DNA of 64,000 nucleotides from a virus (taxonomy: Duplodnaviria > Heunggongvirae > Uroviricota > Caudoviricetes), in IMG/VR virus record IMGVR_UViG_3300028591_000080, positions 159,745-223,744 of that record. One strand, 5' to 3'. Numbering within the stretch: position 1 is the first letter of the stretch; every line of letters begins with the position of its first letter. Shown here one piece after another: positions 1-64,000 of this stretch. The position numbers were made by a program, and so were the translations under genes. The notes beneath the pieces were generated by a model. It worked only from the letters and a program-made list of their open reading frames with translations. It was not told where the DNA came from and ran no database searches.

Positions 1-178
1 AAATTATCTTTATAGGCAACTAAAAATAATTAGTTAAATATATCCTAGCATTCGTCTATCATATCTAGAATTGCGTTTTAAGTTTTCCATAAGTGTTTTA
101 TCAAGTCAAAAATAAAACGTTCCTAAAACGTAAAAAATAGAGGCTATCGCTAACCTCTATAATTTATTAATAATTTAT

Positions 179-664
179 TTAATTTCCAAATACTGTTTTA
201 CAGAAGTTAAGACATCTCATTCCATTTGGAGTCCACTTCTTAATTACGAACTCATTAGTTCCGTCGTGATGATAACCATACACTCTTAAGTTTCCAAATC
301 TATCTTCTGTAATTTTAACATAATCGATATCATTGTTTAGTATTTTACCTAAAGCTATTTCTAGATTATCACACTTAACATTATCAATTTTGTGTCTTCC
401 ATTCCAAAGTCCTAAAGTTCCTGTAATTACGACTGGAGTATTTTTCAAATCACTGTAATACCAATTTCCTTCAGGTCCAAAGTCATCTTCATAACAACTA
501 ATATTCCAATCATTTATTCTGTCTCTGATTTGGTCTTCTGTTAAACCTTCCATATCTTCTTCACAACCATCGAAATAATCTTTTATTAATTGTTTCTCTT
601 CTTCGATTGAAAATAAACCTAAGTCCTTATAAATTGTTTTCTCCTTTAAATTTACATGCTTCAT
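179..664 (-). CDS. hypothetical early protein (161 aa)
   Basis: Intact ORF with AGGAGG RBS just upstream and its own promoter at 694-725; no recognisable motif. Confidence 0.55.
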   Translation of the reverse strand: MKHVNLKEKTIYKDLGLFSIEEEKQLIKDYFDGCEEDMEGLTEDQIRDRINDWNISCYEDDFGPEGNWYYSDLKNTPVVITGTLGLWNGRHKIDNVKCDNLEIALGKILNNDIDYVKITEDRFGNLRVYGYHHDGTNEFVIKKWTPNGMRCLNFCKTVFGN

Positions 665-693
665 AATAATATTCCTCCTTTATTATTTACAAG

Positions 694-725
694 TATATTA
701 TACTACACTTTCAGTGATTTGTAAA
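694..725 (-). promoter_or_regulatory. sigma-A-type promoter for 179..664 (minus strand -35 TTTACA at 720-725, 17-bp spacer, -10 TATAAT at 697-702)
   Basis: Hexamers and spacing read directly from the sequence. Confidence 0.5.
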
Positions 726-736
726 TACTTTTTTAA

Positions 737-979
737 TTATTTTTTTAATTTCTTTTTTAATTCTTCTAATGAACCTCTGAAGATTGTTTCTTCTCCATAA
801 CAAGCAGAACCTTTACTAATCTTTAATGTAATGATTGGCTTATCATTTTCATCTAAGTCCATATAACTTACTAATGAACCATTCCAGCTTTGAATACTAG
901 CTCTCATACCAGAGTCTTTTGAACCACATCTTGTAGCTTCACCTCTACAACCTTGTAATGAACCATATAATTTACTCAT
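737..979 (-). CDS. hypothetical small protein (80 aa)
   Basis: ORF with GGAGG RBS; TAA stop. Confidence 0.5.
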   Translation of the reverse strand: MSKLYGSLQGCRGEATRCGSKDSGMRASIQSWNGSLVSYMDLDENDKPIITLKISKGSACYGEETIFRGSLEELKKKLKK

Positions 980-994
980 AATTTATTCCTCCTT

Positions 995-1234
995 TTAAAT
1001 CTGTTCTCCAGTTAAACTAGAAAAGTAAATAGTTTCCTTATCTTCATTCATATCATCAACACAATTGATAATTACATATTCATCATATTGATAAGGTTCT
1101 TGCTCCTTTGTGTTAACATATTCTACTAACCAGCTTCCACTCCACTTAGGCATTTCTTCAACTCTACTATTTAGTTCATCTAGAGTCTTTGATTGTGTTA
1201 AGTATTCCCAACAGTCATTAATATTATTAAACAT
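995..1234 (-). CDS. hypothetical small acidic protein (79 aa)
   Basis: ORF with GGAGG RBS. Confidence 0.5.
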   Translation of the reverse strand: MFNNINDCWEYLTQSKTLDELNSRVEEMPKWSGSWLVEYVNTKEQEPYQYDEYVIINCVDDMNEDKETIYFSSLTGEQI

Positions 1235-1252
1235 ATCTTTCTTCCTCCTTAA

Positions 1253-1456
1253 TTAAATATATCTGTAATAAATAAAACCGCTTCTATCTTTGTATTTTCC
1301 TACTTGCTTGAATGAATATCTATCGATAGAAAAACCGTTCCTATACGCTTCATTTTGGTCCTTCTTATTATCATTATCTAGAACTCTAATTAATTGAAGC
1401 TCTACTAGATTTCCATTTCTATCTGTATAAGATACATCAACTCTAAAATTACTCAT
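1253..1456 (-). CDS. hypothetical small protein (67 aa)
   Basis: ORF with GGAGG RBS at about 1466-1472. Confidence 0.45.
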   Translation of the reverse strand: MSNFRVDVSYTDRNGNLVELQLIRVLDNDNKKDQNEAYRNGFSIDRYSFKQVGKYKDRSGFIYYRYI

Positions 1457-1490
1457 AATTATATTCCTCCACTTATCTTTATCTACTATT

Positions 1491-1529
1491 ATTATATCAA
1501 AAAAAGGTATTTTTGTAAATACCTTTTTG
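1491..1529 (-). promoter_or_regulatory. promoter-in-terminator cassette (hairpin 1502-1529; minus-strand -35 TTTACA 1514-1519 in hairpin loop; 17-bp spacer; -10 TATAAT 1491-1496)
   Basis: Perfect palindrome aaaggtattt/aaataccttt followed by a T-run on the minus strand; hexamers read directly. Confidence 0.55.
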
Positions 1530-1537
1530 TAATTTTT

Positions 1538-1885
1538 TTAATCTAAATTAAATTGTTTTGCATACTTAAATGCATTCTCTATATTTTTACAGAATGTGTC
1601 TAGGTTAAATGCTTTATGCATACTGTCAATATTCTCTTCGCTCCAACCAATATATTCTCCGTCAGCGACTAAATCACTCCAGTCATATTCATAATCACAT
1701 TGTAATGAAGACTTATTGGTAGCCAACTTCGCACACAGTCCAAGTTCATCGCCAAGATTAGACATTACTAAATATATCGACTTACCTTCTCGATTAGTTC
1801 CTAGTTTTTTATAATAACAACCATCAAAATTAAAATTATAATTTTCTTTTAATACATTTTTAACAAATCTTCTAAAACACTCCAT
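1538..1885 (-). CDS. hypothetical protein (115 aa)
   Basis: ORF with TAA stop; start abuts the stop of the 1886..2122 gene. Confidence 0.5.
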   Translation of the reverse strand: MECFRRFVKNVLKENYNFNFDGCYYKKLGTNREGKSIYLVMSNLGDELGLCAKLATNKSSLQCDYEYDWSDLVADGEYIGWSEENIDSMHKAFNLDTFCKNIENAFKYAKQFNLD

Positions 1886-2122
1886 CTACTTGTCCTCCTT
1901 AACAAAATGTTCTGCAATGAATTTAGTACACATCCATACTCCACCATCTTCTCTAAGTTTACCAATAGCATATTCAATATCACCATCAGTTTCTACTCGT
2001 GTAGCATTGACTTTATACTTCTGTCCTTTACGACATACAACTCCCATGTTTGGATGAGTATAACCTTTAACACATACTAATCTTTCTCCAATATTCATAC
2101 CATAAAAATCTTCTTCATACAT
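1886..2122 (-). CDS. hypothetical protein (78 aa)
   Basis: ORF with GGAGG RBS. Confidence 0.5.
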   Translation of the reverse strand: MYEEDFYGMNIGERLVCVKGYTHPNMGVVCRKGQKYKVNATRVETDGDIEYAIGKLREDGGVWMCTKFIAEHFVKEDK

Positions 2123-2135
2123 AATTTTATTCCTC

Positions 2136-2345
2136 CTACTTAGATATAATAACTTCAGCGCCAGAACTTAATCTAAATATATTCTTACCAATATCTCCGG
2201 CTTCTTGGCGGTTTTCTCTAATTACACGCTTTGCGGTAGTTTTAGTTTCACCAGAGTCAATTGCTTCTTCAACCATATAATCTTCATATTCCTTTGAAGA
2301 GATTGGCATTGTCTTTCCTAATACTTGAATAAAATATTTAAACAT
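2136..2345 (-). CDS. hypothetical protein (69 aa)
   Basis: ORF with GGAGG RBS. Confidence 0.45.
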   Translation of the reverse strand: MFKYFIQVLGKTMPISSKEYEDYMVEEAIDSGETKTTAKRVIRENRQEAGDIGKNIFRLSSGAEVIISK

Positions 2346-2378
2346 AATTTAAGTCCTCCTCTATCTATCTTCACTATT

Positions 2379-2418
2379 ATTATATCACAAAAGAGGTATC
2401 TTGTAAATACCTCTTTGA
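2379..2418 (-). promoter_or_regulatory. promoter-in-terminator cassette (-10 at 2379-2384, -35 at 2402-2407, 17-bp spacer; hairpin aaagaggtatc/gatacctcttt)
   Basis: Read directly; same architecture as the other cassettes. Confidence 0.5.
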
Positions 2419-2427
2419 TAATTTTTT

Positions 2428-2754
2428 TTAAATCTCTATTTCGATTGTTTGTTCAGTTATAGTTAAATAAATATCAAGTTTCTGGTCTACATCTTCATTA
2501 TAATATTCAAAACTCTTTTCTAGTCCGTTATCACTTTCATAAGTATAACCATCAACAAAATCATGTTCGTCTTCTAAAAGATTTTCATTCTCTTCAATGA
2601 ATGCATCAAATCTTTCATCCATATATTTCTTTGCATCTTGAACAGTAGTAAATACCTTTGAACTAATATCTAAACAACCTTCATCAAGTCTTTCTTCACC
2701 GTCATAACTAACTTCATTAACTACATAAACTTTAATTTCATTCTTCATAAACAT
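2428..2754 (-). CDS. hypothetical acidic protein (108 aa)
   Basis: ORF with own cassette. Confidence 0.5.
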   Translation of the reverse strand: MFMKNEIKVYVVNEVSYDGEERLDEGCLDISSKVFTTVQDAKKYMDERFDAFIEENENLLEDEHDFVDGYTYESDNGLEKSFEYYNEDVDQKLDIYLTITEQTIEIEI

Positions 2755-2840
2755 TCTTCCTCTCTTTATCTTTATCTACATTAATTATACCACAAAAAAG
2801 GTATTTTGTAAATACCTTTTTAATAAATTTTTTATTTTTT

Positions 2841-3380
2841 TTATAAAGTTTTATATTTAACGACTATGTTATCAAAATATTCAGGGTCGTCTTCAGTTGG
2901 TGCAAACATTAATTCAACTCTTTCATTCTTATGAGTAGGCTTAGTTCTATTAAACTTCTTTAATGCTTCATCAAATGTTTGGAAAACTATTTCATTATAG
3001 TATTCTGTAGTTTCAGTATCATATTTTAACACATACCAATCTTTATCTTGATAACGATCCTCTACTGCGTGGTGAGCGGTTTCCTCTTCATAATTATCGA
3101 GACAATTAATCTCTAGACTTCTTTTAACCATCTTCTCATACTTCTTAAGTATAGTATTTACTAATTTTAGATCTGTCTTAAATTCATCTTCTGAATTATA
3201 TCTTGACTTAACTCCACGAACTTCATCTGTAAATACTGTAGTTATTCTTCCATCAGTTTCATCTTCAATTTCTTTAGTAAGGTTATCCCAACCTTCTTGT
3301 CCTAAAACATAAAACAAATGTTCTAATCTTATAATCTTATTATTATCAAATCTCTTGATACAATTATTCCAAGTTGACAT
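2841..3380 (-). CDS. hypothetical protein (179 aa)
   Basis: ORF with own cassette. Confidence 0.5.
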   Translation of the reverse strand: MSTWNNCIKRFDNNKIIRLEHLFYVLGQEGWDNLTKEIEDETDGRITTVFTDEVRGVKSRYNSEDEFKTDLKLVNTILKKYEKMVKRSLEINCLDNYEEETAHHAVEDRYQDKDWYVLKYDTETTEYYNEIVFQTFDEALKKFNRTKPTHKNERVELMFAPTEDDPEYFDNIVVKYKTL

Positions 3381-3384
3381 ATTA

Positions 3385-3717
3385 CTAATCCTCCAAATTC
3401 TCTTCTGTAATTTCTAATGTATATGAGTTCCAACCTTCAAGATGGCTCCACATATTTAAGTAGGCTTTAGTTGGTGTTAGATCTGTTTCTAGATAACCAT
3501 TATTTTCCTTATCATCTTCATAAGCTTTTAAATCATCTTCATCATCTAAATCATAACCAAGCTCTTCCATAATTTTTTCTTTATATAGGTCCTTAAGGCA
3601 TTCCTCGGCTTTTTCTTTTGAACCATAACAATAAACTTCAGTTCTTATTTCAGTGTCATCGATATGAGCACCTTCACAATTTGTTTCAACTTCTTTTACA
3701 ACGAATATTTTTTTCAT
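3385..3717 (-). CDS. hypothetical acidic protein (110 aa)
   Basis: ORF with GGAGG RBS. Confidence 0.5.
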   Translation of the reverse strand: MKKIFVVKEVETNCEGAHIDDTEIRTEVYCYGSKEKAEECLKDLYKEKIMEELGYDLDDEDDLKAYEDDKENNGYLETDLTPTKAYLNMWSHLEGWNSYTLEITEENLED

Positions 3718-3797
3718 AGATATATTCCTCCTTTATCTATCTTCATTATTATTATATCATAAAAAGGCTACTTTGTAAATAGCCTTTCGATATTTTT

Positions 3798-4388
3798 TTA
3801 AATTTTTTTAGAAATGCTGAAATGCTTTTTTTCTTCTTCTACAAATTCTGCACTGATTGTAGGGTAGCCATCTCCATCTTCATCCCACTCATCAGCAACT
3901 TTAACTAATCTATCTAGATCTTCTTCTTTTAGTTCACCTAATTCATATTCTGCATCCTCAAGATAAGCGTTCTTATAACAAATATTACCATCAACATTAA
4001 CTGAGTTCCACCAACAGTCAAGTAATTTACGTAAAGGCATTGTTTCACCAAGAGTCCAGGTTTTAGTATCTAAATCATAATAACAACCTTGATAATAATC
4101 ATCTCTTAAACCTTTTGTTTTAACCTTAGGCACCTCTTCAACTTCAACATCACCGAATTCTAAATTCTCTAGATATTCTGTAATATGTTGGTTATCATAA
4201 TTACCTACTAAAGTTATTGAAGTATCATTCATAGATCTATCATCAGGGTCGGAACCGTTAGTAAAATAAGCATTTTCTACTTCTTCTAATCCACAACTGA
4301 AAATTCTGATTTTTGTATTTCCACCGTATTCACTCTTAGCAATTTCTAGTCTTTTAATTAATTCATCTATAGTCATATTAGTTTCCAC
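3798..4388 (-). CDS. hypothetical protein (196 aa)
   Basis: ORF with own cassette. Confidence 0.5.
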   Translation of the reverse strand: METNMTIDELIKRLEIAKSEYGGNTKIRIFSCGLEEVENAYFTNGSDPDDRSMNDTSITLVGNYDNQHITEYLENLEFGDVEVEEVPKVKTKGLRDDYYQGCYYDLDTKTWTLGETMPLRKLLDCWWNSVNVDGNICYKNAYLEDAEYELGELKEEDLDRLVKVADEWDEDGDGYPTISAEFVEEEKKHFSISKKI

Positions 4389-4605
4389 CTCTCATTTGTC
4401 TTAACTTATATAATCTTCCTGGAATTACATAACGATGATCGCATTCATCGCAGCATCTAGCATCGATATTGAAAGTTGGTTCACAAACATTTCCATTTTC
4501 ATCTTTCCACATCGCACCAGCAGGGTTATTACCAAAGTAATTTGGACATCCTTCCTTTTTAATCTCATTACCACAAATACAACAGAATAATTTTTCTTTC
4601 TTCAT
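4378..4605 (-). CDS. small Cys-rich (zinc-binding-like) protein (75 aa)
   Basis: CCICGNE...CPNYFG...CCDECDH cysteine clusters; promoter with upstream phased A-tracts. Confidence 0.45.
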   Translation of the reverse strand: MKKEKLFCCICGNEIKKEGCPNYFGNNPAGAMWKDENGNVCEPTFNIDARCCDECDHRYVIPGRLYKLRQMRGGN

Positions 4606-4744
4606 AAAACATATCCTCCTTTGTTTTATCTACTATAATTATACCACAGTTTAATTAATATGTAAATACCTATTTTATATTTTTTTAAACTTTTTTAAGT
4701 TTTTAACTTTTTTAAACTTTTTAAATATCCCAACCAGGTTTATA

Positions 4745-4762
4745 GGTGACTAAAAATTTTTA
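4745..4762. repeat. perfect 18-bp palindrome gactaaaaatttttagtc, member of a 4-copy palindrome family
   Basis: Related copies at about 19-38, 15785-15804 and 16279-16300 (agtactaaaaacttttagtact). Confidence 0.5.
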
Positions 4763-4835
4763 GTCTTATTACTGAACCTAGAATCTCGGAGTCTATGCTT
4801 TAAAAAGTTAAAGTCAAATAAAATAAAAAAGCGAG

Positions 4836-5255
4836 TTATTCACTCGCTAATTCTCTATATGTATATCTATAAACTCCTGAGATTTCAAAGTATTCCTCTA
4901 ATGCACTATCTATCTCATCGTCAATAAGATCTCCAGATTTTAAATTTAGTTCAAATTCAAGAACTTGGTTTTCTACTTTACGTTGTAATTCCTCTTTTTC
5001 TGCTTCTGTATCATATTCGAAGAATGAAGGTTCTACGCTAATATTTCCAACTTGAACTTTAACTTTTCTTTCTTTAATCTCAGTAGTTATATCTGTCATG
5101 TCCATCTGTTTAATTATTGCACCTTCAGAAATTAGTTCTTCTAAAGTCATCTTATGTAATTTTTCTTTTGCCTCTTCTACCGAATTCGCCTCGATTTGAA
5201 GATTGCGAACCCACATTTCTAAATTAAAATCAAATTCTACTATCATAATTTCCAA
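4836..5255 (-). CDS. hypothetical acidic protein (139 aa)
   Basis: ORF; minus-strand terminator hairpin gcgagt/actcgc plus T-run at 4812-4834 immediately after it. Confidence 0.5.
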   Translation of the reverse strand: MEIMIVEFDFNLEMWVRNLQIEANSVEEAKEKLHKMTLEELISEGAIIKQMDMTDITTEIKERKVKVQVGNISVEPSFFEYDTEAEKEELQRKVENQVLEFELNLKSGDLIDDEIDSALEEYFEISGVYRYTYRELASE

Positions 5256-5261
5256 ATCTCC

Positions 5262-5471
5262 TTATTTCTCTTCATCATAACTAAATACACCACCACAATA
5301 CTCATATTGTTCTGTGTTAGTGTTAAATTCCAGTTTTTCAACCCAAGTTTTATCTCCTATATTTTCTTTTGCATATTTAATTGCTCTTTGCTTAGATCCA
5401 CGTCCTGTAAACTCACAACCTACGTTATTTTCGTCTACATCACTATGGACTGCATAAATAATTTGTTTCAT
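5262..5471 (-). CDS. hypothetical protein (69 aa)
   Basis: ORF. Confidence 0.45.
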   Translation of the reverse strand: MKQIIYAVHSDVDENNVGCEFTGRGSKQRAIKYAKENIGDKTWVEKLEFNTNTEQYEYCGGVFSYDEEK

Positions 5472-5484
5472 AACTAATTCTCTC

Positions 5485-5820
5485 CTATCTTTCTAAGAAT
5501 ATTCCTAGTCTGTTTGCAGTATCTTTAGTAATACTTTCAACTTGGTGTTCAACAGTATTTCCACCATATAGAATTACATAAGGGTAAGGGTATTCTTCTC
5601 CTTTTTGCCAGAAGTCTTCATCTCTGTTATCAAAAACTTGGTCTAGCATTGGATCGTTTGAAACATACCAAGGTTTATCTAAGTCCCATTTTGTTCCTTC
5701 CCATTCTCCTAATAAATTATCTACTAAAGCTTGCTTCTGTTCTTTTGTTAGTTCCTTAATTTCATAAGGTCCATTCTTTAATAAATCATTCATAATAAAT
5801 ACCTCCATATCTATCTTCAA
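5485..5820 (-). CDS. hypothetical protein (111 aa)
   Basis: ORF with own cassette. Confidence 0.5.
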   Translation of the reverse strand: MKIDMEVFIMNDLLKNGPYEIKELTKEQKQALVDNLLGEWEGTKWDLDKPWYVSNDPMLDQVFDNRDEDFWQKGEEYPYPYVILYGGNTVEHQVESITKDTANRLGIFLER

Positions 5821-5872
5821 TTATATTTTATCACAAAAAGGAGCTTTTGTAAACTCCTTTTTGCTATTTTTA

Positions 5873-6181
5873 TTATTTATTTTTTAATACACCTAAGTTA
5901 TCTCCACTAAGACGAGCATTCCATACGAATGTGATTATATCATTCTTAGTTCTTAATTTGTTTAGAGTCATTAAGAAACGTTTTGTTCCTGCAGATTTCT
6001 TATCTAAAGGCTTGTCATCCATTGCCATAACTAAATCATGAATGTATGCCTTGAACTGAATTGCATTTACTGCACGATTGTTATACATTTGCTCTATATT
6101 TGCGTTGTTTGCAACTAGCACATTAACAATTGTTCCTTCCTTTTCACTTAAATTAACTCCAAAACTCTTATTATCTAACAT
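5873..6181 (-). CDS. hypothetical protein (102 aa)
   Basis: ORF with own cassette. Confidence 0.5.
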   Translation of the reverse strand: MLDNKSFGVNLSEKEGTIVNVLVANNANIEQMYNNRAVNAIQFKAYIHDLVMAMDDKPLDKKSAGTKRFLMTLNKLRTKNDIITFVWNARLSGDNLGVLKNK

Positions 6182-6263
6182 ATTTAGATACCTCCTATAT
6201 CTTTATCTACTATCATTATACCACAAAAAAGGCATTTTGTAAATACCTTTTTTATATTTTTTA

Positions 6264-6998
6264 TTAAATTTTATAACCTTTTTCTCCAATGATTGGAAGT
6301 TCATATTCTCTAACTAGACTTAATACAAATGAAGTATCATTAATTATATATTTATCATTTAGTCTAGAATGATAACCATTTGGAATATGTTCTCTACCTT
6401 TCTTACTTATATGTAATGAAGCACCAATACTCCATTGTTTTTGGAAACCACCACTAGATAATATTGAAGTATCAACTACGTAAGGATGTGAGTCTGGAAA
6501 TAAACTCTTGAAATAATTTTCTAAGTAATCTGGAATTGCAACTCTTACTGAACAATATTCTCTTAAGAATTTTTCTTCTTCATCCATGTGTTCATAATCG
6601 AATTTATTTAAAGTAGCTTTTAGTTTATTAAAGTTTTCGATATCACGTTCAATTTGTTTTTGACGTTTTGCTTCCATCTTTTCCTTTAATTTTAATTGTT
6701 CAAGTTCTTTAGCTTTCTCTTCTGCAATTCTCTGTTTTTCGATTTTCTCATCTTTTAAAATCTGAGTATAATCATCAGAATATTGCTTTATTAACGTTTT
6801 TGTTTCTGAGTCTGATAATTTATCAAGAATAAGACCTAACGCCATATCTCGAGTATTTCCATTATCTTGAACCAATGTTGCCATCACATAATCAGAACCT
6901 AATCTAGTATTTGTGATAGTTAAACCACCTAAATTTGAATGTTCAACCTTTCTATTTATTAAGTTTCCTAAATTTTTAACTAATTCATCTCTATTCAT
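6264..6998 (-). CDS. hypothetical protein with central coiled coil (244 aa)
   Basis: Lys/Glu-rich heptad-like stretch (EKQRIAEEKAKELEQLKLKEKMEAKRQKQIERD). Confidence 0.5.
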   Translation of the reverse strand: MNRDELVKNLGNLINRKVEHSNLGGLTITNTRLGSDYVMATLVQDNGNTRDMALGLILDKLSDSETKTLIKQYSDDYTQILKDEKIEKQRIAEEKAKELEQLKLKEKMEAKRQKQIERDIENFNKLKATLNKFDYEHMDEEEKFLREYCSVRVAIPDYLENYFKSLFPDSHPYVVDTSILSSGGFQKQWSIGASLHISKKGREHIPNGYHSRLNDKYIINDTSFVLSLVREYELPIIGEKGYKI

Positions 6999-7080
6999 AA
7001 TTTAAATCTCCTTTTCTTTATCTACTATTATTATATAACATTTTTATCTAAAAGTAAATAGTTTTTTAAAAGAATTTTAT

Positions 7081-7344
7081 TTAATTTATTTCAGTTAACT
7101 CTATTCTATTAAAATCAAATGCAACAAGTCGTTCACTAACTGTTCCACCATACTCATTAACGATAATTCCTTCTTCTTTATCTAACCATTCTCCAAAAGT
7201 ATCATCGTCTTCCATATAGTTTTCTACTAAAGCTTTAACTTCAACATCAAAGTATTCTTTAGCTTCATCATAATTGTCAAATACTTCAGTTGTCACATCT
7301 TCAGTTGTATTACAATTAATACATGTTTTTACTAAATACTTCAT
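7081..7344 (-). CDS. hypothetical acidic protein (87 aa)
   Basis: ORF. Confidence 0.45.
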   Translation of the reverse strand: MKYLVKTCINCNTTEDVTTEVFDNYDEAKEYFDVEVKALVENYMEDDDTFGEWLDKEEGIIVNEYGGTVSERLVAFDFNRIELTEIN

Positions 7345-7357
7345 ATTGCTTCCTCCT

Positions 7358-7645
7358 TTATGCTTTATGAATTTTATATTTTAAGTAAGCAGTTCCACCA
7401 TTAGTAAGTTGAACCATAGTTTCACCATGATAAATCTCTTTATCAAAATATCCATATTTAAGAGTTTTATCTACATCATCTTTTAAGATTGCTTTTGCTT
7501 CATCTAAAGAGTCTGTAACTCCAAGAATATCGTCTTGAACATATTCTAATTTACCATCATAATAATTTTTAATCTCAATCTTTAATACTATCCACATAAT
7601 AGGTTCCTCCATATCTTTATCTACTATTATTATACCACAACTCAA
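7358..7645 (-). CDS. hypothetical protein (95 aa)
   Basis: ORF. Confidence 0.45.
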   Translation of the reverse strand: MSCGIIIVDKDMEEPIMWIVLKIEIKNYYDGKLEYVQDDILGVTDSLDEAKAILKDDVDKTLKYGYFDKEIYHGETMVQLTNGGTAYLKYKIHKA

Positions 7646-7671
7646 TCTATTTGTAAATACTTTTTTATAAT

Positions 7672-7712
7672 AAATGCAAAAAAAAAGAAGTCCTAACCGA
7701 ACTGGACTTCTT
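7672..7712 (-). terminator. intrinsic terminator (stem aagaagtcc/ggacttctt, then a 9-nt T-run on the minus strand)
   Basis: Hairpin followed by a T-run, read directly; ends the 7862..8641 transcription unit. Confidence 0.55.
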
Positions 7713-7861
7713 CTTATAGTTTTTACTAATAGTTAGAATGAGATTAGTCTGAATCGCATTTAATAGAAAGGAGGAATTATTGACACTATTAGTCGGGTAT
7801 TATTAAGGAATATTTTAATGAAATAAGTTAAAGTTAACTTACATTATATTATACAATATCT

Positions 7862-8641
7862 TTATACGTTTTTGAAGTTATCTAAGCACATTGGCACTAA
7901 ATTTCCTGTACTATTGCTCTCGATAGTTCCAATGATTTTACCATTAGACATCTTTTGCCATAAGAAGCCAAACTTAGCTTTATTATCAGTCATTGCTGCG
8001 GCTAAGTAGCCAGCATTAACGCATTTAAAGTAAGTTAAGTTATCACACATCCATGTAGCAACTTGTAATTGATAACCTTTTTCAATCTCGATAGCTTTAT
8101 CTGCAGCTCGATATACAGCATGAGGACATAAGTCGTTATCTTCTGAATTATCTGACTCTTGACTAAGTTCTTCTTGTTTAGCTTGAGATTGTGCTTCTTT
8201 CTTTGTTTCTGTATATTCATAGATAGTTTCAATCTCTTCTTCAACTTCACCGCCACGACCGTTCACAAGCTCTAGATCAAACTCCAGTAATTTAAATTTA
8301 GTCTTCTTAGGTATCTTAGGTAGATGTTCTATGTTTCCATCCCAAAACGAAATCGCCTTAATATCAGGTCGATAACTACAATACTCTTTAATAATCTTTG
8401 TTATCTTACCTAATTGCACTGCACTTAAGTTACCCATACCAATTAAATGATACAAGTCAACCATGAGAATATTAGTCTGTTTAACTTTCTCTGCTTTACA
8501 GAATTCTTTTGCTTCTAATGCTTGTTTAAGTGTAATATTTTCGATAGGATGGTCTTCATCTATCATTCCGATGTACTTATAACATAAATTTACACGTTCC
8601 ATTAAAGTATCTTCGATCTTTTGATAGGTTTCTTTATCCAT
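7862..8641 (-). CDS. hypothetical protein (259 aa)
   Basis: ORF; the nested antisense ORF 8035..8256 is ignored. Confidence 0.5.
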   Translation of the reverse strand: MDKETYQKIEDTLMERVNLCYKYIGMIDEDHPIENITLKQALEAKEFCKAEKVKQTNILMVDLYHLIGMGNLSAVQLGKITKIIKEYCSYRPDIKAISFWDGNIEHLPKIPKKTKFKLLEFDLELVNGRGGEVEEEIETIYEYTETKKEAQSQAKQEELSQESDNSEDNDLCPHAVYRAADKAIEIEKGYQLQVATWMCDNLTYFKCVNAGYLAAAMTDNKAKFGFLWQKMSNGKIIGTIESNSTGNLVPMCLDNFKNV

Positions 8642-8721
8642 AATTACTAATTCCTCCTTTCACTCATATTTTTATTACATTATCATTATAACATAAAAAG
8701 GATATTATGTAAATACCCTTT

Positions 8722-9546
8722 TTAAAAACTTATTTTATTATTTGAGTTTACATCAGCTTTAGGTTGAGGTATGGAAACCTGGTTTTGAGGAGATAAACCT
8801 TTGTTAACTCTATTATTATTGTTTTCAAAGTAGTTTCTAACATAACTAAAATCTCTATATCCAGTTTTTACAGCAATTTCTAGAAGTTCTCTTTGAATTT
8901 CTTCTTCTGTTGTGTAATAATTCATTTCATCGATAAACATTTTAATTACTACTTTTGTAAGGAATAAGCCACGAGCATAAACACTTTCAATCCAACCATA
9001 ATATAATTCTAATAAAGTTTCAGGAACGTTCATTTGCTCTCTAACTATTCTTTGAAAATTACTAATTATTACTTGATTCTTTGTTTGTCTTTGTTGAGCC
9101 TTAACCTCTCTTTGTTCTTCTCTCTTAACTGCTTTAACTTCGCGTTCAAGCTTCAATGCAACTTCACGATTTATTTTCTTTACTTCAGCATCTAATTTAA
9201 CTAATTCAGGAACCTTCTCTTTAAACTTTCCTTCTTCATCAATGATTATCTGGTTCATCATTGCAGGACTGATACGAATCAAATTCCTGTTGTTTGGATC
9301 GTACTCTAATACATTAATATTTTTTAGTACCGAATCACAATTATACTGTTGAACAAAAGATAAACCTACTTCGTCCTGAATATATTCTCTGTTTACTGGA
9401 AAATATCCATTCTCGTTGTAGGTTCGTTTGTCGTAAACTCGTTGAAGAATGAACATTAGCTCTGTCCAATACACTGCGTTTTCGGAACCTAATAGTCTTA
9501 CTAAAGCTTTATTGACTATTATATTATCATAAATATCTAAGTTCAT
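8722..9546 (-). CDS. hypothetical protein, possibly DnaD-like replisome organiser (274 aa)
   Basis: Weak resemblance in the C-terminal region (GYRDFSYVRNYF); coiled-coil centre. Confidence 0.3.
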   Translation of the reverse strand: MNLDIYDNIIVNKALVRLLGSENAVYWTELMFILQRVYDKRTYNENGYFPVNREYIQDEVGLSFVQQYNCDSVLKNINVLEYDPNNRNLIRISPAMMNQIIIDEEGKFKEKVPELVKLDAEVKKINREVALKLEREVKAVKREEQREVKAQQRQTKNQVIISNFQRIVREQMNVPETLLELYYGWIESVYARGLFLTKVVIKMFIDEMNYYTTEEEIQRELLEIAVKTGYRDFSYVRNYFENNNNRVNKGLSPQNQVSIPQPKADVNSNNKISF

Positions 9547-9568
9547 TCGAATTCACCTCGTTTTAGGT

Positions 9569-10450
9569 TTACTTATTAATATACATTTCTCTTGCCTCAT
9601 TTAAAGTGTTTTGAATGCAAGTATTTAATTGAGTAGAGTTATATTTAGATAAATTAGTCACAGTTTTGTTTAAAAGTTCGATTTCTGAGTCATCTAACTT
9701 AAACTTTTTGATAAATTCATCAACTCTTTCCTTAATTAAATATTTTATCTCTTTTCTTACTGCAAATAATGAGAATTCTGTCTTATTAGTCTTCTTATCA
9801 TACTTATAGCAATCAGCAGAACCAATTGCAGCGATGATAATACCCATATCAAACTTGTTTATTCTGAAAAAATCAGCAACAATGTCTGAAACAGAGCATC
9901 CTAATGGATTCTGTCTTGGATCTTCATCATCTGATAATGTATCTAATAATGTCATTTCATTATCGCCCTTAGTATTCGCAATAGTTTTATCTAATCTTGC
10001 TGTGCATAGGTTAGCTTTCTTCTTGTCAAACTTAGCAATACCACCAGTTAATTCATAGAAATGAGTATTGATAACCATATTAATACATTGCTGTGCATTT
10101 AAATATGTTCCATCTTCCTTAGGTTTTTGCCAAGCTCTATACTTACAAGCCTTATTTAATCTAAATAAGAAAATAGATGGAAGAGATTCATAATCAATAA
10201 CTGTAAAGTCTGATGCTGAATAAGTCTTCTTTACATTATTTAGTAAGTTAATCATAGACTTTCTAAATCTAATTGCTAATGCTGCAAAATAAATATTCTT
10301 ATTATATTCATCATTCATATCTAATGCTTCACAATACTTATTTGCTAACATATTAATTTCCTCTGTTGTAGCCTTCTTAGTAAAATCAATACCAAGTGGC
10401 TTTGCTACTTTTAAACATTCATCATAAAAATTCATAAAATATTCCTCCAA
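9569..10450 (-). CDS. hypothetical protein (293 aa)
   Basis: ORF. Confidence 0.5.
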   Translation of the reverse strand: MEEYFMNFYDECLKVAKPLGIDFTKKATTEEINMLANKYCEALDMNDEYNKNIYFAALAIRFRKSMINLLNNVKKTYSASDFTVIDYESLPSIFLFRLNKACKYRAWQKPKEDGTYLNAQQCINMVINTHFYELTGGIAKFDKKKANLCTARLDKTIANTKGDNEMTLLDTLSDDEDPRQNPLGCSVSDIVADFFRINKFDMGIIIAAIGSADCYKYDKKTNKTEFSLFAVRKEIKYLIKERVDEFIKKFKLDDSEIELLNKTVTNLSKYNSTQLNTCIQNTLNEAREMYINK

Positions 10451-10487
10451 TAATAATTTAAATTTTTTGTGTAAAAACTAGCCTACA

Positions 10488-10889
10488 CTAGTTAAAAGTG
10501 TAGGTAGTCTTTTGTGTTGCTTTCTTGTTGTGAGCACGCTTATCTGCAATCTTCTCAATGTCTAAAGTACCATTAGCTAACTTAGCCATATAAGATGCAT
10601 TAAGTCTTATTTGCTTAACAAACTTACCATCTGATGTAGGTCTTTCTAATAAATAGTAATAACCTCTATGATATGCATACTTTGCTCCTGCTCCTTGAAC
10701 AGTTGCAACTCCAATATGTGTTACTGTCCATCCTTCATAAGTATTACCTACATACTTTGAAGTTCTAGGCTTTCTAGCCATTAAATCTCTTGAACCAAAT
10801 TTTCTTGCCATTTTAATCATTCTCCTTTTTCTTTTATATAATACAATTTTTACAAGACTATTTAATATCAAATGCTTTTTGTATAACAT
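10488..10889 (-). CDS. hypothetical basic protein (133 aa)
   Basis: ORF; Lys/Arg-rich, possibly nucleic-acid binding. Confidence 0.4.
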   Translation of the reverse strand: MLYKKHLILNSLVKIVLYKRKRRMIKMARKFGSRDLMARKPRTSKYVGNTYEGWTVTHIGVATVQGAGAKYAYHRGYYYLLERPTSDGKFVKQIRLNASYMAKLANGTLDIEKIADKRAHNKKATQKTTYTFN

Positions 10890-11178
10890 CTAATCCACGT
10901 TTAGTTGTTTTATAATAGTATCTCTGACGTTTATCATCAGTATTAATATATCTGTCTAACAATCCTGCTCTACACATATCTCTTACTTGATGCATCAAAG
11001 GACACTTTGTATTAGGGTAAAGTGTACGTGAAGTTTGAAAATCAAGACACTTTACTAATATCTTAACAAACATCCTCTTTTTATTTATTCTAGTAAATGT
11101 TGCTTCTGTTTCAAACTTAACTCCATTCACCATTCGATAACCATAATAGTGGTCTTGAACTTGATTTAATACAAACAT
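10858..11178 (-). CDS. putative PadR-like winged-helix protein (106 aa)
   Basis: Wing-like motif R-YYYKTTKRG after a helix-turn-helix-like stretch. Confidence 0.35.
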   Translation of the reverse strand: MFVLNQVQDHYYGYRMVNGVKFETEATFTRINKKRMFVKILVKCLDFQTSRTLYPNTKCPLMHQVRDMCRAGLLDRYINTDDKRQRYYYKTTKRGLDVIQKAFDIK

Positions 11179-11247
11179 ATATTATTCCTCCTTTATCTAT
11201 CTTCATATATATTCTATCACATTATTATTGATTTGTAAATACCTATT

Positions 11248-11571
11248 TTAAATATTTTTTATAGAATATATATTATATTTATTAGAAGCAATAGCTTTTA
11301 AGAACCACTCAGTATCATTAGGATTTACTTGAGAGCTGTAAACCATCTTAGCAATTTCTTCAAAGATTGCTGCATTAGAGTTCCAATTGCAACATCTAGC
11401 TTGCTTAGCTCCACCAGTATAATTTACTACTACAAATTCCTCTGTATATCCTTGATCTTTATCCTCTAAAACTAAATATTCAAGACTTGCAATATTACTA
11501 ACTCGACCAGCTACCACCTTAGATAGATCATCGATAAATTTTATCTTTTCTTTTAATGTATCATTCAACAT
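11248..11571 (-). CDS. hypothetical protein (107 aa)
   Basis: ORF. Confidence 0.45.
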   Translation of the reverse strand: MLNDTLKEKIKFIDDLSKVVAGRVSNIASLEYLVLEDKDQGYTEEFVVVNYTGGAKQARCCNWNSNAAIFEEIAKMVYSSQVNPNDTEWFLKAIASNKYNIYSIKNI

Positions 11572-11662
11572 AATATATTCCTCCTGTTTTATTTACAGTT
11601 ATATTATATACCATTTTTATTAATTTGTAAATACTTATTTTATATTTTTTATAAAAAAGTTT

Positions 11663-12064
11663 TTAGTCATCTAATTTAAAATGTTCTAGTATTTTATTTA
11701 CAATATATTCTGCGGCTTCATAGTATTGATTATAGTGGAAAGACTTTGCATTATCATATGCTTCCTCACCATACTTATTATCGCCTGGCCAATCTTCTTG
11801 CATACACACTAAAATCTCATCTGAACCTCTAGCTTCACATACCCAAACATGTAAGAAACCTTTAACTCTATCTTCATTGTCCCAGTCTTCATTACTAATT
11901 GTTAAAGCTAAACCTGACTCACGACAATTATAGAATGGTTCAAGATAGCCTGATAACTTTTTACCATTATCAATATGCCAATCTAGTTTCTCTGTAGCAA
12001 TGCTCCAAACTCTTTCACTAACTTGTAAACTATGTACTTTATAAATACTTCTACCCATAAACAT
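11663..12064 (-). CDS. hypothetical protein (133 aa)
   Basis: ORF. Confidence 0.45.
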   Translation of the reverse strand: MFMGRSIYKVHSLQVSERVWSIATEKLDWHIDNGKKLSGYLEPFYNCRESGLALTISNEDWDNEDRVKGFLHVWVCEARGSDEILVCMQEDWPGDNKYGEEAYDNAKSFHYNQYYEAAEYIVNKILEHFKLDD

Positions 12065-12126
12065 GTCCTCCTATATCTATCTTCATATACATTATAACAC
12101 AAAAAAGGTATTTTGTAAATACCTTT

Positions 12127-12936
12127 TTACCATCTATCTTCATTTTCTTTTGGAATATATTTTCCTAATATATTTGCTCTAACCCATCTCTCAAGAGTTC
12201 CTTTGTTTACTCTCTTTGTCTTACACCATCTGAATTGACCATTATAAATGTTTCCTAGAGATAGATATTGATAATTCTCAGTTTCCTTTTCAAACATTAT
12301 ATAAGAGTAATCATCTGAGTTATTGCGCTTCCAATAATATGTATTATAATCACCTTGAGGAGTGTAGATTAATGTTTTATCAAAAGTTTTTAAAAACTCT
12401 TCCTTCGCAATTCTTTCTTCTTCATCCTTTACTTCACGTGCTGCTTTATCTTCTAGATTGCTAGCTTTATTATAATCATCATTTAATGGTTTGTATTTAT
12501 CTAAATCTTCGTTTAATACTTCTTCAATCATTTCGAAGTTTTCACATAAGATTCCCATCATTAAATACTTATTTCTTTCGCCAATATTAGTTTTATCAAA
12601 TGCACCACATGTTCCTACATTATAAGTTAATGTTCTCTTATTCTCTTCTTCCTTTTTAACTCTAGAGCTCCAAGGACGAGAGATGTGTAATGAAATGTCT
12701 GTACCAAATATTCTTTGCTCTTTTTCATCTAAAAGACCTACCTCAATATAAACATCATCGCCATAATTAAAATTAATTCTAGCGTCAATTTTTAAAGAGC
12801 AAGTGCTCAATGTCTTAAATAAAGTTGTCCACTTTTCTTTTAATTGATCCTGCATAGCTTTCACAGGTTCCCATTTCTTTTGAGCTAATGCTGTAGCTGC
12901 CTCAAGTTGTAATTTTAATTCATCTAATTTTGTCAT
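12127..12936 (-). CDS. hypothetical protein (269 aa)
   Basis: ORF. Confidence 0.5.
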   Translation of the reverse strand: MTKLDELKLQLEAATALAQKKWEPVKAMQDQLKEKWTTLFKTLSTCSLKIDARINFNYGDDVYIEVGLLDEKEQRIFGTDISLHISRPWSSRVKKEEENKRTLTYNVGTCGAFDKTNIGERNKYLMMGILCENFEMIEEVLNEDLDKYKPLNDDYNKASNLEDKAAREVKDEEERIAKEEFLKTFDKTLIYTPQGDYNTYYWKRNNSDDYSYIMFEKETENYQYLSLGNIYNGQFRWCKTKRVNKGTLERWVRANILGKYIPKENEDRW

Positions 12937-13016
12937 AATAAATATTCCTCCTATCTTTATTACAATTACATTATATCACAAAAAAAGAGGTTTGTAAATA
13001 CCTCTTTTAATATTTT

Positions 13017-13205
13017 TTAATAAATTATATCTTCAATTACTTCCCAATCTGAATTCCTATGAGTTACCCAGAAATCATGTTTGTCTGCATCATTCTTATG
13101 TTCTTCATAAAACTTTAATGCTGACTTACGAGTGTAGAAATCTCGAGACTCATAATCTCCATCTTCTTTATACCACAGTACTTCAAATCTAGGTTCTCTT
13201 GGCAT
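13017..13205 (-). CDS. hypothetical protein (62 aa)
   Basis: ORF. Confidence 0.4.
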   Translation of the reverse strand: MPREPRFEVLWYKEDGDYESRDFYTRKSALKFYEEHKNDADKHDFWVTHRNSDWEVIEDIIY

Positions 13206-13220
13206 GTACTAAGTTCCTCC

Positions 13221-13583
13221 TTAAATTACATATGATGTTTCAAAAATCTTTCCTTCATCGAATTCACCGAATGATTGTGTCACAATAATAGTTCTTACTT
13301 CTATTACTAACTCTTTTGTTCCGACAGGAGGTTTTCCAAGCACGTCATAAATATCTTTAATAGATATTGATAATGCATAAGCCTTAGCATCTTCGACGTG
13401 ACTAAAAGTTTTTAGTTCTTTTTCATATTCCAATGGCTCTCTTGTCACATCGCAACCGTACACATAGACACTATACTTAGTGTCATATGCAACGTCGATG
13501 CCTTCTGGAATTACTCTTTCATCCTCTTCATCATCAAAACTAATATCTAGATCTTCATCTTCAGTTATAATTGGTTCTACCAT
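13221..13583 (-). CDS. hypothetical acidic protein (120 aa)
   Basis: ORF. Confidence 0.45.
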   Translation of the reverse strand: MVEPIITEDEDLDISFDDEEDERVIPEGIDVAYDTKYSVYVYGCDVTREPLEYEKELKTFSHVEDAKAYALSISIKDIYDVLGKPPVGTKELVIEVRTIIVTQSFGEFDEGKIFETSYVI

Positions 13584-13585
13584 TT

Positions 13586-14140
13586 TTATTCTCCTGAGGC
13601 TAAAGTATATTTATGTTGATAAAGATAATTAATCATATCTGACACATCATATTTATCTGTATCACATAAGGTCTTTATTGCTGCATAAATACTCTTTGCT
13701 GTTTTTTCATAAGCGATGTTGTCTAAGCATTGTGACTTAATATAATCTACTGCTTCTTCGACAGCTTGCTCTAGAGAGATGTCAGCCTTATAACAAGTCT
13801 TTGCTGAATAAATATCTACATCAACACCTTTAACTGACCAGTCATAATAACCACCGCCAAAGTAACCACTGTGATATTTACCTTTAGCTTTAGATATACC
13901 TACTCTAGCAATGTAAGTCTTAACATTCTTACCACCGCTTCTTGTATAAATATACAAAGATGTATGTTGGTTCTCTTCGTCTGCACCTACTGTAAGTCCT
14001 TTAGGAAGTAACTTCTCAACCATCTCTTTTATATCACGAGCTGCTTCCCAAGAGCTAACTTGCTCACCACATCCATATCTACTAAAAGGCTTTCCAATAT
14101 ACTTCTCATCTAATAATTTCTTAATTTCTGCTGTGTTCAT
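13586..14140 (-). CDS. hypothetical protein (184 aa)
   Basis: ORF. Confidence 0.5.
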   Translation of the reverse strand: MNTAEIKKLLDEKYIGKPFSRYGCGEQVSSWEAARDIKEMVEKLLPKGLTVGADEENQHTSLYIYTRSGGKNVKTYIARVGISKAKGKYHSGYFGGGYYDWSVKGVDVDIYSAKTCYKADISLEQAVEEAVDYIKSQCLDNIAYEKTAKSIYAAIKTLCDTDKYDVSDMINYLYQHKYTLASGE

Positions 14141-14203
14141 AAATCATTCCTCCATTTATTCTACTATTATTATAACATATTTAAATTAAAATGTAAATAC
14201 TTT

Positions 14204-14746
14204 TTAAAAGAATTTTACAATCTTTTTTCCATGACTAGTGCAATGGAACTCTAGATCTTCGGCAGTCTTAGAGCCTTTCTTACAGAACCAAATAGGTCTA
14301 TCTTCACCTTCTCTAGTATAAGCTTGTAATATATCTTTATTAGCTTCCCATTCCTCTTTACTAAAATATCTACGCTTAGAGTGTGAGATATCTACTGTAA
14401 CTCTCTTTTTATTATTTAGTCTCTGAATGTGCTGTCCATATGCACGCTCAATTTGTCTTCCATACTTTTGCCATGTATAACCGTGATTATTACAACCAGG
14501 ACAAGTGTGTAGTAACTCATGGAAGATTGTATTTTCTATCTCTGAGTCTTCACTTAATAATCTACTAATAGAGATTACATGATCATCCTTACCTATATGC
14601 TGACAATAGCCATTACGTCTTTCTGCTGAGTCTGTCTTAAAAACTATATTCTTAGCTATTGGAATATTAATTGCTTCGCACTTGGCAATGCAATCTAACA
14701 CCATCTTTTCTATTTTATTATTTACATCTGATTTAAAAGCATACAT
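14204..14746 (-). CDS. SprT-like zinc metalloprotease-domain protein (180 aa)
   Basis: HExxH motif FHELLH followed by CPGC zinc-ribbon-like cysteines. Confidence 0.5.
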   Translation of the reverse strand: MYAFKSDVNNKIEKMVLDCIAKCEAINIPIAKNIVFKTDSAERRNGYCQHIGKDDHVISISRLLSEDSEIENTIFHELLHTCPGCNNHGYTWQKYGRQIERAYGQHIQRLNNKKRVTVDISHSKRRYFSKEEWEANKDILQAYTREGEDRPIWFCKKGSKTAEDLEFHCTSHGKKIVKFF

Positions 14747-14808
14747 AATTATATTCCTCCTATATTTTATATTTCTATTATATCATATTTAAATTAATTT
14801 GTAAATAC

Positions 14809-15609
14809 CTAGTGTGCAAAAACTGCAGTAATTTTTCCTGTCTTTTTATAACATCTCATGCATTGGTCGCAAGTCACTTTACTTCTAACTCCTGTTTTTA
14901 ATACTGCTGGACAATGAACTAACTTACTTAATCTCTCTACATCTTCATCTAAGAAGTTGTGATTACGTCTATTAGTGCCATCATACTCAAATACATTGAA
15001 TTGTCCAGGGTACTTAGCTAAAAACTCGTCAGCTTCATGGTTCCATTGACTAATATTTATTACGAAGTTGTCTGCAAGTGTTTTACCACTATTTAATAAT
15101 TCTTCTATCACTTCATAGTTCTTAGTATAAATACTGAATATGATTTCAGGATGTTTGATTGCTAGATCGTTCCATCCATTTAATTGTTCTATGTTTTCTA
15201 GCTCACCTGAAGTATTAATTCTAAACTTAGCTATTTTATCTTTCTTAGTTTGTTGAAGAGTAATTGCCTTATCTAATTCTTCGAATAACTTACCACTTCT
15301 TAAAAGTAAAGTATTCTCACTCCAAGCTTTAGCACATCTGTTATGATGCTGTACTAGAGAGTGGAATGCATAGCAAGCAGCAGAGTTAGCACATTGGCTA
15401 CAGTGCTTTGAGCATGTACCTACTACATTAGTAATATAAACCTCTTCACCAGTTAACTTCTTATAATCCTCAGAGTCATGAACTTTCATTGTAGGTCTGT
15501 GCTCTTCATTACCAGGTACGAAGTTGATATTCCATATTGTTCTTCCTAGCTTATCATTGCCGTGACTTAAGTGTAGTCCAGCTTCATTAAAATCATATAT
15601 TGTTCTCAT
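14809..15609 (-). CDS. putative radical SAM / 4Fe-4S protein (266 aa)
   Basis: CSKHCSQC (C-x3-C-x2-C) in the N-terminal third plus additional Cys pairs. Confidence 0.35.
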   Translation of the reverse strand: MRTIYDFNEAGLHLSHGNDKLGRTIWNINFVPGNEEHRPTMKVHDSEDYKKLTGEEVYITNVVGTCSKHCSQCANSAACYAFHSLVQHHNRCAKAWSENTLLLRSGKLFEELDKAITLQQTKKDKIAKFRINTSGELENIEQLNGWNDLAIKHPEIIFSIYTKNYEVIEELLNSGKTLADNFVINISQWNHEADEFLAKYPGQFNVFEYDGTNRRNHNFLDEDVERLSKLVHCPAVLKTGVRSKVTCDQCMRCYKKTGKITAVFAH

Positions 15610-15884
15610 ACCAATACATCTCCTCTGTTTTATTACATTATCATTATACTACAAAAAATAAAAAATGTAAATACTTTTTTGATAAAAATATAAAAAAATA
15701 TTGTATATTATTATATTATACAATTTTATTATATATTATACGCGCGTGTAAAGGGTCGGTATATTATACTAAGTATCTCCCTCGGCAACTAAAAATAATT
15801 AGTCTCTTAAATCACCTAGATTGAAACATGCACTCCGAGATTCAAGGTCCGGAAGTTGCTCGAAAAAATCTGTAAATACTTTGT

Positions 15885-15900
15885 ATAATATAGTGTAAGT
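15885..15900 (+). promoter_or_regulatory. plus-strand extended -10-like element (tttgTATAATat)
   Basis: Read directly; about 200 nt upstream of the plus-strand terminator at 16095-16131. Confidence 0.3.
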
Positions 15901-16094
15901 TCTAATGACTTAGAAAAATACTGAAAAGTAAATTTACTAAGCAGCCATTCCTCCTGGCTGATAGAACTTATAAAACGACTAAGAGCGAGTGATCCTAAAG
16001 ATATAGAATTTTTCTTTATCTATAACTAATAGGTGACTCGGTACTAGTGGTACACTCTTAGGAAGTTTTTCATTCATCTTTCCTCCTTTCTATA

Positions 16095-16131
16095 GAACTA
16101 GACAATTCCTCCTGTCTAGTTCTTTTTTTTT
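16095..16131 (+). terminator. intrinsic terminator on the plus strand (gaactagaca/tgtctagttc stem, 9-nt T-run)
   Basis: Perfect 10-bp stem followed by tttttttttt, read directly. Confidence 0.55.
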
Positions 16132-16354
16132 CGCCTAGAAAATATTTAAAACCCTACCCGTAGCTAACTAAATTATTTTAGTACATTAGCTAGCTCGGTG
16201 GTCCGTGTCTCTCCAGGAAAAACACCAGCCGAATCCACTGTGATTTGGTCCGCTCATCCTCGCGCCAAAATAAAAAAGTACTAAAAACTTTTAGTACTCT
16301 TACTCTCGCGCACGCGCCTGTACACGCACCCAAAACACTGTAAATTGGAAAACG

Positions 16355-16500
16355 CTGTAATGTCCAAATCCCGGCAATTTGGCTGAAAACCAGGTGGATT
16401 CCAAAACCCGGCGATTTCGACCAGGCTAAAATGCAGTAAATTCCAAAACCCGGTAAATTCGGCCTATAAAAACAAAAATCCAAATCCCGGTAAATTCAGG
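16355..16500. repeat. four direct iteron-like repeats (tccaaaWcccggYRaWttYRg) at 35-41 bp spacing
   Basis: Copies at about 16364, 16399, 16440 and 16477; the local GC content is well above the rest of the window. Confidence 0.55.
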
Positions 16501-16514
16501 ACTCGGATTTTTTC

Positions 16515-17351
16515 TTACTCGTAAAAGTGTATGAAACCGTTAAATAAACCTATAAGATCTTTTATAGAATTTATTCTATTATTATAATTACTCCAGTCAA
16601 GCGTGTCGTCAGTATCTTTTAAATGAACAATACATCTAATACCTAGAGAATTAAATGATCTACTAATTCCACTTATACCATTGTCCGCCCATTCACTACC
16701 TTTAACTAATCCACTGTATGGAGCTTTATTATCTTCGTCAAATTCTCTTATAGCATCAGGTCTATAATAAGAATCTAAAATAAATTCTATTCTAATTAAA
16801 TCCTCTTTCAACCCACCAGCATTCTTTACATTAATATTTACTGTAGTACACTCTTCGTCAGTAGACACGCTAGTAATAAAAGCATTTATGTCATACTTGC
16901 TGGTAATTCTATTCTTATTAACTAATAACCACTTATTAAATAATCCTACAAAAGTATAAAAAACTTTTAGATAACATACGACCCATGCTGTGATGTTAAC
17001 CTCATGTCCGAAGGTTATATACTCGTCAGGAGTAATTCGCTGAGCCTTCATCATGTCCTCAGTAACTCTAGTCGGAAGAAGTATGTTAGCATCTACGTCA
17101 TGATCTACGCTCGAGTTAGCCACTGACTGTCCGTTGTTATACCAAGCGTCATAATCGCAAGTCATTCCCGGCAAGTAGTAATCGTTCTTATCTAAGTATT
17201 CATCGAGCGCTGCTAGGACCACGTCGTCCCAGTAGTCGAACATGACCTTCGGCAAGATGCAATCCTGCACGGAGTTGCTGAATCGAGCTCGCAATTCCTT
17301 GTACGGCATCACGTTTCCGGCGAATAGCTTGATGTAATTGTTATTGTTCAT
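16515..17351 (-). CDS. hypothetical protein (278 aa) with a GC-rich 5' third
   Basis: ORF; the composition shifts sharply (5' third GC-rich) against the 30 % background. Confidence 0.5.
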   Translation of the reverse strand: MNNNNYIKLFAGNVMPYKELRARFSNSVQDCILPKVMFDYWDDVVLAALDEYLDKNDYYLPGMTCDYDAWYNNGQSVANSSVDHDVDANILLPTRVTEDMMKAQRITPDEYITFGHEVNITAWVVCYLKVFYTFVGLFNKWLLVNKNRITSKYDINAFITSVSTDEECTTVNINVKNAGGLKEDLIRIEFILDSYYRPDAIREFDEDNKAPYSGLVKGSEWADNGISGISRSFNSLGIRCIVHLKDTDDTLDWSNYNNRINSIKDLIGLFNGFIHFYE

Positions 17352-17489
17352 TGTACACTATCTCCAATCTGTCTCTCGCCTTCGTTAAATTTAGCTAATT
17401 ATTTCTCGGAGGGCGGAAAATTTGCCTATTTCTATATTTCTATATATTCTGATCTATATCTCTGATCTTTTACTCTTCTGTACTCTCTA

Positions 17490-18629
17490 TTACTTTATAT
17501 TCTGTATTATATAGTCTAAGTAAGGAGTTAGTAGTTCTTTATATTTATCTAGAGAGAATTTTGTTTGTAGTCTAGATATATCTACTGCTGTTTTTATTAA
17601 TAATTCTTTTTTTACTTCTAGTAGCTGTGCTTTAGTACTAAAACTAAAATATTTTCCGTAAGTATAGGTAGTTAGCCATAGCCAGTCTCCAGCCCACATT
17701 GTTATTGGTGTTTTTGCTGTTCTTCCTTCTTTAATACCTATACCAGGTTTACTTACTCAAGTATCTGTTATTTTACCTGTAATATCTTTTATTTCTACTA
17801 CGAAAGGTTGTTCGACATGTTTGTGGTGTATTGCTTCTATAAAATATATATTTATATCTACTTTTAATTTATTTATTGCTCCACCATTAACCGTCTTTAT
17901 TAACTGTAATACTGGTTTATAGAATATTAAAGAATTTTTTATTAGATTCTTTATAGCGAGTTTTACTGCTGTAAGTACTTGATCTCTCGGACTAACTCGA
18001 GTTAATACTATATCATTAAAACAGTTTATAAAGCGTTCTATCGTTTCCATCTTGTCGTCATTATCTATTCCGAAATAATATATTCTATCTTTTAATGGCC
18101 ATTTTTCCTGATTATGACGATAAGTTGCATGTTCTACTTCATCATTTCCAAGTTGAATATCTATATTATTTATTTCTATATTTGAGTCGGTAAAGAACTT
18201 ATTTAGCTCTGCATCATTTTTTAATAACTTACTTACTTTATCTCTAGTTTCGTACATCTCCATATAAGAATCATATAAAAGACCACTTACAATCCCATCA
18301 TATTCTTGTACTGTACGTTTTGATGACATTTCTACTTGATCAAGTAGTAAGCCATGTTGTTTTACATATGTATAAGAGTCTTTTTGAATAATTCTTACAT
18401 AGTTTAATATTTTTTGATTAACTTCTATTCCTAAGGTTATTTTTAATTCTACAGGGTGTCCTAAGAAATAAGTACTATATAAAAAGTATTGTGATATTAT
18501 TTCTAATTCTGTTAGGTTTCCTTCAGGAGATAGATCCATTTTTCCAGTTGTAAAAGCTGATTTTAGTTTTGATTGACTGAATACTTCTATCTTCATTTGT
18601 TTCTCCATGTGTCCTTCAGCGAAAGACAA
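17490..18629 (-). CDS. paralog-array member P1, about 379 aa, with one in-frame TGA read as Trp at 17757-17759
   Basis: Track ORFs 17757..18629 and 17490..17699 share a frame and are separated only by the TGA; the fused C-terminus (DKYKELLTPYLDYIIQNIK) matches the C-terminus of paralog P2 (NDYYDLLKPYVGQIINDL). Confidence 0.6.
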
Positions 18630-18632
18630 TTA

Positions 18633-19763
18633 CTATAGATCATTTATGATCTGTCCTACATAAGGTTTTAAAAGATCATAATAATCATTGAAGTTTTTAG
18701 GTTGGAATTTTGCTAATGCCATGATTGTTTTTTCAAATAAAACTGATTTATTATTTTGTATTTTTGTTTTAGTATTTAAAATTATTCGATCAAAAATATA
18801 TTCTGGATACATTCCAGGATTATTCCAAAGCTTTCCAATTGTTATTCCTATAATATCATTTGTTACTGGAGCATTTGTTAGTTCTTTTACATCAAAGATA
18901 AATGTTGCATATAAATTTGGAATAAGATGTTCAACTCTTCCATCTGTTATCTCTACTCCTATTGGAAGAGTTTTCTCAGTGAAGTCAGGTTGAAAATAAA
19001 TATTTATACTTATACTAGGTATTTGTGTTTGTATAGCATGCCACTTATTTACTTTACTAATTAACTGCATAGCTTGTGGAGTAAATAAGAGTAATACATT
19101 TATAGATTTTATTATTATCTCTTCTAATCTTTCTTCTAGTCTTTCATTAGGTTGGCGGTATTGTACTTGTTGAGAAAAATATAGTGGAAGTCTTTCGTCT
19201 AGATCATTTAAACTATCTACATAAGTTAGTCCACTTGAATTATCGGCTAATGGTTTTAAAAAATATCTATCTATAGCTATATCAAGATGTTGAACCGTAT
19301 TAAGTTCTATTCTCTCTTGATCCATGTAAGATTCGTATTTTAAATTTATTTCATATAAAGATAATCTATGATCTGATACACATTTAAGTATGTTGGGATT
19401 CTTAGCTAATTTAAGTCCAACTTTAGCATTTAGTTTTTGAAGATCTTTTTTTCTTACATCTAGATTTTTAGCATAGTCATAAACTTTCTGTACAGTAACA
19501 CAACCATTAATCTCTTCATCCTCATATCCAGTTTGCATTAACCAAGTATATGTTTCATCTATTATTGTTTTTAAATTAGTTAAGATTGCATTAGTTATAG
19601 GTAAATGTAATCTTTCTTTTATTTCATTTGTATAAGTTAAGAAAAATGCTGCATACACAAGTTGATGTATTGCATCATCTGCATGAATAATAGGATTTTT
19701 CCATTTTCCAGTTTTATATATTTGTTCTAACTTTTCTGGCGATAAATTTTTTATCCATATCAT
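18633..19763 (-). CDS. paralog-array member P2 (376 aa)
   Basis: Shares N-terminal (HQLVYAAFFLTY), central and C-terminal blocks with P1 and P3. Confidence 0.6.
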   Translation of the reverse strand: MIWIKNLSPEKLEQIYKTGKWKNPIIHADDAIHQLVYAAFFLTYTNEIKERLHLPITNAILTNLKTIIDETYTWLMQTGYEDEEINGCVTVQKVYDYAKNLDVRKKDLQKLNAKVGLKLAKNPNILKCVSDHRLSLYEINLKYESYMDQERIELNTVQHLDIAIDRYFLKPLADNSSGLTYVDSLNDLDERLPLYFSQQVQYRQPNERLEERLEEIIIKSINVLLLFTPQAMQLISKVNKWHAIQTQIPSISINIYFQPDFTEKTLPIGVEITDGRVEHLIPNLYATFIFDVKELTNAPVTNDIIGITIGKLWNNPGMYPEYIFDRIILNTKTKIQNNKSVLFEKTIMALAKFQPKNFNDYYDLLKPYVGQIINDL

Positions 19764-19773
19764 ATTTTATCTC

Positions 19774-20826
19774 CTAAAATTTCATTCGATCAACAAGTGC
19801 ATCAACTGCATTTGCCCAATGAATATTATCTTCATGTTGCATTAAACCTAAAGCTAATGTGAGATTACGGAAGATAGATTTAGCATTCGACTTCATACTA
19901 GCTTTATTACTACAATCATACCCAAAGATTGTTGTAACTGGTTCACCTATTCTAGTAATAGGTTTAGTTTTATCTGTTTGTGTTTTATATGTACAATCTA
20001 CACTTGCTCTTGAAATATATGGAATAGCATCAATGTGTGCATCTTCGAATTCAATTACTATTCTTAATTCATCTAAAAATTTATCTAGATCTAAATTAAC
20101 AACAACTTTAAGTTCTAGACTATTTAAATAAACCTTATGATTATTATGGTTCTTTAAAATTAAATATACTAATTGTGTAGCTTGCTTATTTAATAAGAAT
20201 ATTCTTTTAAGTCCATCTAAAACTAAATGTTTTATTTCTGTATGTAAATAACTATTCTGAGTTAAAAGTGTATATATATTTCCAAATCTTAATGAACGAT
20301 TTTTATCATTAACAAGTGCTAAGAATTCTTTATCTATTGCTATTGTTAATGGTAGATTTAGTGCCAAGTCGAATCTATTTAATTTAATATCTAAGTCTTC
20401 TAATTCAATACGTGATTCTTTAAGAAATTTTACTAAATCTGGACTTGTTGAAATAGTATCATATAAATCTTGTTCGTTATTTATTATGGCTTTATTATGT
20501 TCTAGTCTATGCTTTACAAATTCGTAAACATCTCTAAGTGTACATTGATCATTGACAACATTATCTAATAAATTTAAATCTTTTAATTCATAATAAGCTT
20601 CCATAAAGACACTATCAACATTAACTAAAACACTATATACCCAGCTTATTCCAAGTCTATTATATAATTCATCTTTATAATGTAAAAAGTAGGCACTATA
20701 TATAAAATAGTGCACTAACTCATTAATTTTTTCAGCCTCAGTTAAATTAGGATCAAATTGTCCGATTCTACCATTCGTGAACGCTACACTTAATGCATGT
20801 TTGCTGAATGCTTGTAATTTAAACAT
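19774..20826 (-). CDS. paralog-array member P3 (350 aa)
   Basis: ELVHYFIYSAYFLHY aligns with the P1 and P2 N-terminal blocks; the C-terminal KTKPITRIGEP block also matches. Confidence 0.6.
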   Translation of the reverse strand: MFKLQAFSKHALSVAFTNGRIGQFDPNLTEAEKINELVHYFIYSAYFLHYKDELYNRLGISWVYSVLVNVDSVFMEAYYELKDLNLLDNVVNDQCTLRDVYEFVKHRLEHNKAIINNEQDLYDTISTSPDLVKFLKESRIELEDLDIKLNRFDLALNLPLTIAIDKEFLALVNDKNRSLRFGNIYTLLTQNSYLHTEIKHLVLDGLKRIFLLNKQATQLVYLILKNHNNHKVYLNSLELKVVVNLDLDKFLDELRIVIEFEDAHIDAIPYISRASVDCTYKTQTDKTKPITRIGEPVTTIFGYDCSNKASMKSNAKSIFRNLTLALGLMQHEDNIHWANAVDALVDRMKF

Positions 20827-20836
20827 AAATCTCCTC

Positions 20837-21913
20837 CTAATTTATTTGACTAAGTATTGGTTGTAATTCATTATACCAGCTTATGGCAGTTGTAGAATTA
20901 TTACCAATTAAACCACAAATGTTTGATAATATTTGTTTCTTATTCTTTCCGAGTTCTGTTACTGATGTAAATTGTACTCCAAATACCCAAGAAGATTTAA
21001 TCGTAGTAATTATTCTACCTGTAGCATCGATTTCAAAATCTACTAAAGATATGAGTTTAGATGAACGATATTTATCTGATAAGAAATTAAAATAAACATG
21101 GTATTTATTTAATTGACCAGAATCTTTAGTAATATCTATAAATAATGATAAATTAAAATTAGAATCAGAAGAAGTTAAATTTTTATTAGTAATGATTTTG
21201 TCTACAATCTTTTTTGAAGCTGGCCATAATGCAAATAATAAAGTTGTAGCATTTATATATGCACTTGATAAAGCAGATTTGAATTGTGGTTGATTTAATA
21301 ATTCATCTTCTGGTAAATCAAATTTATAACCATTAGCTTTCCAAGCATTTACATCTTTAAATAGATTATTTAGTCCAGAATAAAGGCCTTGAGATTGATT
21401 TAGATTAAGTTGAATATCTGTAATTCCGATTTTATTATCTACAAAAAATTGTTTACTTCTAGCTGTATCTATTGTTATTTTTCTAATATCTAATGCTTTA
21501 GTATTAATTTCTGAAGCTTTAAAGTCAAAATACTTTTTAGTATATTGATATAAGTCAGAAACTGTAACTCTTTGAGAATCAAAACTTAATATTTCATTTA
21601 TACCATTTTGGACTGGATGCTTATTTTTAGAACTTGGATTATCTATCGCATTAAATGCTGCCTCTACTACTCTTAAAGCTCCTTTAGTATAAGCCTTATC
21701 ATATTTATGAGCTCCACTATGTTTATCTCCAAACTCCATTAATGCATTTTTATTTACTGTAAATAAGCATGCCCAAGCAAATAGATCTAATAATTTTTGA
21801 GGGTTCATATTATAATTTCTTGCTGCTCCATCAAAAATTTGTTTAGATAATTTGAATTGAAAGTCAGGACTTCCTTCATAACTATAAGCAATATTTGTTA
21901 TATAAGTACTCAT
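20837..21913 (-). CDS. hypothetical protein, possible distant member of the same array (358 aa)
   Basis: Same size, tightly packed in the same operon; similarity weak. Confidence 0.45.
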   Translation of the reverse strand: MSTYITNIAYSYEGSPDFQFKLSKQIFDGAARNYNMNPQKLLDLFAWACLFTVNKNALMEFGDKHSGAHKYDKAYTKGALRVVEAAFNAIDNPSSKNKHPVQNGINEILSFDSQRVTVSDLYQYTKKYFDFKASEINTKALDIRKITIDTARSKQFFVDNKIGITDIQLNLNQSQGLYSGLNNLFKDVNAWKANGYKFDLPEDELLNQPQFKSALSSAYINATTLLFALWPASKKIVDKIITNKNLTSSDSNFNLSLFIDITKDSGQLNKYHVYFNFLSDKYRSSKLISLVDFEIDATGRIITTIKSSWVFGVQFTSVTELGKNKKQILSNICGLIGNNSTTAISWYNELQPILSQIN

Positions 21914-22181
21914 TCTATATTTCTCCTTAAATTATTTTTATCTCAAATAATGGATTTATTATTTTTTCTATACTACTATTTCCTAAATATCTTATTGGAT
22001 AATCAATAGCTCTTTTAAGCATATAGTGAGAGATAGAAATCCTTGATAAATTATTATTAGCATCTATATTATTATACACATTTTTTGCTCTTGGATCTTC
22101 TTTTACAACGAAAATTATATCACAATCTGCAGTCTCTAATTTAGATGTATCTTGATCTAAGCTATTGATACGAAAACTAGA

Positions 22182-22922
22182 TTTAACTCTTAAATAATTT
22201 TCACCATTTTTAGAAGGTTCTATTGAATAATATCATTGAGTTGTAAAATATTCATAATCTAGTTTCTTTTTCTTTCCGTTCTTAGTTGTTATTATTTCTA
22301 GTCCATGTATAAAATTATTTATTAATACATTTGATTTATATGCTGCGATCATAAAAATATCGTTTGTCATATCTGCATTTATAGAACAAGAGGCTTCCGA
22401 AATAGAACTTAATTTTCCATCTAAAACATCAAAAAATAATTGACGAACATCTTTACTATCTGACCTATCATTCCAAAGTCTAACAGGATTTTTAAACTTT
22501 ATTATTTTTAATTTATCTAAATTTTTTATTGCAGTAATATATTTATTAGAGTTCTTATTCATAGTATAATTTTTCTCTATATTACTTGTAACACTTTTAT
22601 AAACATCATTTCCTAATTTTTCAAGATCTCAAATTCTTCATCTTGAGTTAGGGCTTTGAACATGGCAAATATAACTTGAAACAATTTCATTCATATCTCT
22701 AGCAGCTTGCATACATGGAAGATATACTTTTTCATAGTAGTCCATATTACAAGTATTATAAAAAGTAACTAAAGAATAAAAGATAATTCTTAAAACCATT
22801 TCACTACCTTTATTAGGAATTCTAGATAGTTTTTTATATCCATTTGCTCAGTTACTAAGGTCTGTTACTAATGATACACTACGGTTTCCATCATTTGGAA
22901 GTCTAATTTGTATAACAGCCAT
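22182..22922 (-). CDS. hypothetical protein, about 246 aa, with 4 in-frame TGA codons
   Basis: Extends track ORF 22233..22562 upstream to an ATG with AGGAG RBS and downstream through its TGA to a TAA; Trp-plausible contexts (LSNWANGY, NSRWRIWDLEK). Confidence 0.5.
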
Positions 22923-22999
22923 TTTTAACTCCTTTAAGATTTTTAAACTTTTTATATATTTTAAATACTTTACAAAGTTTAAATATTTTAAATACTTTT

Positions 23000-23480
23000 A
23001 TTTTTTTACTAATTTTCAACCTAAGTCTGTGTAGAACTTAATTTTATCTATAAAAACTTCTCTAGTTTTACCGTCACGTTCTAATAAGACTCAGTTGCTA
23101 GGATCATTTAATCTTTTCATTCTAGCTTTTTCTGGATCTTTATCATTTAAGTATTCTCTTAATTCTTTAGCTTCAAAGTCTCTTCTATAAGTTAATTTAG
23201 AATCGTTTTCTCTACCACCATAAGATTGATTATAACCAACTAAAGGATTACGTGAATCGAATTTTTTAATTCAATATTGTTCTCTTTCATCTAATTGTTC
23301 TTGAGATGAGCATCTTTCTATTAATTCTACTATGAAGTTTTCTCTTCCATACTTTAACATAGCAGCTTGAATTAATGTTCCAGAACCTTTATATTTTTTA
23401 GTAAACTTTGCTCTAGCATGTTGACCAATATAAATTTTCTTATTTATTAGGTTTGTAGTTTTATAAATATAACCTCACAT
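23000..23480 (-). CDS. GIY-YIG homing endonuclease, about 160 aa, with 4 in-frame TGA codons
   Basis: GYIYKTTNLINKKIYIGQ matches the GIY-YIG motif; the conserved Trp of the ExxxWI block (EQYWIKKF, compare I-TevI ENFWIKEL) is encoded by TGA; GGAGAG RBS. Confidence 0.6.
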
Positions 23481-23489
23481 AAAACTCTC

Positions 23490-23774
23490 CTAAGATTTTA
23501 TTCATGTTCTTTCATCATCAGCTTCTTCATAATCATAATCAGGATCGCGCCTAGGAGCGTTTTGTTCTTTAGGTGTATAAATTAATTCATTCTTTGTTTC
23601 GGACAAATAGGCGCCGTCTATATAAATAAGTTGATGAAATCTATTACGACTTAATCTTCATCTAATATTATTAAAAGCTTTTTGAGGAGAGTCTGCAGTC
23701 GTGCCAACGTTTACTCAAGCTATTTCTCTATCATCTTTATCAAAAACAGGTCCATTGTATGTATAAGCACTCAT
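23490..23774 (-). CDS. hypothetical protein, about 94 aa, with 3 in-frame TGA codons
   Basis: ATG with RBS; reading through TGA gives EIAWVNVG, NIRWRLS, ERTWIKS; ends at TAG. Confidence 0.45.
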
Positions 23775-23852
23775 ACTAAATCTCCATAATAATTAAATAA
23801 TCAATACAGATAATTTAGCAATTATAAAAAGAAAAGTAAGGATCAAATGTCC

Positions 23853-24893
23853 TTACTTTTTATCTCTTAATGTTTCAGCTAATTCCAATACAAGCTTTTC
23901 TGTCTTTTCCCAACCAAGACATGGATCTGTGATTGATTTACCATATACTCCACCGTCTGGCTTTTGACAACCATCTTCAATATAAGATTCAATCATTAGT
24001 CCTTTAACTAATTTCTTAATATCTGGATTGTGGTTCATACTATATAAAACTTGTTTAGCAATTCTGATTTGTTCTTCAAATTTCTTATTTGAATTAGCAT
24101 GATTACAATCTACGATACAAGCTGGATTTTTTAGTTCAGTTTGCTTATATAATTCATCTAATAATTCTAGATCTTCATAGTTGTAATTAGGTCTATTCTC
24201 ACCATGCTTGGTATTATAACCTCTTAAAATACTATGTGCATATTCATTACCTTTAGATTCGACTTCCCAATTTCTATAAATAAATGTATGAGGATGTTGA
24301 GCAGCTTTAATTCCATTAATCATTACTGATAGATTTCCGGATGTAGGATTTTTCATACCAACAGGAATATTTAAACCAGAAGCTACTAATCTATGTTCTT
24401 GGTTTTCAACTGATCTTGCACCGACAGCTACATAACTTAACAAATCATTTATATATCTATGGTTTGCTGGATATAATAATTCATCTGCAGTTGAGAAACC
24501 TGTTTCTTCTAAAACCTTCATATGTAATCGTCTTACAGCAATAATACCTTCAAGCATATCAGGTTTATCTGTAGGATTTGGTTGGTGTAATAGTCCTTTA
24601 TAACCATCACCTGTAGTTCTTGGTTTATTCGTATAAACTCTTGGAACTATAAATATTACATCTTTAACTTTTTCATAAAGCTTTCTTAATCTCTTACAAT
24701 AATCTAATACTGCGTCTTCTCTATCGGCAGAACAAGGACCTATAATTAATAATAATTTATTACTCTTACCACTAATAATATTTTTTACTTCGTTATCATT
24801 AGCTTCCTTTACTTTAACTAAATCTTCTCTTAATGGAAACATCTCTTTAATTTCCATTGGTATTGGAAGCTTACGTTTAAATTCCATATTCAT
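23853..24893 (-). CDS. 3-deoxy-7-phosphoheptulonate (DAHP) synthase, class I alpha (AroG-like)
   Basis: Collinear with E. coli AroG: LLLIIGPCS, KPRTT, GARSVENQEHR, CIVDCNHANS, GKSITDPCLGWE. Confidence 0.8.
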   Translation of the reverse strand: MNMEFKRKLPIPMEIKEMFPLREDLVKVKEANDNEVKNIISGKSNKLLLIIGPCSADREDAVLDYCKRLRKLYEKVKDVIFIVPRVYTNKPRTTGDGYKGLLHQPNPTDKPDMLEGIIAVRRLHMKVLEETGFSTADELLYPANHRYINDLLSYVAVGARSVENQEHRLVASGLNIPVGMKNPTSGNLSVMINGIKAAQHPHTFIYRNWEVESKGNEYAHSILRGYNTKHGENRPNYNYEDLELLDELYKQTELKNPACIVDCNHANSNKKFEEQIRIAKQVLYSMNHNPDIKKLVKGLMIESYIEDGCQKPDGGVYGKSITDPCLGWEKTEKLVLELAETLRDKK

Positions 24894-24896
24894 AAT

Positions 24897-25391
24897 CTAT
24901 TCAACCTCCAATATGTTATAAGTTCTAGCTTTATATTCTTCTAATTCTATTCCAGCATTAGTTAATAAAATTCTTGATGCTCTGAATGAATCTTGGTTCC
25001 AGTATTTATCCGATAAATAAACTACCTTCTTGATCTTAGCTTGAATTAATAGCTTAGCACATTCAGCACATGGAAATAATGTAACATAAATAGTTGCGTC
25101 TTTTAACTTAGAAAGATTTTCTGCATTTAATAATGCATTAGCTTCTGCATGTACTATATAGAAATATTTATTATTAATACCTTCACCCTTTTCCCAAGTA
25201 AAATCTAATCCACTTGGAAAACCATTATAACCCATAGAGACTAATTTATTATTATTGACAATAGCACATCCAACTTTAGTACTTGGATCCTGACTTCTTA
25301 ATGAAGCTAGCTTTGCTGTTGTCATAAAGTATTCATCCCAAGTAGGACGTTTATAATTTGATTGGTCCATCACTATACCTCCAATCTCCAT
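24897..25391 (-). CDS. dCMP deaminase (zinc-dependent CDA fold)
   Basis: HAEANAL ... PCAECAK zinc-binding motifs. Confidence 0.75.
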   Translation of the reverse strand: MEIGGIVMDQSNYKRPTWDEYFMTTAKLASLRSQDPSTKVGCAIVNNNKLVSMGYNGFPSGLDFTWEKGEGINNKYFYIVHAEANALLNAENLSKLKDATIYVTLFPCAECAKLLIQAKIKKVVYLSDKYWNQDSFRASRILLTNAGIELEEYKARTYNILEVE

Positions 25392-25797
25392 TCTTAATAA
25401 ATACTAATTCATAAGATTGAGTAAGTGGATTACACTTATTCCAAAGAATAACTACTGCATGGTCTTTGTTTGTTTTAGTTTCTAAAACTCCAATTAAATA
25501 TTCACAAGTTCCAGAACTTAATGTCTCATCAATTTTAAAACTATCTGAAACTTTATCTACTAATGGATAAACTTTAAAATCATCTGTTTCATAAATAGTT
25601 TTTGAGTCGTCATAAACTACTCGATCATTTACAAGGTTTCTAAACATCTTTAATCCATAATCTGTACCAAAATAAGTAGGCACCAAATCGTTAAATGAGA
25701 AGTATTGGTTTTCTCTAGTCTTATCACATAGCTTTATAATAAAACCAATTAGCTTTATATTTTTAAATTCATTCTTTGTAATATAATAAATACCCAT
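25351..25797 (-). CDS. hypothetical protein; likely start MGIYYITK (GIY-like N-terminus)
   Basis: ORF overlaps the preceding gene; AGAGGTGA RBS before the internal ATG; degenerate GIY...LIG pattern. Confidence 0.4.
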   Translation of the reverse strand: MGIYYITKNEFKNIKLIGFIIKLCDKTRENQYFSFNDLVPTYFGTDYGLKMFRNLVNDRVVYDDSKTIYETDDFKVYPLVDKVSDSFKIDETLSSGTCEYLIGVLETKTNKDHAVVILWNKCNPLTQSYELVFIKNGDWRYSDGPIKL

Positions 25798-25827
25798 GCT
25801 ATTCACCTCTTATATATTATAATACAA

Positions 25828-27159
25828 TTATTTGTCATCTCTCCAGTCAAGATATACTGGAAATCTTAAAGATTGTTTACCTTGCTTATTAGTAGTTATT
25901 TCAAAGTATTGAACTATGATAGTTCTTCCTAACCATTCTTCTTGATGATTCCATATTTCATCTTTTAATTCATCTGAAATACCAGAACCAACTTCAACTT
26001 CATTACCATTAAAATCTACAATTAATGCACCTAAAGTATTTTCATTCTTAGTATGTTCTGTTCCACGCTTAAATCCAATAACCTCTAAATCAATATCATT
26101 CATACGCTTTACTTTTAATAAACTATCAGTTCTATCAAATTGATATGTTGAATTAGCTAGGTTAATCATAACTCCTTCTTCACCATGAGAAGTTTCTGAA
26201 TTTAATAATTCAATAATTTTATTTGTATCAGTTCCATGATATAAAACTGGAACTTTAATAAAATATTTTAAATCTGGAGTACAATCGAATAATGTATCTA
26301 GTTCATATCTACGATGAGAATAATTATTAACACTTCTTTGATTATAGAATTCTTGTGCAGTCATTATATCAAATACTCTCATACATAAACCGTGCTTTGC
26401 TATATCTTTAGTTCTAGCTAGCTTTTGTGTTTCAGTAAATTGGTCCTTAGAATGTTTATTTTCACTATCTAGTATAATTAACTCTCCATCTAAACAAACG
26501 CCATCAGGGAGCTTCCTAGACATCTCATCCTCTAAATCTACAAGACCTACATATTCTTTACCACTTCTACTATAGAACTTTACATTACCATTATCTTTAA
26601 TTGCAATAATTCTATTACCATCTAATTTGGTTGTAATATAAAATTCTTGTCCATTAACTTTAGATGGATCATCAAAATATTTATTTGCTAATTGAACATG
26701 GAATGTAGGAACTAAATTAGGTATAATCTTATTTATTGTTTTAACATCCACACCAATAGTTAAAGATTTAATAATAATTTTTTCAAATAATAATTCTAAT
26801 TCTGAATTAGCTTTAATATTATAATCAGACATAAATGAAGCAATCTTTTCTAATGTTCCATCTGTTCCAGTATTATTCTTTAATAGATAATCTAGTAATT
26901 GACTTACAGATGTAAATTGATTTTGAGATAAAGAGTCTCCGAATAAACTTATTTTTTGTGTTTTAGAAATTAAGTCTTTTACTTTCTTAAACTTTAATAT
27001 AGATATTCCTGTTATCTTATATGGATTGAAAATAAATTCTAAATAGAACTTAATATTTTCATTATCTTTATATTTTTCAAGTATTGAAATCTTATAATTT
27101 CTACCATTCTCTAAATTAATTTCATCCACAAAGTTTTTAAATTCTAATAATGTTTGCAT
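25828..27159 (-). CDS. ATP-dependent DNA ligase
   Basis: Adenylation motif I TTKLDGNRI (KxDGxR) at the expected position; 443 aa. Confidence 0.7.
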   Translation of the reverse strand: MQTLLEFKNFVDEINLENGRNYKISILEKYKDNENIKFYLEFIFNPYKITGISILKFKKVKDLISKTQKISLFGDSLSQNQFTSVSQLLDYLLKNNTGTDGTLEKIASFMSDYNIKANSELELLFEKIIIKSLTIGVDVKTINKIIPNLVPTFHVQLANKYFDDPSKVNGQEFYITTKLDGNRIIAIKDNGNVKFYSRSGKEYVGLVDLEDEMSRKLPDGVCLDGELIILDSENKHSKDQFTETQKLARTKDIAKHGLCMRVFDIMTAQEFYNQRSVNNYSHRRYELDTLFDCTPDLKYFIKVPVLYHGTDTNKIIELLNSETSHGEEGVMINLANSTYQFDRTDSLLKVKRMNDIDLEVIGFKRGTEHTKNENTLGALIVDFNGNEVEVGSGISDELKDEIWNHQEEWLGRTIIVQYFEITTNKQGKQSLRFPVYLDWRDDK

Positions 27160-27233
27160 AATTATTCCTCCAATTATTTTATATATTTATTATACAACAA
27201 AAAAAGGTATATGTAAATACCTTTTTATAATTT

Positions 27234-27809
27234 TTATTGAACTATCATATCTTTATCTTGGTCTTCATCAAAGACAACGTTTTCATAAATATCTGCAATA
27301 ATCTTATCTAGCTCACGAGTTGCAGAAAATAATTTGTCATCGCTTATATCACTAGATTCAGAAATAAAACATGTTTTATTTTCATTATTTGTTAATACTA
27401 AAATTTTTGCTGAATTACATTCACACATCTTCATTAGCTTCTTAGCTTCATCTGACTCTAATGTTAATAAACTTTCACCAATACTATCTAATAACATCAT
27501 CTGATCTGTCAATGCTGCAGAAGAAACTTCATCTAAACCAGAAGAAGAGGCTTCTGTAATTTTTTTCTTTAATTCAAATTTTAGTACAGCTAAATAATAT
27601 TTTATTAAACCACTAAATATTATTTTTGTTGCTTCAGAACCAGTATATGCTGATTCATGGTAATTTATCTCATCATTATTATCTAACATTTGATTTAAGT
27701 CTGAAATTAAATCATAACCATTCAAATCAAAATCAAACTTAAATTCTTTAAAAGTTCTATGTGGATATAATTCTTTTACTTCATTAATTGTTAATTGAGT
27801 ATCTTTCAT
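27234..27809 (-). CDS. hypothetical acidic protein (191 aa)
   Basis: ORF. Confidence 0.45.
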   Translation of the reverse strand: MKDTQLTINEVKELYPHRTFKEFKFDFDLNGYDLISDLNQMLDNNDEINYHESAYTGSEATKIIFSGLIKYYLAVLKFELKKKITEASSSGLDEVSSAALTDQMMLLDSIGESLLTLESDEAKKLMKMCECNSAKILVLTNNENKTCFISESSDISDDKLFSATRELDKIIADIYENVVFDEDQDKDMIVQ

Positions 27810-28081
27810 TATTTATCACTCATTTCCTTTAAATAATTTATATAATAATTGAGATACCACACAGCTTTTTCTAAATCTTGGATCTTTTTACTTTCTAATG
27901 ACTGACTTGAAGAAAGCTTTTTACCGGATCTAGAAACATACTTAATAACATTACCTAAACAAAATCCTTCAATAAATCCTTTATCTTGAATATAAGTTAT
28001 AACCTCTATATTACCATCTGTATAATGACTTGGATGGCTTACTGGGTCATTTAATTTATCTTTTAATGTTTTCTCTTCCAT
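27809..28081 (-). CDS. DUF3310-like small phage protein (90 aa)
   Basis: PSHYTDGNIEVI motif typical of DUF3310. Confidence 0.4.
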   Translation of the reverse strand: MEEKTLKDKLNDPVSHPSHYTDGNIEVITYIQDKGFIEGFCLGNVIKYVSRSGKKLSSSQSLESKKIQDLEKAVWYLNYYINYLKEMSDK

Positions 28082-28117
28082 GAGTATATCTCCAATTACA
28101 TTATAATATACAACTTA

Positions 28118-28555
28118 TTATTTTCTATTTCTTTTATTTATATATAACTTTTTATCTGCATCTAAAAGAGCTTCATCAAAAGAATTATATATAGTTTTAA
28201 TTGAAGTTCCAAAACTGAAAGTAAAATTAGTTAATGTTTTAAATTCTCTTTGATATAGTTCAAAATTAATTTTTTCTTTATGTATAATAATGAATTCATC
28301 TCCACCATACCTACATAAATAATTAATCGCTGGGTCTTGTTTTAAAACATCAATAAATTGTTTTAAAGCTCGGTCTCCAGCGACATGTCCTAAATCATCA
28401 TTTATCTTTTTAAAATTATCAATATCAATAACTGAAATATATACTTGTTTATTTTCTAATTTATTTTTTAGTTTATTTTCAATAAAATTTCTGTTATAAC
28501 AATCACACAGTAAATCGTAATAGGCTAATTTTTTATATTTAAAATAATGGATCAT
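28118..28555 (-). CDS. minimal GGDEF-domain protein (putative diguanylate cyclase-like, 145 aa)
   Basis: DIDNFKKINDDLGHVAGDRAL and RYGGDEFII match the GGDEF signature blocks. Confidence 0.6.
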   Translation of the reverse strand: MIHYFKYKKLAYYDLLCDCYNRNFIENKLKNKLENKQVYISVIDIDNFKKINDDLGHVAGDRALKQFIDVLKQDPAINYLCRYGGDEFIIIHKEKINFELYQREFKTLTNFTFSFGTSIKTIYNSFDEALLDADKKLYINKRNRK

Positions 28556-28609
28556 GTTAAGTATTCTCCAATCTATTTAGGATACTTAATTTAGCTTATC
28601 GACTAAAAA

Positions 28610-28855
28610 CTACTCTTCAACGGTATATGATTCATAACCTAAGTCACCTAAAAAACTACCAATAGTGTCTTCTAAAATCTTAGTTAATGCGGATAACTTA
28701 TGGTCATATCTATATGTGACAAGTGGTACTTTCTTTAAAGTAATCCAAACTTGTAGTGTGTGATTTCCTTTTTCAATATGTTTTACAAAATAATAAGTTT
28801 TATCTGTTTTTGAAGGTTCTACGCAGAAAAATCCTAATTTTTCAAAACGTTCCAT
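28610..28855 (-). CDS. hypothetical protein (81 aa)
   Basis: ORF. Confidence 0.4.
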   Translation of the reverse strand: MERFEKLGFFCVEPSKTDKTYYFVKHIEKGNHTLQVWITLKKVPLVTYRYDHKLSALTKILEDTIGSFLGDLGYESYTVEE

Positions 28856-29035
28856 TAATTTTTCTCCTCTACATTTTTTTCTAAGTATTCAAATATCTCT
28901 TCAATCTTTTCTGTTGGAGATACTTTATATAAATCTTCTCTATTATATTTTTCAATAATTTTATTTAATCTATTATAATTATTATTGCTCAAACCAGCTC
29001 TAGACATAAAATAAACAATCTCTAAAATATCCATA

Positions 29036-29254
29036 TTACTTTCCTAACTCATTTAATTTATAATCTAAGAATGCTTCAATATCACAATGATCAGATGCGT
29101 TTAATACACCTTTATCATATAAATTTAAAGCTATAGTTTTTAATAATTCAATTAACTCAATCGAGCTTTCAGATCCTTCTAAAGCTTGATATAAAAACTT
29201 AGTTAATTTTTCATTAAACATTTTAGTCTCCCCAATTAGATTGATACTCAGCAA
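29036..29254 (-). CDS. hypothetical protein (72 aa)
   Basis: ORF. Confidence 0.4.
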   Translation of the reverse strand: MLSINLIGETKMFNEKLTKFLYQALEGSESSIELIELLKTIALNLYDKGVLNASDHCDIEAFLDYKLNELGK

Positions 29255-29966
29255 TTAAAGCGAAATATCTATTAATATCATCTTGTCTAGCTTTCCAAGC
29301 TTCTTCAAAACGTCTAGTGTACTCAGCGTGATTTTCTTCTTCAGATTTTCCATTGATCCATTCACCAGAATAAGCTACATGAACATCTTTTTCTGTTAAA
29401 TTATTAGCTTCTAACCATTCAGCTACGCTTCTAGTATCTTTATCTTTAATAAATTCTTTACGCATTTCAAAAGCTTCTTTTGACATAGGATCATCTAAGT
29501 ATAATTCAGCTGGAGATATAATATCTTCAAACATACCTCTATTATATAACTTTACTAATAACTCTGCATCTTTAATTGCTTTACCTTTATATATAAGAGT
29601 TATAGAACATTCATTTTCTCTTAACCACTTATGAGCTTCATCTTCATATTTATCTTCTAAGATTTTATATCCAAGATTAATAACTTCGCTCATTTCTCTA
29701 ACTTGCTTAGCAATTTCTTCTTCAGCAAGCCAGCCATAATGAATCATATAATCTCTCATCTCAATAATCTTAAATTGATTTAGTTCGATTATACCATACC
29801 AAGGATATTGTCGTTTAATAAAATATTTCCAACGACTCTTCCAGCTTTTATTAACTGTTTTATCATAACCAATTAATTTATCTGCTGCTTCCTTTAATGT
29901 TTGTTTGGTTTGAGGACTAGGCTTCCACCAATGATATTTATCTTTCTTTTTGTTTTTTCTAAACAT
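29223..29966 (-). CDS. hypothetical protein (247 aa)
   Basis: ORF. Confidence 0.5.
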   Translation of the reverse strand: MFRKNKKKDKYHWWKPSPQTKQTLKEAADKLIGYDKTVNKSWKSRWKYFIKRQYPWYGIIELNQFKIIEMRDYMIHYGWLAEEEIAKQVREMSEVINLGYKILEDKYEDEAHKWLRENECSITLIYKGKAIKDAELLVKLYNRGMFEDIISPAELYLDDPMSKEAFEMRKEFIKDKDTRSVAEWLEANNLTEKDVHVAYSGEWINGKSEEENHAEYTRRFEEAWKARQDDINRYFALIAEYQSNWGD

Positions 29967-30131
29967 ATTATCACCTCTTAGATAATAGCGATTAATGTAA
30001 TTACTAATAAGATAGTCATTCCGACTAGTGCAATTTTAGGCATAACTCTATTATGTCTATTATAAGCTAAGTCTTCATTATCTGTATTATAATTATCTCT
30101 CCATTCATCAAAGCATGCATCTTGTGCTTTT

Positions 30132-31148
30132 TTAATTTTCATTAGTTGGTTCATATGAATCTCCTTCTTTTTTAATAGTTACAGTTTGAACATCCATCCA
30201 CTTAGGACGCTTTGGTTCTTTTTCTACTAGTTTCTTTCCATTAGAATAACAAATACCATCTTCAATAACTAATACATTTACTTGCTTACTCCAAGCCGTT
30301 GTAGCATCTATGGCAATTAAATTTTTACCAAAGTAAATATCTGAGTTATCTGTAAAGTCATATAAATAATGTTCATTAAACTCAGAGCAACGATAGTGAC
30401 CACAAACTAATATTTTATCATTCTTAAGTTCTTGATTAAATAATCCTGCATCAAAGAACTTATATGGACAACCCCATGCTGCAACACTCCACTCTTTTGT
30501 AGTTGCATTACGCCAATCCGGTCTTTCTTTAAACATTTGGGTCCAAGCATAATATACACAATAATCCTCAGTTAAGCCACGTTCACTTTCCCAAGTTAAT
30601 GGAATGAACGAATGTACAAAGATATACTTACCTAATTCATAATAATTAATCCAACGATCTGATTTTAACCACTTAGTAACTTCAGAATTCTTTACAGCCT
30701 TTTTAATTTTATTCCATAAATCTTCTAGTGTCCAAACATCATCACTATAATGATGTCTAACAAAATGAAAATGCTTAGGATCATATTTTAAATCATAAGG
30801 AGCTTTATCTATTATATCCATATCATTTAATTCAGAACCTGCAATATGACAGAATGTTCTAACTGTTCCATTACTAAAATCATGGCTTTGTGGAAAATCT
30901 TTATTTAGTAAATCAAAATATAATTGTTCATGATTACCACGAATTAAAATACATCTATCTTCTGGTATTGACTTTAAAAAATTATAAACTTCAGCAGTTT
31001 CATCGCCTCTATCAAAAACGTCTCCACATACAATTAAGATATGTTCAGGATTTTCTTTATCATATCCATTATCTTTTAAAGCATTTTTCATAATAGAAGC
31101 AAAGCTATGAATATCGGAAATAACAAAATATTTCTTCATTGTAATCAC
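30132..31148 (-). CDS. PPP-family metallophosphoesterase (calcineurin-like; ApaH/PrpE or Pnkp-phosphatase-like)
   Basis: ISDIHS, CGDVFDRG and RGNHE signature motifs. Confidence 0.65.
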   Translation of the reverse strand: MITMKKYFVISDIHSFASIMKNALKDNGYDKENPEHILIVCGDVFDRGDETAEVYNFLKSIPEDRCILIRGNHEQLYFDLLNKDFPQSHDFSNGTVRTFCHIAGSELNDMDIIDKAPYDLKYDPKHFHFVRHHYSDDVWTLEDLWNKIKKAVKNSEVTKWLKSDRWINYYELGKYIFVHSFIPLTWESERGLTEDYCVYYAWTQMFKERPDWRNATTKEWSVAAWGCPYKFFDAGLFNQELKNDKILVCGHYRCSEFNEHYLYDFTDNSDIYFGKNLIAIDATTAWSKQVNVLVIEDGICYSNGKKLVEKEPKRPKWMDVQTVTIKKEGDSYEPTNEN

Positions 31149-31213
31149 ACTCCTATATATTATAATACAATATTATAAAACAAAAAAGAGGCACTAGGCC
31201 TCAATTTTATTTA

Positions 31214-32785
31214 TTAGTCCTTCTTAGTTGTAGAAGGCTTCTTTGTTGTAGGTGATTCCTTAACTTCGAAAGCATCATTCTTTACTGAGTTAGAAATTAG
31301 CTTTCCACCTAAAGTACCTACCAATAATGACTTAATATCTAAGCCAGTTGCTTGTTCAAGACCAGCGAAGATTTGAGTACCGTTCTTAGTAATTTCTTCA
31401 TTAAGCTTTGCAGTATTGCCTTCACCATACATTGTAATATTACCAATATGAGACATAGCTTCAGCCATAGGCTTAGAGTATGCTTCAACAACCTTAGGTA
31501 ATACATCAGATTCTAGAATCATCTTTAATGTAGCAGCTTCACCATATTGCTTCATCGCATCAGCTTTCTTTAAGATAGCTTCAGCTTCAGCCTTACCTTT
31601 AGCTTCAATACCTTCAGCTTCAGCAAGTGCAGCTTGCTTCTTAGCTTCAGCTTCTGCAACCATTGCTTCCTTCTTAGCATTAGCTTCGATAATTTGAGCT
31701 TCAGCAGCTTGTTGACGAGCAGCTTTTTCTGCAGCAGCCTTAACCTTAGCCATTTCAGCTTGACGTTGTGCTTCTGCTAATTCAGCTTCAGCAGCCTTAG
31801 TTCTCTTGTAAAGATCCGCATCAGCAGCCATTTGTGCAGCATACTTTTCAGCATCAGCTTTCTTATTAACTTCAGCTTGTAATCTCTTTTCAGTTAATTC
31901 AACTTCTTGAATTCCTAATTGAACTTCTCTTTGACGCTTAGAAATCTCAGCATTAATTGTTGCAGTATTAATAATTTCTTGTTGCTTTTGTTGTTGAATC
32001 TTATAAGCAGCATCTGCATCAGCTCTTGCTGTATCAGACTTTTGCTTTAATGAAGCAGCTCTTAATTCATATTCAGTATTTTGCTGAATGATTGTTGTAT
32101 CAGACTTAACCTTAGCTTCATTTGCATCTTGTCTAGCTTGTGCTTGAGCAATGTTTACATCTCTATCAGCATTTGCTTTAGCAATAGCAGCATCCTTAGA
32201 GATTTGAGCGATGTTATCGATACCTAAGTTTTCAATAACACTATTGTCATCAGTAAAGTTTTGAATATTAAAGTTTACTACTTCGATACCAATTGCAGCC
32301 ATATCTGGAGTAACATTTTCCTTAACCTTATCAGCAATACCTTTACGATCTTGAACCATATCTCTAATCTTAGATGCACCAACGATTTCACGAATATTAC
32401 CTTCAAGTACTTGGATAACTTGATCTTCAATATCTTTCTTAGACTTATTTAATAATGATTCTGCAGCTCGTTGTAACATTTCTGGAGTAGAACCAATTTT
32501 AATATTTGCAACGGCATCTACATTAACATTAATGAATTCATTTGTAGGAACTGAATTTCTAGTCTTAATATCAATAGACATTAAAGATAATGATAACTTA
32601 TCAACTCTCTCAAAGAAAGGAATTCTAAAACCTGCCTTACCAACAAGTACACGTTGTCTACGAGGACCTGTGATAATAACAGCCGTATCTGTTGGAGCCT
32701 TAGTATATCCTGCTGCTAAGAATATAATTAATAAGAATAAAAGCGCTCCGGCGATACTTAAACCAATTATTAAACCTAAATTCAT
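31214..32785 (-). CDS. flotillin-like SPFH/band-7 membrane protein with long Ala/Glu/Lys coiled coil
   Basis: N-terminal TM helix, SPFH core (VIITGPRRQRVLVGKAGFRIPFFERV), then a roughly 200-aa AEAK-rich coiled coil. Confidence 0.65.
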   Translation of the reverse strand: MNLGLIIGLSIAGALLFLLIIFLAAGYTKAPTDTAVIITGPRRQRVLVGKAGFRIPFFERVDKLSLSLMSIDIKTRNSVPTNEFINVNVDAVANIKIGSTPEMLQRAAESLLNKSKKDIEDQVIQVLEGNIREIVGASKIRDMVQDRKGIADKVKENVTPDMAAIGIEVVNFNIQNFTDDNSVIENLGIDNIAQISKDAAIAKANADRDVNIAQAQARQDANEAKVKSDTTIIQQNTEYELRAASLKQKSDTARADADAAYKIQQQKQQEIINTATINAEISKRQREVQLGIQEVELTEKRLQAEVNKKADAEKYAAQMAADADLYKRTKAAEAELAEAQRQAEMAKVKAAAEKAARQQAAEAQIIEANAKKEAMVAEAEAKKQAALAEAEGIEAKGKAEAEAILKKADAMKQYGEAATLKMILESDVLPKVVEAYSKPMAEAMSHIGNITMYGEGNTAKLNEEITKNGTQIFAGLEQATGLDIKSLLVGTLGGKLISNSVKNDAFEVKESPTTKKPSTTKKD

Positions 32786-32880
32786 TTAATCACCTCTTAT
32801 TTATTTTTATTAAGTTTACATATATATTATACAACAAAAAAGGTAGAGACTTAATAAATTCTCTACCTAAATATTAATTT

Positions 32881-34002
32881 TTAATTGAACTCTAGTTTAA
32901 TTGCATATAAGATTGTATTTGTTGTAGACTTTCGGATAATATGTTCACCAGCTTGGAAGTTTAGTATGGTTACAATTCCATTTTCATCAACTGTTTTCTT
33001 TACGTTATCAACAACAATTGCTTTTGCTGGAGTAACATGTAATGTCAATGTAGATTCAGCACCAGTTTCAAAAGTTACCATTGAGAATCTTGTATCAGAA
33101 CCTTCCATCTTTAAACCTGTTGTATAATTAGTTCCATCGATAGTTATTGGATTATTTTCATAAGAACCATGAGCGATAAATTTATTATCTGATGGAGCTT
33201 GATTGAATGTACAAATTGTATCAGTATCAATCTTTACGCTACGTTCAATTTCTATTTCATTCATCCTTTCAATACAATTTATTAGTTTATCATGATTTGA
33301 AATTCGTGCATGAACATATTCCCAAGCAGCAGTTGTAACTGCATCTAATTGATCAACATATTCATAAGTTAAATTATCTGGATCTGGTAATGCATTAATT
33401 AAATTATATACAGCTTGAGCTTCAGTGTCTTCACTTTGTTCTGGAGCATAGGTTCCAGTTACACCTAAAATACTTACACCTTCTTTAATATTTTCAGCTT
33501 TAATTGCTGAGTCAATAGCACTTGTTACAGCTTTAACCGTTACAGTTCCTAATCCATCATAATTCTTATCAAATGTTATTTCTTGGTTATTTAATGTAGG
33601 ATTAACAGTTTTATCTTGAAGAACAACTTCAGCAGGTACTGGCTGAACTCCTGAATCCTTTACAACCTCCCAACCATCTTCATCATAAATATAGGCTTTA
33701 CTTTTATCTATTTCAACAAATATAGAACCTAATCCAATATTATATTGATTACCTATCTTAGTTGGTTTTTCATCTGTACTTAATCCAAAGAAACAAAAAA
33801 CATCACGAGCGATAGGAGTATAGAAATCAAGAATTGGACCTGTGTACTTAATCCACTCACTTGTTTCTTCATTAAAAAAATATCTATCTTGAGTATCTGT
33901 TTCAAACACCATAGAACCAGTTTTAATATTTTTAGTTGGTTTAATGTCTTGTGATGTTAAATTATAACCATTAACACCTTCTTGAGGAACATATCTAATC
34001 AT
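32881..34002 (-). CDS. hypothetical protein (373 aa)
   Basis: ORF. Confidence 0.5.
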   Translation of the reverse strand: MIRYVPQEGVNGYNLTSQDIKPTKNIKTGSMVFETDTQDRYFFNEETSEWIKYTGPILDFYTPIARDVFCFFGLSTDEKPTKIGNQYNIGLGSIFVEIDKSKAYIYDEDGWEVVKDSGVQPVPAEVVLQDKTVNPTLNNQEITFDKNYDGLGTVTVKAVTSAIDSAIKAENIKEGVSILGVTGTYAPEQSEDTEAQAVYNLINALPDPDNLTYEYVDQLDAVTTAAWEYVHARISNHDKLINCIERMNEIEIERSVKIDTDTICTFNQAPSDNKFIAHGSYENNPITIDGTNYTTGLKMEGSDTRFSMVTFETGAESTLTLHVTPAKAIVVDNVKKTVDENGIVTILNFQAGEHIIRKSTTNTILYAIKLEFN

Positions 34003-34127
34003 GTATAGTTCTCCTTATAAAGTCTTCTACTAGTAAATTTAGCATTAAATTTTAATAAAAAAGCAGAGAAATTAATTTTCTCTGCTTAAGCCTCAGAATT
34101 TTATTTATTTTTTATTTATTTATTTTA

Positions 34128-34538
34128 TTAGTCCCAAATACTATTCCAGAAACGGTTAAATCTCTTATTTACCTCTTCCATTTCCTTGAAATAATCTTCT
34201 AATGTTTTTTGCTTTACTTCCTCTATTTGGAACTCAACATTATCACCGTCACGCTTATAAGTTAGATGATATCCTTGATGCTTTTCAGCAAAATCATCTA
34301 ATTCTTTTCTATATGTTTTATAAGCTTCTTGTTCAGCTTTTCTTAATTCTGCACGCTTTTGATTATTTTCTTTTACAAGTTTTAAATAATCATTTGCAGT
34401 AGTATTAATCTTAGCTAAATCAGCTTTCTTCTCAGCTAATGCAGTTTCCTTCTTAGCTTTTTCAACCTCTAATTTCTTTTCAGCTTCTTGAGCCTCTTCC
34501 ATTGTTGCGTACTTAACGCCATTTACTAAAAATTCCAT
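34128..34538 (-). CDS. coiled-coil protein (136 aa)
   Basis: Lys/Glu heptad-rich; hairpin plus T-run terminator downstream at about 34047-34075. Confidence 0.5.
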   Translation of the reverse strand: MEFLVNGVKYATMEEAQEAEKKLEVEKAKKETALAEKKADLAKINTTANDYLKLVKENNQKRAELRKAEQEAYKTYRKELDDFAEKHQGYHLTYKRDGDNVEFQIEEVKQKTLEDYFKEMEEVNKRFNRFWNSIWD

Positions 34539-34705
34539 TGTTAATCTCCTATTATTATTTTATATCAAATTTGCAAGTCCTATCTTGCATGCTTGATACC
34601 AATGAATTGTAACTGAGGTGCTTATTCCTCATTGATATTAAGTTCTGTAGTTATCTTAGCTACATATTAATTTAGCATATCTAACTACATATTATTATAC
34701 AATAT

Positions 34706-35077
34706 TTATTTAATTTTTTCTAAAGCATTTTTTAGTTCTGTTTTAGCACTAACAGCTTTAGGTGTTAAAATTCTAAATTTTTCTAATTCATCAAAAACTT
34801 CTAGACAATTAAACAAAGCTTTATTAATATTCTTAACTAATTCTTGATCTAAAGTCTTATCTGACTTCTTTGGTTCTTCAATTGGAGATTCATGAATTAA
34901 TGAAGATTGAGCACGATCTATAACTTTTAAGTTTTCACTTAAACCTATAATCTCATCATCATTAAATACATATCTACCATTAAATTGTTTAGTAGCTTTT
35001 ATTAAACCTTGATCAATATATTTATTTAAAGTAGGTCTCGAAATCTTTAATCGTACCAGTACTTCTTTAGTATTCAT
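34706..35077 (-). CDS. MerR/AlpA-type helix-turn-helix DNA-binding protein
   Basis: N-terminal VRLKISRPTLNKYIDQGLIKA helix-turn-helix. Confidence 0.5.
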   Translation of the reverse strand: MNTKEVLVRLKISRPTLNKYIDQGLIKATKQFNGRYVFNDDEIIGLSENLKVIDRAQSSLIHESPIEEPKKSDKTLDQELVKNINKALFNCLEVFDELEKFRILTPKAVSAKTELKNALEKIK

Positions 35078-35213
35078 AAATACCTCCTAATCAAAATTAA
35101 CTAATCCATATTTACTAGTATATAACAAATAAGAATTATATAATGACCAATTGCCAGTCCAAAGACCAACAATTAAATGTCCATACAATAATACAACATT
35201 CTTAAAATAATTT

Positions 35214-35660
35214 TTAATTTTCTTCATTTGCTTTTACCTCCACAAATATCTTAGAAATAACTTCCTTATGTAATTTGATATTTATATCATGCTTGCCGAA
35301 TGTTTTAATATTATCCATCATGATTTGCTTAGACTCAAGTCCTGGAACTATTTTAATTAATTCTGGCATTAAGTCTTTCTTAGTCACAGCTTTATTAGCT
35401 GAACCATCTGGCATTGGCTTTCTATAGAATGTAAAAACCTTACCTTTTAATTGATCATCTTGCTCCCAACACATTTGTAAGAAATCATTAGCTTCATCTT
35501 GTGCTCTATCAATATCTCTTTGTCTCTTAGCAAGATTTAATTCTGTAGCAGGTTCTGCTTTACCTTGAGTGATTAAGAAATTAGCATAGCCATTTGCAAA
35601 TTCCTTTATATCTAATGCTTTACCTTTACCTTTGACATCTTGTGTTAAAATTACTTTCAT
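35214..35660 (-). CDS. hypothetical protein (148 aa)
   Basis: ORF. Confidence 0.45.
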
Positions 35661-35691
35661 AAAATCACCTCATATATAATATTATACAATT

Positions 35692-36072
35692 TTATTCTAA
35701 TGCAGATCTAATATCTGAATAAACTTCTTGTAAATGTAATACAGTATTTTTTATTCTATTAGCCATAAACATTTCAAACTTTTCGATAATTTCATCATTA
35801 GTTAATGGCTTAAGAGAGTAAATGCTATATTCATCTGTGGTAAATTCACAACACTTTCCAAGGTCCTCACTATTAAAAGCATAGTCATAAAAATTATCAT
35901 CTTCTTTATAATATCTTATATAATAGTTTATTTCATCAGCAATTGGATGCTTGTCATCGCCATAGAAATAATGCTTAGATGAATATAATGTATAGTCTCT
36001 TTTGTGTTTCTTAAGATTATATTCATAAGATAATGTATAAGAATAAACTAATTTTTTAATCATAGGTATCAC
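35692..36072 (-). CDS. hypothetical protein (126 aa)
   Basis: ORF. Confidence 0.45.
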   Translation of the reverse strand: MIPMIKKLVYSYTLSYEYNLKKHKRDYTLYSSKHYFYGDDKHPIADEINYYIRYYKEDDNFYDYAFNSEDLGKCCEFTTDEYSIYSLKPLTNDEIIEKFEMFMANRIKNTVLHLQEVYSDIRSALE

Positions 36073-36078
36073 CTCAAA

Positions 36079-36678
36079 TTAATGTGGGTTATAACCGTAG
36101 TCTATAACAGTACAAACTGGCACATAAATTACAGTATAAATCTCAGTAGAGTTTGCATCTTTTCTTTCCTCTACTCTTGGACTTGTATCACTTTCTTTTA
36201 GATATACATTTGAATTAATTTTAACTTTTGTTAAAGAAAATAAATCTTTTGAATTCTTTATATAAAAGTAATAATAATTATCAGTGCTAACACTTCCATT
36301 ACCTAATAAGAAATGACCATTGACTTCTGAATTTAAATCTAATGAATAAATATGGTCATATTGCACTTCTACTATCTCAGATTTATACCATTCTGGATAA
36401 TGTTTGTTATTATCTATTGTAGCAATTAGTGCCCAAATTGGAAGTAATATAAGTCCACTAAGAGCAAGAGTACCAAATAAACAAGGTTTTAAATCATCGT
36501 CATCGTCAATTAAACCAAATATTCCAGCAGCTAATGTACCTAAGATACCTAAACCGATAAATACTATACATATAATCCATAGTGCTACAAAAGCAGTACT
36601 AGGTTCTTGGTAAGTTGGTATTGATAAAATTGTATTTAACATATTAATAATCTTCCTTTCTTTTATCTGCAGTTTCAA
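36079..36678 (-). CDS. integral membrane protein (at least 3 TM helices)
   Basis: Hydrophobic stretches VALWIICIVFIGLGILGTLAAGIFGLI and LALSGLILLPIWALIATI. Confidence 0.5.
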   Translation of the reverse strand: MKLQIKERKIINMLNTILSIPTYQEPSTAFVALWIICIVFIGLGILGTLAAGIFGLIDDDDDLKPCLFGTLALSGLILLPIWALIATIDNNKHYPEWYKSEIVEVQYDHIYSLDLNSEVNGHFLLGNGSVSTDNYYYFYIKNSKDLFSLTKVKINSNVYLKESDTSPRVEERKDANSTEIYTVIYVPVCTVIDYGYNPH

Positions 36679-36850
36679 TTACATCAACATAATACTTTTG
36701 ACCATCTGCAATTTGATCTTTCGATAGTTCTTTATTTAACTTATTTGCGGCTCTTTCAGCTCTTATTGGGTCTAAGTATATAGCCTCAATATAACCACTA
36801 ACAAAATCAAAATCCCAAACTAAATCACTTTTAACAGCATATAATTTCAT
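36644..36850 (-). CDS. hypothetical protein (68 aa)
   Basis: ORF. Confidence 0.4.
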   Translation of the reverse strand: MKLYAVKSDLVWDFDFVSGYIEAIYLDPIRAERAANKLNKELSKDQIADGQKYYVDVIETADKRKEDY

Positions 36851-36862
36851 ATGTTATTCCTC

Positions 36863-37234
36863 CTACTTTAAATAATTTCTTTTCTTAAACCATTTTCTTA
36901 ATGTATAGAAGTCTCCTTCAATTTCACCATTACTTCTATCGTATTTATTTCCGCTACGATATGTATAAGTTAATTTGTAAATATGGTCACCAGTTATTTC
37001 TAATTTGAATTTTCTATTCTTACTTTCAAATGTAACATAACTTAATTCTTCCATAACTACCTTCTTAAATTTTGTATCATCGCCAAGATAATTCCACCAG
37101 CCAACTACTTGATTTTCTCTATTAGATAAACCATTGCCAGTTAATCTTTCCATTTCTTCTTTATCATTAATTATCTCTTTCATATGATCAATGATATTTT
37201 CTAAACTTAAATCTAAATTAAATAAACCAAACAT
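36863..37234 (-). CDS. hypothetical protein (123 aa)
   Basis: ORF. Confidence 0.45.
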   Translation of the reverse strand: MFGLFNLDLSLENIIDHMKEIINDKEEMERLTGNGLSNRENQVVGWWNYLGDDTKFKKVVMEELSYVTFESKNRKFKLEITGDHIYKLTYTYRSGNKYDRSNGEIEGDFYTLRKWFKKRNYLK

Positions 37235-37237
37235 ATT

Positions 37238-37564
37238 TTAGTCCTCCTCTAAAGCATATAACTTATAACCATCATCAGTTTGCGCTATCTTGAATCTTCT
37301 ATTATACTCTGGTACATTATCAAATTCTAAATCACAATTAGTAGCAAAATCACAAGTTCGATTATATACATTTTCACAACAAATTAGTCTTGCGTCTTCT
37401 ATTGGACCGAGATTAGCTGAGGCTTTTCTAATAGGATTTTTATATTGTTTGCCTTTTTTACTTACAATATAATCTGTACTTCCTGTTTCAAACCAACACA
37501 CAAGTAATCTTCCACCACAAACTGGACATATAAAATCTAATTGTTTCATAATTAGTTCCTCCAA
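37238..37564 (-). CDS. zinc-ribbon protein (108 aa)
   Basis: CPVCGG ... CCENVYNRTCDFATNC cysteine pairs. Confidence 0.45.
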   Translation of the reverse strand: MEELIMKQLDFICPVCGGRLLVCWFETGSTDYIVSKKGKQYKNPIRKASANLGPIEDARLICCENVYNRTCDFATNCDLEFDNVPEYNRRFKIAQTDDGYKLYALEED

Positions 37565-37654
37565 TTATTAATAATCATATTGACTATCATCTTTACATTA
37601 TATTATACAACAAAAAAGAACGCTTTTGGCGTCCTTTAAGAGAAAATATGAAAA

Positions 37655-38218
37655 TTATTCAAAATATTTCTTAACAATAATTTGGCAGTCTCTCATAACT
37701 GTTAATGCGGCTTCATGAGCTTCAGGAGATAAACCTGCACATAAGTCATCATAAACATATACATCGATTTCTGGAAGTAAAGACTTAAGAATTAATGCAT
37801 TACTAATTACACAAATATCTGTACAAGTTCCTACAAGATTAATTCTCTTTACATCTGCAAGACCGTAATAGAAGTGTTCGTAGATAACTTCTTTCCAACG
37901 ATCCATGCTCATACCAAACGAAGGCTTAGTAACTAAGAAGCCATAACGAGAAGCTTCTAATAATTCCTTAACTACCTTATGTCCATCAGTTCCTTGAATA
38001 CAATGAGGAATAGGTAAGAACTTTCCTTCTCTTGAAGCCATATATCCTTGTTGGTGAGTATCTTGTGTAAATACTACAACTTCACCTCTTGCTTCAGATT
38101 CTTTAATAAATTGTACCATTGGTTTAACGATTGCTTGTGCAGCTGGATTAGCTAAGCTACCAGTTACAAAATCATTTTGCATATCAATGATAATTGTTAA
38201 TGTCTTATTATTTTCCAT
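37655..38218 (-). CDS. pncA: nicotinamidase (isochorismatase family, PncA)
   Basis: TLTIIIDMQNDF, catalytic Cys in VGTCTDICV; likely start MENNKT directly after the pncB stop (the track ORF has a spurious N-terminal extension). Confidence 0.7.
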   Translation of the reverse strand: MENNKTLTIIIDMQNDFVTGSLANPAAQAIVKPMVQFIKESEARGEVVVFTQDTHQQGYMASREGKFLPIPHCIQGTDGHKVVKELLEASRYGFLVTKPSFGMSMDRWKEVIYEHFYYGLADVKRINLVGTCTDICVISNALILKSLLPEIDVYVYDDLCAGLSPEAHEAALTVMRDCQIIVKKYFE

Positions 38219-38220
38219 AA

Positions 38221-39474
38221 TTAAGCCTCCTCGTTTTCTAATCTCCAGTTGATTGCATCCTTTAGATGAACTGTATATGCTGGATCTGGACATAATGTTT
38301 TACCCTTATCATCAGATACCTTTGCAACTGGCTTACCATTTACATATTGTAATTTCATAACAATATTTAATGGTCTGACAGTAGAGTCATTTGTAATGAA
38401 GGTACCAATACCCGCAGCAAATTTCATACGACCATCTACATAGTTATAGATTTCTAAACACTTATCAAAGTCATAAGAGTTAGATACTAAGAATGTTTTA
38501 GTCTTTGGATCAACACCTTCAGCTTCATAAGCCTTAACAAAGTTATCAATATGTTCGTGGTCATCGCCAGAGTCTGTTCTAACACCCATAAATTGTCTCA
38601 TGAATAATCTCTTGAATCCTCTTAAGAATAACTTAGTTGTTAATGTATCTGTTAATGCAATACCTAAGTCACCTTCAAATGTTTCTAGCCATTCTTGTAA
38701 TGCAGCTTCTACTGAATATGCTACTTGAATTCCTTTAACACCTTGGAATAGCATTGTATATTCATGAGCGAATGTTCCGATAGGAGTAACACCATATTTC
38801 ATAGCTAAATAGATATTTGAAGTACCACTAAAGATTCCAGATTCACAACCATTAGCTACGATAAAATCTTGAAGCTCTGGTAAGTTTCTACGTCTTGTAC
38901 CAAATTCTGCGATCTTACCTTTAAGTGGCTCATACTTTCCACCTTTTTCAAAACCAGCAGCCTTTGCAGCCCAACGCTTAATTCCTTCATTATAAATATT
39001 ATCATAAGTATCATTAAATAAATTCCATACATAAGATACAATTGATAAAGTATAGATTTCAAATTGAGATACAATATATACTGGACCTTCAGCTTCGATA
39101 TGTAAATCTCCATTTTCATCTAATTCAAATCTAGTTAAATATCTTAAATCTAATGTAAGGTGTCTTAATAATTCTAATGCACCTTTATGTTTTCTTAAGT
39201 GACGAATATTCTTTAAGTAATCAAGCTCAGCATCTGTCCAGTGTAATGTTGCTAAGTGTTCAAACTGTCTCTTTATTTCTCTGAACATTTCTGGAGTGAA
39301 CTTTGCATCCTTTGTTCTATTAACAAAGATATACTTTGTGATATCATTTGCATGATGTTCTAATTGAGGAATAAACATATATACTTTATAAGCATCCTCT
39401 TCAGATAAATAATGGATAGCATAACCATCTTTGTAATTAATAGGGCACTTTAACCCAGCTTCTGTAATTTTCAT
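38221..39474 (-). CDS. pncB: nicotinate phosphoribosyltransferase (PncB)
   Basis: Collinear with E. coli PncB: EFGTRRR, GTSN, TPIGTFAHEY, LGIALTD, RTDSGD, KPLNIVMKL, NGKPVAKVSDDKGKTLC. Confidence 0.85.
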   Translation of the reverse strand: MKITEAGLKCPINYKDGYAIHYLSEEDAYKVYMFIPQLEHHANDITKYIFVNRTKDAKFTPEMFREIKRQFEHLATLHWTDAELDYLKNIRHLRKHKGALELLRHLTLDLRYLTRFELDENGDLHIEAEGPVYIVSQFEIYTLSIVSYVWNLFNDTYDNIYNEGIKRWAAKAAGFEKGGKYEPLKGKIAEFGTRRRNLPELQDFIVANGCESGIFSGTSNIYLAMKYGVTPIGTFAHEYTMLFQGVKGIQVAYSVEAALQEWLETFEGDLGIALTDTLTTKLFLRGFKRLFMRQFMGVRTDSGDDHEHIDNFVKAYEAEGVDPKTKTFLVSNSYDFDKCLEIYNYVDGRMKFAAGIGTFITNDSTVRPLNIVMKLQYVNGKPVAKVSDDKGKTLCPDPAYTVHLKDAINWRLENEEA

Positions 39475-39564
39475 ATTTTAATTCTCCTTAATTATTTATT
39501 TAATATAGTCATCTTGACTATTATATTATACAATAAAATTTAGGAAATTTTATTCTTAATTTCC

Positions 39565-40080
39565 TTAAATCTTAATTAATTCTTGAACATTGCCTTTTAA
39601 ATTAAATATTATATAATTCTCATTGTCCCAGCAATTAGTAATATGGACAATCGAATCCCAGTCTGCTTCGCTTGGATTAGGAAATTCCATTCTATGCCAA
39701 TCTTTAATTAATTTATCTTCAGGCATTGTTCTATATCTATTTTTATTACCTTCTAAACATTTTTCGAGTGGAGCTGTGACCCAAAGTAAATGATGCTTGA
39801 AAGTTGGAAACCATTCAATTAATTGCCTACGTTGAGCAACAGTTAATGCATTAGTAGTTAATAATACATCATGGTCTTCCAATTCTACTTCATGTAGAAC
39901 TTTAAATAATAAATGCCAAACCTCAAAACTATTTTTATGGATTCGCTCATCACCATTTATTAATTTATAAAAATCATCAACGTCATAAAAAACTATATTA
40001 GGATTTTTACCGATTATTCTTTTACTTAATACAGTTTTTCCACCACCTGATATTCCACATACTAAATAGAAATTAGCCAT
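39565..40080 (-). CDS. P-loop nucleotide/nucleoside kinase-like protein
   Basis: Walker A GISGGGKT at the N-terminus; 171 aa; substrate unknown (nicotinamide-riboside or polynucleotide kinase are options). Confidence 0.45.
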   Translation of the reverse strand: MANFYLVCGISGGGKTVLSKRIIGKNPNIVFYDVDDFYKLINGDERIHKNSFEVWHLLFKVLHEVELEDHDVLLTTNALTVAQRRQLIEWFPTFKHHLLWVTAPLEKCLEGNKNRYRTMPEDKLIKDWHRMEFPNPSEADWDSIVHITNCWDNENYIIFNLKGNVQELIKI

Positions 40081-40505
40081 TATAACACCTCAAAATAGTT
40101 TAAAAACTTAGTTATATCTAAATAATATTCATGACCTTCTTTTATATCCTCATCAGAATATTTTAAAACTTTAATTGCATTATCAGAAAGTCTTGCATCA
40201 AAATTTTTATGAATCCAATCATATACATAGGTATTTGCATTATTCCAAATATAAACTAATTGCTTTGGAAGGCCATACTTTTTAAATAGTTCAGTCACTA
40301 AATATTTCATAGTCAATCTTCCATAACCTTGATGCTGATAATTCTTATTAGCATACCATTGAGAGATTGTCCACTTATTATTTGTGTCAACGCTTATTGT
40401 GCACTTACAAATATATTCATTTAAAAATTCTTCTGTAAGTAAACTTTCATAAACAAAAGTTAACTTAGAATTATTTATTAATTTGTAAGTTAACACAATA
40501 ACCAC
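40080..40505 (-). CDS. GNAT-family N-acetyltransferase
   Basis: QHQGYGRL acetyl-CoA-binding motif. Confidence 0.5.
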   Translation of the reverse strand: MVIVLTYKLINNSKLTFVYESLLTEEFLNEYICKCTISVDTNNKWTISQWYANKNYQHQGYGRLTMKYLVTELFKKYGLPKQLVYIWNNANTYVYDWIHKNFDARLSDNAIKVLKYSDEDIKEGHEYYLDITKFLNYFEVL

Positions 40506-41225
40506 CTACTTTAATCTATACACTTTACTAGGTCTCTTAGAAAATTCTGTACTTTCTAATCCATCAATAACTTCTAATCGATCACCATATCTTTTCAAGA
40601 TGTCTCTTCTAAAATTAGCTAAGCCGATTTTCTTATTTAAAATAGCTTCATATACTAATTTTAATTCATATAATGTAAATGATTTTTTTGATTTTAAAAA
40701 TTCAAAAGCAATATCTGTATAATCTAATTTTCCTTGTAATCTTTTTACTGTATCTTCAATGATTTGTTTATGATCAAAAGCCATAGAACAATTAAATGTA
40801 AATGGACATACCCATCCACTATTAGTTTCAGCTTTAGATTCTTCTGGTAAATAACACATAGCATTTACTGGTAGGATAGAATAATAAACTACTGATATAA
40901 CTCTTGTTCTTGGATCTCTATCTACTGCACCATAAGTATATAATTGTTCAATATGAATTTTATCTGGATCTAAATTTGGATAAGTTATTTTATCTTTTAA
41001 TTTAAATCTAACATTATCCTCTAAAGAAAGATTAGGCTGAACAAATCCTCCAGGAATTTGTAGCATGTCTTTAAATGGATAATCTTTTCTTTTAGTTACT
41101 AAAACTTCTAATTTATAAGAATTACCTAATTGATGCATACTTAAGATTACAACGTCTGTTGCAATAGATGGTCTATCCTTAAATTCATTAACATTATAAT
41201 CTTTTAAAAAGTCTTGTTCAGTCAT
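40506..41225 (-). CDS. Nudix-fold protein with C-terminal winged helix, NrtR-like (ADP-ribose-responsive regulator family)
   Basis: Nudix-like N-domain (GGFV), C-terminal blocks MAFDHKQII, FTLYELKLVYEAIL, NFRRDI that I recall as NrtR signatures. Confidence 0.45.
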   Translation of the reverse strand: MTEQDFLKDYNVNEFKDRPSIATDVVILSMHQLGNSYKLEVLVTKRKDYPFKDMLQIPGGFVQPNLSLEDNVRFKLKDKITYPNLDPDKIHIEQLYTYGAVDRDPRTRVISVVYYSILPVNAMCYLPEESKAETNSGWVCPFTFNCSMAFDHKQIIEDTVKRLQGKLDYTDIAFEFLKSKKSFTLYELKLVYEAILNKKIGLANFRRDILKRYGDRLEVIDGLESTEFSKRPSKVYRLK

Positions 41226-41235
41226 AACCTAACTC

Positions 41236-42375
41236 CTAACCTACTATACTTAAAATACTTAAATAACCTAACAATCCTGAAGCTGTTAAATAGATTTGAT
41301 TATTTTTAATTAAAGAATTTAGTTCGTCTAAAGAATAAACTTTAATCTTAATATCTTCTGTTGCTTCTAAATGTTGTTTACCGATTGAAGATAGTTTTAC
41401 AACAGCCATATAGTTTGCTTCATCACACATACCAGCACACATTGATAAAGGATAGTTTTGAAGTAATGTAATCTTTTCAACCTTACCACCAACTTCTTCA
41501 TAAACTTCTCTTTCAATAGCTTTATTAACATCTTCATTATTTTCAATTAATCCAGCAACGAATGAATTTACATATCTTCCTAAAGCACTACGGAATTCTT
41601 CAATCATAACAACTTTAATTTCCATAGTCTCTGGATCTACATAATAAGTAAATGCTTCAATAGCTGTTGGCTTAACCATATCATGATTGATTGCTAAATC
41701 CTTCATATTATTTCTTGATACAAAGAAATAATCTCTAGGCTGATTATTAGTCATATAGTGAGCCGTATAGAACTTTAAAAATTTCTTATCTAAATTTAAA
41801 TCTACAGATAATAATGTTTGATTTTCTGATTTAACAATAGGTTTAATTTTTAAAGTTTTTATCCAATTAAATGCTCTAATAATTGTATCAGCATGCTTTT
41901 CTGGATTTGAATTAGTTTCAACAAAGTCTTGACCTTTCATAGCTAACTTAGATTGAATAACTACATCTTGTTCTCTACTATAACCTTGTTCTACACTAAC
42001 AGTAATTCTATTCATATAATCATTTGGAAATCTTACTTCCATCTTTGCTAAATTTCTTCCTAATTCATACATACAGATAGGTTGAACGGATTTAGGACTA
42101 TTTGCAAAATACATTGAGAAAATATCCATTTGTTCTAACATATTAAATTCCCAAGTTATTTGTTCATTAGAAGCATTAGGATCATGAATAGGGAAGTTTT
42201 TACGTCTTGGATTGAATAATACTAATCCAGTTAAATCAACGTCAACGTTCTCTAAATAATTAATTACTTCATCTTGCCATTCACCACAATCTGTGATACC
42301 TCCAGCTAAGAAACAAGTAATTTCTCCTGGCTTCTTTTCATATTTTTCTACAGCTGTAATTACTTTTATATTCAT
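41236..42375 (-). CDS. Nudix hydrolase (ADP-ribose pyrophosphatase-like) fused to an N-terminal Rossmann-like (nucleoside deoxyribosyltransferase/LOG-like) domain
   Basis: Complete Nudix box AGLIENNEDVNKAIEREVYEEVGG; N-terminal FLAGGITDCGEW resembles YLAGP-type Rossmann folds. Confidence 0.55.
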   Translation of the reverse strand: MNIKVITAVEKYEKKPGEITCFLAGGITDCGEWQDEVINYLENVDVDLTGLVLFNPRRKNFPIHDPNASNEQITWEFNMLEQMDIFSMYFANSPKSVQPICMYELGRNLAKMEVRFPNDYMNRITVSVEQGYSREQDVVIQSKLAMKGQDFVETNSNPEKHADTIIRAFNWIKTLKIKPIVKSENQTLLSVDLNLDKKFLKFYTAHYMTNNQPRDYFFVSRNNMKDLAINHDMVKPTAIEAFTYYVDPETMEIKVVMIEEFRSALGRYVNSFVAGLIENNEDVNKAIEREVYEEVGGKVEKITLLQNYPLSMCAGMCDEANYMAVVKLSSIGKQHLEATEDIKIKVYSLDELNSLIKNNQIYLTASGLLGYLSILSIVG

Positions 42376-42376
42376 A

Positions 42377-43360
42377 TTAATTTTTACTCCTCTTTAATTC
42401 TGATATTTCTAAAGCTTGTTCAACAACTAAAGCTTTAAGTCTTTCAACTTCATGTTCTAATGCATGGTACTTTTCTGCTGGAACGTCTGCCTCTTTTACT
42501 GCACTTATCTTCATACAAAGACTACTATCATCAACTTTATCTGCAATGCGCTTAGAATCTCCAATTGATGTTAATGAATCACTACCAGCAATTTGAACAA
42601 GACTGCCATAAGGAAGACCTTCATCTAAAAGATAATTTAAACCTTTTTTAATTTCACAATCTGATTTATTAAATAGTTCTGGAACTATTCCATGCTTACT
42701 CATCCACTCTCTAGCAGCTTTAGGACCAGCTAAAATCTTTCGATCTAATTTAAATCTAGGTTCATAATCTGATGGTGGTAATGCTTCTCTCCAGCAAGTA
42801 TTTAAAATTCTAGCTATCTCAACACCACTTGAATTTGATTTAGATTCTACTAAAATAAAATCACGTTTATTTTTAAGTCTATCTTCTTCAAGATTTAATA
42901 ATTCAGCTTCTCTAGCTGGAACCATAATAAATCTCTTAGACCAATCATCATATTTCTTTTTATTTAAATATTCAAAGTATACACATAAATAATTCTTTTC
43001 AATAGGATCAATTACCTCAATACCAGTACGAGCTATATACTGATAGTTTTGTTTTTCAATATACCATAAACCACCTTGAGCTCTTGGATTTAACCACTTA
43101 CTTCCATCATCATTATAACAACAGAACTTACGAGTAATGTGGATTCTAATACTATTTGATACTTTATCATTAAATGTATATTTATAGCTTCCATTTAGTT
43201 CAGAAATACCATAAGTATCATCTTCGAATATCTCAGCTTCAAAAATAGTTGATGGATCTAAATTAGGAAAGTATGTTAAAAAACCTCTAATTCTTTTTGC
43301 TTTAATTAAAATTGGAAATCTAAATTTCATATTGTTCACCTCATATATAATAATATACAA
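42377..43360 (-). CDS. hypothetical protein (327 aa)
   Basis: ORF inside the NAD island; no motif recognised. Confidence 0.5.
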   Translation of the reverse strand: MYIIIYEVNNMKFRFPILIKAKRIRGFLTYFPNLDPSTIFEAEIFEDDTYGISELNGSYKYTFNDKVSNSIRIHITRKFCCYNDDGSKWLNPRAQGGLWYIEKQNYQYIARTGIEVIDPIEKNYLCVYFEYLNKKKYDDWSKRFIMVPAREAELLNLEEDRLKNKRDFILVESKSNSSGVEIARILNTCWREALPPSDYEPRFKLDRKILAGPKAAREWMSKHGIVPELFNKSDCEIKKGLNYLLDEGLPYGSLVQIAGSDSLTSIGDSKRIADKVDDSSLCMKISAVKEADVPAEKYHALEHEVERLKALVVEQALEISELKRSKN

Positions 43361-43368
43361 TATGACTA

Positions 43369-43851
43369 TTAATAAATCTCATTTGTTAATAAATAACTTA
43401 TTAAATAATCATAAGCCATTTGTGCTGCATACTCTCTAACTTTTTCTCTATCATCATTAAATATTTGATATTCAAATCCACCAGCTTGAGTCATATTATT
43501 ATATTTTTTAATTAATAAACTAACATAGAATTTTCCAGCTGGAGTTCCACGATTAGAACCAGGTCCAGCTACACCAGAAATTGCCACTGCGATATTAGCA
43601 CCAGTTAATTCTAAAAGACCATCACACATTTGACGTGTTGTTTGACTATTATAAGGTCCATATCTAACTAAGAAATCTGAATCAACATTTAATACTTTAG
43701 ATTTAATTTCATCTGTATAAGATGTGACAGAACCTAGATAAACAGAACTTATTCCAGGTTCTTCACAAATCTTTGCAGATAACTTTCCACCAGTTAAAGA
43801 TTCAGCTACAGCTAACTTAAGGTTATATTTTTCCAACAATTCTTTTAGCAT
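43369..43851 (-). CDS. CinA C-terminal domain protein (PncC-type NMN deamidase family)
   Basis: LAVAESLTGGKLSAKI matches the CinA_C signature. Confidence 0.6.
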   Translation of the reverse strand: MLKELLEKYNLKLAVAESLTGGKLSAKICEEPGISSVYLGSVTSYTDEIKSKVLNVDSDFLVRYGPYNSQTTRQMCDGLLELTGANIAVAISGVAGPGSNRGTPAGKFYVSLLIKKYNNMTQAGGFEYQIFNDDREKVREYAAQMAYDYLISYLLTNEIY

Positions 43852-44648
43852 TAAATCTTCACCTCTAAATCATCAGGTTCATACTTAGGCATTAGTACTA
43901 ACTTATGTAAATTAGCTCTGTGCATTCTATCAATCTTTTCTTTATGTTCTAGATTTTCAATAACACCAGTTCGAATATAAGTATCTAATTCATCATAAGT
44001 AAATCCTAACTTCTCTTCATCAGACTTACCACTCATTCCATCGCTAGGAACTTTTTCAATTAAATCCTTTGGTAAACCTAATTCATAACCTAATTCTTTA
44101 ACTTCATGAACAGTTAAATTTGCAAGTGGTGAAAAGTCTCCTGCACTATCTCCATACTTAGTTGAATAACCAACCCAGTCCTCAGATAAATTACAAGTAT
44201 TGGCTACTCTTGCATTACCAAGAATTGCTGCAACTCCGTATAAAGTTGTCATACGAATTCTTGCTGGAGTATTAGTTTCATATACATCATTAAACTTTGT
44301 TGCATAATTAGTTATATAACTTGAGCAAGTTCTATTTATTCTATGTCTAGACTTAAATCCTTCAAATATTGATTGTCTTAACATTAAAGTAGCATAACCA
44401 ATATTTATACAAGTATAATCAATACCTAAATGCTTAACTAATTCTAATGATTTATCAATATCCTTTTGTTCACCATCTGGCATTAATACGCCAAATACTT
44501 TATCCTTACCAAGTGCTTCCACACATAAAGCAGCACAAACTGAACTATCTTTGCCACCACTAATTCCAATAACAACTGTACAATCACCTACAGTCTTTCT
44601 AACCCATTCAACTAAATCTTCTTTACATTTCTTTGCATTAAATTCCAT
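43851..44648 (-). CDS. nadE: NH3-dependent NAD+ synthetase
   Basis: PP-loop GISGGKDSSV; 265 aa, NadE-sized. Confidence 0.8.
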   Translation of the reverse strand: MEFNAKKCKEDLVEWVRKTVGDCTVVIGISGGKDSSVCAALCVEALGKDKVFGVLMPDGEQKDIDKSLELVKHLGIDYTCINIGYATLMLRQSIFEGFKSRHRINRTCSSYITNYATKFNDVYETNTPARIRMTTLYGVAAILGNARVANTCNLSEDWVGYSTKYGDSAGDFSPLANLTVHEVKELGYELGLPKDLIEKVPSDGMSGKSDEEKLGFTYDELDTYIRTGVIENLEHKEKIDRMHRANLHKLVLMPKYEPDDLEVKI

Positions 44649-44678
44649 ATTGTTCTCCTTTAAACTCTTTTAATTTAT

Positions 44679-45227
44679 TTATACCTTTCTAAATATACTA
44701 TCGTCTGCTGGTTCAAAATCTGGTTGCCAACTTCTTTTAGTAACTGTCCATGAATAATTAGTTATAGTTGGAATAGTTTTTTCTTCAATTAAATTATCAA
44801 AAACATATAACCTATTATCTCTAGAACTAAATCTTGAGTAATCTTTCATTTTATAAAAAGCTTCTACATCTGCTTTAGTTTTAATCGATATATTATAACC
44901 ATCAATATCATTACTATAAGTTATATAATTTCTACGGCAAAAATCATATAATTCTAAAGCATTTGTATATACATAAACCTTTTTAATGTTAGGATATCTC
45001 TTTTTATAATAAGATGTAATTTTTTCAGGATTAGTAAACTCAAAAGGTTCACCACCAGTTAGGCAAAGCACTTCGCATTGTTTTAACTCTTCATCTGTAA
45101 CATAAGGAATATCATCTAAACTATATTGCTTATTACAACAATGAGGACAATTTCTTAAACACAAACTTGTTACCATTAAGTGGATAACTCTTTTAGTTTT
45201 ATTAGTATATTCATTTAACTTACTCAT
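44679..45227 (-). CDS. small radical SAM protein (QueE/NrdG-like activase)
   Basis: CLRNCPHC (C-x3-C-x2-C) near the N-terminus and GGEP motif. Confidence 0.5.
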   Translation of the reverse strand: MSKLNEYTNKTKRVIHLMVTSLCLRNCPHCCNKQYSLDDIPYVTDEELKQCEVLCLTGGEPFEFTNPEKITSYYKKRYPNIKKVYVYTNALELYDFCRRNYITYSNDIDGYNISIKTKADVEAFYKMKDYSRFSSRDNRLYVFDNLIEEKTIPTITNYSWTVTKRSWQPDFEPADDSIFRKV

Positions 45228-45318
45228 GATTTATTCTCCTTAGTCATTTATTTTAGCAAATTATAAATAGTCATTTTGACTATTATATTATACAATAAAA
45301 AATAGAATTTTTCGAATT

Positions 45319-45714
45319 CTATTTTTCTCCATATAATAATCGATGTTTTGCATCAGATAATATAATTTCTTTCTGAGGTCCAACAAACTTATCTCTACCA
45401 TCCAATAAGTATATCTTAATAACTCTTGAACGATGAGTTAATTGTAAGTCATCATAACCATTATTATCAAACCATCTAAGTTCTGCTCCATAAACACCTT
45501 GATCTTTTAATTCTGGAAATCTTGTTACAACATCTAATTTATTATCTATAATATGTTTCATATCATCAATATAATTAGAATTATAAGCTCCAAAACCAAT
45601 CTCTTCACCATCAAAGACTGTATAGATTTGCTGACCTGGATCATCAAAATAAAAGTCTACGTGATATCCTCTGTAATCTAATTCTTCATCTATTTTATCT
45701 TTCTTATTCATCAT
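45319..45714 (-). CDS. hypothetical protein (131 aa)
   Basis: ORF. Confidence 0.45.
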   Translation of the reverse strand: MMNKKDKIDEELDYRGYHVDFYFDDPGQQIYTVFDGEEIGFGAYNSNYIDDMKHIIDNKLDVVTRFPELKDQGVYGAELRWFDNNGYDDLQLTHRSRVIKIYLLDGRDKFVGPQKEIILSDAKHRLLYGEK

Positions 45715-45940
45715 CTTTACCTCCTAAAACTCGATGAGTACCTTGTAAGGCAGAACCAATCTTTTCACATCTAATAGAAACTACATCTTTATCATGACCT
45801 TCAATACCATCATCTAAAGAATATTCATTAAAGCGATCTGTAAAACAAATTTTGGTTTGATATCCAAAAGCTTTTCCTAACTTTAATGTTAAATTAAGTA
45901 AATCTTGTACTGTCACTATTTTCATATAAAATACCTCCAT
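45704..45940 (-). CDS. hypothetical protein (78 aa)
   Basis: ORF. Confidence 0.4.
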   Translation of the reverse strand: MEVFYMKIVTVQDLLNLTLKLGKAFGYQTKICFTDRFNEYSLDDGIEGHDKDVVSIRCEKIGSALQGTHRVLGGKDDE

Positions 45941-46065
45941 ATTTTGAGTTTTATTATTAAAATAATAAAATATCCATTGAATGATTAAAAACGTTCCTAA
46001 ACGTTAATTTCTAGTTAATTTCTAGTATATAATACAATAAAAAAGAACTATATTTCTATAGTTCC

Positions 46066-46614
46066 TTAAATTTTTTCAAATACATCCAATACATCATCGG
46101 TGCTAATAGCAATTAAAGCATATGGATTACCTTTAATATAATATAAGTCATAAACTTTACCGTCATAATCTTTAGTAGCTTTCCAAGTAAATTGAGTTCC
46201 TTTTGGGATTGTAATTACATCTGCATTATCAATTAAACCTAATTTGCTATAAGCACTTAAAATCTTTTCATCACTAATTCTAGTAATTTTATTTACAATT
46301 TCTTGTTTTGCTAAGAATTCATCTATTGAAGAATAAATTAAATCTTTCTTTAAAGTTTGTCTTTGGATTTCCTCGTTAATTACATTTAATGCTTCGAAAG
46401 TACTTGCAAAACTACCATTAGTAATATGATCTTTGGTTGGAATATCCACACCAAAATATTCAGCATATCTCTCTAAAACCTTTGGATCATTAAAATCTGG
46501 TAGTTTTATTTGAGCGGCTAACTCATGTAATTTTTCTGCATCTGATTTAGGTTTTAAATCATCGAAAGTCATTCCATCTGGTAATCTATCGATATCACGT
46601 ATAAATTCTTTCAT
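46066..46614 (-). CDS. hypothetical protein (182 aa)
   Basis: ORF with AAGAGG RBS. Confidence 0.5.
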   Translation of the reverse strand: MKEFIRDIDRLPDGMTFDDLKPKSDAEKLHELAAQIKLPDFNDPKVLERYAEYFGVDIPTKDHITNGSFASTFEALNVINEEIQRQTLKKDLIYSSIDEFLAKQEIVNKITRISDEKILSAYSKLGLIDNADVITIPKGTQFTWKATKDYDGKVYDLYYIKGNPYALIAISTDDVLDVFEKI

Positions 46615-46624
46615 AATATATCCT

Positions 46625-47435
46625 CTTAATTTCCAAGTTTACTTAGTAATGAATCTAAAACTATTTCTTTAATTAATGGCATTAGTTCCATCATATAGTC
46701 ATCTTCTATTTTATCATTAGCTCATTTAATTTCTAAGTGTCCACCACATTCTTTTGGACATGGTGCATCATGCATTATAATAGCTACAATTACTTTAACC
46801 ATTGTCATATCTTTAAATTTAAGAAATGAGCGTGGTGTTTTTTCATATAATTCTATTTCATCAATGTCGCCATTTGAACATCCGATAGTAAGAGCTACTT
46901 CATCTTTATTTCTTGCTGCATAGATAGCATTTTCTACAGCACCTGGATGAGCTTGAATTGGATAAGTTAATCCTAAAATTCGAGTAATTTCTGCTGCGTA
47001 TTTTAGTCAACATTCTCCATGACCATCATCAGCTCTATAATAATCTTCTATCTCTTTTGTTGGAAATACTTTTTCACCGTGTTCTTCATCTGCTCAAATG
47101 TTTAGACGTTTATCATTTAACATTTCAACATCTACTAAATAATGACAATATTCATGTGCAAAAGTATTTTCAAATAATTCTTCCAATCCGTTCTTTAATA
47201 CATATTGACTAACTTCTATTTGAATCATAGCCTCATGATGTAATACGTCTCTACCAAATAAAGTACTACCTAAAGTATTGGTTGAATCATATCCTTTAAG
47301 TGATACTCCTAATAAACTAGGATTTGGTTTTCAATCTGGATGAGCTTTAGATATTTTAAATAAAACTTGATTAGCAATAAACATTGCTAAATCTTCTTCC
47401 ATATAATCATTTTTATCTTCAAATAAATTAACCAT
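46625..47435 (-). CDS. HExxH zinc-metallopeptidase-like protein, about 269 aa, with 4 in-frame TGA codons
   Basis: ATG with AAGGAG RBS 9 nt upstream; FAHEYCHYLVD HExxH motif; all four Trp positions (HPDWKPN, LNIWADE, GECWLKY, EIKWAND) are TGA; ends at TAA; invisible to the standard-code ORF track. Confidence 0.55.
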
Positions 47436-47475
47436 AAGTAGAAACTCCTTACAGTATAATTTAGCAATCTAAATA

Positions 47476-48765
47476 TTAACTTGTATGTTCGACATTATAT
47501 CTTGTAGTTTGATCACTTGCAAATTTAATTAAATCTTCCTTATTATTTTTTAAGATTCCACTATAAACTTCAATTAATGTCATCTCTAATGCAGTTCTAA
47601 TTTGTTTTCCTTTATAACCTAAAGCAATCATATCATTACCATCAACTGCTAATTGATTTAAAGAATAACAACCGCTTTCAAATACTAAATTAATAACTTC
47701 TGTTGAATTAAAATAATATCTGTTAATAGCGTCAATAAATACAAAAGCATCTTGAATTTCAAGTAATTTTCTTACTAGCCATTCAGCATCTTTATTAGAA
47801 TAACCATATGTATCAACTAATCTATGACCTAAAGCTCCAACACTGTCTGAGTCATCAAGATTAACCTTTCTAACTTCTCTACTTAATACTTTAATTAATT
47901 TTGTATCTTTTGTTGAAAATTTTAAACGAGTTAAAATAGCTTCAGTTTGTTCAGGAGTTAAGTATGAACAAATTCCAATAAAGTTATCAACATAATGATC
48001 AGTCACAAGCTTAAATAATTGCTTATTTAAGTACTTAAATTCAGGAATAATATGATAAATAATAGCACCAGGCATAAATCCTTGCATTAAATCACCAACA
48101 GTCTCATAATCAAAGATTCTAATAATCTCATCATGGATTCTTTCTGCAGAAATACTATCTAATAAATCTTCTTGGAAAAACATTGCGTACATAGTTCCAT
48201 TCTCAATATGGAAATTATACTTGCATGCAAATCTAAGACCACGCAAGATTCTTAGAGCATCCTCTTTAAATCTTTCTTTAGGGTCTCCAACTGCACGAAC
48301 AATACCTTCTTTTAGGTCCTTTAATCCACCAAATGGGTCAATTACAGTATCACCGCTGTTATATGCCATCGCGTTGATAGTAAAGTCACGTCTAGCTAAA
48401 TCTTTTACAATATCTTTAGTAAATTCAACAGATTCAGGGTGTCTATTATCTTTATATTCGCCATCAATACGATATGTAGTGATTTCAATATTCTCTTCAT
48501 TGTATCTAACTGTTACAGTTCCGTGCTTTTCTCCATTGTTATTAATGATAGGATAATCTTTAAATACTTCTTTAATTTCATCAGGAGTCGCATTAGTAGT
48601 TAAGTCAATATCTTTAATTGAATGACCTAATAAAAGGTCCCTTACCGCTCCGCCGACAATATAAGCTTCATATCCAGCAGTTTCAAGTTTATTAAAAACA
48701 AATTGTACAATATCTTTTTGCTTAGCTGTAAGTAAATCAAATAAATTATTTGACACTTTAATCAC
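47476..48765 (-). CDS. cca: tRNA nucleotidyltransferase (CCA-adding enzyme)
   Basis: Pol-beta-type head YIVGGAVRDLLLG ... DIDL ... RDFTINAMAY; 429 aa. Confidence 0.75.
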   Translation of the reverse strand: MIKVSNNLFDLLTAKQKDIVQFVFNKLETAGYEAYIVGGAVRDLLLGHSIKDIDLTTNATPDEIKEVFKDYPIINNNGEKHGTVTVRYNEENIEITTYRIDGEYKDNRHPESVEFTKDIVKDLARRDFTINAMAYNSGDTVIDPFGGLKDLKEGIVRAVGDPKERFKEDALRILRGLRFACKYNFHIENGTMYAMFFQEDLLDSISAERIHDEIIRIFDYETVGDLMQGFMPGAIIYHIIPEFKYLNKQLFKLVTDHYVDNFIGICSYLTPEQTEAILTRLKFSTKDTKLIKVLSREVRKVNLDDSDSVGALGHRLVDTYGYSNKDAEWLVRKLLEIQDAFVFIDAINRYYFNSTEVINLVFESGCYSLNQLAVDGNDMIALGYKGKQIRTALEMTLIEVYSGILKNNKEDLIKFASDQTTRYNVEHTS

Positions 48766-49546
48766 CTTCTTTTAAATAATATTTTTTAAAGCGTAATAAA
48801 CTTTCATTTGTAAAAGTTATTTGTCCTGCTTTATATAACTCAACTATAAAAGGACGAGTTAACTGTTTAAAATCTTTGTTTGAAAATAAAACATATTCTA
48901 GATTATTATTTGAACAGTAGGTTTCAGCCGCTTGCTTTTTTAATAAAACAACCTCTGAACTTAACTCTCTAAAATCTTTAATCTCATATAAATATTTATT
49001 ATCGACCAAAAAGTCTGGTCTATATTGATGGATAGTTCCACTGGTATCACTATAATAAATGGTCATAGTTTCTGCTGATTTAATTGTATGATTTTCATTT
49101 AACATTTTATAGATAAATGATAATTCAACAAGAGACCTAAATAGATATCCAGAATACCAACCAGCATAACCACGACCATTAACTGGGTTATCTTCAGTAA
49201 ATTTATGTGGATTATTTATTCCTTTTGCAAAATAATGATGATTAGCTTTTCAATCATCACTCTTAAAACGTTCTGTCAAAGACTTACCTAATTGTTTCTT
49301 ATTATATTCTGCCCAAGTATAAGTACGTATACCTTTTTGATAATCTTCATGTTGACGACAGCCTCTACATAGGTCTCTATCATCTCTTTTTTTAAAATTT
49401 AATTGTTGTGAATGATAATTTATCTTATAAATTTTACCGCATACATCACATCTAACTTCGATAATATCACCAGTACTAAATCCTACCCTTCCTTTTTTAA
49501 ATCCATGTGCACCTGCTTGTAATATTCTTGGTTTACTAAGTATCAT
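48758..49546 (-). CDS. zinc-finger plus PD-(D/E)xK nuclease-domain protein (homing-endonuclease-like), about 262 aa, with one in-frame TGA
   Basis: Track ORFs 49250..49546 and 48758..49105 share a frame, separated only by TGA; N-terminal CDVCGK...CRGCRQ, C-terminal YRPDFLVDNKYLYEIKDF (PD...EIK). Confidence 0.55.
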
Positions 49547-49706
49547 AAATAATCTCCTTATTTTTTATTCATTTAATTTAGCAAACAAAACGCAGCCACC
49601 AACAAAATAGGTTACTCTATATAAATAATACAATAATTCCTAATATAAGTGTAACACTTGTTATAACTAATTTAACAATATCATTAATTAATTTTAATTT
49701 CATAAG

Positions 49707-49907
49707 CTAATCCTCCAGACCTTCTTTTGCACCTAAGCAGCATAGACCAATAAATAAGATAGAAAGCACATGTATACTATATAAAAATAACCAATACCAA
49801 CTTCCTAATACAATACTTAAAACAATAGGAAGACCAGCAAAACTAATACTAATTGCAAATACTAAAAACATTATTAATAGCGCACATATTTTTTTAAGTG
49901 TTTTCAT
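49707..49907 (-). CDS. small two-TM membrane protein (66 aa)
   Basis: Two hydrophobic helices. Confidence 0.45.
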   Translation of the reverse strand: MKTLKKICALLIMFLVFAISISFAGLPIVLSIVLGSWYWLFLYSIHVLSILFIGLCCLGAKEGLED

Positions 49908-49919
49908 TACTTAATCTCC

Positions 49920-50213
49920 TTATAATTTAAAAATTTGTTCTTCGTCTATGCTCATACTTTTTTCTGTCTTAGTATAAACATCATATAAATCCGAACCAGC
50001 GTCTTCATCGTAATATTCAACTCTAATAGAATGATATTCTTTGCTTAATTTATATTTTGAAGTTCCTATTGATTTAACTTTTGAACTCTTTTTTGCATCT
50101 TCAAGTATCTTGTTAAATTCTGCATCACGTTTTTCAACTGAAGTAAAATAATAAGTATGTGTATAATCTGGATAACTATAATAGACTTCAATAATTGGAA
50201 CGATTTTAGTCAT
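49920..50213 (-). CDS. hypothetical protein (97 aa)
   Basis: ORF. Confidence 0.45.
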   Translation of the reverse strand: MTKIVPIIEVYYSYPDYTHTYYFTSVEKRDAEFNKILEDAKKSSKVKSIGTSKYKLSKEYHSIRVEYYDEDAGSDLYDVYTKTEKSMSIDEEQIFKL

Positions 50214-50589
50214 CGTTATTCTCCCATTTTTTCCAATAGATCTTCTCTAGTTCACCGAGTCTTGAATAAACTTGATAAAGATTATCCATATCATCATATA
50301 ATTCTGGATCATCATTATCTTTTAATATATCTAAATTGAAGTCTTCAGTTAATCTTTTTTTACTTAAAATCTTTTCATATTGACTTAAGGTAATTAAAGC
50401 TTCCTTAAGTTTACTTAGATTCCAATTACGTCCAACAGTTGTTAAATGTGTAAAAGCACCTTTACCGTTATCATTTGGATTCATATAAACGGTACTTCTA
50501 TCTCTAACGACTATTTCTTGTTCAGATAAATAGTCAATAAATTCAATTAATGTCATTTCTCTTTCTGGCATATTAATTATTCTCCTCAA
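50206..50589 (-). CDS. hypothetical protein (127 aa)
   Basis: ORF. Confidence 0.45.
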   Translation of the reverse strand: MRRIINMPEREMTLIEFIDYLSEQEIVVRDRSTVYMNPNDNGKGAFTHLTTVGRNWNLSKLKEALITLSQYEKILSKKRLTEDFNLDILKDNDDPELYDDMDNLYQVYSRLGELEKIYWKKWENNDD

Positions 50590-50755
50590 TCTTTGTGTTT
50601 AAAGTATTAGATACTTCTTGTTTAATATTTAAATAACCATTCTCATCAATATCTTTTTCTGTAAGAATTTTATAATCTCCACAGCCTGTTGGAATCATAT
50701 CTCCAGGATGTAAGTCTGACCAAAATACTTGGCCATATCTATACTCTAATTTCAC
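50573..50755 (-). CDS. hypothetical protein (60 aa)
   Basis: ORF. Confidence 0.35.
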   Translation of the reverse strand: MKLEYRYGQVFWSDLHPGDMIPTGCGDYKILTEKDIDENGYLNIKQEVSNTLNTKIEENN

Positions 50756-51152
50756 CTGATTTAACTCTCCTAATTATTTCATTCATTAATTCAGTAGATG
50801 AGAAAGCAGATAAAATGTTTGTATCGTACTTTCTGCAAACATAAACATTAGCTTTACTTACCATAGCATCTGAAGTATGAACCCAGCAAGAAAATGATAT
50901 AAAGTAACTTTCAATTACTCTTTGCTTAGTTTGTTTATCTGTGTAACTAATTATCATTTTATCTTCATCTAATATAAAATCTCTTTCAGCTAGATCTGGA
51001 CCATATTCACCTTCATACAAGCATTCATAGTTTCTAGAAATACATGGACCTGTAATAAAGAAGTTAAAATCTTTTAATGGATATTTATCTTTAAATGTTG
51101 TACCAGTATCATCTATTTGTTTTTCAAAAATCTCATCTAAAAAATACCCCAT
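50739..51152 (-). CDS. hypothetical protein (137 aa)
   Basis: ORF. Confidence 0.45.
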   Translation of the reverse strand: MGYFLDEIFEKQIDDTGTTFKDKYPLKDFNFFITGPCISRNYECLYEGEYGPDLAERDFILDEDKMIISYTDKQTKQRVIESYFISFSCWVHTSDAMVSKANVYVCRKYDTNILSAFSSTELMNEIIRRVKSGEIRV

Positions 51153-51154
51153 AG

Positions 51155-51544
51155 TTATTCACCACTTTCTTTATATCTAATAGAATTAAATAATATTTTT
51201 AAAGCATCTTCTGTTGTTTTAAGTGTTTTTGGACACCAGTAAGCAATTTCATCTAATTCTGTAATACCTCCAATGTTTCCACCATTATCTCTATATTCTC
51301 TGTATGTTTCTTGTAAAGGATAATATTCTCTTGTCTTTAATGTTTTATCTACTAAATATGCTACATGTGAAGCTTTATCAACACAACAACTACGTCCTTC
51401 TACTTTTTGAAAATACTCTTCAAGAATATGTTTAAATATAGAACGTCTATCTTCAAAAATATCTTGGTACATATCCAGATCTTCATATTTAGTATTATCG
51501 ATAATTGCTTTTATTACTTCAGCTAGTCCATCTTTTATATCCAT
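51155..51544 (-). CDS. hypothetical protein (129 aa)
   Basis: ORF. Confidence 0.45.
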   Translation of the reverse strand: MDIKDGLAEVIKAIIDNTKYEDLDMYQDIFEDRRSIFKHILEEYFQKVEGRSCCVDKASHVAYLVDKTLKTREYYPLQETYREYRDNGGNIGGITELDEIAYWCPKTLKTTEDALKILFNSIRYKESGE

Positions 51545-51546
51545 AA

Positions 51547-51753
51547 TTAGTTACCTCTATATTCTTTTTTATCTGGATTATCTATAATAATACCACAATT
51601 AGGACATTTAATATATGGAGCATCACCATCATACATAGGATATGGAGATGTTTTTATATCTTCATTTTGATAAGTAAAAACACAATTACAGTGTGCACAC
51701 TCAGTTATATATGTTTTTGTATTTTTTGATTTAACTTCTAAAATTTTATACAC
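51547..51753 (-). CDS. zinc-ribbon small protein (68 aa)
   Basis: CAHCNC ... CPNCG. Confidence 0.4.
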   Translation of the reverse strand: MYKILEVKSKNTKTYITECAHCNCVFTYQNEDIKTSPYPMYDGDAPYIKCPNCGIIIDNPDKKEYRGN

Positions 51754-51755
51754 AA

Positions 51756-52034
51756 TTATTTACCTCCATCAAGTGATATTTCTCCTGTATCAATATCTAT
51801 TGCTAAGTTTGGATAATCTTCTAAATTCCAAAGTAATGATAAATTTTCTTTAAAAATATTTTCACGCTTTGTATTATACTTTTTCTTGCTTTCAAATAAT
51901 TTTTTCTTTGGTAAATTTCTAAAGAATACAAGACAAGTCAAAGCCATTCCAGAATCCCAATTACCATCACATGCTCTTAGATTACCATATTGATCATAGT
52001 CATTTATTGTCCAATCTTTTACTAATTTAAACAT
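51756..52034 (-). CDS. hypothetical protein (92 aa)
   Basis: ORF. Confidence 0.4.
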   Translation of the reverse strand: MFKLVKDWTINDYDQYGNLRACDGNWDSGMALTCLVFFRNLPKKKLFESKKKYNTKRENIFKENLSLLWNLEDYPNLAIDIDTGEISLDGGK

Positions 52035-52036
52035 AA

Positions 52037-52435
52037 CTACTCACTCTTATCCTCTTTTAGCCACCAAGTTTTCTTATAGTCCTTTAAATATAAAACATAG
52101 GTTGCTACATCATAAACACCATAGTGTTGTTTAATTTCAAAATTACCATCTATAAATACTGGTTTTGCAAAATATAATTGATGCCAATCATCCATAATAT
52201 ATATTCCATCAAATGCTTTGAAAAACACATTTAATGGACAACCTAGTTTATCTTGTAAATCGACAACCTCTTTAATAGTTTCTAATGCATCAACCATCTC
52301 ATATGCATCTTTGCAAAAGTCTTCATCATGAGTATCTTTATAAGCATCAAAAAAATTAGAATTACCACTACTATTTAAGCAGCATAAGTTATCTATTTTA
52401 TTATAAGCTAATTTTAAATCCATTCTATTCACCAT
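52037..52435 (-). CDS. hypothetical protein (132 aa)
   Basis: ORF. Confidence 0.45.
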   Translation of the reverse strand: MVNRMDLKLAYNKIDNLCCLNSSGNSNFFDAYKDTHDEDFCKDAYEMVDALETIKEVVDLQDKLGCPLNVFFKAFDGIYIMDDWHQLYFAKPVFIDGNFEIKQHYGVYDVATYVLYLKDYKKTWWLKEDKSE

Positions 52436-53024
52436 CTTCTTTTTTCATATAAGGCTCAATATTTCTAACTAATGATTCAATCCATAAATCAAACATTCTT
52501 AATTGACTTGCATACTCATAGTAAGTATGTTGTGCGTATTTAATTAATGGATAAACAAAATCTTCAGTTTCTTTTAAATATTTTGCTTTCTTTACTTCTG
52601 AGAAATTAAATAATGTTGAAAGATTATGTGTTCTATCTGCAAGTTTAACTAATGTTGCTATTTCATTATTTTGAATTCCTTCATAATATAATACATTATT
52701 ATATCCTTTAGGTTTAGATAAAGCTAGAACGGCACTTACAATCTTTGAGCTAAAAGTAGCAATAAGCTTTGCTTTAAGTTGTTCATCCTCACTATCCTCT
52801 AATACATCATGTAATAAGGCCACAGCTAATATATCATCATCTCTAATTCCTAACTCAAATAATAATGATGCAACCTTAACTGGATGCTCTATATATGGAG
52901 TTACATTATCTTTTCTAAAAACACCTTCATGAGCTTTCTCAGCTAATGCAAATGCTTTAAGAGCTGTATATTTTTCAGCTCCCATTAATTTTCCTCTAAA
53001 TAATTCAAATGATGTTTTGCTCAT
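52425..53024 (-). CDS. HD-domain phosphohydrolase, RelA/SpoT-type small alarmone hydrolase-like
   Basis: TPYIEHPVKVA ... AVALLHDVLEDS matches the (p)ppGpp hydrolase HD motif arrangement. Confidence 0.55.
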   Translation of the reverse strand: MSKTSFELFRGKLMGAEKYTALKAFALAEKAHEGVFRKDNVTPYIEHPVKVASLLFELGIRDDDILAVALLHDVLEDSEDEQLKAKLIATFSSKIVSAVLALSKPKGYNNVLYYEGIQNNEIATLVKLADRTHNLSTLFNFSEVKKAKYLKETEDFVYPLIKYAQHTYYEYASQLRMFDLWIESLVRNIEPYMKKEDGE

Positions 53025-53100
53025 AATATCACCTCTTATATCTTATATATATTATTATACAACAAAAAAGAAGGTATGTAAACACCTTCTTTAATCTTTT

Positions 53101-53652
53101 TTATTCACCAGCTTCTAACCAAAGTTCAAAACTATCAAAATAATCATAGATAGCTTTATTCTCAGTTTTAAGTGATTCCACTTTATATAATACATCTTGT
53201 ATATCTTCTAAGATGGATTTTGCTCTTGAATAATCTTCATTATCTAACCAATTCTTTACATTGTCGATAGCTTCATTAAACTTTTGATAATCGTCAAATG
53301 ATTTACAGTTCTTTTTAGCTTCTTTTAGGCTTTCTAACTCTTCATAAGCTTTGTCTATTTCTTCCATATCTTTATCTGAATATTCACAAAGTCTTTCCAT
53401 GATCTCTTTTACTAAATTCATATCATGTTCTTGTTTTAATTCAAAAGGAATAGAAAAATATTCAGCTCTTTCAAAATCATTAAATTTATCAATTTGCTCT
53501 TCAGTATATCCACCATGAGCTTTCCACGTATGATTATATAAGCTTAAGATGTACTCAGTTGCATAATCACGACCACAAGTATATCCATCAAAAAATTCTA
53601 TCTTATCTTTGCCTTTAATCGCAACACCTTTAATTGTAATTTCTCTTCCCAT
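53101..53652 (-). CDS. hypothetical protein (183 aa)
   Basis: ORF. Confidence 0.45.
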   Translation of the reverse strand: MGREITIKGVAIKGKDKIEFFDGYTCGRDYATEYILSLYNHTWKAHGGYTEEQIDKFNDFERAEYFSIPFELKQEHDMNLVKEIMERLCEYSDKDMEEIDKAYEELESLKEAKKNCKSFDDYQKFNEAIDNVKNWLDNEDYSRAKSILEDIQDVLYKVESLKTENKAIYDYFDSFELWLEAGE

Positions 53653-53658
53653 AATTAA

Positions 53659-53856
53659 TTACTCCATTAAATCATCAAGTCTATACAAACTTTCAATAAG
53701 TGTCTCTATCTTATCTTTATCTTCTTTACGAATCATAAAAATAATACCACTAAAAAGGAAGTTACAACATTGAGACTCTTCATTAAGATTAGCTAGATAA
53801 TAATAGTTGTACTTATATAATACATCTGTAATTAATTCTTTAGTTTCTTTAGTCAT
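53659..53856 (-). CDS. hypothetical protein (65 aa)
   Basis: ORF. Confidence 0.35.
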   Translation of the reverse strand: MTKETKELITDVLYKYNYYYLANLNEESQCCNFLFSGIIFMIRKEDKDKIETLIESLYRLDDLME

Positions 53857-53879
53857 TGAAATCTTCCTTTTCAGCTATT

Positions 53880-54908
53880 TTACTTATTTTTCTCATTTTT
53901 CTTTTTTCTTTCTAAGCATTCATCAATAAAGTCTTCTTTATTTAATACTCTTACACACTTGCCATATTGATAAGTTCCAGGTAATGGTAATCCCGGGATT
54001 TGAGAATCATTTAAGATACATTCAAACTTAACAACACCTTTTTCATCAACATAAGGCTCTTCACCTTCTGCTACCTTAGCATTATAGAATGCTTGGAATT
54101 CTTTACATACATCATGAGGATTCATCTTATTCTTACAAGATTTTACTAAGATATGATATCCACCAGATGTCTCAACTACAACATAATTTCCTTTACCATA
54201 AAACTTATTAAAAGTCTCAGTTAAGAATGAGAAATATTTTTCTTTAAACCATGCTGGAACATCTAAGTCAAAGTCCATCCAATAGTTTGATCCTTTGCAA
54301 TTAGCCTTTAAATGTTTTACTGCACTTTCGATATTACCATAAGTTTGATATGATTGTAAGTTATCTTCTAATGATTTACCATTTAACATAGCCTTGATGA
54401 TTGCATCACCAGTATCATCTAATTTATGAATTAATTGTCTTGCAACCTTGATATCGTCACAAGGGTTTACATAGAAAATTGTTACTAATGCCTTATCTGG
54501 TAATGGTTGGCCTTCAGTAGTTAAATAAGCTTCCTTATTAACTTCAAATCTTCTAACATGTTGTAAGAACTTGAAGAAAGTCCAGTTAGTTGCATTATCA
54601 ATTACACTTGCACTATGAAACTTAGCTAATCTTAATGTTTGTGTTGCTAAGAACTCAGTTTCATTGCTTGCCATACCTAATGTTGCTTGTTCTTCTTTTG
54701 TTAATTTTTTATGTCTACAAACGAAAACCATTGAATAAGATTCATTAACCTTTGGCTTTTGAATTACATGGTCGAAAAACCATTTTAATTCCTTCTCATC
54801 TGCTACTACATTATAAACTTCTTTTGTCATAATATCACCTGCTTTATCTTTCTCCACCACTGTATGTAAAGTCATACAGAACTTATTTACATTTATATTA
54901 TAACACAA
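53880..54908 (-). CDS. archaeo-eukaryotic primase (AEP)/PrimPol-like protein
   Basis: DxD motif (WMDFDLDV) followed by the sGxGxH motif (VVVETSGGYHILV); the true start is probably the internal Met MTKEVYNVV. Confidence 0.45.
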   Translation of the reverse strand: MCYNINVNKFCMTLHTVVEKDKAGDIMTKEVYNVVADEKELKWFFDHVIQKPKVNESYSMVFVCRHKKLTKEEQATLGMASNETEFLATQTLRLAKFHSASVIDNATNWTFFKFLQHVRRFEVNKEAYLTTEGQPLPDKALVTIFYVNPCDDIKVARQLIHKLDDTGDAIIKAMLNGKSLEDNLQSYQTYGNIESAVKHLKANCKGSNYWMDFDLDVPAWFKEKYFSFLTETFNKFYGKGNYVVVETSGGYHILVKSCKNKMNPHDVCKEFQAFYNAKVAEGEEPYVDEKGVVKFECILNDSQIPGLPLPGTYQYGKCVRVLNKEDFIDECLERKKKNEKNK

Positions 54909-54932
54909 TAATTTAATTATGTAAATATCTTT

Positions 54933-55205
54933 TTAATTAAATTTAATTTTTATTCCGTTACTTGTTAATATTGTTAAAATTTTTGGCAAAATATCATTTA
55001 ATAAATCATTCTCATCTTCAAACTGATCTAAATATTCATCAGTTAAAAATGGTTCAAATAAGGCTCTAATATCATTATCACTCATATCGCCTGGAACGAT
55101 ACAAGTATTTCTTACTCCTAAGATCATTTGATCAATAGCAGCCTTTTTTGCCTCAGCTTCGTCAGCATCTAATCCTTCTAATAACTTGTCTAGATTCATA
55201 GCCAT
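54933..55205 (-). CDS. hypothetical acidic protein (90 aa)
   Basis: ORF. Confidence 0.4.
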   Translation of the reverse strand: MAMNLDKLLEGLDADEAEAKKAAIDQMILGVRNTCIVPGDMSDNDIRALFEPFLTDEYLDQFEDENDLLNDILPKILTILTSNGIKIKFN

Positions 55206-55261
55206 TCACCTCTCATTAGTTATATTATAATATACAATAAAATAGTTTGTTTGTAAATATT

Positions 55262-55882
55262 TTAATGATATTTCTTATAAGTTAATGAAAATTCTTCTCG
55301 TCCAATTCGATAATATCCATTATCAGAAACAACTATTGCATCACCATATTCAAGTTTACAATCTTCTGCTTCACACCATTCATTGCAAATCGTCCAACCT
55401 AAAGCTTTACCTATAGTTGTATCTACAATAATAACTTTTCTTACTTCAGCTGGTGTTGGACAAACTAAGAAATCTCTAGTTGAATTTGCCATCATATCTG
55501 CAAATTCTTCTCTTTCTTTTATGTCTCTTATTGTAGATAAAAATTTACTAAGATTTAATAAACTTTTACCATCATGAACTCCAATAGGATATGCATTTCC
55601 TATATTATCATGAACTCTTTTACTACTCCAAGTATAAGCATCTAATAAATTATTAATTAATAATTTTCCATCTAAAATTCTTAAAACTGTTCTATACTCA
55701 AGTTCATCATAAATTTGTCCATTTGGATTTTCTTTAGTTTTAATCGCTTGAGTATAAATCTTTCCTATCAAACCTAATTGATTCCAGCTTGGTAATAATA
55801 TATTATCAATAGGTAATTTTATATAAGGCTTAGCCATATATCTAAATTCGCTTAAAATTTTATTTGTTTCTTCTTTTTTCAT
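55262..55882 (-). CDS. hypothetical protein (206 aa)
   Basis: ORF. Confidence 0.45.
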   Translation of the reverse strand: MKKEETNKILSEFRYMAKPYIKLPIDNILLPSWNQLGLIGKIYTQAIKTKENPNGQIYDELEYRTVLRILDGKLLINNLLDAYTWSSKRVHDNIGNAYPIGVHDGKSLLNLSKFLSTIRDIKEREEFADMMANSTRDFLVCPTPAEVRKVIIVDTTIGKALGWTICNEWCEAEDCKLEYGDAIVVSDNGYYRIGREEFSLTYKKYH

Positions 55883-55888
55883 AAATGT

Positions 55889-56353
55889 TTACCTTTTCTT
55901 AAATAATTCTTCAATATCTTTTTTAATTAATTCATCATTCTTTTTTCTAAGCTCTTCATCAATTCCGTCTGATGTTGCTTCATATAATATTTCATCAAGC
56001 TCTTCCTCTGAATAACCAGGATATTTAATTTTACAATCTTTTATACAGTCTTGTATACCTAGATAATCTTTTAAATAGCTACAATATTGAAGCAATTTAT
56101 TTCCAGCTGGTATATCATAGTATACTACTGTTTCTCCTGTCTTTGGATTGTTAAATACTTTCTTAAACTTGTCTAATCTAGGTCCAGTCTGCTTCCTCCA
56201 TTGTAAAAATGGGCATTCTGTACCTCCAACAGAACTACATTCAGCTCCATCACCGGTACAGAAATAACCTTCTGGAATAACTTCTTCTGCTTTATCTATA
56301 ATAGATTTAATTGGTGGTTTTCTATATTGATGTATTACTTTATATTTACTCAT
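55889..56353 (-). CDS. hypothetical Cys-rich protein (154 aa)
   Basis: ORF. Confidence 0.45.
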   Translation of the reverse strand: MSKYKVIHQYRKPPIKSIIDKAEEVIPEGYFCTGDGAECSSVGGTECPFLQWRKQTGPRLDKFKKVFNNPKTGETVVYYDIPAGNKLLQYCSYLKDYLGIQDCIKDCKIKYPGYSEEELDEILYEATSDGIDEELRKKNDELIKKDIEELFKKR

Positions 56354-56936
56354 GATGCTTTACCTCAAATGCGGCTTTCTTTGTCTTATTAAATACTCCA
56401 GAGTGTCCATATTGAGAAAGGTATACATACTTATCTTTCATCTCATCTAATTTTTTCTTAGTATTAAAACGATTCATCCATCCACCATTAATGAATTCTA
56501 GAGTACAACGTCTAATATATAAATGCCAAGTAAAAACTTTCTCTACAGCATCTTTGAATTCTTTGTCATATTGAGTTTCTAATTGATCTACATCGTCATA
56601 GCCATAAAGCATATAATGATGTTTATCTGGTGCTATTACTTCTAATCGATTTCCAGTTAAACTTCCATCATAAAGATTGACTAAAAATGAAGATCGTAAT
56701 ATAAAACCAGATAATACTTCAAAACAAGGACAGTCTTTTGGACTTAAATCTTTTTGAAAAATCTCAAATTGTTGTGTCACACTTTCGCCTTGATAACAGT
56801 TAGAGTAATATCTTAATTGTTCTTTAAAATAATGTCTGATCACTTGTCCGCTTGGAGCTAAGTTTACTTTTGGACTGTAAAGATCTATTTTTATTCCTCG
56901 TGTTCTAGTTAATTTATCCATAATAAAAACCTCCAA
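56346..56936 (-). CDS. hypothetical protein (196 aa)
   Basis: ORF. Confidence 0.45.
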   Translation of the reverse strand: MEVFIMDKLTRTRGIKIDLYSPKVNLAPSGQVIRHYFKEQLRYYSNCYQGESVTQQFEIFQKDLSPKDCPCFEVLSGFILRSSFLVNLYDGSLTGNRLEVIAPDKHHYMLYGYDDVDQLETQYDKEFKDAVEKVFTWHLYIRRCTLEFINGGWMNRFNTKKKLDEMKDKYVYLSQYGHSGVFNKTKKAAFEVKHHE

Positions 56937-56984
56937 TAGTTAATATATAATACAATAATTGGTGGACTTAAATCCACCAATTAT

Positions 56985-57263
56985 CTAAATATTTAACTTT
57001 TCAATTAAATCATCTATAGCATCTTCCACTTCATCGACACCATCAAGCTCACCATCATCAGGATCTGCAGAGATATCGTCAACTAGTGAATAAATATTAT
57101 TTAAATCACTAACTATATCTGCATGACTTACAGTCTCATAATCATCAATAGCAATTTCAGAATGACTCTTATTAATCACTATATTAAAATTATAAGGACA
57201 ATTTTCTTCAATAAACTTTTTAAGTTTATCTTCAAAATCAAATGTTAATTGTAAAGCTGACAT
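56985..57263 (-). CDS. hypothetical highly acidic protein (92 aa)
   Basis: ORF; Asp/Glu-rich C-terminus. Confidence 0.4.
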   Translation of the reverse strand: MSALQLTFDFEDKLKKFIEENCPYNFNIVINKSHSEIAIDDYETVSHADIVSDLNNIYSLVDDISADPDDGELDGVDEVEDAIDDLIEKLNI

Positions 57264-57272
57264 TAATTACAC

Positions 57273-58538
57273 CTACTTCCAAGTTGCTTGAACTTTTGCA
57301 ATTTCTTTTAAGCCTTTTTCAGCATAAGCTAAGTTCTTAACTTTGAATGAGAAACCAGTTCCTCTTTCTTTGTTATAGTTATCTGACTTGACCACAATAC
57401 CCTCATGTTGAGCGTATTGCTTCCATAACTTTTCATTTGCTGTTGGAATATGAATAATAGCCTCTTTGTTCCAATATACATTTTCAGCATATTTTACTAA
57501 AGAATCAACAGTATCAAATTTGCTACCCATATCTTCAACGGTCTCAACTAATGGTACACAATTTAATCCTAACTTATCTGCAACTTCATGCATTTTAGGA
57601 TATGGATATTCTACCCATTGTCCATTTTCAAAACCTTTCATTCTGAATACAAACCATTGAACTTGCTTATATCCATAAATATTTTCTTGAATACCAGGGC
57701 CAACTTGCTCACCTTGAATCATTAATCTAATTCCAGTTTTCTTTAAATAAGCCTTTAACTTATTTGCAATATCATATCTTTCAGCTGTTGCCCAGAATAC
57801 TTTTGAAGTATCATCAACTCTATCAAATCTGTTGTTTCTTGAACATACATAGAAAGCATCTTTCTTCTTTGCATCTAATGAGCATGTGAATGATTGACCT
57901 TCCATCTTAGCTGTAATATAAGCTTTAGTTCCTGGGAACATAGAAATAACACTCTTATAATTTTGAATAGTTGTTTCATCAGACTTAGAAATAATTTCAG
58001 TTGGGAAGTTACCTTTAGAGAACTTTCTCTTTCGGTTCTCCATGTAGATATTTCCGATCCATCTAGTTAACTTATGCTTTAAGAAGAACTTGATAATTCT
58101 AGGAATCTTTGGCATCTTCTTAGGTGATGCGTCTTCGGCTGGCTCATACTTTCTAATATTTAACTTATCAGTTACATCTGTTCCAGCTTTTAAGTTTTCA
58201 GGTAATCCTGCTTCAGCTAATGTTACACATAAACCCCAAGACTTAACTCTTTCACCAGAATCTGTTCCATCTTCATTTGCTTTCTTACCCATAGTCATGC
58301 ACTTAATTAAGAAACCTTGTAAGTCTTCTCTATAGCATCTCTTTCTTAAGAATTCCCATTTTTCTTCTATAGGTAAAATACTGTCAGCTTCAATGAATAC
58401 CATTTTATCACCAACATTTACAGTATTAGGAACAATACATTCATAAGCATTTTCTTCAAAGGATACATAACAAATTCTATCCTTTTCAAACATCTTTCCT
58501 TTACTAGCTACGGTAACAATTTTAGCCATATCTCGCAT
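57273..58538 (-). CDS. ATP-dependent polynucleotide ligase of the RNA-ligase (Rnl) family
   Basis: Motif I ITAKMEGQS (KxxG), motif IV QHEGIVVKS, motif V FSFKVKN; a separate DNA ligase exists at 25828..27159. Confidence 0.5.
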   Translation of the reverse strand: MRDMAKIVTVASKGKMFEKDRICYVSFEENAYECIVPNTVNVGDKMVFIEADSILPIEEKWEFLRKRCYREDLQGFLIKCMTMGKKANEDGTDSGERVKSWGLCVTLAEAGLPENLKAGTDVTDKLNIRKYEPAEDASPKKMPKIPRIIKFFLKHKLTRWIGNIYMENRKRKFSKGNFPTEIISKSDETTIQNYKSVISMFPGTKAYITAKMEGQSFTCSLDAKKKDAFYVCSRNNRFDRVDDTSKVFWATAERYDIANKLKAYLKKTGIRLMIQGEQVGPGIQENIYGYKQVQWFVFRMKGFENGQWVEYPYPKMHEVADKLGLNCVPLVETVEDMGSKFDTVDSLVKYAENVYWNKEAIIHIPTANEKLWKQYAQHEGIVVKSDNYNKERGTGFSFKVKNLAYAEKGLKEIAKVQATWK

Positions 58539-58567
58539 AATATCACGTCCTTTTTAATTACAATTTA

Positions 58568-59509
58568 TTATACAATAAAATCTTCTTTTTTATAGCCATT
58601 TTTATAAAACCAATCTAAATATTTCTGATAGTCTGACTCAGTTAAAATTTTAACATTATTATTTATTGCACACCAGTATTTCGCTTCTACTAGACCAGAA
58701 TTTTCTGCATCGAATGGATTATACCAAACTCCATGCTCATTAATAAAACATTTGCCTTTTATCTCAACCAACTGGCCTTTAATACTAAAGTCTGGGTAAT
58801 ATTCATGAGTGACTCCATCATAATAATAAATCAATTTTATAGGTTCACGTATAATTTCTATATTATTTTTTATACAATATAAATATAAACATAACTCAGG
58901 AAAAGAATCAAATGATATATTTTTATAATTAAATTTATTTGATAGTCCGTGTCGTACACCATAGCGTAATTCCATAGTATCAAAAGCTTTAGTTTTAAAA
59001 ATATCTAATTCAAATGGATGAGATACGCCATATTTAGTTTGCATGCCACCCTCCCTAAATTCAGCCAACTTAAGTGGATTATCAACACCATATTTTTTAA
59101 TACAAGTATTTTTATATGATTCTTTATAAGTATCCGTTTTAGAATAATGTGTTACACCAAAATGTTCTAAATAAGTTTTTTCTTTTGTAAGTTTGACTAT
59201 CTCTGCTTTTGATGGGTTATCTACACCATACTTTTTAATATTTGATTCTTTTATTTTTTGTTTTATAGTATCAGCTGCAAAAGCGTTAGTTACTCCATAT
59301 TTTTTTAAACAAGTCTGTATATAAGCTTGCTTATACAATATTTTATTTTCTTCATTAGTATGTCTTGAAATATTATACTTTTGTAAAACTCTTAAGATTC
59401 TTGGGATGAAATGACAATTAAAATGAGTACCAGTATTGCTATCAGTATGAGTTTTATAATATTCGATTATTTCTAATTCTTCTTGCTCAGTAAATTCTTT
59501 TCTAGCCAT
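58568..59509 (-). CDS. tandem-repeat (KKYGVxNP x6) protein with C-terminal PD-(D/E)xK nuclease-like domain (homing-endonuclease-like)
   Basis: Six roughly 30-aa modules (CLKKYGVTNAF, NIKKYGVDNPS, LEHFGVTHYS, CIKKYGVDNPL, QTKYGVSHPF, ELRYGVRHGL); C-terminal HEYYPDF...LVEIKG resembles the nuclease domain of 48758..49546. Confidence 0.5.
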   Translation of the reverse strand: MARKEFTEQEELEIIEYYKTHTDSNTGTHFNCHFIPRILRVLQKYNISRHTNEENKILYKQAYIQTCLKKYGVTNAFAADTIKQKIKESNIKKYGVDNPSKAEIVKLTKEKTYLEHFGVTHYSKTDTYKESYKNTCIKKYGVDNPLKLAEFREGGMQTKYGVSHPFELDIFKTKAFDTMELRYGVRHGLSNKFNYKNISFDSFPELCLYLYCIKNNIEIIREPIKLIYYYDGVTHEYYPDFSIKGQLVEIKGKCFINEHGVWYNPFDAENSGLVEAKYWCAINNNVKILTESDYQKYLDWFYKNGYKKEDFIV

Positions 59510-59566
59510 GTCGTGTTCTCCTTAAAAATAAAAGGTTAGATGAGAACACGACTAATCATCTAACCT
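59510..59566 (-). promoter_or_regulatory. 5' leader hairpin/terminator with loop complementarity to the downstream SD region (pseudoknot or attenuator) for 58568..59509
   Basis: Stem aggttagatga/tcatctaacct plus U-run; loop gtcgtgttc(tc) is the exact reverse complement of gagaacacgac, which overlaps the AAGGAG RBS. Confidence 0.5.
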
Positions 59567-59689
59567 TGTATATAAAAATATCCGAAGATATAATTACTTA
59601 ATATTATACAATTTATTTTTGCCGTGTTCTATATAGTCTTTCAACTACATATAATTTAGCAGATCATTTTTTAATATTTTTTTAATTTT

Positions 59690-60268
59690 TTAATGTTTTT
59701 TCTTACCATCAAGTAGAGCATACACAGAAGAATTATTATATTTATATTGTCCATTTAACTCTTGATCTACTTTAATTAGCCCTTTTTTAACATAAGCACA
59801 TAAGGTAGGTCTAGTAATATGTAATATTTCCATTACTTCCTCTGCTTTTAAACTTCTATTATAGTAATATTTTATTGCATTATTCATATTTATCCTATCA
59901 CAAGAATTTACTGTGTTACTTGATGCTAGATCAACTTCATGCATGAATTGATTTAGTTGATTTTCAAATTCAATTTTATTTTCTATTGTCTCTGGTTGAT
60001 ATAATGCATACCAAAAATTTACTGTAAAATAACCAGCATATACATTATTACATCTACCACATCCGCTAGGAACATTTATATAATCTTCATCCGCAATTAT
60101 TTCACCTTTGTCTTGTCTTTCTTTTATTTTTAAACAGTATTCATAAATACCATTATAGCCAGACTCTGATGCAGGTCTACGTCCGAATCTAGCATAATAG
60201 TCATTCATGACTTTTTCTAATGCAACCGTTTTGGGGTAATTTAAATTTAATTTTTCTGATAAATTCAT
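59690..60268 (-). CDS. DNA-binding protein with C-terminal MerR/AlpA-type helix-turn-helix
   Basis: VMEILHITRPTLCAYVKKGLIKV helix-turn-helix, similar to 34706..35077. Confidence 0.45.
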   Translation of the reverse strand: MNLSEKLNLNYPKTVALEKVMNDYYARFGRRPASESGYNGIYEYCLKIKERQDKGEIIADEDYINVPSGCGRCNNVYAGYFTVNFWYALYQPETIENKIEFENQLNQFMHEVDLASSNTVNSCDRINMNNAIKYYYNRSLKAEEVMEILHITRPTLCAYVKKGLIKVDQELNGQYKYNNSSVYALLDGKKKH

Positions 60269-60287
60269 ATCTTAAAAATCCTTTCTT

Positions 60288-62966
60288 TTATAAATTTATT
60301 TGAACTGACTTATTACTTACACAGTCATATACTATGACTCTTTTTATATTTAAGTCACTTCTTTTTGTAGATAAATAATGGTAAGCTAGGACTTGCTTTA
60401 ACATTTTTAAGTTAATTTCATTTGTAGTTTTAACATCTAAAATAGTATCTTCTGTGATATAATCTGCTAATCCGGAAATATGCTTTATTGACAAATTTGG
60501 ATCAATATTATCTATAGCTTCACTATTTTTATATAAATTTTCTTTGATGAAATCGGCAGTTTTTGTGCCTAATTCAACTACAGTGTTTACAAAAGTATCA
60601 TACTCAGTTTGAATTAACTGAGAAACGCTTATAGTTTTAATAATTTTACTTAATGTCTGCCCATATGAATTACACATCATTTGTCTATATTTAAGCATGC
60701 AAGCTCTAATAATTAATCTATCATTTGTAAAAGAAGCATCTTTTATTTTAGCTTCTTTTCTAGCTAAGTCTAAGAAATGTTCTAAATAGGAATTACCATA
60801 AACTAAATATTTAGAATAATACTCTACACAGTATCCCAAGCAGCTATTACATTTTGTATCAAAATTAAATTTATTTTTTCCTGTAAACAAATACTGTTTT
60901 GCATTCTCAATCTCATTATTATATTTTTTAGATAAGAATGTTCCGAATTTAGAATATTGACTAATTTTGCTACTGACAGCCTTATCTTCGATCCAAATAA
61001 CTTTATTATTATCATCTTTCACTGCCTTCATTCTATCAACACCAACAATAGCACTTTCTCTATCATTAATTACTTTTTTATAATTTTTATAAGAGGTCTG
61101 AGTTAAATCATTCACATCCACATAATGAGCAAACTTTCCTTGCAATACGAGTTTATTATTTTTATTTCTATCAATAGAAAATAGTTTTATTTTTCTGTCA
61201 ACCTTAGCTTTAAAATTGTCTATATAAATATTTTCTATCAACTTATGTTCAATTTTCTGCTCAAATATATTATTTCGTATGAAATCGTGACTATTTAAAT
61301 CCAAGTAAAGAAATTTAATATATTCATCTAATTGTTCTTTAGCTGACTCCTCAGTTTTATAGTATCTGGTAGTGATACTAAAATAATGTTTAAAGAAATC
61401 CTCTGAAGAAAATTTAGTAGCCTGAAAATCTTGTTCGAAAGTAAGACCAGCACAAGTTAATGTTTTTATTCCATATCTTCCTTTTTTAGTTTTTTGTACA
61501 GCTGAATTTCTTATGTCTTCTATTGTGTTATCGATTAATTTATAAACATCATTAACATATTTTTTCGTTCTTTTTACTATGATAGAAGTTGTTTCATAAA
61601 GGTCTAATAGTGTAACTTCTTCTACATGATTACCTCTTACCCAATCAAATTTTTCAACCTGGTATTTTTTTGGTGTTAATTTTTGTAAGTCAGTTAGTCG
61701 ATAAATACGAGGAAAACTTTTATCAAGATTTCCATCCAATAATTGAATTAGTAATTCATTGCCTGCAGTACATTTACTATAGAAGTTTCCCTCTGGCTTG
61801 ATAACGTTGAAACCAGTTTTTTCATCAACTAAAACTTCATAATAACCTGTTTCGTTCTCAAGTTCTATTATCTTTAGTCCATTATCCATTATTCCCTTAT
61901 TAACATAAATTTTACTGTTAGGTTTTAATTTTTCTACTGAAATAATATCACAAAATTCTGTCTGTAATTCTCCATTTTCGTCAGTATCTACTTTCATATT
62001 CTCGACATTATAATAAACATAACATTGTCTAGTACTTGCTAATAGTTTTTTATTTGAGCTATCAAAAATATTAATGTCATTTCTATATAGCAAAGCATTT
62101 CTTCTTGATCGACCTATAACTTGAATTGTTGTAGCACTATTTGATGGCTGATTGTCCATATATATCACATGGCATCTTCTTAAATCAATACCTTCAGTAA
62201 TTTTAAATTTATTAATTATAACATCATATTCGTTATCATCTTTACATAACTCGGACATATCATAATTTTCATCAATAATATTTTTATATCTTAAATTATA
62301 TTTATCACATAAAGCAATTAAGTCATTTACAAAAGTTTTTTTATCAATTAGTCTGAATAATGCACAAGGATTATAGTTCGCTACATTCTTATGCGCTTTT
62401 TTTACTTCTAATAGCTTCAAAATTGCATCTTCAATCGTTCCAGTTTCTTGGTGCACAGTTCTTAACATCATGGTATTTGTAAAATTACAGCTAATATTTG
62501 CTTGTCGCAAAGTCGCACTTATATTTATTGTTTTATAGCATTTGCTAATTAATAATTCTTCAAATTTATTAGTATTAATATGACCATCATCTCTTAGCCA
62601 GATACATTTGCTATTCTTAGGGATTCGACCTAGGATATCTGCAGCCTTTAACTTTGAATTTATTTTATAATCGCAAGAACCGTAAACATAAAAATTATCT
62701 TTAATAATATCTTTATTAAGACCTTGTATAATTTGATTATTTAATTGTCCTTTAGATAGTGTAGTTATAATAAAATAATAATTTTCATTTGATGAAGAAT
62801 TTAGTTTATTGATAAATTTACTGATCATTTTTGTTTTACCAGTGCCGGTAGGTGATTGAAAGTTAATATACTTATTAACGGTATCATTGTTCATATATTT
62901 AATTAACTCATCTACATAAAAATCTTGTGTGTCATTTATTTCTTTAAAAGCTTCCTCTTTAGTCAT
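60288..62966 (-). CDS. SF2 helicase (N-terminal half) with large C-terminal extension ending in a PD-(D/E)xK-like motif
   Basis: Walker A FQSPTGTGKT, DEAH-like WLRDDGH, motif VI QVIGRSRRN; C-terminal ILDVKTT. Confidence 0.6.
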   Translation of the reverse strand: MTKEEAFKEINDTQDFYVDELIKYMNNDTVNKYINFQSPTGTGKTKMISKFINKLNSSSNENYYFIITTLSKGQLNNQIIQGLNKDIIKDNFYVYGSCDYKINSKLKAADILGRIPKNSKCIWLRDDGHINTNKFEELLISKCYKTINISATLRQANISCNFTNTMMLRTVHQETGTIEDAILKLLEVKKAHKNVANYNPCALFRLIDKKTFVNDLIALCDKYNLRYKNIIDENYDMSELCKDDNEYDVIINKFKITEGIDLRRCHVIYMDNQPSNSATTIQVIGRSRRNALLYRNDINIFDSSNKKLLASTRQCYVYYNVENMKVDTDENGELQTEFCDIISVEKLKPNSKIYVNKGIMDNGLKIIELENETGYYEVLVDEKTGFNVIKPEGNFYSKCTAGNELLIQLLDGNLDKSFPRIYRLTDLQKLTPKKYQVEKFDWVRGNHVEEVTLLDLYETTSIIVKRTKKYVNDVYKLIDNTIEDIRNSAVQKTKKGRYGIKTLTCAGLTFEQDFQATKFSSEDFFKHYFSITTRYYKTEESAKEQLDEYIKFLYLDLNSHDFIRNNIFEQKIEHKLIENIYIDNFKAKVDRKIKLFSIDRNKNNKLVLQGKFAHYVDVNDLTQTSYKNYKKVINDRESAIVGVDRMKAVKDDNNKVIWIEDKAVSSKISQYSKFGTFLSKKYNNEIENAKQYLFTGKNKFNFDTKCNSCLGYCVEYYSKYLVYGNSYLEHFLDLARKEAKIKDASFTNDRLIIRACMLKYRQMMCNSYGQTLSKIIKTISVSQLIQTEYDTFVNTVVELGTKTADFIKENLYKNSEAIDNIDPNLSIKHISGLADYITEDTILDVKTTNEINLKMLKQVLAYHYLSTKRSDLNIKRVIVYDCVSNKSVQINL

Positions 62967-63126
62967 ATAAAAAAATCACTCCTTAATTGTACCATGTTTA
63001 TTTTACATTATATTATACAATTAAAAGTGATTATTTTTTAATATTTTTTTAATTTTTTAATATTTTATTTTCGGCCACCATCTAGTTTATAGTTCTAGAA
63101 AACTTTACTTTATATTATACAATATA

Positions 63127-64000
63127 TTATTCAATAAACTTTGTGTTTTCACCAACTTGATCATTAGACTCTATCTTAATAGTTTCTTTACCAGTTAACT
63201 TAAGTTTTAAATAACCTTTTCTAACATCAAATGGCATAAATACACCAGAGTACTCTTCACATTCAAGAGTCTCTTGATCAATCAGTGTGAACTTATTACC
63301 ATGGTTGTCTTTAATAACAGTTCCAACAGGAAGAGTATTAATATAAGCTTTTCTTCCTACATAGTTAATCTTATAATCAAAATTAGGATATAATTTAAAA
63401 AACTTATTTGCTAATTCTGGCAAGTGCTTTCTAAGACACTCAGCTAAATATGGAAGGGTTTCAGTTTGATAACTTCTTATTGGCTTACGATCAAAGATTG
63501 TTAATGGTGTTTCAACAAATAATCTATATAATAAACCATCTTTACTTAAATCTTCTAAGTCAGTCTTTAAAATAAAACTTGGATCACAGCCACCAAAAGG
63601 AACATGAAGTGCAACTTCTAAACCAGAAGGTAATTTGAAGAAATTGAAATCCCAATTTCTATCGTCAGGTCTGCGTTCTCTTATCTCTATAGTATGAAGA
63701 TTTATATAAACATAATCACCCATAACACCAAGTAAATTATGAGATGCAGGTCTCTCTAATTTATCATAAGCTGGATCTTCTTTATATTTCCACTTAAAGT
63801 CAGAATATTTACTAGCATACTTAGTAAAACCTTTTACTTTGCTCAAATGTCCATAAATACATTTTGTACTTGCAAAACCACTTGTTACTTTAAGACAGGT
63901 ATTATTCTTATAAAAAGAACATGAATCACAGTGGTCACAAGAGATTATTTCAGCTCTTAATGGACAACCACGATCTCCGCTTCCATAAAGTGAAACATTA
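63127..64000 (-). CDS. hypothetical Cys-rich protein, N-terminus beyond the window edge (partial)
   Basis: The frame stays open upstream of the track's Met to position 64000 (…CPLRAEIISCDHCDSC…IYGHLSKVKGFTKYAS…). Confidence 0.45.
   Translation of the reverse strand, partial: NVSLYGSGDRGCPLRAEIISCDHCDSCSFYKNNTCLKVTSGFASTKCIYGHLSKVKGFTKYASKYSDFKWKYKEDPAYDKLERPASHNLLGVMGDYVYINLHTIEIRERRPDDRNWDFNFFKLPSGLEVALHVPFGGCDPSFILKTDLEDLSKDGLLYRLFVETPLTIFDRKPIRSYQTETLPYLAECLRKHLPELANKFFKLYPNFDYKINYVGRKAYINTLPVGTVIKDNHGNKFTLIDQETLECEEYSGVFMPFDVRKGYLKLKLTGKETIKIESNDQVGENTKFIE

What the first reader, a model, noticed from the sequence alone, without database searches (positions are those of the whole stretch)
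47476..58538. tRNA-repair toolkit: CCA-adding enzyme plus Rnl-family ligase (and candidate end-healing enzymes elsewhere)
A complete CCA tRNA nucleotidyltransferase (47476..48765) and a KxxG/EGxVVK/KxK nucleotidyltransferase distinct from the KxDG DNA ligase (57273..58538) are present. The window also holds a calcineurin-like phosphoesterase (30132..31148) and a P-loop kinase (39565..40080). Those are the end-healing activities of bacterial Pnkp-type RNA repair. Such sets let phages reverse tRNA cleavage or 3'-end trimming inflicted by anticodon nucleases and related defences.
Basis: partly seen in the sequence, partly recalled or inferred. Interest (0 to 1): 0.55.

Follow-up and report, generated by a model that had tools for sequence, protein, structure and literature searches.

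The report
Phage CCA enzyme and nick-sealing ligase
An uncultured giant phage carries a real tRNA CCA-adding enzyme and a real nick-sealing RNA ligase, as many giant phages do, but the window holds no complete kit for mending cut tRNAs, because the proposed kinase belongs to an NAD-recycling operon.

Summary
All four genes exist at the stated coordinates, with the stated motifs. The gene at 47476-48765 is a Firmicute-type class II CCA-adding enzyme without an HD domain. The gene at 57273-58538 is an Rnl5-family (DraRnl/NgrRnl) RNA ligase. It has an N-terminal OB domain and no C-terminal domain, and its predicted fold matches NgrRnl over the full length (TM 0.83). Rnl5 enzymes seal 3'-OH/5'-PO4 nicks in duplexes. 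They are not the Rnl1/Rnl4 type that seals anticodon loops and works with Pnkp.

In relatives the ligase and CCA genes lie close together in 4 of about 7 lineages. One relative (L025) has a compact cluster: Pnk-like kinase, Rnl5, Rnl1, CCA-HD and a homolog of the window's phosphoesterase. That supports a tRNA-maintenance group that includes the phosphoesterase.

The window's kinase does not fit. It sits inside an NAD salvage operon, as in two other lineages, and it has Tyr in place of the Arg of the Pnk-defining Asp-x-x-Arg motif. No Rnl1 and no true Pnk was found in about 80 kb of this phage.

Context: this is a jumbo phage that reads TGA as Trp. It also encodes ribosomal protein bL9 and an alarmone-hydrolase-like HD protein, and just outside the window a tmRNA. 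A close relative also has a Thg1-like enzyme.

The parts
47476..48765 (-). Class II CCA-adding tRNA nucleotidyltransferase, Firmicute type, with head, neck and body/tail domains and no HD domain. It ends in TAA.
   Evidence: Motifs A, B and D were read in the sequence. The allele is only 49% identical to that of the otherwise 95-98% identical relative L003.
57273..58538 (-). [quoted passage not shown] The protein ends 20 residues after motif V.
   Evidence: Pfam PF09414 plus PF21189. phrog_968, full length. TIGR02306. NgrRnl is the best PDB sequence hit. AlphaFold2 model pLDDT 85.5, and Foldseek top hit 5cot at E 1.6e-24 and TM 0.83 over the full target. The catalytic equivalents K211, E277, E379 and K401 are invariant (roles from PMC7261155).
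30132..31148 (-). Binuclear metallophosphoesterase of the lambda-phosphatase/ApaH/Pnkp-phosphatase clade, a candidate 3'-end healing enzyme. The substrate is unknown.
   Evidence: A 44% identical homolog lies in the kinase-Rnl5-Rnl1-CCA cluster of L025. Other homolog contexts are variable.
29223..29966 (-). Protein of unknown function directly downstream of the phosphoesterase. Its homolog in L025 lies between Rnl1 and CCA.
   Evidence: No Pfam or PHROG hit. blastp/tblastn 27% identity, E 4e-8 to 7e-7, to L025 8647-9267.
52425..53024 (-). Stand-alone RelA/SpoT-type HD hydrolase, like a small alarmone hydrolase. It is a variable insert between the ligase and CCA genes and is absent from L003. 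It is a possible remover of 3'-pyrophosphate from tRNA or a degrader of alarmones.
   Evidence: Pfam HD_4 1.2e-14. TIGR00691. PDB SpoT/Rel hydrolase domains 3e-14, MESH1 5e-10, (p)ppApp hydrolase. Absence in L003. The tRNA role is inference from the toxSAS literature.
53880..54908 (-). Conserved 342-aa protein of unknown function that travels with the ligase module. Homologs lie directly upstream of the kinase-Rnl5 pair in L025 and in the L024 module.
   Evidence: No Pfam, PHROG, NCBIfam or PDB match. Homologs at 53-70% identity in L025 and L024.
39565..40080 (-). P-loop kinase of the AAA_33 (Pnk/PSTK/gluconate-kinase) clade. It was examined as the proposed 5' healing kinase but is assigned to the NAD salvage operon at 37655-44648, not to the RNA set.
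   Evidence: Operon: PncA-like, PncB, kinase, GNAT, NrtR-like, NDT-Nudix, PncC, NadE. Homolog contexts with PnuC, NadR-like and NMNAT-like genes. It has D35-x-x-Y38 instead of Asp-x-x-Arg. Fold search does not discriminate.
48758..49546 (-). Homing-endonuclease-like gene (zinc ribbon plus TnsA-like PD-(D/E)XK nuclease), read through one in-frame TGA. It is inserted directly upstream of the CCA gene and is absent from L003.
58568..62966 (-). 4.5-kb insertion directly upstream of the ligase relative to L003: a DUF7487 endonuclease-like gene, an HTH protein and an 892-aa helicase-like protein.
35214..35660 (-). Phage-encoded homolog of ribosomal protein bL9. It is part of the wider set of translation-related genes.
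   Evidence: Pfam Ribosomal_L9_N 2.4e-16 and Ribosomal_L9_C 8.2e-11.

Best explanation
The span holds two genuine stand-alone enzymes that act on RNA ends. They belong to an uncultured, 28% GC phage whose close relatives assemble into contigs of about 245 kb, and which reads TGA as Trp.

1. A class II CCA-adding enzyme rebuilds or completes the 3'-terminal CCA of tRNA-like RNAs. Likely substrates are host tRNAs with damaged ends and the phage's own tmRNA, whose gene ends CCT and so lacks the final A.
2. An Rnl5-family ligase adenylylates itself on K211 and seals 3'-OH(RNA)/5'-PO4 nicks held in a duplex. It needs no end-healing.

Together with a lambda-phosphatase-like phosphoesterase (plausibly 3'-phosphate removal) and an optional SpoT-like HD hydrolase, they form a loose, dispersed group of genes for tRNA and translation-RNA maintenance. 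It is not a Pnkp-type heal-and-seal machine. The window encodes no polynucleotide 5'-kinase and no loop-sealing Rnl1. It can therefore plausibly deal with 3'-end lesions and with breaks that carry 5'-phosphate ends (inference: metal-dependent nucleases leave such ends). It cannot complete repair of classical 5'-OH/2',3'-cyclic-phosphate anticodon cuts.

Shown: the family assignments, catalytic residues, fold, gene neighbourhoods, and the kinase's NAD context. Inferred: substrates, the phosphoesterase's role, and any counter-defence purpose.
For: - CCA enzyme.
- Ligase is Rnl5. Family definition and nick-sealing specificity: PMC4408790. Essential residues: PMC7261155.
- Ligase-CCA proximity in 4 of about 7 lineages, in four different arrangements. 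L025 has a compact cluster of Pnk-like kinase, Rnl5, Rnl1, CCA-HD and the phosphoesterase homolog.
- Kinase: embedded in the operon PncA, PncB, kinase, GNAT, NrtR, Nudix, PncC, NadE. Homologs lie next to PnuC, NadR-like and NMNAT-like genes. Tyr replaces the essential Arg of Asp-x-x-Arg.
- tmRNA lies 5-5.4 kb beyond the window end on a contig 100% identical to window 59080-64000. Its gene ends ...GGTCCACCT.
- The relative L003 also has a Thg1-like gene.
- Jumbo-phage precedent: PMC7824862.
Against: - In the window the genes are 8.5 to 28 kb apart, with hairpin terminator-like sites and promoter-like sites between them (their counts are not above chance).
- Three ligase lineages (L002/L006/L023, L027, L028-30) have no CCA gene within 10 kb, and shared ancestry inflates the co-occurrence count.
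- The physiological substrate of every Rnl5 enzyme is unknown (PMC4408790, PMC5397189). The ligase could act on RNA-DNA junctions.
- The phosphoesterase is closer in sequence to lambda phosphatase and ApaH than to the CthPnkp phosphatase, and most of its homolog contexts are uninformative.
- The kinase's nearest solved relatives are PSTK, CthPnk and T4 Pnk, and one homolog lies 3.7 kb from an RlaP gene. An RNA role is therefore not excluded.
- About 165-180 kb of the genome was not seen and may encode a true Pnk, an Rnl1 and tRNAs.
Confidence: 0.55

Rival explanations
1. The four genes form one complete Pnkp-type heal-and-seal pathway. The kinase phosphorylates 5'-OH ends, the phosphoesterase opens or removes the 2',3'-cyclic phosphate, the ligase reseals the cleaved anticodon loop, and the CCA enzyme restores trimmed 3' ends. 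Together they reverse cuts made by PrrC- or colicin-type nucleases.
For: - The kinase family's best solved relatives are PSTK, the CthPnkp kinase and T4 Pnk, and it matches phrog_505 'polynucleotide kinase' at 7.5e-7.
- The phosphoesterase belongs to the same metallophosphoesterase clade as the Pnkp phosphatase domain (phrog_8238 at 3.6e-14; 4j6o at 1e-3).
- L025 shows that such a cluster exists in a relative.
- One kinase homolog lies 3.7 kb from RlaP.
Against: - The kinase has invariant Tyr where RNA-repair Pnk enzymes have the essential Arg of Asp-x-x-Arg.
- It is embedded in an NAD operon in three lineages.
- L025 uses a different kinase that does have Asp-x-x-Arg, plus an Rnl1 that the window lacks.
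- Rnl5 enzymes seal duplex nicks and are not described as loop sealers.
- The genes are dispersed over 28 kb.
Confidence: 0.1
2. Housekeeping, not repair. The CCA enzyme exists to mature the phage's own tRNA-like RNAs: the tmRNA, and presumably a TGA suppressor tRNA needed for the code change, whose genes lack an encoded CCA. The Rnl5 ligase is functionally unrelated and seals ribonucleotide-ended nicks in phage DNA replication or repair. Their proximity reflects a shared early-gene module.
For: - The tmRNA gene ends CCT rather than CCA.
- TGA is read as Trp, which implies dependence on a suppressor tRNA (Borges et al.).
- bL9 is also encoded.
- In L026 the ligase-CCA pair is followed by the DNA ligase and bL9, and L006 places the ligase between NrdD/NrdG and adenylosuccinate synthase.
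- Rnl5 accepts pDNA on the 5' side of the nick, and deleting DraRnl sensitises Deinococcus to radiation.
Against: - No tRNA gene was found in about 80 kb of this phage or in any relative locus.
- L025 clusters Rnl5 and CCA with dedicated RNA-repair enzymes, Rnl1 and a Pnk-like kinase.
- The host's own CCA enzyme should already mature such RNAs.
Confidence: 0.25
3. The CCA homolog is not a CCA-adding enzyme. It is another class II nucleotidyltransferase, such as a poly(A) polymerase, an A-adding or a CC-adding enzyme, so no CCA repair takes place.
For: - The NCBIfam equivalog score is 0.7 bit below its cut-off (289.3 against 290), and PcnB models also match.
- The body/tail domain match is weak.
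- The two alleles are only 49% identical.
Against: - The best solved relatives are bona fide CCA-adding enzymes at E 1e-49 to 1e-56, well ahead of poly(A) polymerases at 1e-35.
- Motif D (E-D-x-x-R) and the loop region between motifs A and B are conserved and nearly identical in both alleles.
Confidence: 0.05

Closest known systems
[quoted passage not shown]
   Same: - Same domain order: N-terminal OB domain, then the nucleotidyltransferase domain, with no C-terminal appendage.
- Full-length fold match at TM 0.83.
- Lysine nucleophile and the three other essential residues are conserved (K211, E277, E379, K401).
- Also conserved: the N-terminal Arg (R2, matching R4), the F-P...S-K-S/T-D...Q-N stretch, and the stacking Phe (F298).
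- Phage homologs of this family are already known.
   Different: - About 80 residues longer, with a basic linker of roughly 40 residues and inserts in the C-terminal half.
- Motif I is K-x-E-G rather than K-x-D-G.
- The equivalent of NgrRnl Arg149 is Thr190.
- Only about 21% identical.
- Activity has not been tested.
Bacterial class II CCA-adding enzymes of Firmicutes (Geobacillus 1miv, Planococcus 6ibp; NCBIfam PRK13299)
   Same: Same head-domain motifs, RNA-binding neck and tRNA_NucTran2_2 tail, and the same length of about 400-430 aa.
   Different: - Encoded by a phage.
- No HD phosphohydrolase domain, unlike the E. coli repair-type enzyme and unlike the CCA genes of relatives L024, L025 and L009.
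- Very divergent between near-identical phage genomes.
- Flanked by a homing-endonuclease-like gene.
T4 Pnkp plus Rnl1 and bacterial Pnkp/Hen1 heal-and-seal tRNA repair
   Same: The overall theme is the same, phage or bacterial enzymes that restore broken RNA ends, and a metallophosphoesterase of the same clade as the bacterial Pnkp phosphatase is present. The relative L025 carries Rnl1 and an Asp-x-x-Arg kinase next to Rnl5.
   Different: - The window has no Rnl1 or Rnl4 ligase, no Asp-x-x-Arg polynucleotide kinase and no Hen1.
- There is no fusion or adjacency of healing and sealing genes.
- The ligase is a duplex nick sealer.
RNA-repair and NAD-synthesis gene sets of jumbo phages (Iyer et al. 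2021, PMC7824862)
   Same: The inventory is the same: RNA ligases, a calcineurin-like or HD phosphoesterase, a CCA-adding enzyme, Thg1 and NAD salvage genes, scattered through jumbo-phage genomes and read as counter-defence.
   Different: - This is a new uncultured lineage with no near-identical GenBank phage.
- The NAD module is larger (PncA, PncB, PncC, NadE, NrtR, Nudix).
- It contains a Pnk-clade kinase that lacks Asp-x-x-Arg.
TGA-recoded gut phages (Borges et al., bioRxiv 10.1101/2021.08.26.457843)
   Same: TGA is never used as a stop. In-frame TGA codons are concentrated in a few genes while the rest use TGG. The genome is large and low in GC, comes from animal or human-gut-type metagenomes, and has Firmicute-like genes.
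   Different: - Clade membership was not tested.
- The recoded genes seen here are homing endonucleases, a SprT-like protein and unknowns, not obvious structural or lysis genes.
- No suppressor tRNA, TrpRS or RF1 was found in the 80 kb seen.

Membership tests
Rnl5 RNA ligase family | N-terminal OB-like domain preceding the nucleotidyltransferase domain | tested here: met
   PF21189 at residues 16-86. The AlphaFold2 model aligns to full-length NgrRnl with target-normalised TM 0.83. The family definition comes from PMC4408790.
Rnl5 RNA ligase family | No C-terminal appendage after nucleotidyltransferase motif V | tested here: met
   Motif V K399-V-K401 lies 20 residues from the C-terminus (sequence). 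Matches to T4 Rnl2, Rnl1/Trl1 and Rnl3 cover the nucleotidyltransferase domain only, at TM 0.3-0.5.
Rnl5 RNA ligase family | Lysine nucleophile and the residues essential in NgrRnl (K170, E227, E312, K326) | tested here: met
   K211, E277, E379 and K401 are invariant in 26 homologs. K211 and E277 align directly to NgrRnl. E379 and K401 are assigned by their motifs IV and V. Roles are from PMC7261155.
Rnl5 RNA ligase family | [quoted passage not shown] | tested here: not met
   It aligns with Thr190, and that position is not conserved in the phage clade. The residue is auxiliary, not family-defining.
Rnl5 RNA ligase family | Seals 3'-OH/5'-PO4 nicks in duplexes whose 3'-OH strand is RNA | not testable with these tools
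   This is a biochemical property.
Rnl1 family (T4 Rnl1, seals tRNA anticodon loops) | Rnl1-type nucleotidyltransferase domain plus an all-helical C-terminal tRNA-binding domain | tested here: not met
   The window ligase gives no T4 Rnl1 match by sequence or among the top fold matches. A true Rnl1 homolog exists in L025 (2c5u at 4e-14) but has no counterpart in the window or its flanks.
Class II CCA-adding enzyme | Head-domain motifs A to E, including GGxVRD...DxD, RRD and EDxxR | tested here: met
   PF01743 at 1.4e-42. The motifs were read in the sequence and in the alignment to 7otr (same enzyme as 6ibp).
Class II CCA-adding enzyme | Score above the curated equivalog cut-off of NCBIfam NF009814 | tested here: inconclusive
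   289.3 bits against a cut-off of 290.
Class II CCA-adding enzyme | HD phosphohydrolase domain of the multifunctional addition/repair type (E. coli Cca) | tested here: not met
   No HD domain in this protein. Relatives L009, L024 and L025 have CCA fused to HD.
Pnkp-type RNA end-healing: kinase component | P-loop and the general-base Asp | tested here: met
   G9...G14-K15 and D35 are invariant.
Pnkp-type RNA end-healing: kinase component | Asp-x-x-Arg motif, whose Arg anchors the first phosphodiester of the polynucleotide acceptor | tested here: not met
   The family has D35-x-x-Y38 with Tyr invariant. Tyr38 aligns with CthPnk Arg41. The motif and its essentiality are from PMC3902929. The L025 kinase does have S-D-S-T-R.
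Pnkp-type RNA end-healing: kinase component | Fusion or adjacency to the phosphatase and ligase | tested here: not met
   The window kinase lies between a GNAT gene and PncB inside an NAD operon, 8.4 kb from the phosphoesterase and 17 kb from the ligase.
Pnkp-type RNA end-healing: phosphatase component | Binuclear metallophosphoesterase motifs (DxH, GDxxDRG, GNHE, H, GH) | tested here: met
   D12, H14, D43, D46-R47, N72-H73, H179 and H251 are invariant.
Pnkp-type RNA end-healing: phosphatase component | Specific relatedness or linkage to RNA-repair phosphatases | tested here: inconclusive
   Profile against PDB: lambda phosphatase 2.6e-9, ApaH 2e-5, CthPnkp phosphatase 4j6o 1.1e-3. A homolog sits in the L025 repair cluster. 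Other contexts are uninformative.
NAD salvage operon (assignment of the kinase) | Conserved embedding among pyridine-nucleotide salvage genes | tested here: met
   Window: PncA-like, PncB, kinase, GNAT, NrtR-like, NDT-Nudix, PncC, NadE. L009: NadR-like, kinase, PnuC. L011/L012: NMNAT-like, PnuC, kinase, PncA-like, NMNAT-like. L022: PncB 5.8 kb away. L007/L008: no such context.
Stop-codon-recoded phage (TGA read as Trp) | TGA not used as a stop; in-frame TGA aligns with Trp in standard-code homologs | tested here: met
   Stops are TAA 77, TAG 24, TGA 0 in 101 genes. TGA is the commoner triplet off-frame (1512 against 1170 for TAG). TGA codon 143 of ORF 46626-47435 falls on an invariant Trp, and codons 35 and 238 fall on W/F/Y/L columns. 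A GIY-YIG domain spans a TGA.
Stop-codon-recoded phage (TGA read as Trp) | Phage-encoded TGA suppressor tRNA | tested here: not met
   No tRNA in the window, in 6.4 kb and 10 kb of its flanks, or in relative loci. Most of the genome was not seen.

The most novel reading that the evidence does not exclude
Rnl5 ligase, the CCA-adding enzyme, the lambda-phosphatase-like phosphoesterase and the optional SpoT-like hydrolase together form a kinase-independent tRNA repair route. It would be aimed at lesions that leave a 5'-phosphate or that damage the 3' acceptor end: nicks in tRNA stems (inference: such as metal-dependent PIN or Toprim nucleases would make), and trimmed, 3'-phosphorylated or pyrophosphorylated CCA ends. 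That would give the widespread Rnl5 family its first physiological substrate. In this phage it would protect the tRNA and tmRNA pool on which the TGA-to-Trp code change depends.
Probability: 0.15. Interest if true: 0.65.

Novelty: new member of a known kind. Interest (0 to 1): 0.35.

Why it matters
The physiological substrates of Rnl5 ligases are still unknown. A phage lineage in which Rnl5 repeatedly sits beside a CCA-adding enzyme, and in one relative beside Rnl1, a Pnk-like kinase and a phosphoesterase, gives a concrete and testable lead: Rnl5 may act on tRNA.

The result also shows a limit of assigning function by fold family. A Pnk-clade kinase that has lost the Arg binding the polynucleotide, and that sits in NAD operons, is probably a nucleoside kinase and not an RNA-healing enzyme.

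For annotation, the window must be translated with TGA as Trp. Otherwise several genes next to the finding are split or missed.

Tried and rejected
- A near-identity DNA search of GenBank phages with 47000-59600 found nothing. Protein-level searches found only distant phage relatives, 24-36% identical over most of the query.
- An exact-protein look-up of the ligase gave only a 3.5-kb contig.
- The acidic 92-aa ORF directly downstream of the ligase (56985-57263, with a weak ArdA-like hit) was tested as a conserved ligase partner. It is absent from L002 and L006, so this was rejected.
- The promoter and terminator scan gave counts no higher than in shuffled sequence. Only individual strong hairpins (56985-56954, 53092-53067) are noted.
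- Rfam at relaxed thresholds found nothing in the apparent non-coding gaps 46550-47520 and 22700-23900. Those gaps turned out to be TGA-containing genes.
- The unknown ORFs between the ligase and CCA genes gave no significant Pfam or PHROG match. In particular there was no match to RlaP, 2H phosphoesterase, HAD-Pnk, KptA, PTH or RtcB.
- The fold search with the kinase model could not separate polynucleotide kinases from gluconate kinases, all at TM 0.6-0.7. Nicotinamide riboside kinase matched only at the P-loop.
- The second phosphoesterase (phrog_547 type, outside the window) is not a paralog of the 30132 gene.
- tRNA searches in all loci held found only the tmRNA.

Full report
**Setting.** The window is 28% GC, and all convincing genes lie on the minus strand. 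It has no near-identical relative among GenBank phages. Homologs of its proteins lie on metagenomic contigs of 150-300 kb, so it is part of an uncultured jumbo phage. Contig L017 comes from the same sample. It is 100% identical to window 59080-64000 and extends 6.4 kb beyond the window end. Contig L003 is 95-98% identical over most of 45715-58585 and reaches further still.

- **CCA enzyme (47476-48765).**
  - It has the class II head domain (PF01743, 1.4e-42), the RNA-binding neck, and a sub-threshold match to the Firmicute-type tail domain (23.4 bits against a cut-off of 27).
  - It scores 289.3 bits against the NCBIfam CCA equivalog, whose cut-off is 290.
  - It is closest to solved bacterial CCA-adding enzymes (6ibp 3.7e-56, 1miv 5.4e-49), well ahead of poly(A) polymerases.
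  - It lacks the HD domain of the E. coli-type addition/repair enzyme.
- **Ligase (57273-58538).** It has K211-M-E-G, E379-G-I-V-V-K and K399-V-K401, all invariant in 26 homologs. It differs from the KxDG DNA ligase at 25828-27159.
- **Phosphoesterase (30132-31148) and P-loop kinase (39565-40080).** Both are real.

**What the ligase is.**
- Pfam finds an RNA_ligase domain preceded by the PHA02142 OB domain. PHROGs matches a full-length phage 'RNA ligase' family. NCBIfam points to the DRB0094 family. The only solved relatives by sequence are Naegleria NgrRnl entries.
- An AlphaFold2 model (pLDDT 85.5) matches NgrRnl over its whole length (E 1.6e-24, TM 0.83). T4 Rnl2, REL1, Trl1, Rnl3 and DNA ligases match only the nucleotidyltransferase domain.
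- The four residues essential in NgrRnl have invariant equivalents here. So do the N-terminal Arg and the stacking Phe. The auxiliary Arg149 does not; it aligns with Thr190.
- The protein ends 20 residues after motif V. It therefore meets the definition of the Rnl5 family (PMC4408790).
- Rnl5 enzymes seal 3'-OH/5'-PO4 nicks in duplexes whose 3'-OH strand is RNA. Their physiological substrates are unknown. Loop sealing of broken tRNA is the speciality of Rnl1 and Rnl4.

**Is it a toolkit?** In the window the ligase and CCA genes are 8.5 kb apart, separated by about 17 mostly unknown genes and several terminator-like hairpins. Comparative genomics still shows an association. Among loci carrying a ligase homolog, a CCA gene lies close by in four lineages, in four different arrangements:

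| Locus | Position of the CCA gene relative to the ligase |
|---|---|
| Window / L003 | 8.5 kb / 7 kb downstream |
| L024 | 1.4 kb upstream |
| L025 | 2 kb downstream |
| L026 | downstream, separated by one 105-aa ORF |

Three lineages lack a CCA gene within 10 kb.

L025 is the most informative. It carries, in order:
1. a homolog of window gene 53880-54908;
2. a 153-aa kinase with the Pnk motif S-D-S-T-R;
3. Rnl5;
4. a T4 Rnl1 homolog (2c5u, 4e-14);
5. a homolog of window gene 29223-29966;
6. a CCA enzyme fused to an HD domain;
7. two small ORFs;
8. a 44% identical homolog of the window's phosphoesterase.

The phosphoesterase and its downstream neighbour therefore do travel with RNA-repair genes in a relative. 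By sequence, however, the phosphoesterase is nearer to lambda phosphatase and ApaH than to the Pnkp phosphatase, and its other contexts are uninformative.

**The kinase.** Profile and fold comparisons place it in the PSTK / CthPnk / T4 Pnk / gluconate-kinase clade and cannot resolve its substrate. Two observations argue against an RNA-healing role.

- **Context.** It is embedded, with overlapping or abutting neighbours, in a nine-gene NAD salvage operon at 37655-44648. The operon runs PncA-like, PncB, kinase, GNAT, NrtR-like, NDT-Nudix, an unknown gene, PncC, NadE. Homologs at 43% and 63% identity sit between NadR-like and PnuC genes, or among PnuC, NMNAT-like and PncA-like genes. A fourth homolog has PncB 5.8 kb away, but also an RlaP gene 3.7 kb away.
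- **Active site.** RNA-repair Pnk enzymes share an Asp-x-x-Arg motif whose Arg is essential and holds the first phosphodiester of the polynucleotide (PMC3902929). This family has invariant D35-x-x-Y38, with Tyr aligned to CthPnk Arg41. A nucleoside acceptor, such as nicotinamide or nicotinate riboside brought in by PnuC, fits better. That is an inference.

No Rnl1 and no Asp-x-x-Arg kinase is present in the window or its flanks.

**Wider context found on the way.**
- **TGA is read as Trp.**
  - None of 101 genes ends in TGA.
  - The three large 'non-coding' gaps become ORFs once TGA is read through.
  - Four genes encode Trp only or almost only by TGA, while the rest use TGG.
  - A GIY-YIG domain spans a TGA.
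  - In the SprT-like gene just downstream of CCA, one TGA aligns with an invariant Trp of standard-code homologs, and two more fall in W/F/Y/L columns.
  - This matches the known phenomenon of recoded gut phages.
- **Other translation-related genes.**
  - In the window: ribosomal protein bL9 and a SpoT-like HD hydrolase.
  - Just beyond the window end: a bona fide tmRNA whose gene ends CCT, and a second phosphoesterase.
  - In the close relative L003: a Thg1-like enzyme.
- **Variation around the two genes.** The CCA gene is a hotspot. Its two alleles are 49% identical inside 97-98% identical flanks, and the window allele is preceded by a homing-endonuclease-like gene. The ligase is likewise preceded by a 4.5-kb insertion that starts with an endonuclease-like gene.

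**Conclusion.** The most likely reading is a dispersed group of tRNA and translation-RNA maintenance genes of the kind already catalogued in jumbo phages (PMC7824862).
- It includes CCA-end rebuilding, duplex nick sealing that needs no healing, and plausible 3'-end dephosphorylation.
- As seen in these 64 kb it is not a Pnkp-type pathway that could reverse 5'-OH/2',3'-cyclic-phosphate anticodon cuts.
- The main rival reading is housekeeping for the phage's own tmRNA and presumed suppressor tRNA, with the ligase working in nucleic-acid metabolism.

The finding is a new member of a known kind. Its chief value is the repeated Rnl5-CCA linkage, which gives a lead to the unknown substrate of Rnl5.

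Noticed in passing
Whole window; clearest at 46626-47435, 21927-22922, 22998-23480, 23490-23774, 17490-18629 and 48758-49546: TGA is a sense codon, read as Trp. No gene out of 101 stops with TGA, and the three large 'non-coding' gaps fill with ORFs when TGA is read through. Four genes encode Trp only or almost only by TGA, while the rest use TGG. One TGA aligns with an invariant Trp in standard-code homologs, and a GIY-YIG domain spans another. The window should be annotated with code 4.
   Followed up: yes
L017 983-1357 (equivalent to about 69010-69384, beyond the window end); also L003 3693-4067: The phage encodes a tmRNA (Rfam RF00023, 86 bits) with tag peptide AKSIFNKIANFFRGFGAQRVAALA. The gene ends ...GGTCCACCT, so the terminal A of the CCA is not encoded.
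   Followed up: partly
L003 722-1510 (a 95-98% identical relative; beyond the window end): A Thg1-like 3'-5' nucleotidyltransferase (PF04446 2.5e-30; phrog_4717 7.6e-72) lies about 9 kb upstream of the ligase. It is a possible tRNA 5'-end repair enzyme.
   Followed up: partly
Window 37655-44648: A nine-gene NAD salvage operon: PncA-like isochorismatase, PncB, an AAA_33 kinase lacking the Pnk Asp-x-x-Arg motif, GNAT, NrtR-like Nudix-wHTH, nucleoside deoxyribosyltransferase-like plus Nudix, a 327-aa unknown, PncC (CinA) and NadE. No NaMN adenylyltransferase was recognised.
   Followed up: partly
Window 47476-48765 compared with L003 18239-19525: The CCA gene is a variation hotspot. The two alleles are 49% identical, with residues about 58-135 nearly identical and the rest divergent, inside flanks that are 97-98% identical at the DNA level. 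This suggests allele replacement or recombination, perhaps linked to the adjacent homing-endonuclease-like gene.
   Followed up: partly
Window 58585-63113, about 52046-52954 and about 48673-49616: Three insertions relative to L003: (a) DUF7487 endonuclease-like gene plus HTH protein plus 892-aa helicase-like protein; (b) SpoT-like HD hydrolase plus a 132-aa ORF; (c) the zinc-ribbon/TnsA-like nuclease gene. Mobile or accessory cassettes flank both genes of the finding.
   Followed up: partly
Window 35214-35660: A phage-encoded homolog of ribosomal protein bL9 with both domains. bL9 homologs also lie near the ligase-CCA genes in L024 and L026.
   Followed up: partly
Window 52425-53024: A stand-alone RelA/SpoT-type hydrolase domain with intact HD, ED and ADRxHN motifs, like a small alarmone hydrolase. 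It could degrade alarmones or remove the pyrophosphate that toxSAS enzymes add to tRNA CCA ends.
   Followed up: partly
Window 28118-28555: A minimal 145-aa GGDEF domain protein (PF00990, 7.3e-22) with a GGDEF signature and no sensor domain. It is a possible phage nucleotide cyclase.
   Followed up: no
Window 53880-54908: A conserved 342-aa protein with no detectable family or structural relative. Its homologs sit next to the kinase-Rnl5 pair in L025 and in the L024 module, so it may be an unrecognised member of the RNA module.
   Followed up: partly
L025 4470-12328 (IMGVR_UViG_3300001598_001490): A compact phage RNA-repair cluster with two ligases side by side: a Pnk-like kinase with Asp-x-x-Arg, Rnl5, a T4 Rnl1 homolog, an unknown gene, CCA-HD, and a lambda-phosphatase-like phosphoesterase.
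   Followed up: partly
Window 31214-32785, 23853-24893, 24897-25391 and 44679-45227: Other auxiliary genes: an SPFH/flotillin-like membrane protein, a DAHP/KDO8P-synthase family enzyme, dCMP deaminase, and a radical SAM protein whose homolog precedes the ligase in L006.
   Followed up: no
L017 3555-4307 (equivalent to about 66060-66812, beyond the window end); L003 6265-7017: A second, unrelated 250-aa metallophosphoesterase (phrog_547, 9.9e-39; no Pfam hit) lies 3 kb upstream of the ligase in L003. It is another candidate end-processing enzyme.
   Followed up: partly

What the first reader, a model, noticed from the sequence alone, without database searches (positions are those of the whole stretch)
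59510..59610. Leader of the nuclease-like gene 58568..59509: promoter, then terminator-like hairpin whose loop is exactly complementary to the SD region
On the minus strand a TTGTATAATA promoter is followed by an 11-bp-stem hairpin (aggttagatga/tcatctaacct) and a U-run, immediately before AAGGAGAACACGACATG. The hairpin loop plus two stem nucleotides (gtcgtgttctc) is the perfect reverse complement of gagaacacgac in the ribosome-binding region. That permits an H-type pseudoknot or an alternative pairing that occludes the RBS, on top of attenuation by the hairpin. The gene product carries a PD-(D/E)xK nuclease-like domain, so tight or auto-regulated expression makes sense. The TGA codons in the other endonuclease-like genes point to the same theme of throttling selfish nucleases.
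Basis: seen in the sequence. Interest (0 to 1): 0.65.

Follow-up and report, generated by a model that had tools for sequence, protein, structure and literature searches.

The report
Structured RNA leader throttling a phage nuclease
The 150 bases ahead of a phage homing-endonuclease gene form a near-invariant, structured RNA leader: a terminator hairpin whose loop can pair with the gene's ribosome-binding region or with an upstream decoy copy. It is a new variant of the known ways phages keep selfish nucleases quiet.

Summary
On the minus strand a TTGTATAAT promoter box (59611-59603) is followed by a UUCG hairpin and a 12-bp hairpin plus U-run (59567-59524). The 11 nt GTCGTGTTCTC (59552-59542: 9 loop nt plus 2 stem nt) are the perfect complement of GAGAACACGAC (59520-59510), which lies between the SD and the ATG.

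It is not chance. It is the longest RBS complement among 82 genes in the window. The whole leader is 97-99% identical in three other phage contigs whose nuclease genes share only 45-50% aa identity.

- A second, recurrent promoter box (TGCTAAATTA, 59661-59652).
- A third copy of the motif upstream (AGAACACGGC, 59630-59621) that can also pair with the loop.
- A wider leader family, absent from Rfam, in which the terminator loop pairs with a 5' hairpin loop. This pairing is backed by clear covariation (7 pairs, 100% paired, 4 compensatory).

Best reading: this is an attenuator/translational switch for a free-standing PD-(D/E)xK homing endonuclease. The terminator loop acts as a pairing hub.

Main weakness: loop-SD pairing itself has no covariation support, and in nested folding it is only about 2.4 kcal/mol better than the terminator.

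Verdict: a new variant of a known kind; moderate to high interest.

The parts
59652..59661 (-). P1: promoter-like box TGCTAAATTA (TGn + TAAATT, extended -10 type). The implied start is near 59646.
   Evidence: This recurrent intergenic motif has 8 copies on the coding strand, usually 6-30 nt before an SD. It is conserved at the 5' edge of every long leader of the family. The start site is inferred, not mapped.
59630..59653 (-). H1: weak 5' hairpin TATATGTAG / CTATATA. It aligns with the TAGATA-N7-TATCTA hairpin of relatives.
   Evidence: Alignment A2 and folds. In relatives its loop pairs with the terminator loop. In the window type that role has moved to X.
59621..59630 (-). X: AGAACACGGC. 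It is an upstream near-copy of the SD-ATG spacer and is complementary to the terminator loop (10 bp including one G.U).
   Evidence: The X/X' duplex is -15.7 kcal/mol. In a transcript starting at P1 and paused just after X', the X:X' pairing has P = 1.0. At the U-run, X:X' has P 0.34 against T 0.66. X lies upstream of P2, so it is absent from P2 transcripts.
59603..59611 (-). The implied start is near 59596.
   Evidence: There are 14 exact copies on the coding strand, nearly all intergenic. A -10-like box is kept at this position in all related leaders.
59578..59591 (-). H2: small hairpin AUAUC-UUCG-GAUAU.
   Evidence: Relatives keep a small hairpin here with different stems and stable tetraloops (GAAA, GUAA, UUAC). 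3 of 4 pairs show compensatory change.
59524..59567 (-). T (H3): terminator-like hairpin with a 12-bp stem (59567-59556 / 59543-59532), a 12-nt loop (59555-59544) and the U-run UUAUUUUU (59531-59524).
   Evidence: -14.5 kcal/mol. P = 0.999 at the U-run in a P2 transcript. The homologous hairpins of relatives are called terminator-like by the scan. The stems covary: 8 of 10 pairs and 6 of 13 pairs.
59542..59552 (-). X': GUCGUGUUCUC (9 loop nt plus the first 2 nt of the 3' arm). This is the pairing hub, complementary to both X2 and X.
59510..59523 (-). SD AAGGAG (59523-59518) overlapping X2 GAGAACACGAC (59520-59510), immediately before ATG 59509.
   Evidence: The X':X2 helix is -16.9 kcal/mol as a hairpin and -18.7 as a duplex. 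It has P 0.86-0.96 in full-length RNA. In L396 the terminal C is U, which keeps a G.U pair.
58568..59509 (-). Gene for a 313-aa DUF7487 protein: N-terminal helical region, KYGV-type repeats and a C-terminal PD-(D/E)xK-like nuclease. It is a presumed free-standing homing endonuclease.
   Evidence: Pfam PF24308, E 6.5e-26. Invariant FDSFPE..Y.PDF..E.KG. PHROG homing endonuclease. AF2 pLDDT 89.6 with weak fold hits to Bax1, I-Bth0305I and other PD-(D/E)xK nucleases. It sits next to an RNA ligase gene in five independent contig lineages.
58567..58575 (-). P2-type promoter box TTGTATAAT overlapping the nuclease stop codon, 37 nt before the RNA ligase start (58538).
   Evidence: L004 has the same arrangement. 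It is inferred to keep the downstream ligase expressed despite the attenuator.
59536..59559 (-). Possible mini-ORF AUG AUU AGU CGU GUU CUC AUC UAA inside the hairpin. Listed for completeness; probably incidental.
   Evidence: Read from the sequence. An AUG at this place is present in L393, L392 and L010 but absent in L149, L150 and L004. The SD-like AAGG is only 4 nt from the AUG.

Best explanation
The segment 59662-59510 (minus strand) is a dedicated, structured mRNA leader. It keeps expression of a free-standing PD-(D/E)xK homing-endonuclease gene low and conditional.

Proposed mechanism:
1. Two promoter boxes feed the leader: P1 (TGCTAAATTA) and, 50 nt downstream, P2 (TTGTATAAT).
2. Both are followed by an intrinsic-terminator-like hairpin T. 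Most transcripts, and nearly all P2 transcripts, should stop there. This step is attenuation.
3. The loop of T (X') is a pairing hub. In read-through RNA it pairs with the 11 nt between the SD and the AUG (X2). It does so either instead of T or together with T as an H-type pseudoknot. This occludes the ribosome-binding site.
4. Longer transcripts from P1 or from upstream also carry X, a near-copy of X2. X emerges first and can occupy X' before the 3' arm of T is made. That would weaken termination and leave the SD free.
5. The outcome would therefore depend on which promoter made the RNA.
6. A promoter at the 3' end of the nuclease gene restarts transcription for the RNA ligase gene downstream.

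Shown: the sequences, the energies, the conservation, and the covariation of the stems and of the upstream:loop pairing in relatives.

Inferred: the start sites, actual termination, the pseudoknot, RBS occlusion in vivo, and the decoy role of X.
For: Anatomy and coordinates.

Energetics:
- T is -14.5 and S (X':X2) is -16.9 kcal/mol.
- S has P 0.86-0.96 in full-length RNA, while T has P 0.999 at the U-run in a P2 transcript.
- In a P1 transcript, X:X' has P 1.0 when the polymerase has just made X', and 0.34 against T 0.66 at the U-run.
- Shuffling the loop lowers the cost of opening the RBS by about 2 kcal/mol.

Not chance.

Both promoter boxes are recurrent intergenic motifs of this phage. Elsewhere in the window the order is terminator then TTGTATAAT. 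Here it is reversed.

Conservation: the leader is 96.7-99.3% identical in L144, L146 and L396. In the same contigs the nuclease CDS is 68-69% identical (45-50% aa), the ligase CDS is 81-85% identical, and ligase four-fold sites are 60-85% identical. The boundaries are sharp at P1 and at the ATG.

Family:
- A covariance model built without the window sequence finds 59507-59662 as the only hit in the window, E 1e-6.
- In relatives the terminator-loop:5'-hairpin-loop helix is 100% paired with 4 of 7 pairs compensatory, with 0 of 500 shuffles as good. Shifted registers are only 28-39% paired.
- Seven lineages carry seven different loop sequences, six of them with clear upstream complements (L004's is weak); Fisher p 6.5e-8.
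- UUCG and GNRA tetraloops in H2, and G.U pairs, fit the sense-strand RNA.

Precedent: RBS-sequestering hairpins, terminators and dedicated promoters regulate T4-type homing endonucleases (PMC2988022; PMC2677866). A kissing loop with a terminator hairpin acts as an antiterminator in the guanidine-IV riboswitch (PMC11611296).
Against: - The loop-SD helix has no covariation support. All four window-type leaders are identical there except for a terminal C-to-U that gives a G.U pair.
- The closest divergent relative, L004, keeps X and X2 alike, but its loop pairs with the H1 loop and not with the SD.
- More distant relatives have no loop-SD complementarity.
- In the nested model, S is only about 2.4 kcal/mol better than T. 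Opening the RBS costs 4.4-5.2 kcal/mol, about the median for genes in this window.
- X:X' is a minority state at equilibrium, 0.10 in full-length RNA.
- In read-through RNA from upstream, the model gives T 0.999 and X:X' 0.0 at the U-run.
- Pseudoknot energetics, start sites and termination were not measured.
- The timing class of P1 and P2 is unknown. The genes behind P1 boxes have no known function.
Confidence: 0.55

Rival explanations
1. Trans-acting small RNA. P2 plus T make an abundant RNA of about 72 nt (H2, an AU-rich linker and the terminator hairpin). Its exposed loop X' pairs in trans with X2 (the RBS) and/or with X or the H1 loop of the long mRNA. It would act like a sense-encoded antitoxin or counter-transcript that silences the nuclease mRNA or forces its termination.
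For: - A real-looking promoter box is conserved between the two complementary segments in every leader.
- P2 transcripts are predicted to terminate almost completely at T.
- The product has the classic small-RNA shape, with the complementary bases presented in a loop.
- Loop-loop complementarity with covariation is what antisense systems use.
Against: - The same complementarity works in cis, and the cis partner is always nearer.
- There is no expression data.
- Relatives lack any loop-RBS complementarity, so a trans RBS block cannot be the general function.
Confidence: 0.15
2. By-product. Selection acts on the upstream:loop pairing (X:X'), the family-wide feature. Because X and X2 are a direct repeat kept for another reason, the loop is automatically complementary to the SD spacer. 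The loop-SD pairing would have no regulatory role of its own.
For: - Only the upstream:loop pairing covaries across the family.
- L004 keeps X and X2 alike without loop complementarity to either.
- The predicted RBS opening cost is ordinary.
Against: - X' matches X2 better (11 of 11 Watson-Crick, -18.7 kcal/mol) than it matches X (10 bp with a G.U, -15.7).
- S is the predicted dominant state of full-length RNA, so it would affect translation whether or not it was 'intended'.
- X2 is invariant in four diverged phages.
Confidence: 0.15
3. DNA-level operator sites. X, X' and X2 are three copies, two direct and one inverted, of a 10-bp site bound by a protein. The protein could be the nuclease's own N-terminal helix-turn-helix-like region, giving autorepression as in I-TevI. 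Alternatively it could be the HTH protein encoded just upstream (59690-60268).
For: - Three copies of a 10-mer lie within 120 bp. One overlaps the -35 region of P2 and one overlaps the start codon.
- X and X2 co-vary in L004 with no RNA partner in the loop.
- Precedent: I-TevI binds an operator in its own promoter (PMC2988022).
- There is a weak HTH-like hit for residues 3-50 and an HTH_17/MerR-like C-terminus in the upstream gene.
Against: - In relatives the complementary segments are seven different sequences sitting in hairpin loops. They change by compensatory substitution, as expected for RNA pairing and not for a protein site.
- The G.U pair works only in the sense RNA.
- No copy of the motif occurs in the adjacent ligase genes, so there is no homing-site mimicry.
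- Window-type leaders are identical although the nucleases are only 45-50% identical.
Confidence: 0.08
4. Leader-peptide coupling. The 7-codon mini-ORF inside the hairpin (59559-59536, MISRVLI) is translated. The ribosome would melt X':X2 and expose the nuclease SD, as in ermC-type translational attenuation or coupling.
For: - The mini-ORF runs exactly across X' and ends 10 nt before the SD.
- Its AUG lies in arm A, which is single-stranded when S forms.
Against: - The AUG is absent in L149, L150 and L004.
- The SD-like AAGG is only 4 nt from the AUG.
- The peptide is not conserved.
Confidence: 0.04
5. An ordinary intergenic terminator of the upstream gene with chance complementarity.
For: The hairpin plus U-run lies downstream of gene 59690-60268, and no other terminator follows that gene.
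Against: - Two promoter boxes lie upstream of the hairpin, not downstream.
- In L010 a separate terminator ends the upstream gene before the leader starts.
- The chance tests argue against it.
- The leader is near-invariant next to different upstream genes.
Confidence: 0.03

Closest known systems
RBS-sequestering hairpins and terminators that regulate T4-type homing endonuclease genes (I-TevI, I-TevII, I-TevIII, segB, Aeh1 mobE; review PMC2988022), and conserved 5'-UTR hairpins of Vsr-like and GIY-YIG free-standing endonucleases (PMC2677866)
   Same: - The gene is a phage free-standing nuclease between conserved genes.
- A stable RNA structure covers the SD region.
- A terminator limits transcripts.
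- Dedicated promoters are present.
- A promoter restores expression of the downstream host gene.
   Different: - In the T4 cases a late promoter fires inside the inhibitory hairpin, so the late RNA lacks its 5' arm. Here no promoter box lies between X' and X2.
- Here the anti-SD sits in the loop of a terminator.
- The proposed relief comes from an upstream decoy (X) that only the longer RNA carries.
- The family-wide feature is a loop-loop pairing across an internal promoter.
Guanidine-IV (mepA) riboswitch: a kissing loop between a 5' hairpin and the terminator hairpin acts as antiterminator (PMC11611296)
   Same: An intramolecular loop-loop pairing involves the loop of an intrinsic terminator upstream of the regulated gene. 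The decision is made co-transcriptionally.
   Different: - There is no Rfam match to that family or to any other.
- There is no sign of a ligand pocket.
- The complementary loops differ freely in sequence between lineages.
- An internal promoter lies between the partners.
- The window type adds a second partner at the RBS.
Antisense-RNA attenuation and type I toxin-antitoxin control (counter-transcripts that kiss a target loop)
   Same: The complementary bases are presented in hairpin loops. The target is a potentially toxic gene. The outcome is termination and/or an RBS block.
   Different: Both partners are encoded on the same strand, so the complementarity had to evolve and is kept by covariation. 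Trans action is not shown.
H-type pseudoknots that occlude an RBS (for example in autoregulated phage and ribosomal-protein mRNAs; from general knowledge)
   Same: A hairpin loop pairs with a downstream single strand at the SD/AUG.
   Different: Here stem 1 is a 12-bp terminator stem. The linkers are 3 nt and 11-13 nt for a second stem of 9-11 bp. Feasibility was judged only by rule of thumb and was not computed.

Membership tests
T4-type hairpin-regulated homing endonuclease genes | A stable RNA structure pairs the SD/start region. | tested here: met
   The X':X2 helix has 11 bp and -16.9 kcal/mol, with P 0.86-0.96 in full-length RNA. However, the net cost to open the RBS is only 4.4-5.2 kcal/mol.
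T4-type hairpin-regulated homing endonuclease genes | A (late) promoter initiates inside the inhibitory structure, so its transcript lacks the 5' arm. | tested here: not met
   Both recurrent promoter boxes (59661-59652 and 59611-59603) lie upstream of X'. No box of either class lies between 59542 and 59520.
T4-type hairpin-regulated homing endonuclease genes | The regulated gene is a mobile (homing) endonuclease. | tested here: inconclusive
   - Pfam DUF7487, an invariant PD..ExK motif, PHROG 'homing endonuclease' and weak PD-(D/E)xK fold hits.
- It is always beside an RNA ligase gene, with varying upstream neighbours.
- L004 shows a displaced duplicate of the ligase 5' end.
- Cleavage and homing were not tested.
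Intrinsic terminator / transcription attenuator | A stable hairpin is immediately followed by a U-tract and lies between promoter and gene. | tested here: met
   The stem is 12 bp (-14.5 kcal/mol) and is followed by UUUUAUUUUU. The homologous hairpins in L010 and L393 are listed.
Intrinsic terminator / transcription attenuator | Transcripts actually end at the U-tract, and the fraction is regulated. | not testable with these tools
   This needs 3'-end mapping or in vitro transcription.
Guanidine-IV-like kissing-loop antiterminator | A 5' hairpin loop is complementary to the terminator loop and is maintained in evolution. | tested here: met
   In relatives: 7 pairs, 100% paired, 4 compensatory, and 0 of 500 shuffles as good. 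In the window the equivalent is X:X', 10 bp with one G.U.
Guanidine-IV-like kissing-loop antiterminator | A match to the family's conserved sequence and structure (Rfam model). | tested here: not met
   There is no relevant Rfam hit at E <= 10 in the window leader or at E <= 1 in seven related loci.
H-type pseudoknot at the RBS | Both stems can coexist sterically and are energetically favoured. | tested here: inconclusive
   The topology has L1 = 3 nt and L3 = 11-13 nt. The 9-bp in-loop duplex is -12.7 kcal/mol. No pseudoknot-capable folding tool was available.
Leader-peptide (ermC-type) attenuation | A conserved short ORF with its own RBS overlaps the switching segment. | tested here: not met
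   The mini-ORF is present in the window, but its AUG is absent in L149, L150 and L004. The SD spacing is poor.
Leader family defined here (model R1) | The architecture is P1 box, 5' hairpin, -10 box, small hairpin, terminator hairpin whose loop pairs upstream, then SD. | tested here: met
   Model R1, built without the window sequence, hits 59507-59662 full length with E 1e-6. It is the only hit in the window.

The most novel reading that the evidence does not exclude
The leader is a self-contained two-RNA device. The internal promoter P2 and terminator T make a short, abundant sense-strand RNA. Its terminator loop acts in trans on the long nuclease mRNA, at the RBS (X2) and at the 5' decoy or hairpin (X/H1). 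This would set a threshold for nuclease expression, like a sense-encoded type I antitoxin for selfish nucleases. The same module is used in front of both homing endonucleases and TnpB in TGA-recoded T4-like phages.
Probability: 0.15. Interest if true: 0.8.

Novelty: new variant of a known kind. Interest (0 to 1): 0.6.

Why it matters
Phage homing endonucleases must be expressed enough to spread, but not so much that they harm the phage that carries them. A handful of T4 examples show this is done with RNA hairpins, terminators and timed promoters.

This is a different solution, and it appears to be under very strong selection: about 150 nt stay nearly invariant while the nuclease itself diverges to below 50% identity. 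The loop of an attenuator terminator is the switch point. It can pair with the ribosome-binding site or with an upstream partner.

The same leader family precedes a TnpB gene. It may therefore be a portable 'safety catch' for selfish nucleases in a poorly known clade of large, TGA-recoded phages.

It is a clean, small system for testing three things:
- Promoter-dependent RNA folding.
- Loop-mediated antitermination without a ligand.
- Whether leader-derived short RNAs act in trans.

Tried and rejected
- **Rfam.** Nothing relevant was found for the window leader or for seven related loci.
- **GenBank phage records.** Only weak hits to Lak megaphages, and these fall inside the nuclease repeats.
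- **Pattern scans of public collections with promoter-box patterns.** These returned 360 loci. Almost all were chance matches in AT-rich DNA. Only 2 had a DUF7487 gene, and one further real leader (L271) emerged via the covariance model.
- **Viral-contig scan for the window-type stem with any loop.** No hits. No window-type variant with a changed loop could be found, so covariation of the loop-SD helix could not be tested.
- **Group I intron idea for L004.** Rejected. The ligase gene restarts intact about 30 nt after the nuclease gene, and the upstream ligase piece is a duplicate.
- **Operator resembling a homing site.** The motif is absent from the adjacent ligase genes.
- **Assigning P1 to a timing class from the genes it precedes.** Failed. 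Those genes have no known function.
- **X:X' base-pair probability.** My first calculation used coordinates that were off by 4 nt. It was corrected.
- **Sequence search of solved structures.** Only marginal hits: T7 endonuclease I at E 0.4 and an HTH at E 0.75.
Full report
**1. The observation**

| Element | Sequence | Coordinates |
|---|---|---|
| Promoter box (P2) | TTGTATAAT | 59611-59603 |
| Small hairpin (H2) | ATATC-TTCG-GATAT | 59591-59578 |
| Hairpin T, 5' arm | AAGGTTAGATGA | 59567-59556 |
| Hairpin T, loop | TTAGTCGTGTTC (12 nt) | 59555-59544 |
| Hairpin T, 3' arm | TCATCTAACCTT | 59543-59532 |
| U-run | TTATTTTT | 59531-59524 |
| SD | AAGGAG | 59523-59518 |
| Start codon | ATG | 59509 |

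- GTCGTGTTCTC (X', 59552-59542) is the exact reverse complement of GAGAACACGAC (X2, 59520-59510).
- The 11-mer is unique in the window even with one mismatch.
- Among 82 gene starts, this is the longest complement between an RBS region and its upstream 130 nt. It is also the only long one that is not an A/T run. Only 4 of 20,000 shuffles reach 11.

**2. Energetics**

- As hairpins, T is -14.5 kcal/mol and the X':X2 helix (S) is -16.9 kcal/mol.
- The minimum-energy fold of the leader uses S.
- In full-length RNA, S has probability 0.86-0.96 and T has 0.02-0.03.
- T and S share only two nucleotides, so they could coexist as an H-type pseudoknot with linkers of 3 nt and 11-13 nt. I could not compute this.

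There is an important caveat. When S opens, T re-forms. The net cost of exposing SD..AUG in the nested model is therefore only 4.4-5.2 kcal/mol. Loop-shuffled mutants cost 2.4-3.5 kcal/mol, and the median for all genes in the window is 5.0. The two states are nearly iso-energetic, which is what a switch looks like. In that model, however, the occlusion is not extreme.

**3.

- **Two promoter classes.** The phage has two recurrent promoter-like motifs on its coding strand.
  - TTGTATAAT (P2 class) has 14 exact copies, almost all intergenic and usually just after a terminator.
  - TGCTAAATTA (P1 class) has 8 copies, usually 6-30 nt before an SD.
  - The leader has both: P1 at 59661-59652 and P2 at 59611-59603.
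  - Only here does the terminator follow the TTGTATAAT box rather than precede it.
- **A third motif copy.** Between the two promoters lies AGAACACGGC (X, 59630-59621).
  - X can pair with X' over 10 bp including one G.U. The X/X' duplex is -15.7 kcal/mol, against -18.7 for X2/X'.
  - X is present only in RNA that starts at P1 or further upstream.
  - In a P1 transcript paused just after X', X:X' has probability 1.0. At the U-run it still holds 0.34 against 0.66 for T.
  - In a P2 transcript, T has probability 0.999.
- **A promoter for the next gene.** A P2-class box overlaps the stop codon of the nuclease gene (58575-58567), 37 nt before the RNA ligase start.

**4. The gene**

- The product is a DUF7487 protein.
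- Its relatives share an invariant FDSFPE...Y.PDF...E.KG signature.
- It matches PHROG homing-endonuclease families.
- The AlphaFold model is confident (pLDDT 89.6). Its fold matches are weak but enriched for PD-(D/E)xK nucleases: Bax1, I-Bth0305I, I-Ssp6803I and Vsr-like proteins.
- In five independent contig lineages it sits beside an RNA ligase gene, directly upstream in the window and in L004, L144 and L146/L396, while the upstream neighbours differ.
- L004 shows a footprint of homing. An AT-rich cassette (leader, nuclease and the first ~100 ligase codons) sits in a GC-richer ligase gene, and a displaced duplicate of the ligase 5' end lies upstream.

**5. Conservation**

The leaders of L144/L145, L146-L148 and L396 are 96.7-99.3% identical to window 59662-59510.

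| Region, compared with the window | Identity |
|---|---|
| Leader (nt) | 96.7-99.3% |
| Nuclease CDS (nt) | 68-69% |
| Nuclease protein (aa) | 45-50% |
| Ligase CDS (nt) | 81-85% |
| Ligase four-fold degenerate sites | 60-85% |

- Identity collapses immediately upstream of P1 and immediately after the ATG.
- The few variable sites are an H1 loop base, the length of an A-run, the exact -10 hexamer of P2, one U-run base, and the last base of X2. That last change is C to U in L396 and keeps a G.U pair with X'.
- This points to strong purifying selection on the whole leader. For the same reason, it gives no covariation test of X':X2.

**6. The wider family**

More distant DUF7487 genes have leaders with the same order of parts: L010, L393, L149, L150/L395, L392, L131 and L004.

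- In all of them the loop of the terminator hairpin is complementary to the loop of a 5' hairpin just after P1. The sequences differ between lineages:

| Lineage | 5' hairpin loop | Terminator loop |
|---|---|---|
| L010, L393 | CCGAACC | GGTTCGG |
| L149 | CTGGTAC | GTACCAG |
| L150, L395 | CTGATCC | GGATCAG |
| L392 | CTGACCC | GGGTCAG |
| L131 | ATTAGGGCT | AGCCCTAAT |
| L004 | GUGAUAAA | UUUGUCAC |

- On a six-sequence alignment this helix is 100% paired, with 4 of 7 pairs changed on both sides and 0 of 500 shuffles as good. Shifted registers are only 28-39% paired. The terminator stem (6 of 13 pairs) and the small hairpin (3 of 4 pairs) also covary.
- A loop-shuffle test over seven lineages gives a combined p of 6.5e-8.
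- The terminator hairpins of L010 and L393 are called terminator-like by the scan. L010 has a separate terminator for its upstream gene.
- A covariance model built only from these relatives finds the window leader full length (E 1e-6) as its only hit in the 64 kb.
- The model also finds a new member, L271, upstream of a TnpB gene. Its loop GCUGCAA pairs with upstream UUGCAGC.
- No Rfam family matches any of these leaders.
- None of these more distant leaders has loop-SD complementarity.
- Some leaders (L132, L133) sequester the SD in a different way, with an upstream ACUCC segment.

**7. Best explanation**

The leader is a cis-acting RNA device for a selfish nuclease.

- T attenuates transcription from both promoters, and almost completely from P2.
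- The loop of T is a hub. Pairing with X2 blocks the RBS in RNA that does read through.
- Pairing with the upstream partner is available only in the longer RNA, and it is available before T is complete. The partner is X here and the H1 loop in relatives. This pairing should reduce termination and, in the window type, keep X' away from the SD.
- The window type therefore looks like an elaboration of an ancestral 'kissing-loop attenuator', in which the loop gained a second target at the RBS.

Shown: the parts, the energetics, the conservation, and the covariation of the stems and of the upstream:loop pairing. Inferred: the start sites, termination, the pseudoknot, the decoy action of X, and the in vivo effect on translation.

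I give the overall model 0.55. That the leader is a functional structured RNA regulator I rate at about 0.8. That the loop-SD pairing itself represses translation I rate at about 0.55.

**8. Rivals**

- **Trans-acting small RNA.** The P2-to-T unit may be a 72-nt RNA that acts in trans through its loop.
- **By-product.** The loop-SD match may follow from loop-X pairing plus an X/X2 repeat that is kept for another reason.
- **DNA operators.** X, X' and X2 may be protein-binding sites, as in I-TevI autorepression (PMC2988022). Three points argue against this: the free covariation of loop sequences, the G.U pair, and the absence of the motif in the ligase genes.
- **Leader peptide.** A 7-codon mini-ORF lies across X', but it is not conserved.
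- **Plain terminator with chance complementarity.** This is effectively excluded.

**9. An unexplained point**

X and X2 co-vary between the window type (AGAACACG-G/A-C) and L004 (AAATCGCG-G/A-C), and both keep the same G/A difference. Yet in L004 the loop does not pair with them. Something else keeps them alike there. Possibilities are direct X:X2 pairing through the palindromic UCGCGA, a trans factor, or gene conversion.

**10. Comparison with what is known, and verdict**

- Regulation of phage homing endonucleases by RBS hairpins, terminators and dedicated promoters is established (PMC2988022). Conserved 5'-UTR hairpins have been noted for Vsr-like free-standing endonucleases (PMC2677866).
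- This case works like those, but it fails the defining T4 feature of a promoter firing inside the inhibitory hairpin.
- A kissing loop with a terminator hairpin is known from the guanidine-IV riboswitch (PMC11611296). Here there is no match to that family and no sign of a ligand site.
- I classify it as a new variant of a known kind. It is an undescribed leader family with a terminator-loop pairing hub, and the window carries its most elaborate form.
- The finding is real and conserved.

Noticed in passing
window 49546-48758, 47435-46626, 23480-22998, 22922-21927 (minus strand); L004 ~5269-5271; L150/L151/L395 codon 3 of the DUF7487 gene: Several window genes carry in-frame TGA codons that read well as Trp. 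One is GIY-YIG-like (23480-22998, 4 TGA). Another is PD-(D/E)xK-like (49546-48758, 1 TGA). In L004 a TGA in the ligase gene aligns with a Trp of the window ligase. Relatives start their nuclease genes ATGGGTTGA. The clade seems to use partial TGA=Trp recoding. No tRNA gene is in the window.
   Followed up: partly
L004 3514-3740 versus 4972-5271: A GC-richer partial duplicate of the RNA ligase 5' end, carrying an in-frame TAG, lies upstream of the AT-rich cassette. The cassette comprises the leader, the nuclease and the first ~100 ligase codons. This looks like a footprint of homing with co-conversion.
   Followed up: partly
window, coding (minus) strand: TTGTATAAT at 63122, 63020, 59611, 58575, 53062, 45295, 39533, 37610, 35689, 34702, 32834, 27197, 15723, 7856; TGCTAAATTA-like at 59661, 49583, 47466, 45258, 34677, 34044, 28596, 23820: There are two distinct, recurrent intergenic promoter-like consensus motifs. 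At 45295/45258 and 34702/34677 they occur in tandem in the order P2 then P1, the reverse of the nuclease leader. Their timing classes are unknown.
   Followed up: partly
window 58567-58575: A TTGTATAAT box overlaps the nuclease stop codon, 37 nt before the RNA ligase ATG. The cassette apparently supplies a promoter for the gene it sits in front of. L004 has the same arrangement.
   Followed up: partly
L271 1335-1476 (minus strand) and ORFs 474-1337, 243-458: The same leader architecture, with the upstream:loop complement UUGCAGC/GCUGCAA, precedes a TnpB gene (OrfB_IS605 plus the Cas12f1-like TNB domain). The leader is therefore not restricted to DUF7487 nucleases.
   Followed up: partly
window 59630-59621 and 59519-59510; L004 3883-3892 and 3991-4000: The direct repeat X/X2 co-varies between the two lineages and keeps the same G/A difference. 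In L004 it has no complementary partner in the terminator loop. This is unexplained.
   Followed up: partly
L150 1-303 and 1501-2661; L394 1-613 and 601-1743; L392 601-1914 and 2489-2514: Several related phage contigs carry two DUF7487 genes close together or in tandem. One of them is next to a Gp23-type major capsid gene, so these are T4-like phages rich in this nuclease family.
   Followed up: no
L132/L143/L244 and L133/L138 leaders: A shorter leader type sequesters the SD differently. An upstream AUACUCC or ACUCCA segment pairs with AGGAGUAU or UGGAGU across an internal hairpin, with compensatory differences between the two subtypes.
   Followed up: no
window 59690-60268: The gene upstream of the leader encodes a 192-aa protein with a C-terminal HTH_17/MerR- or excisionase-like helix-turn-helix. 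Both hits fall below the Pfam cut-offs. It is a possible DNA-binding regulator next to the cassette.
   Followed up: no
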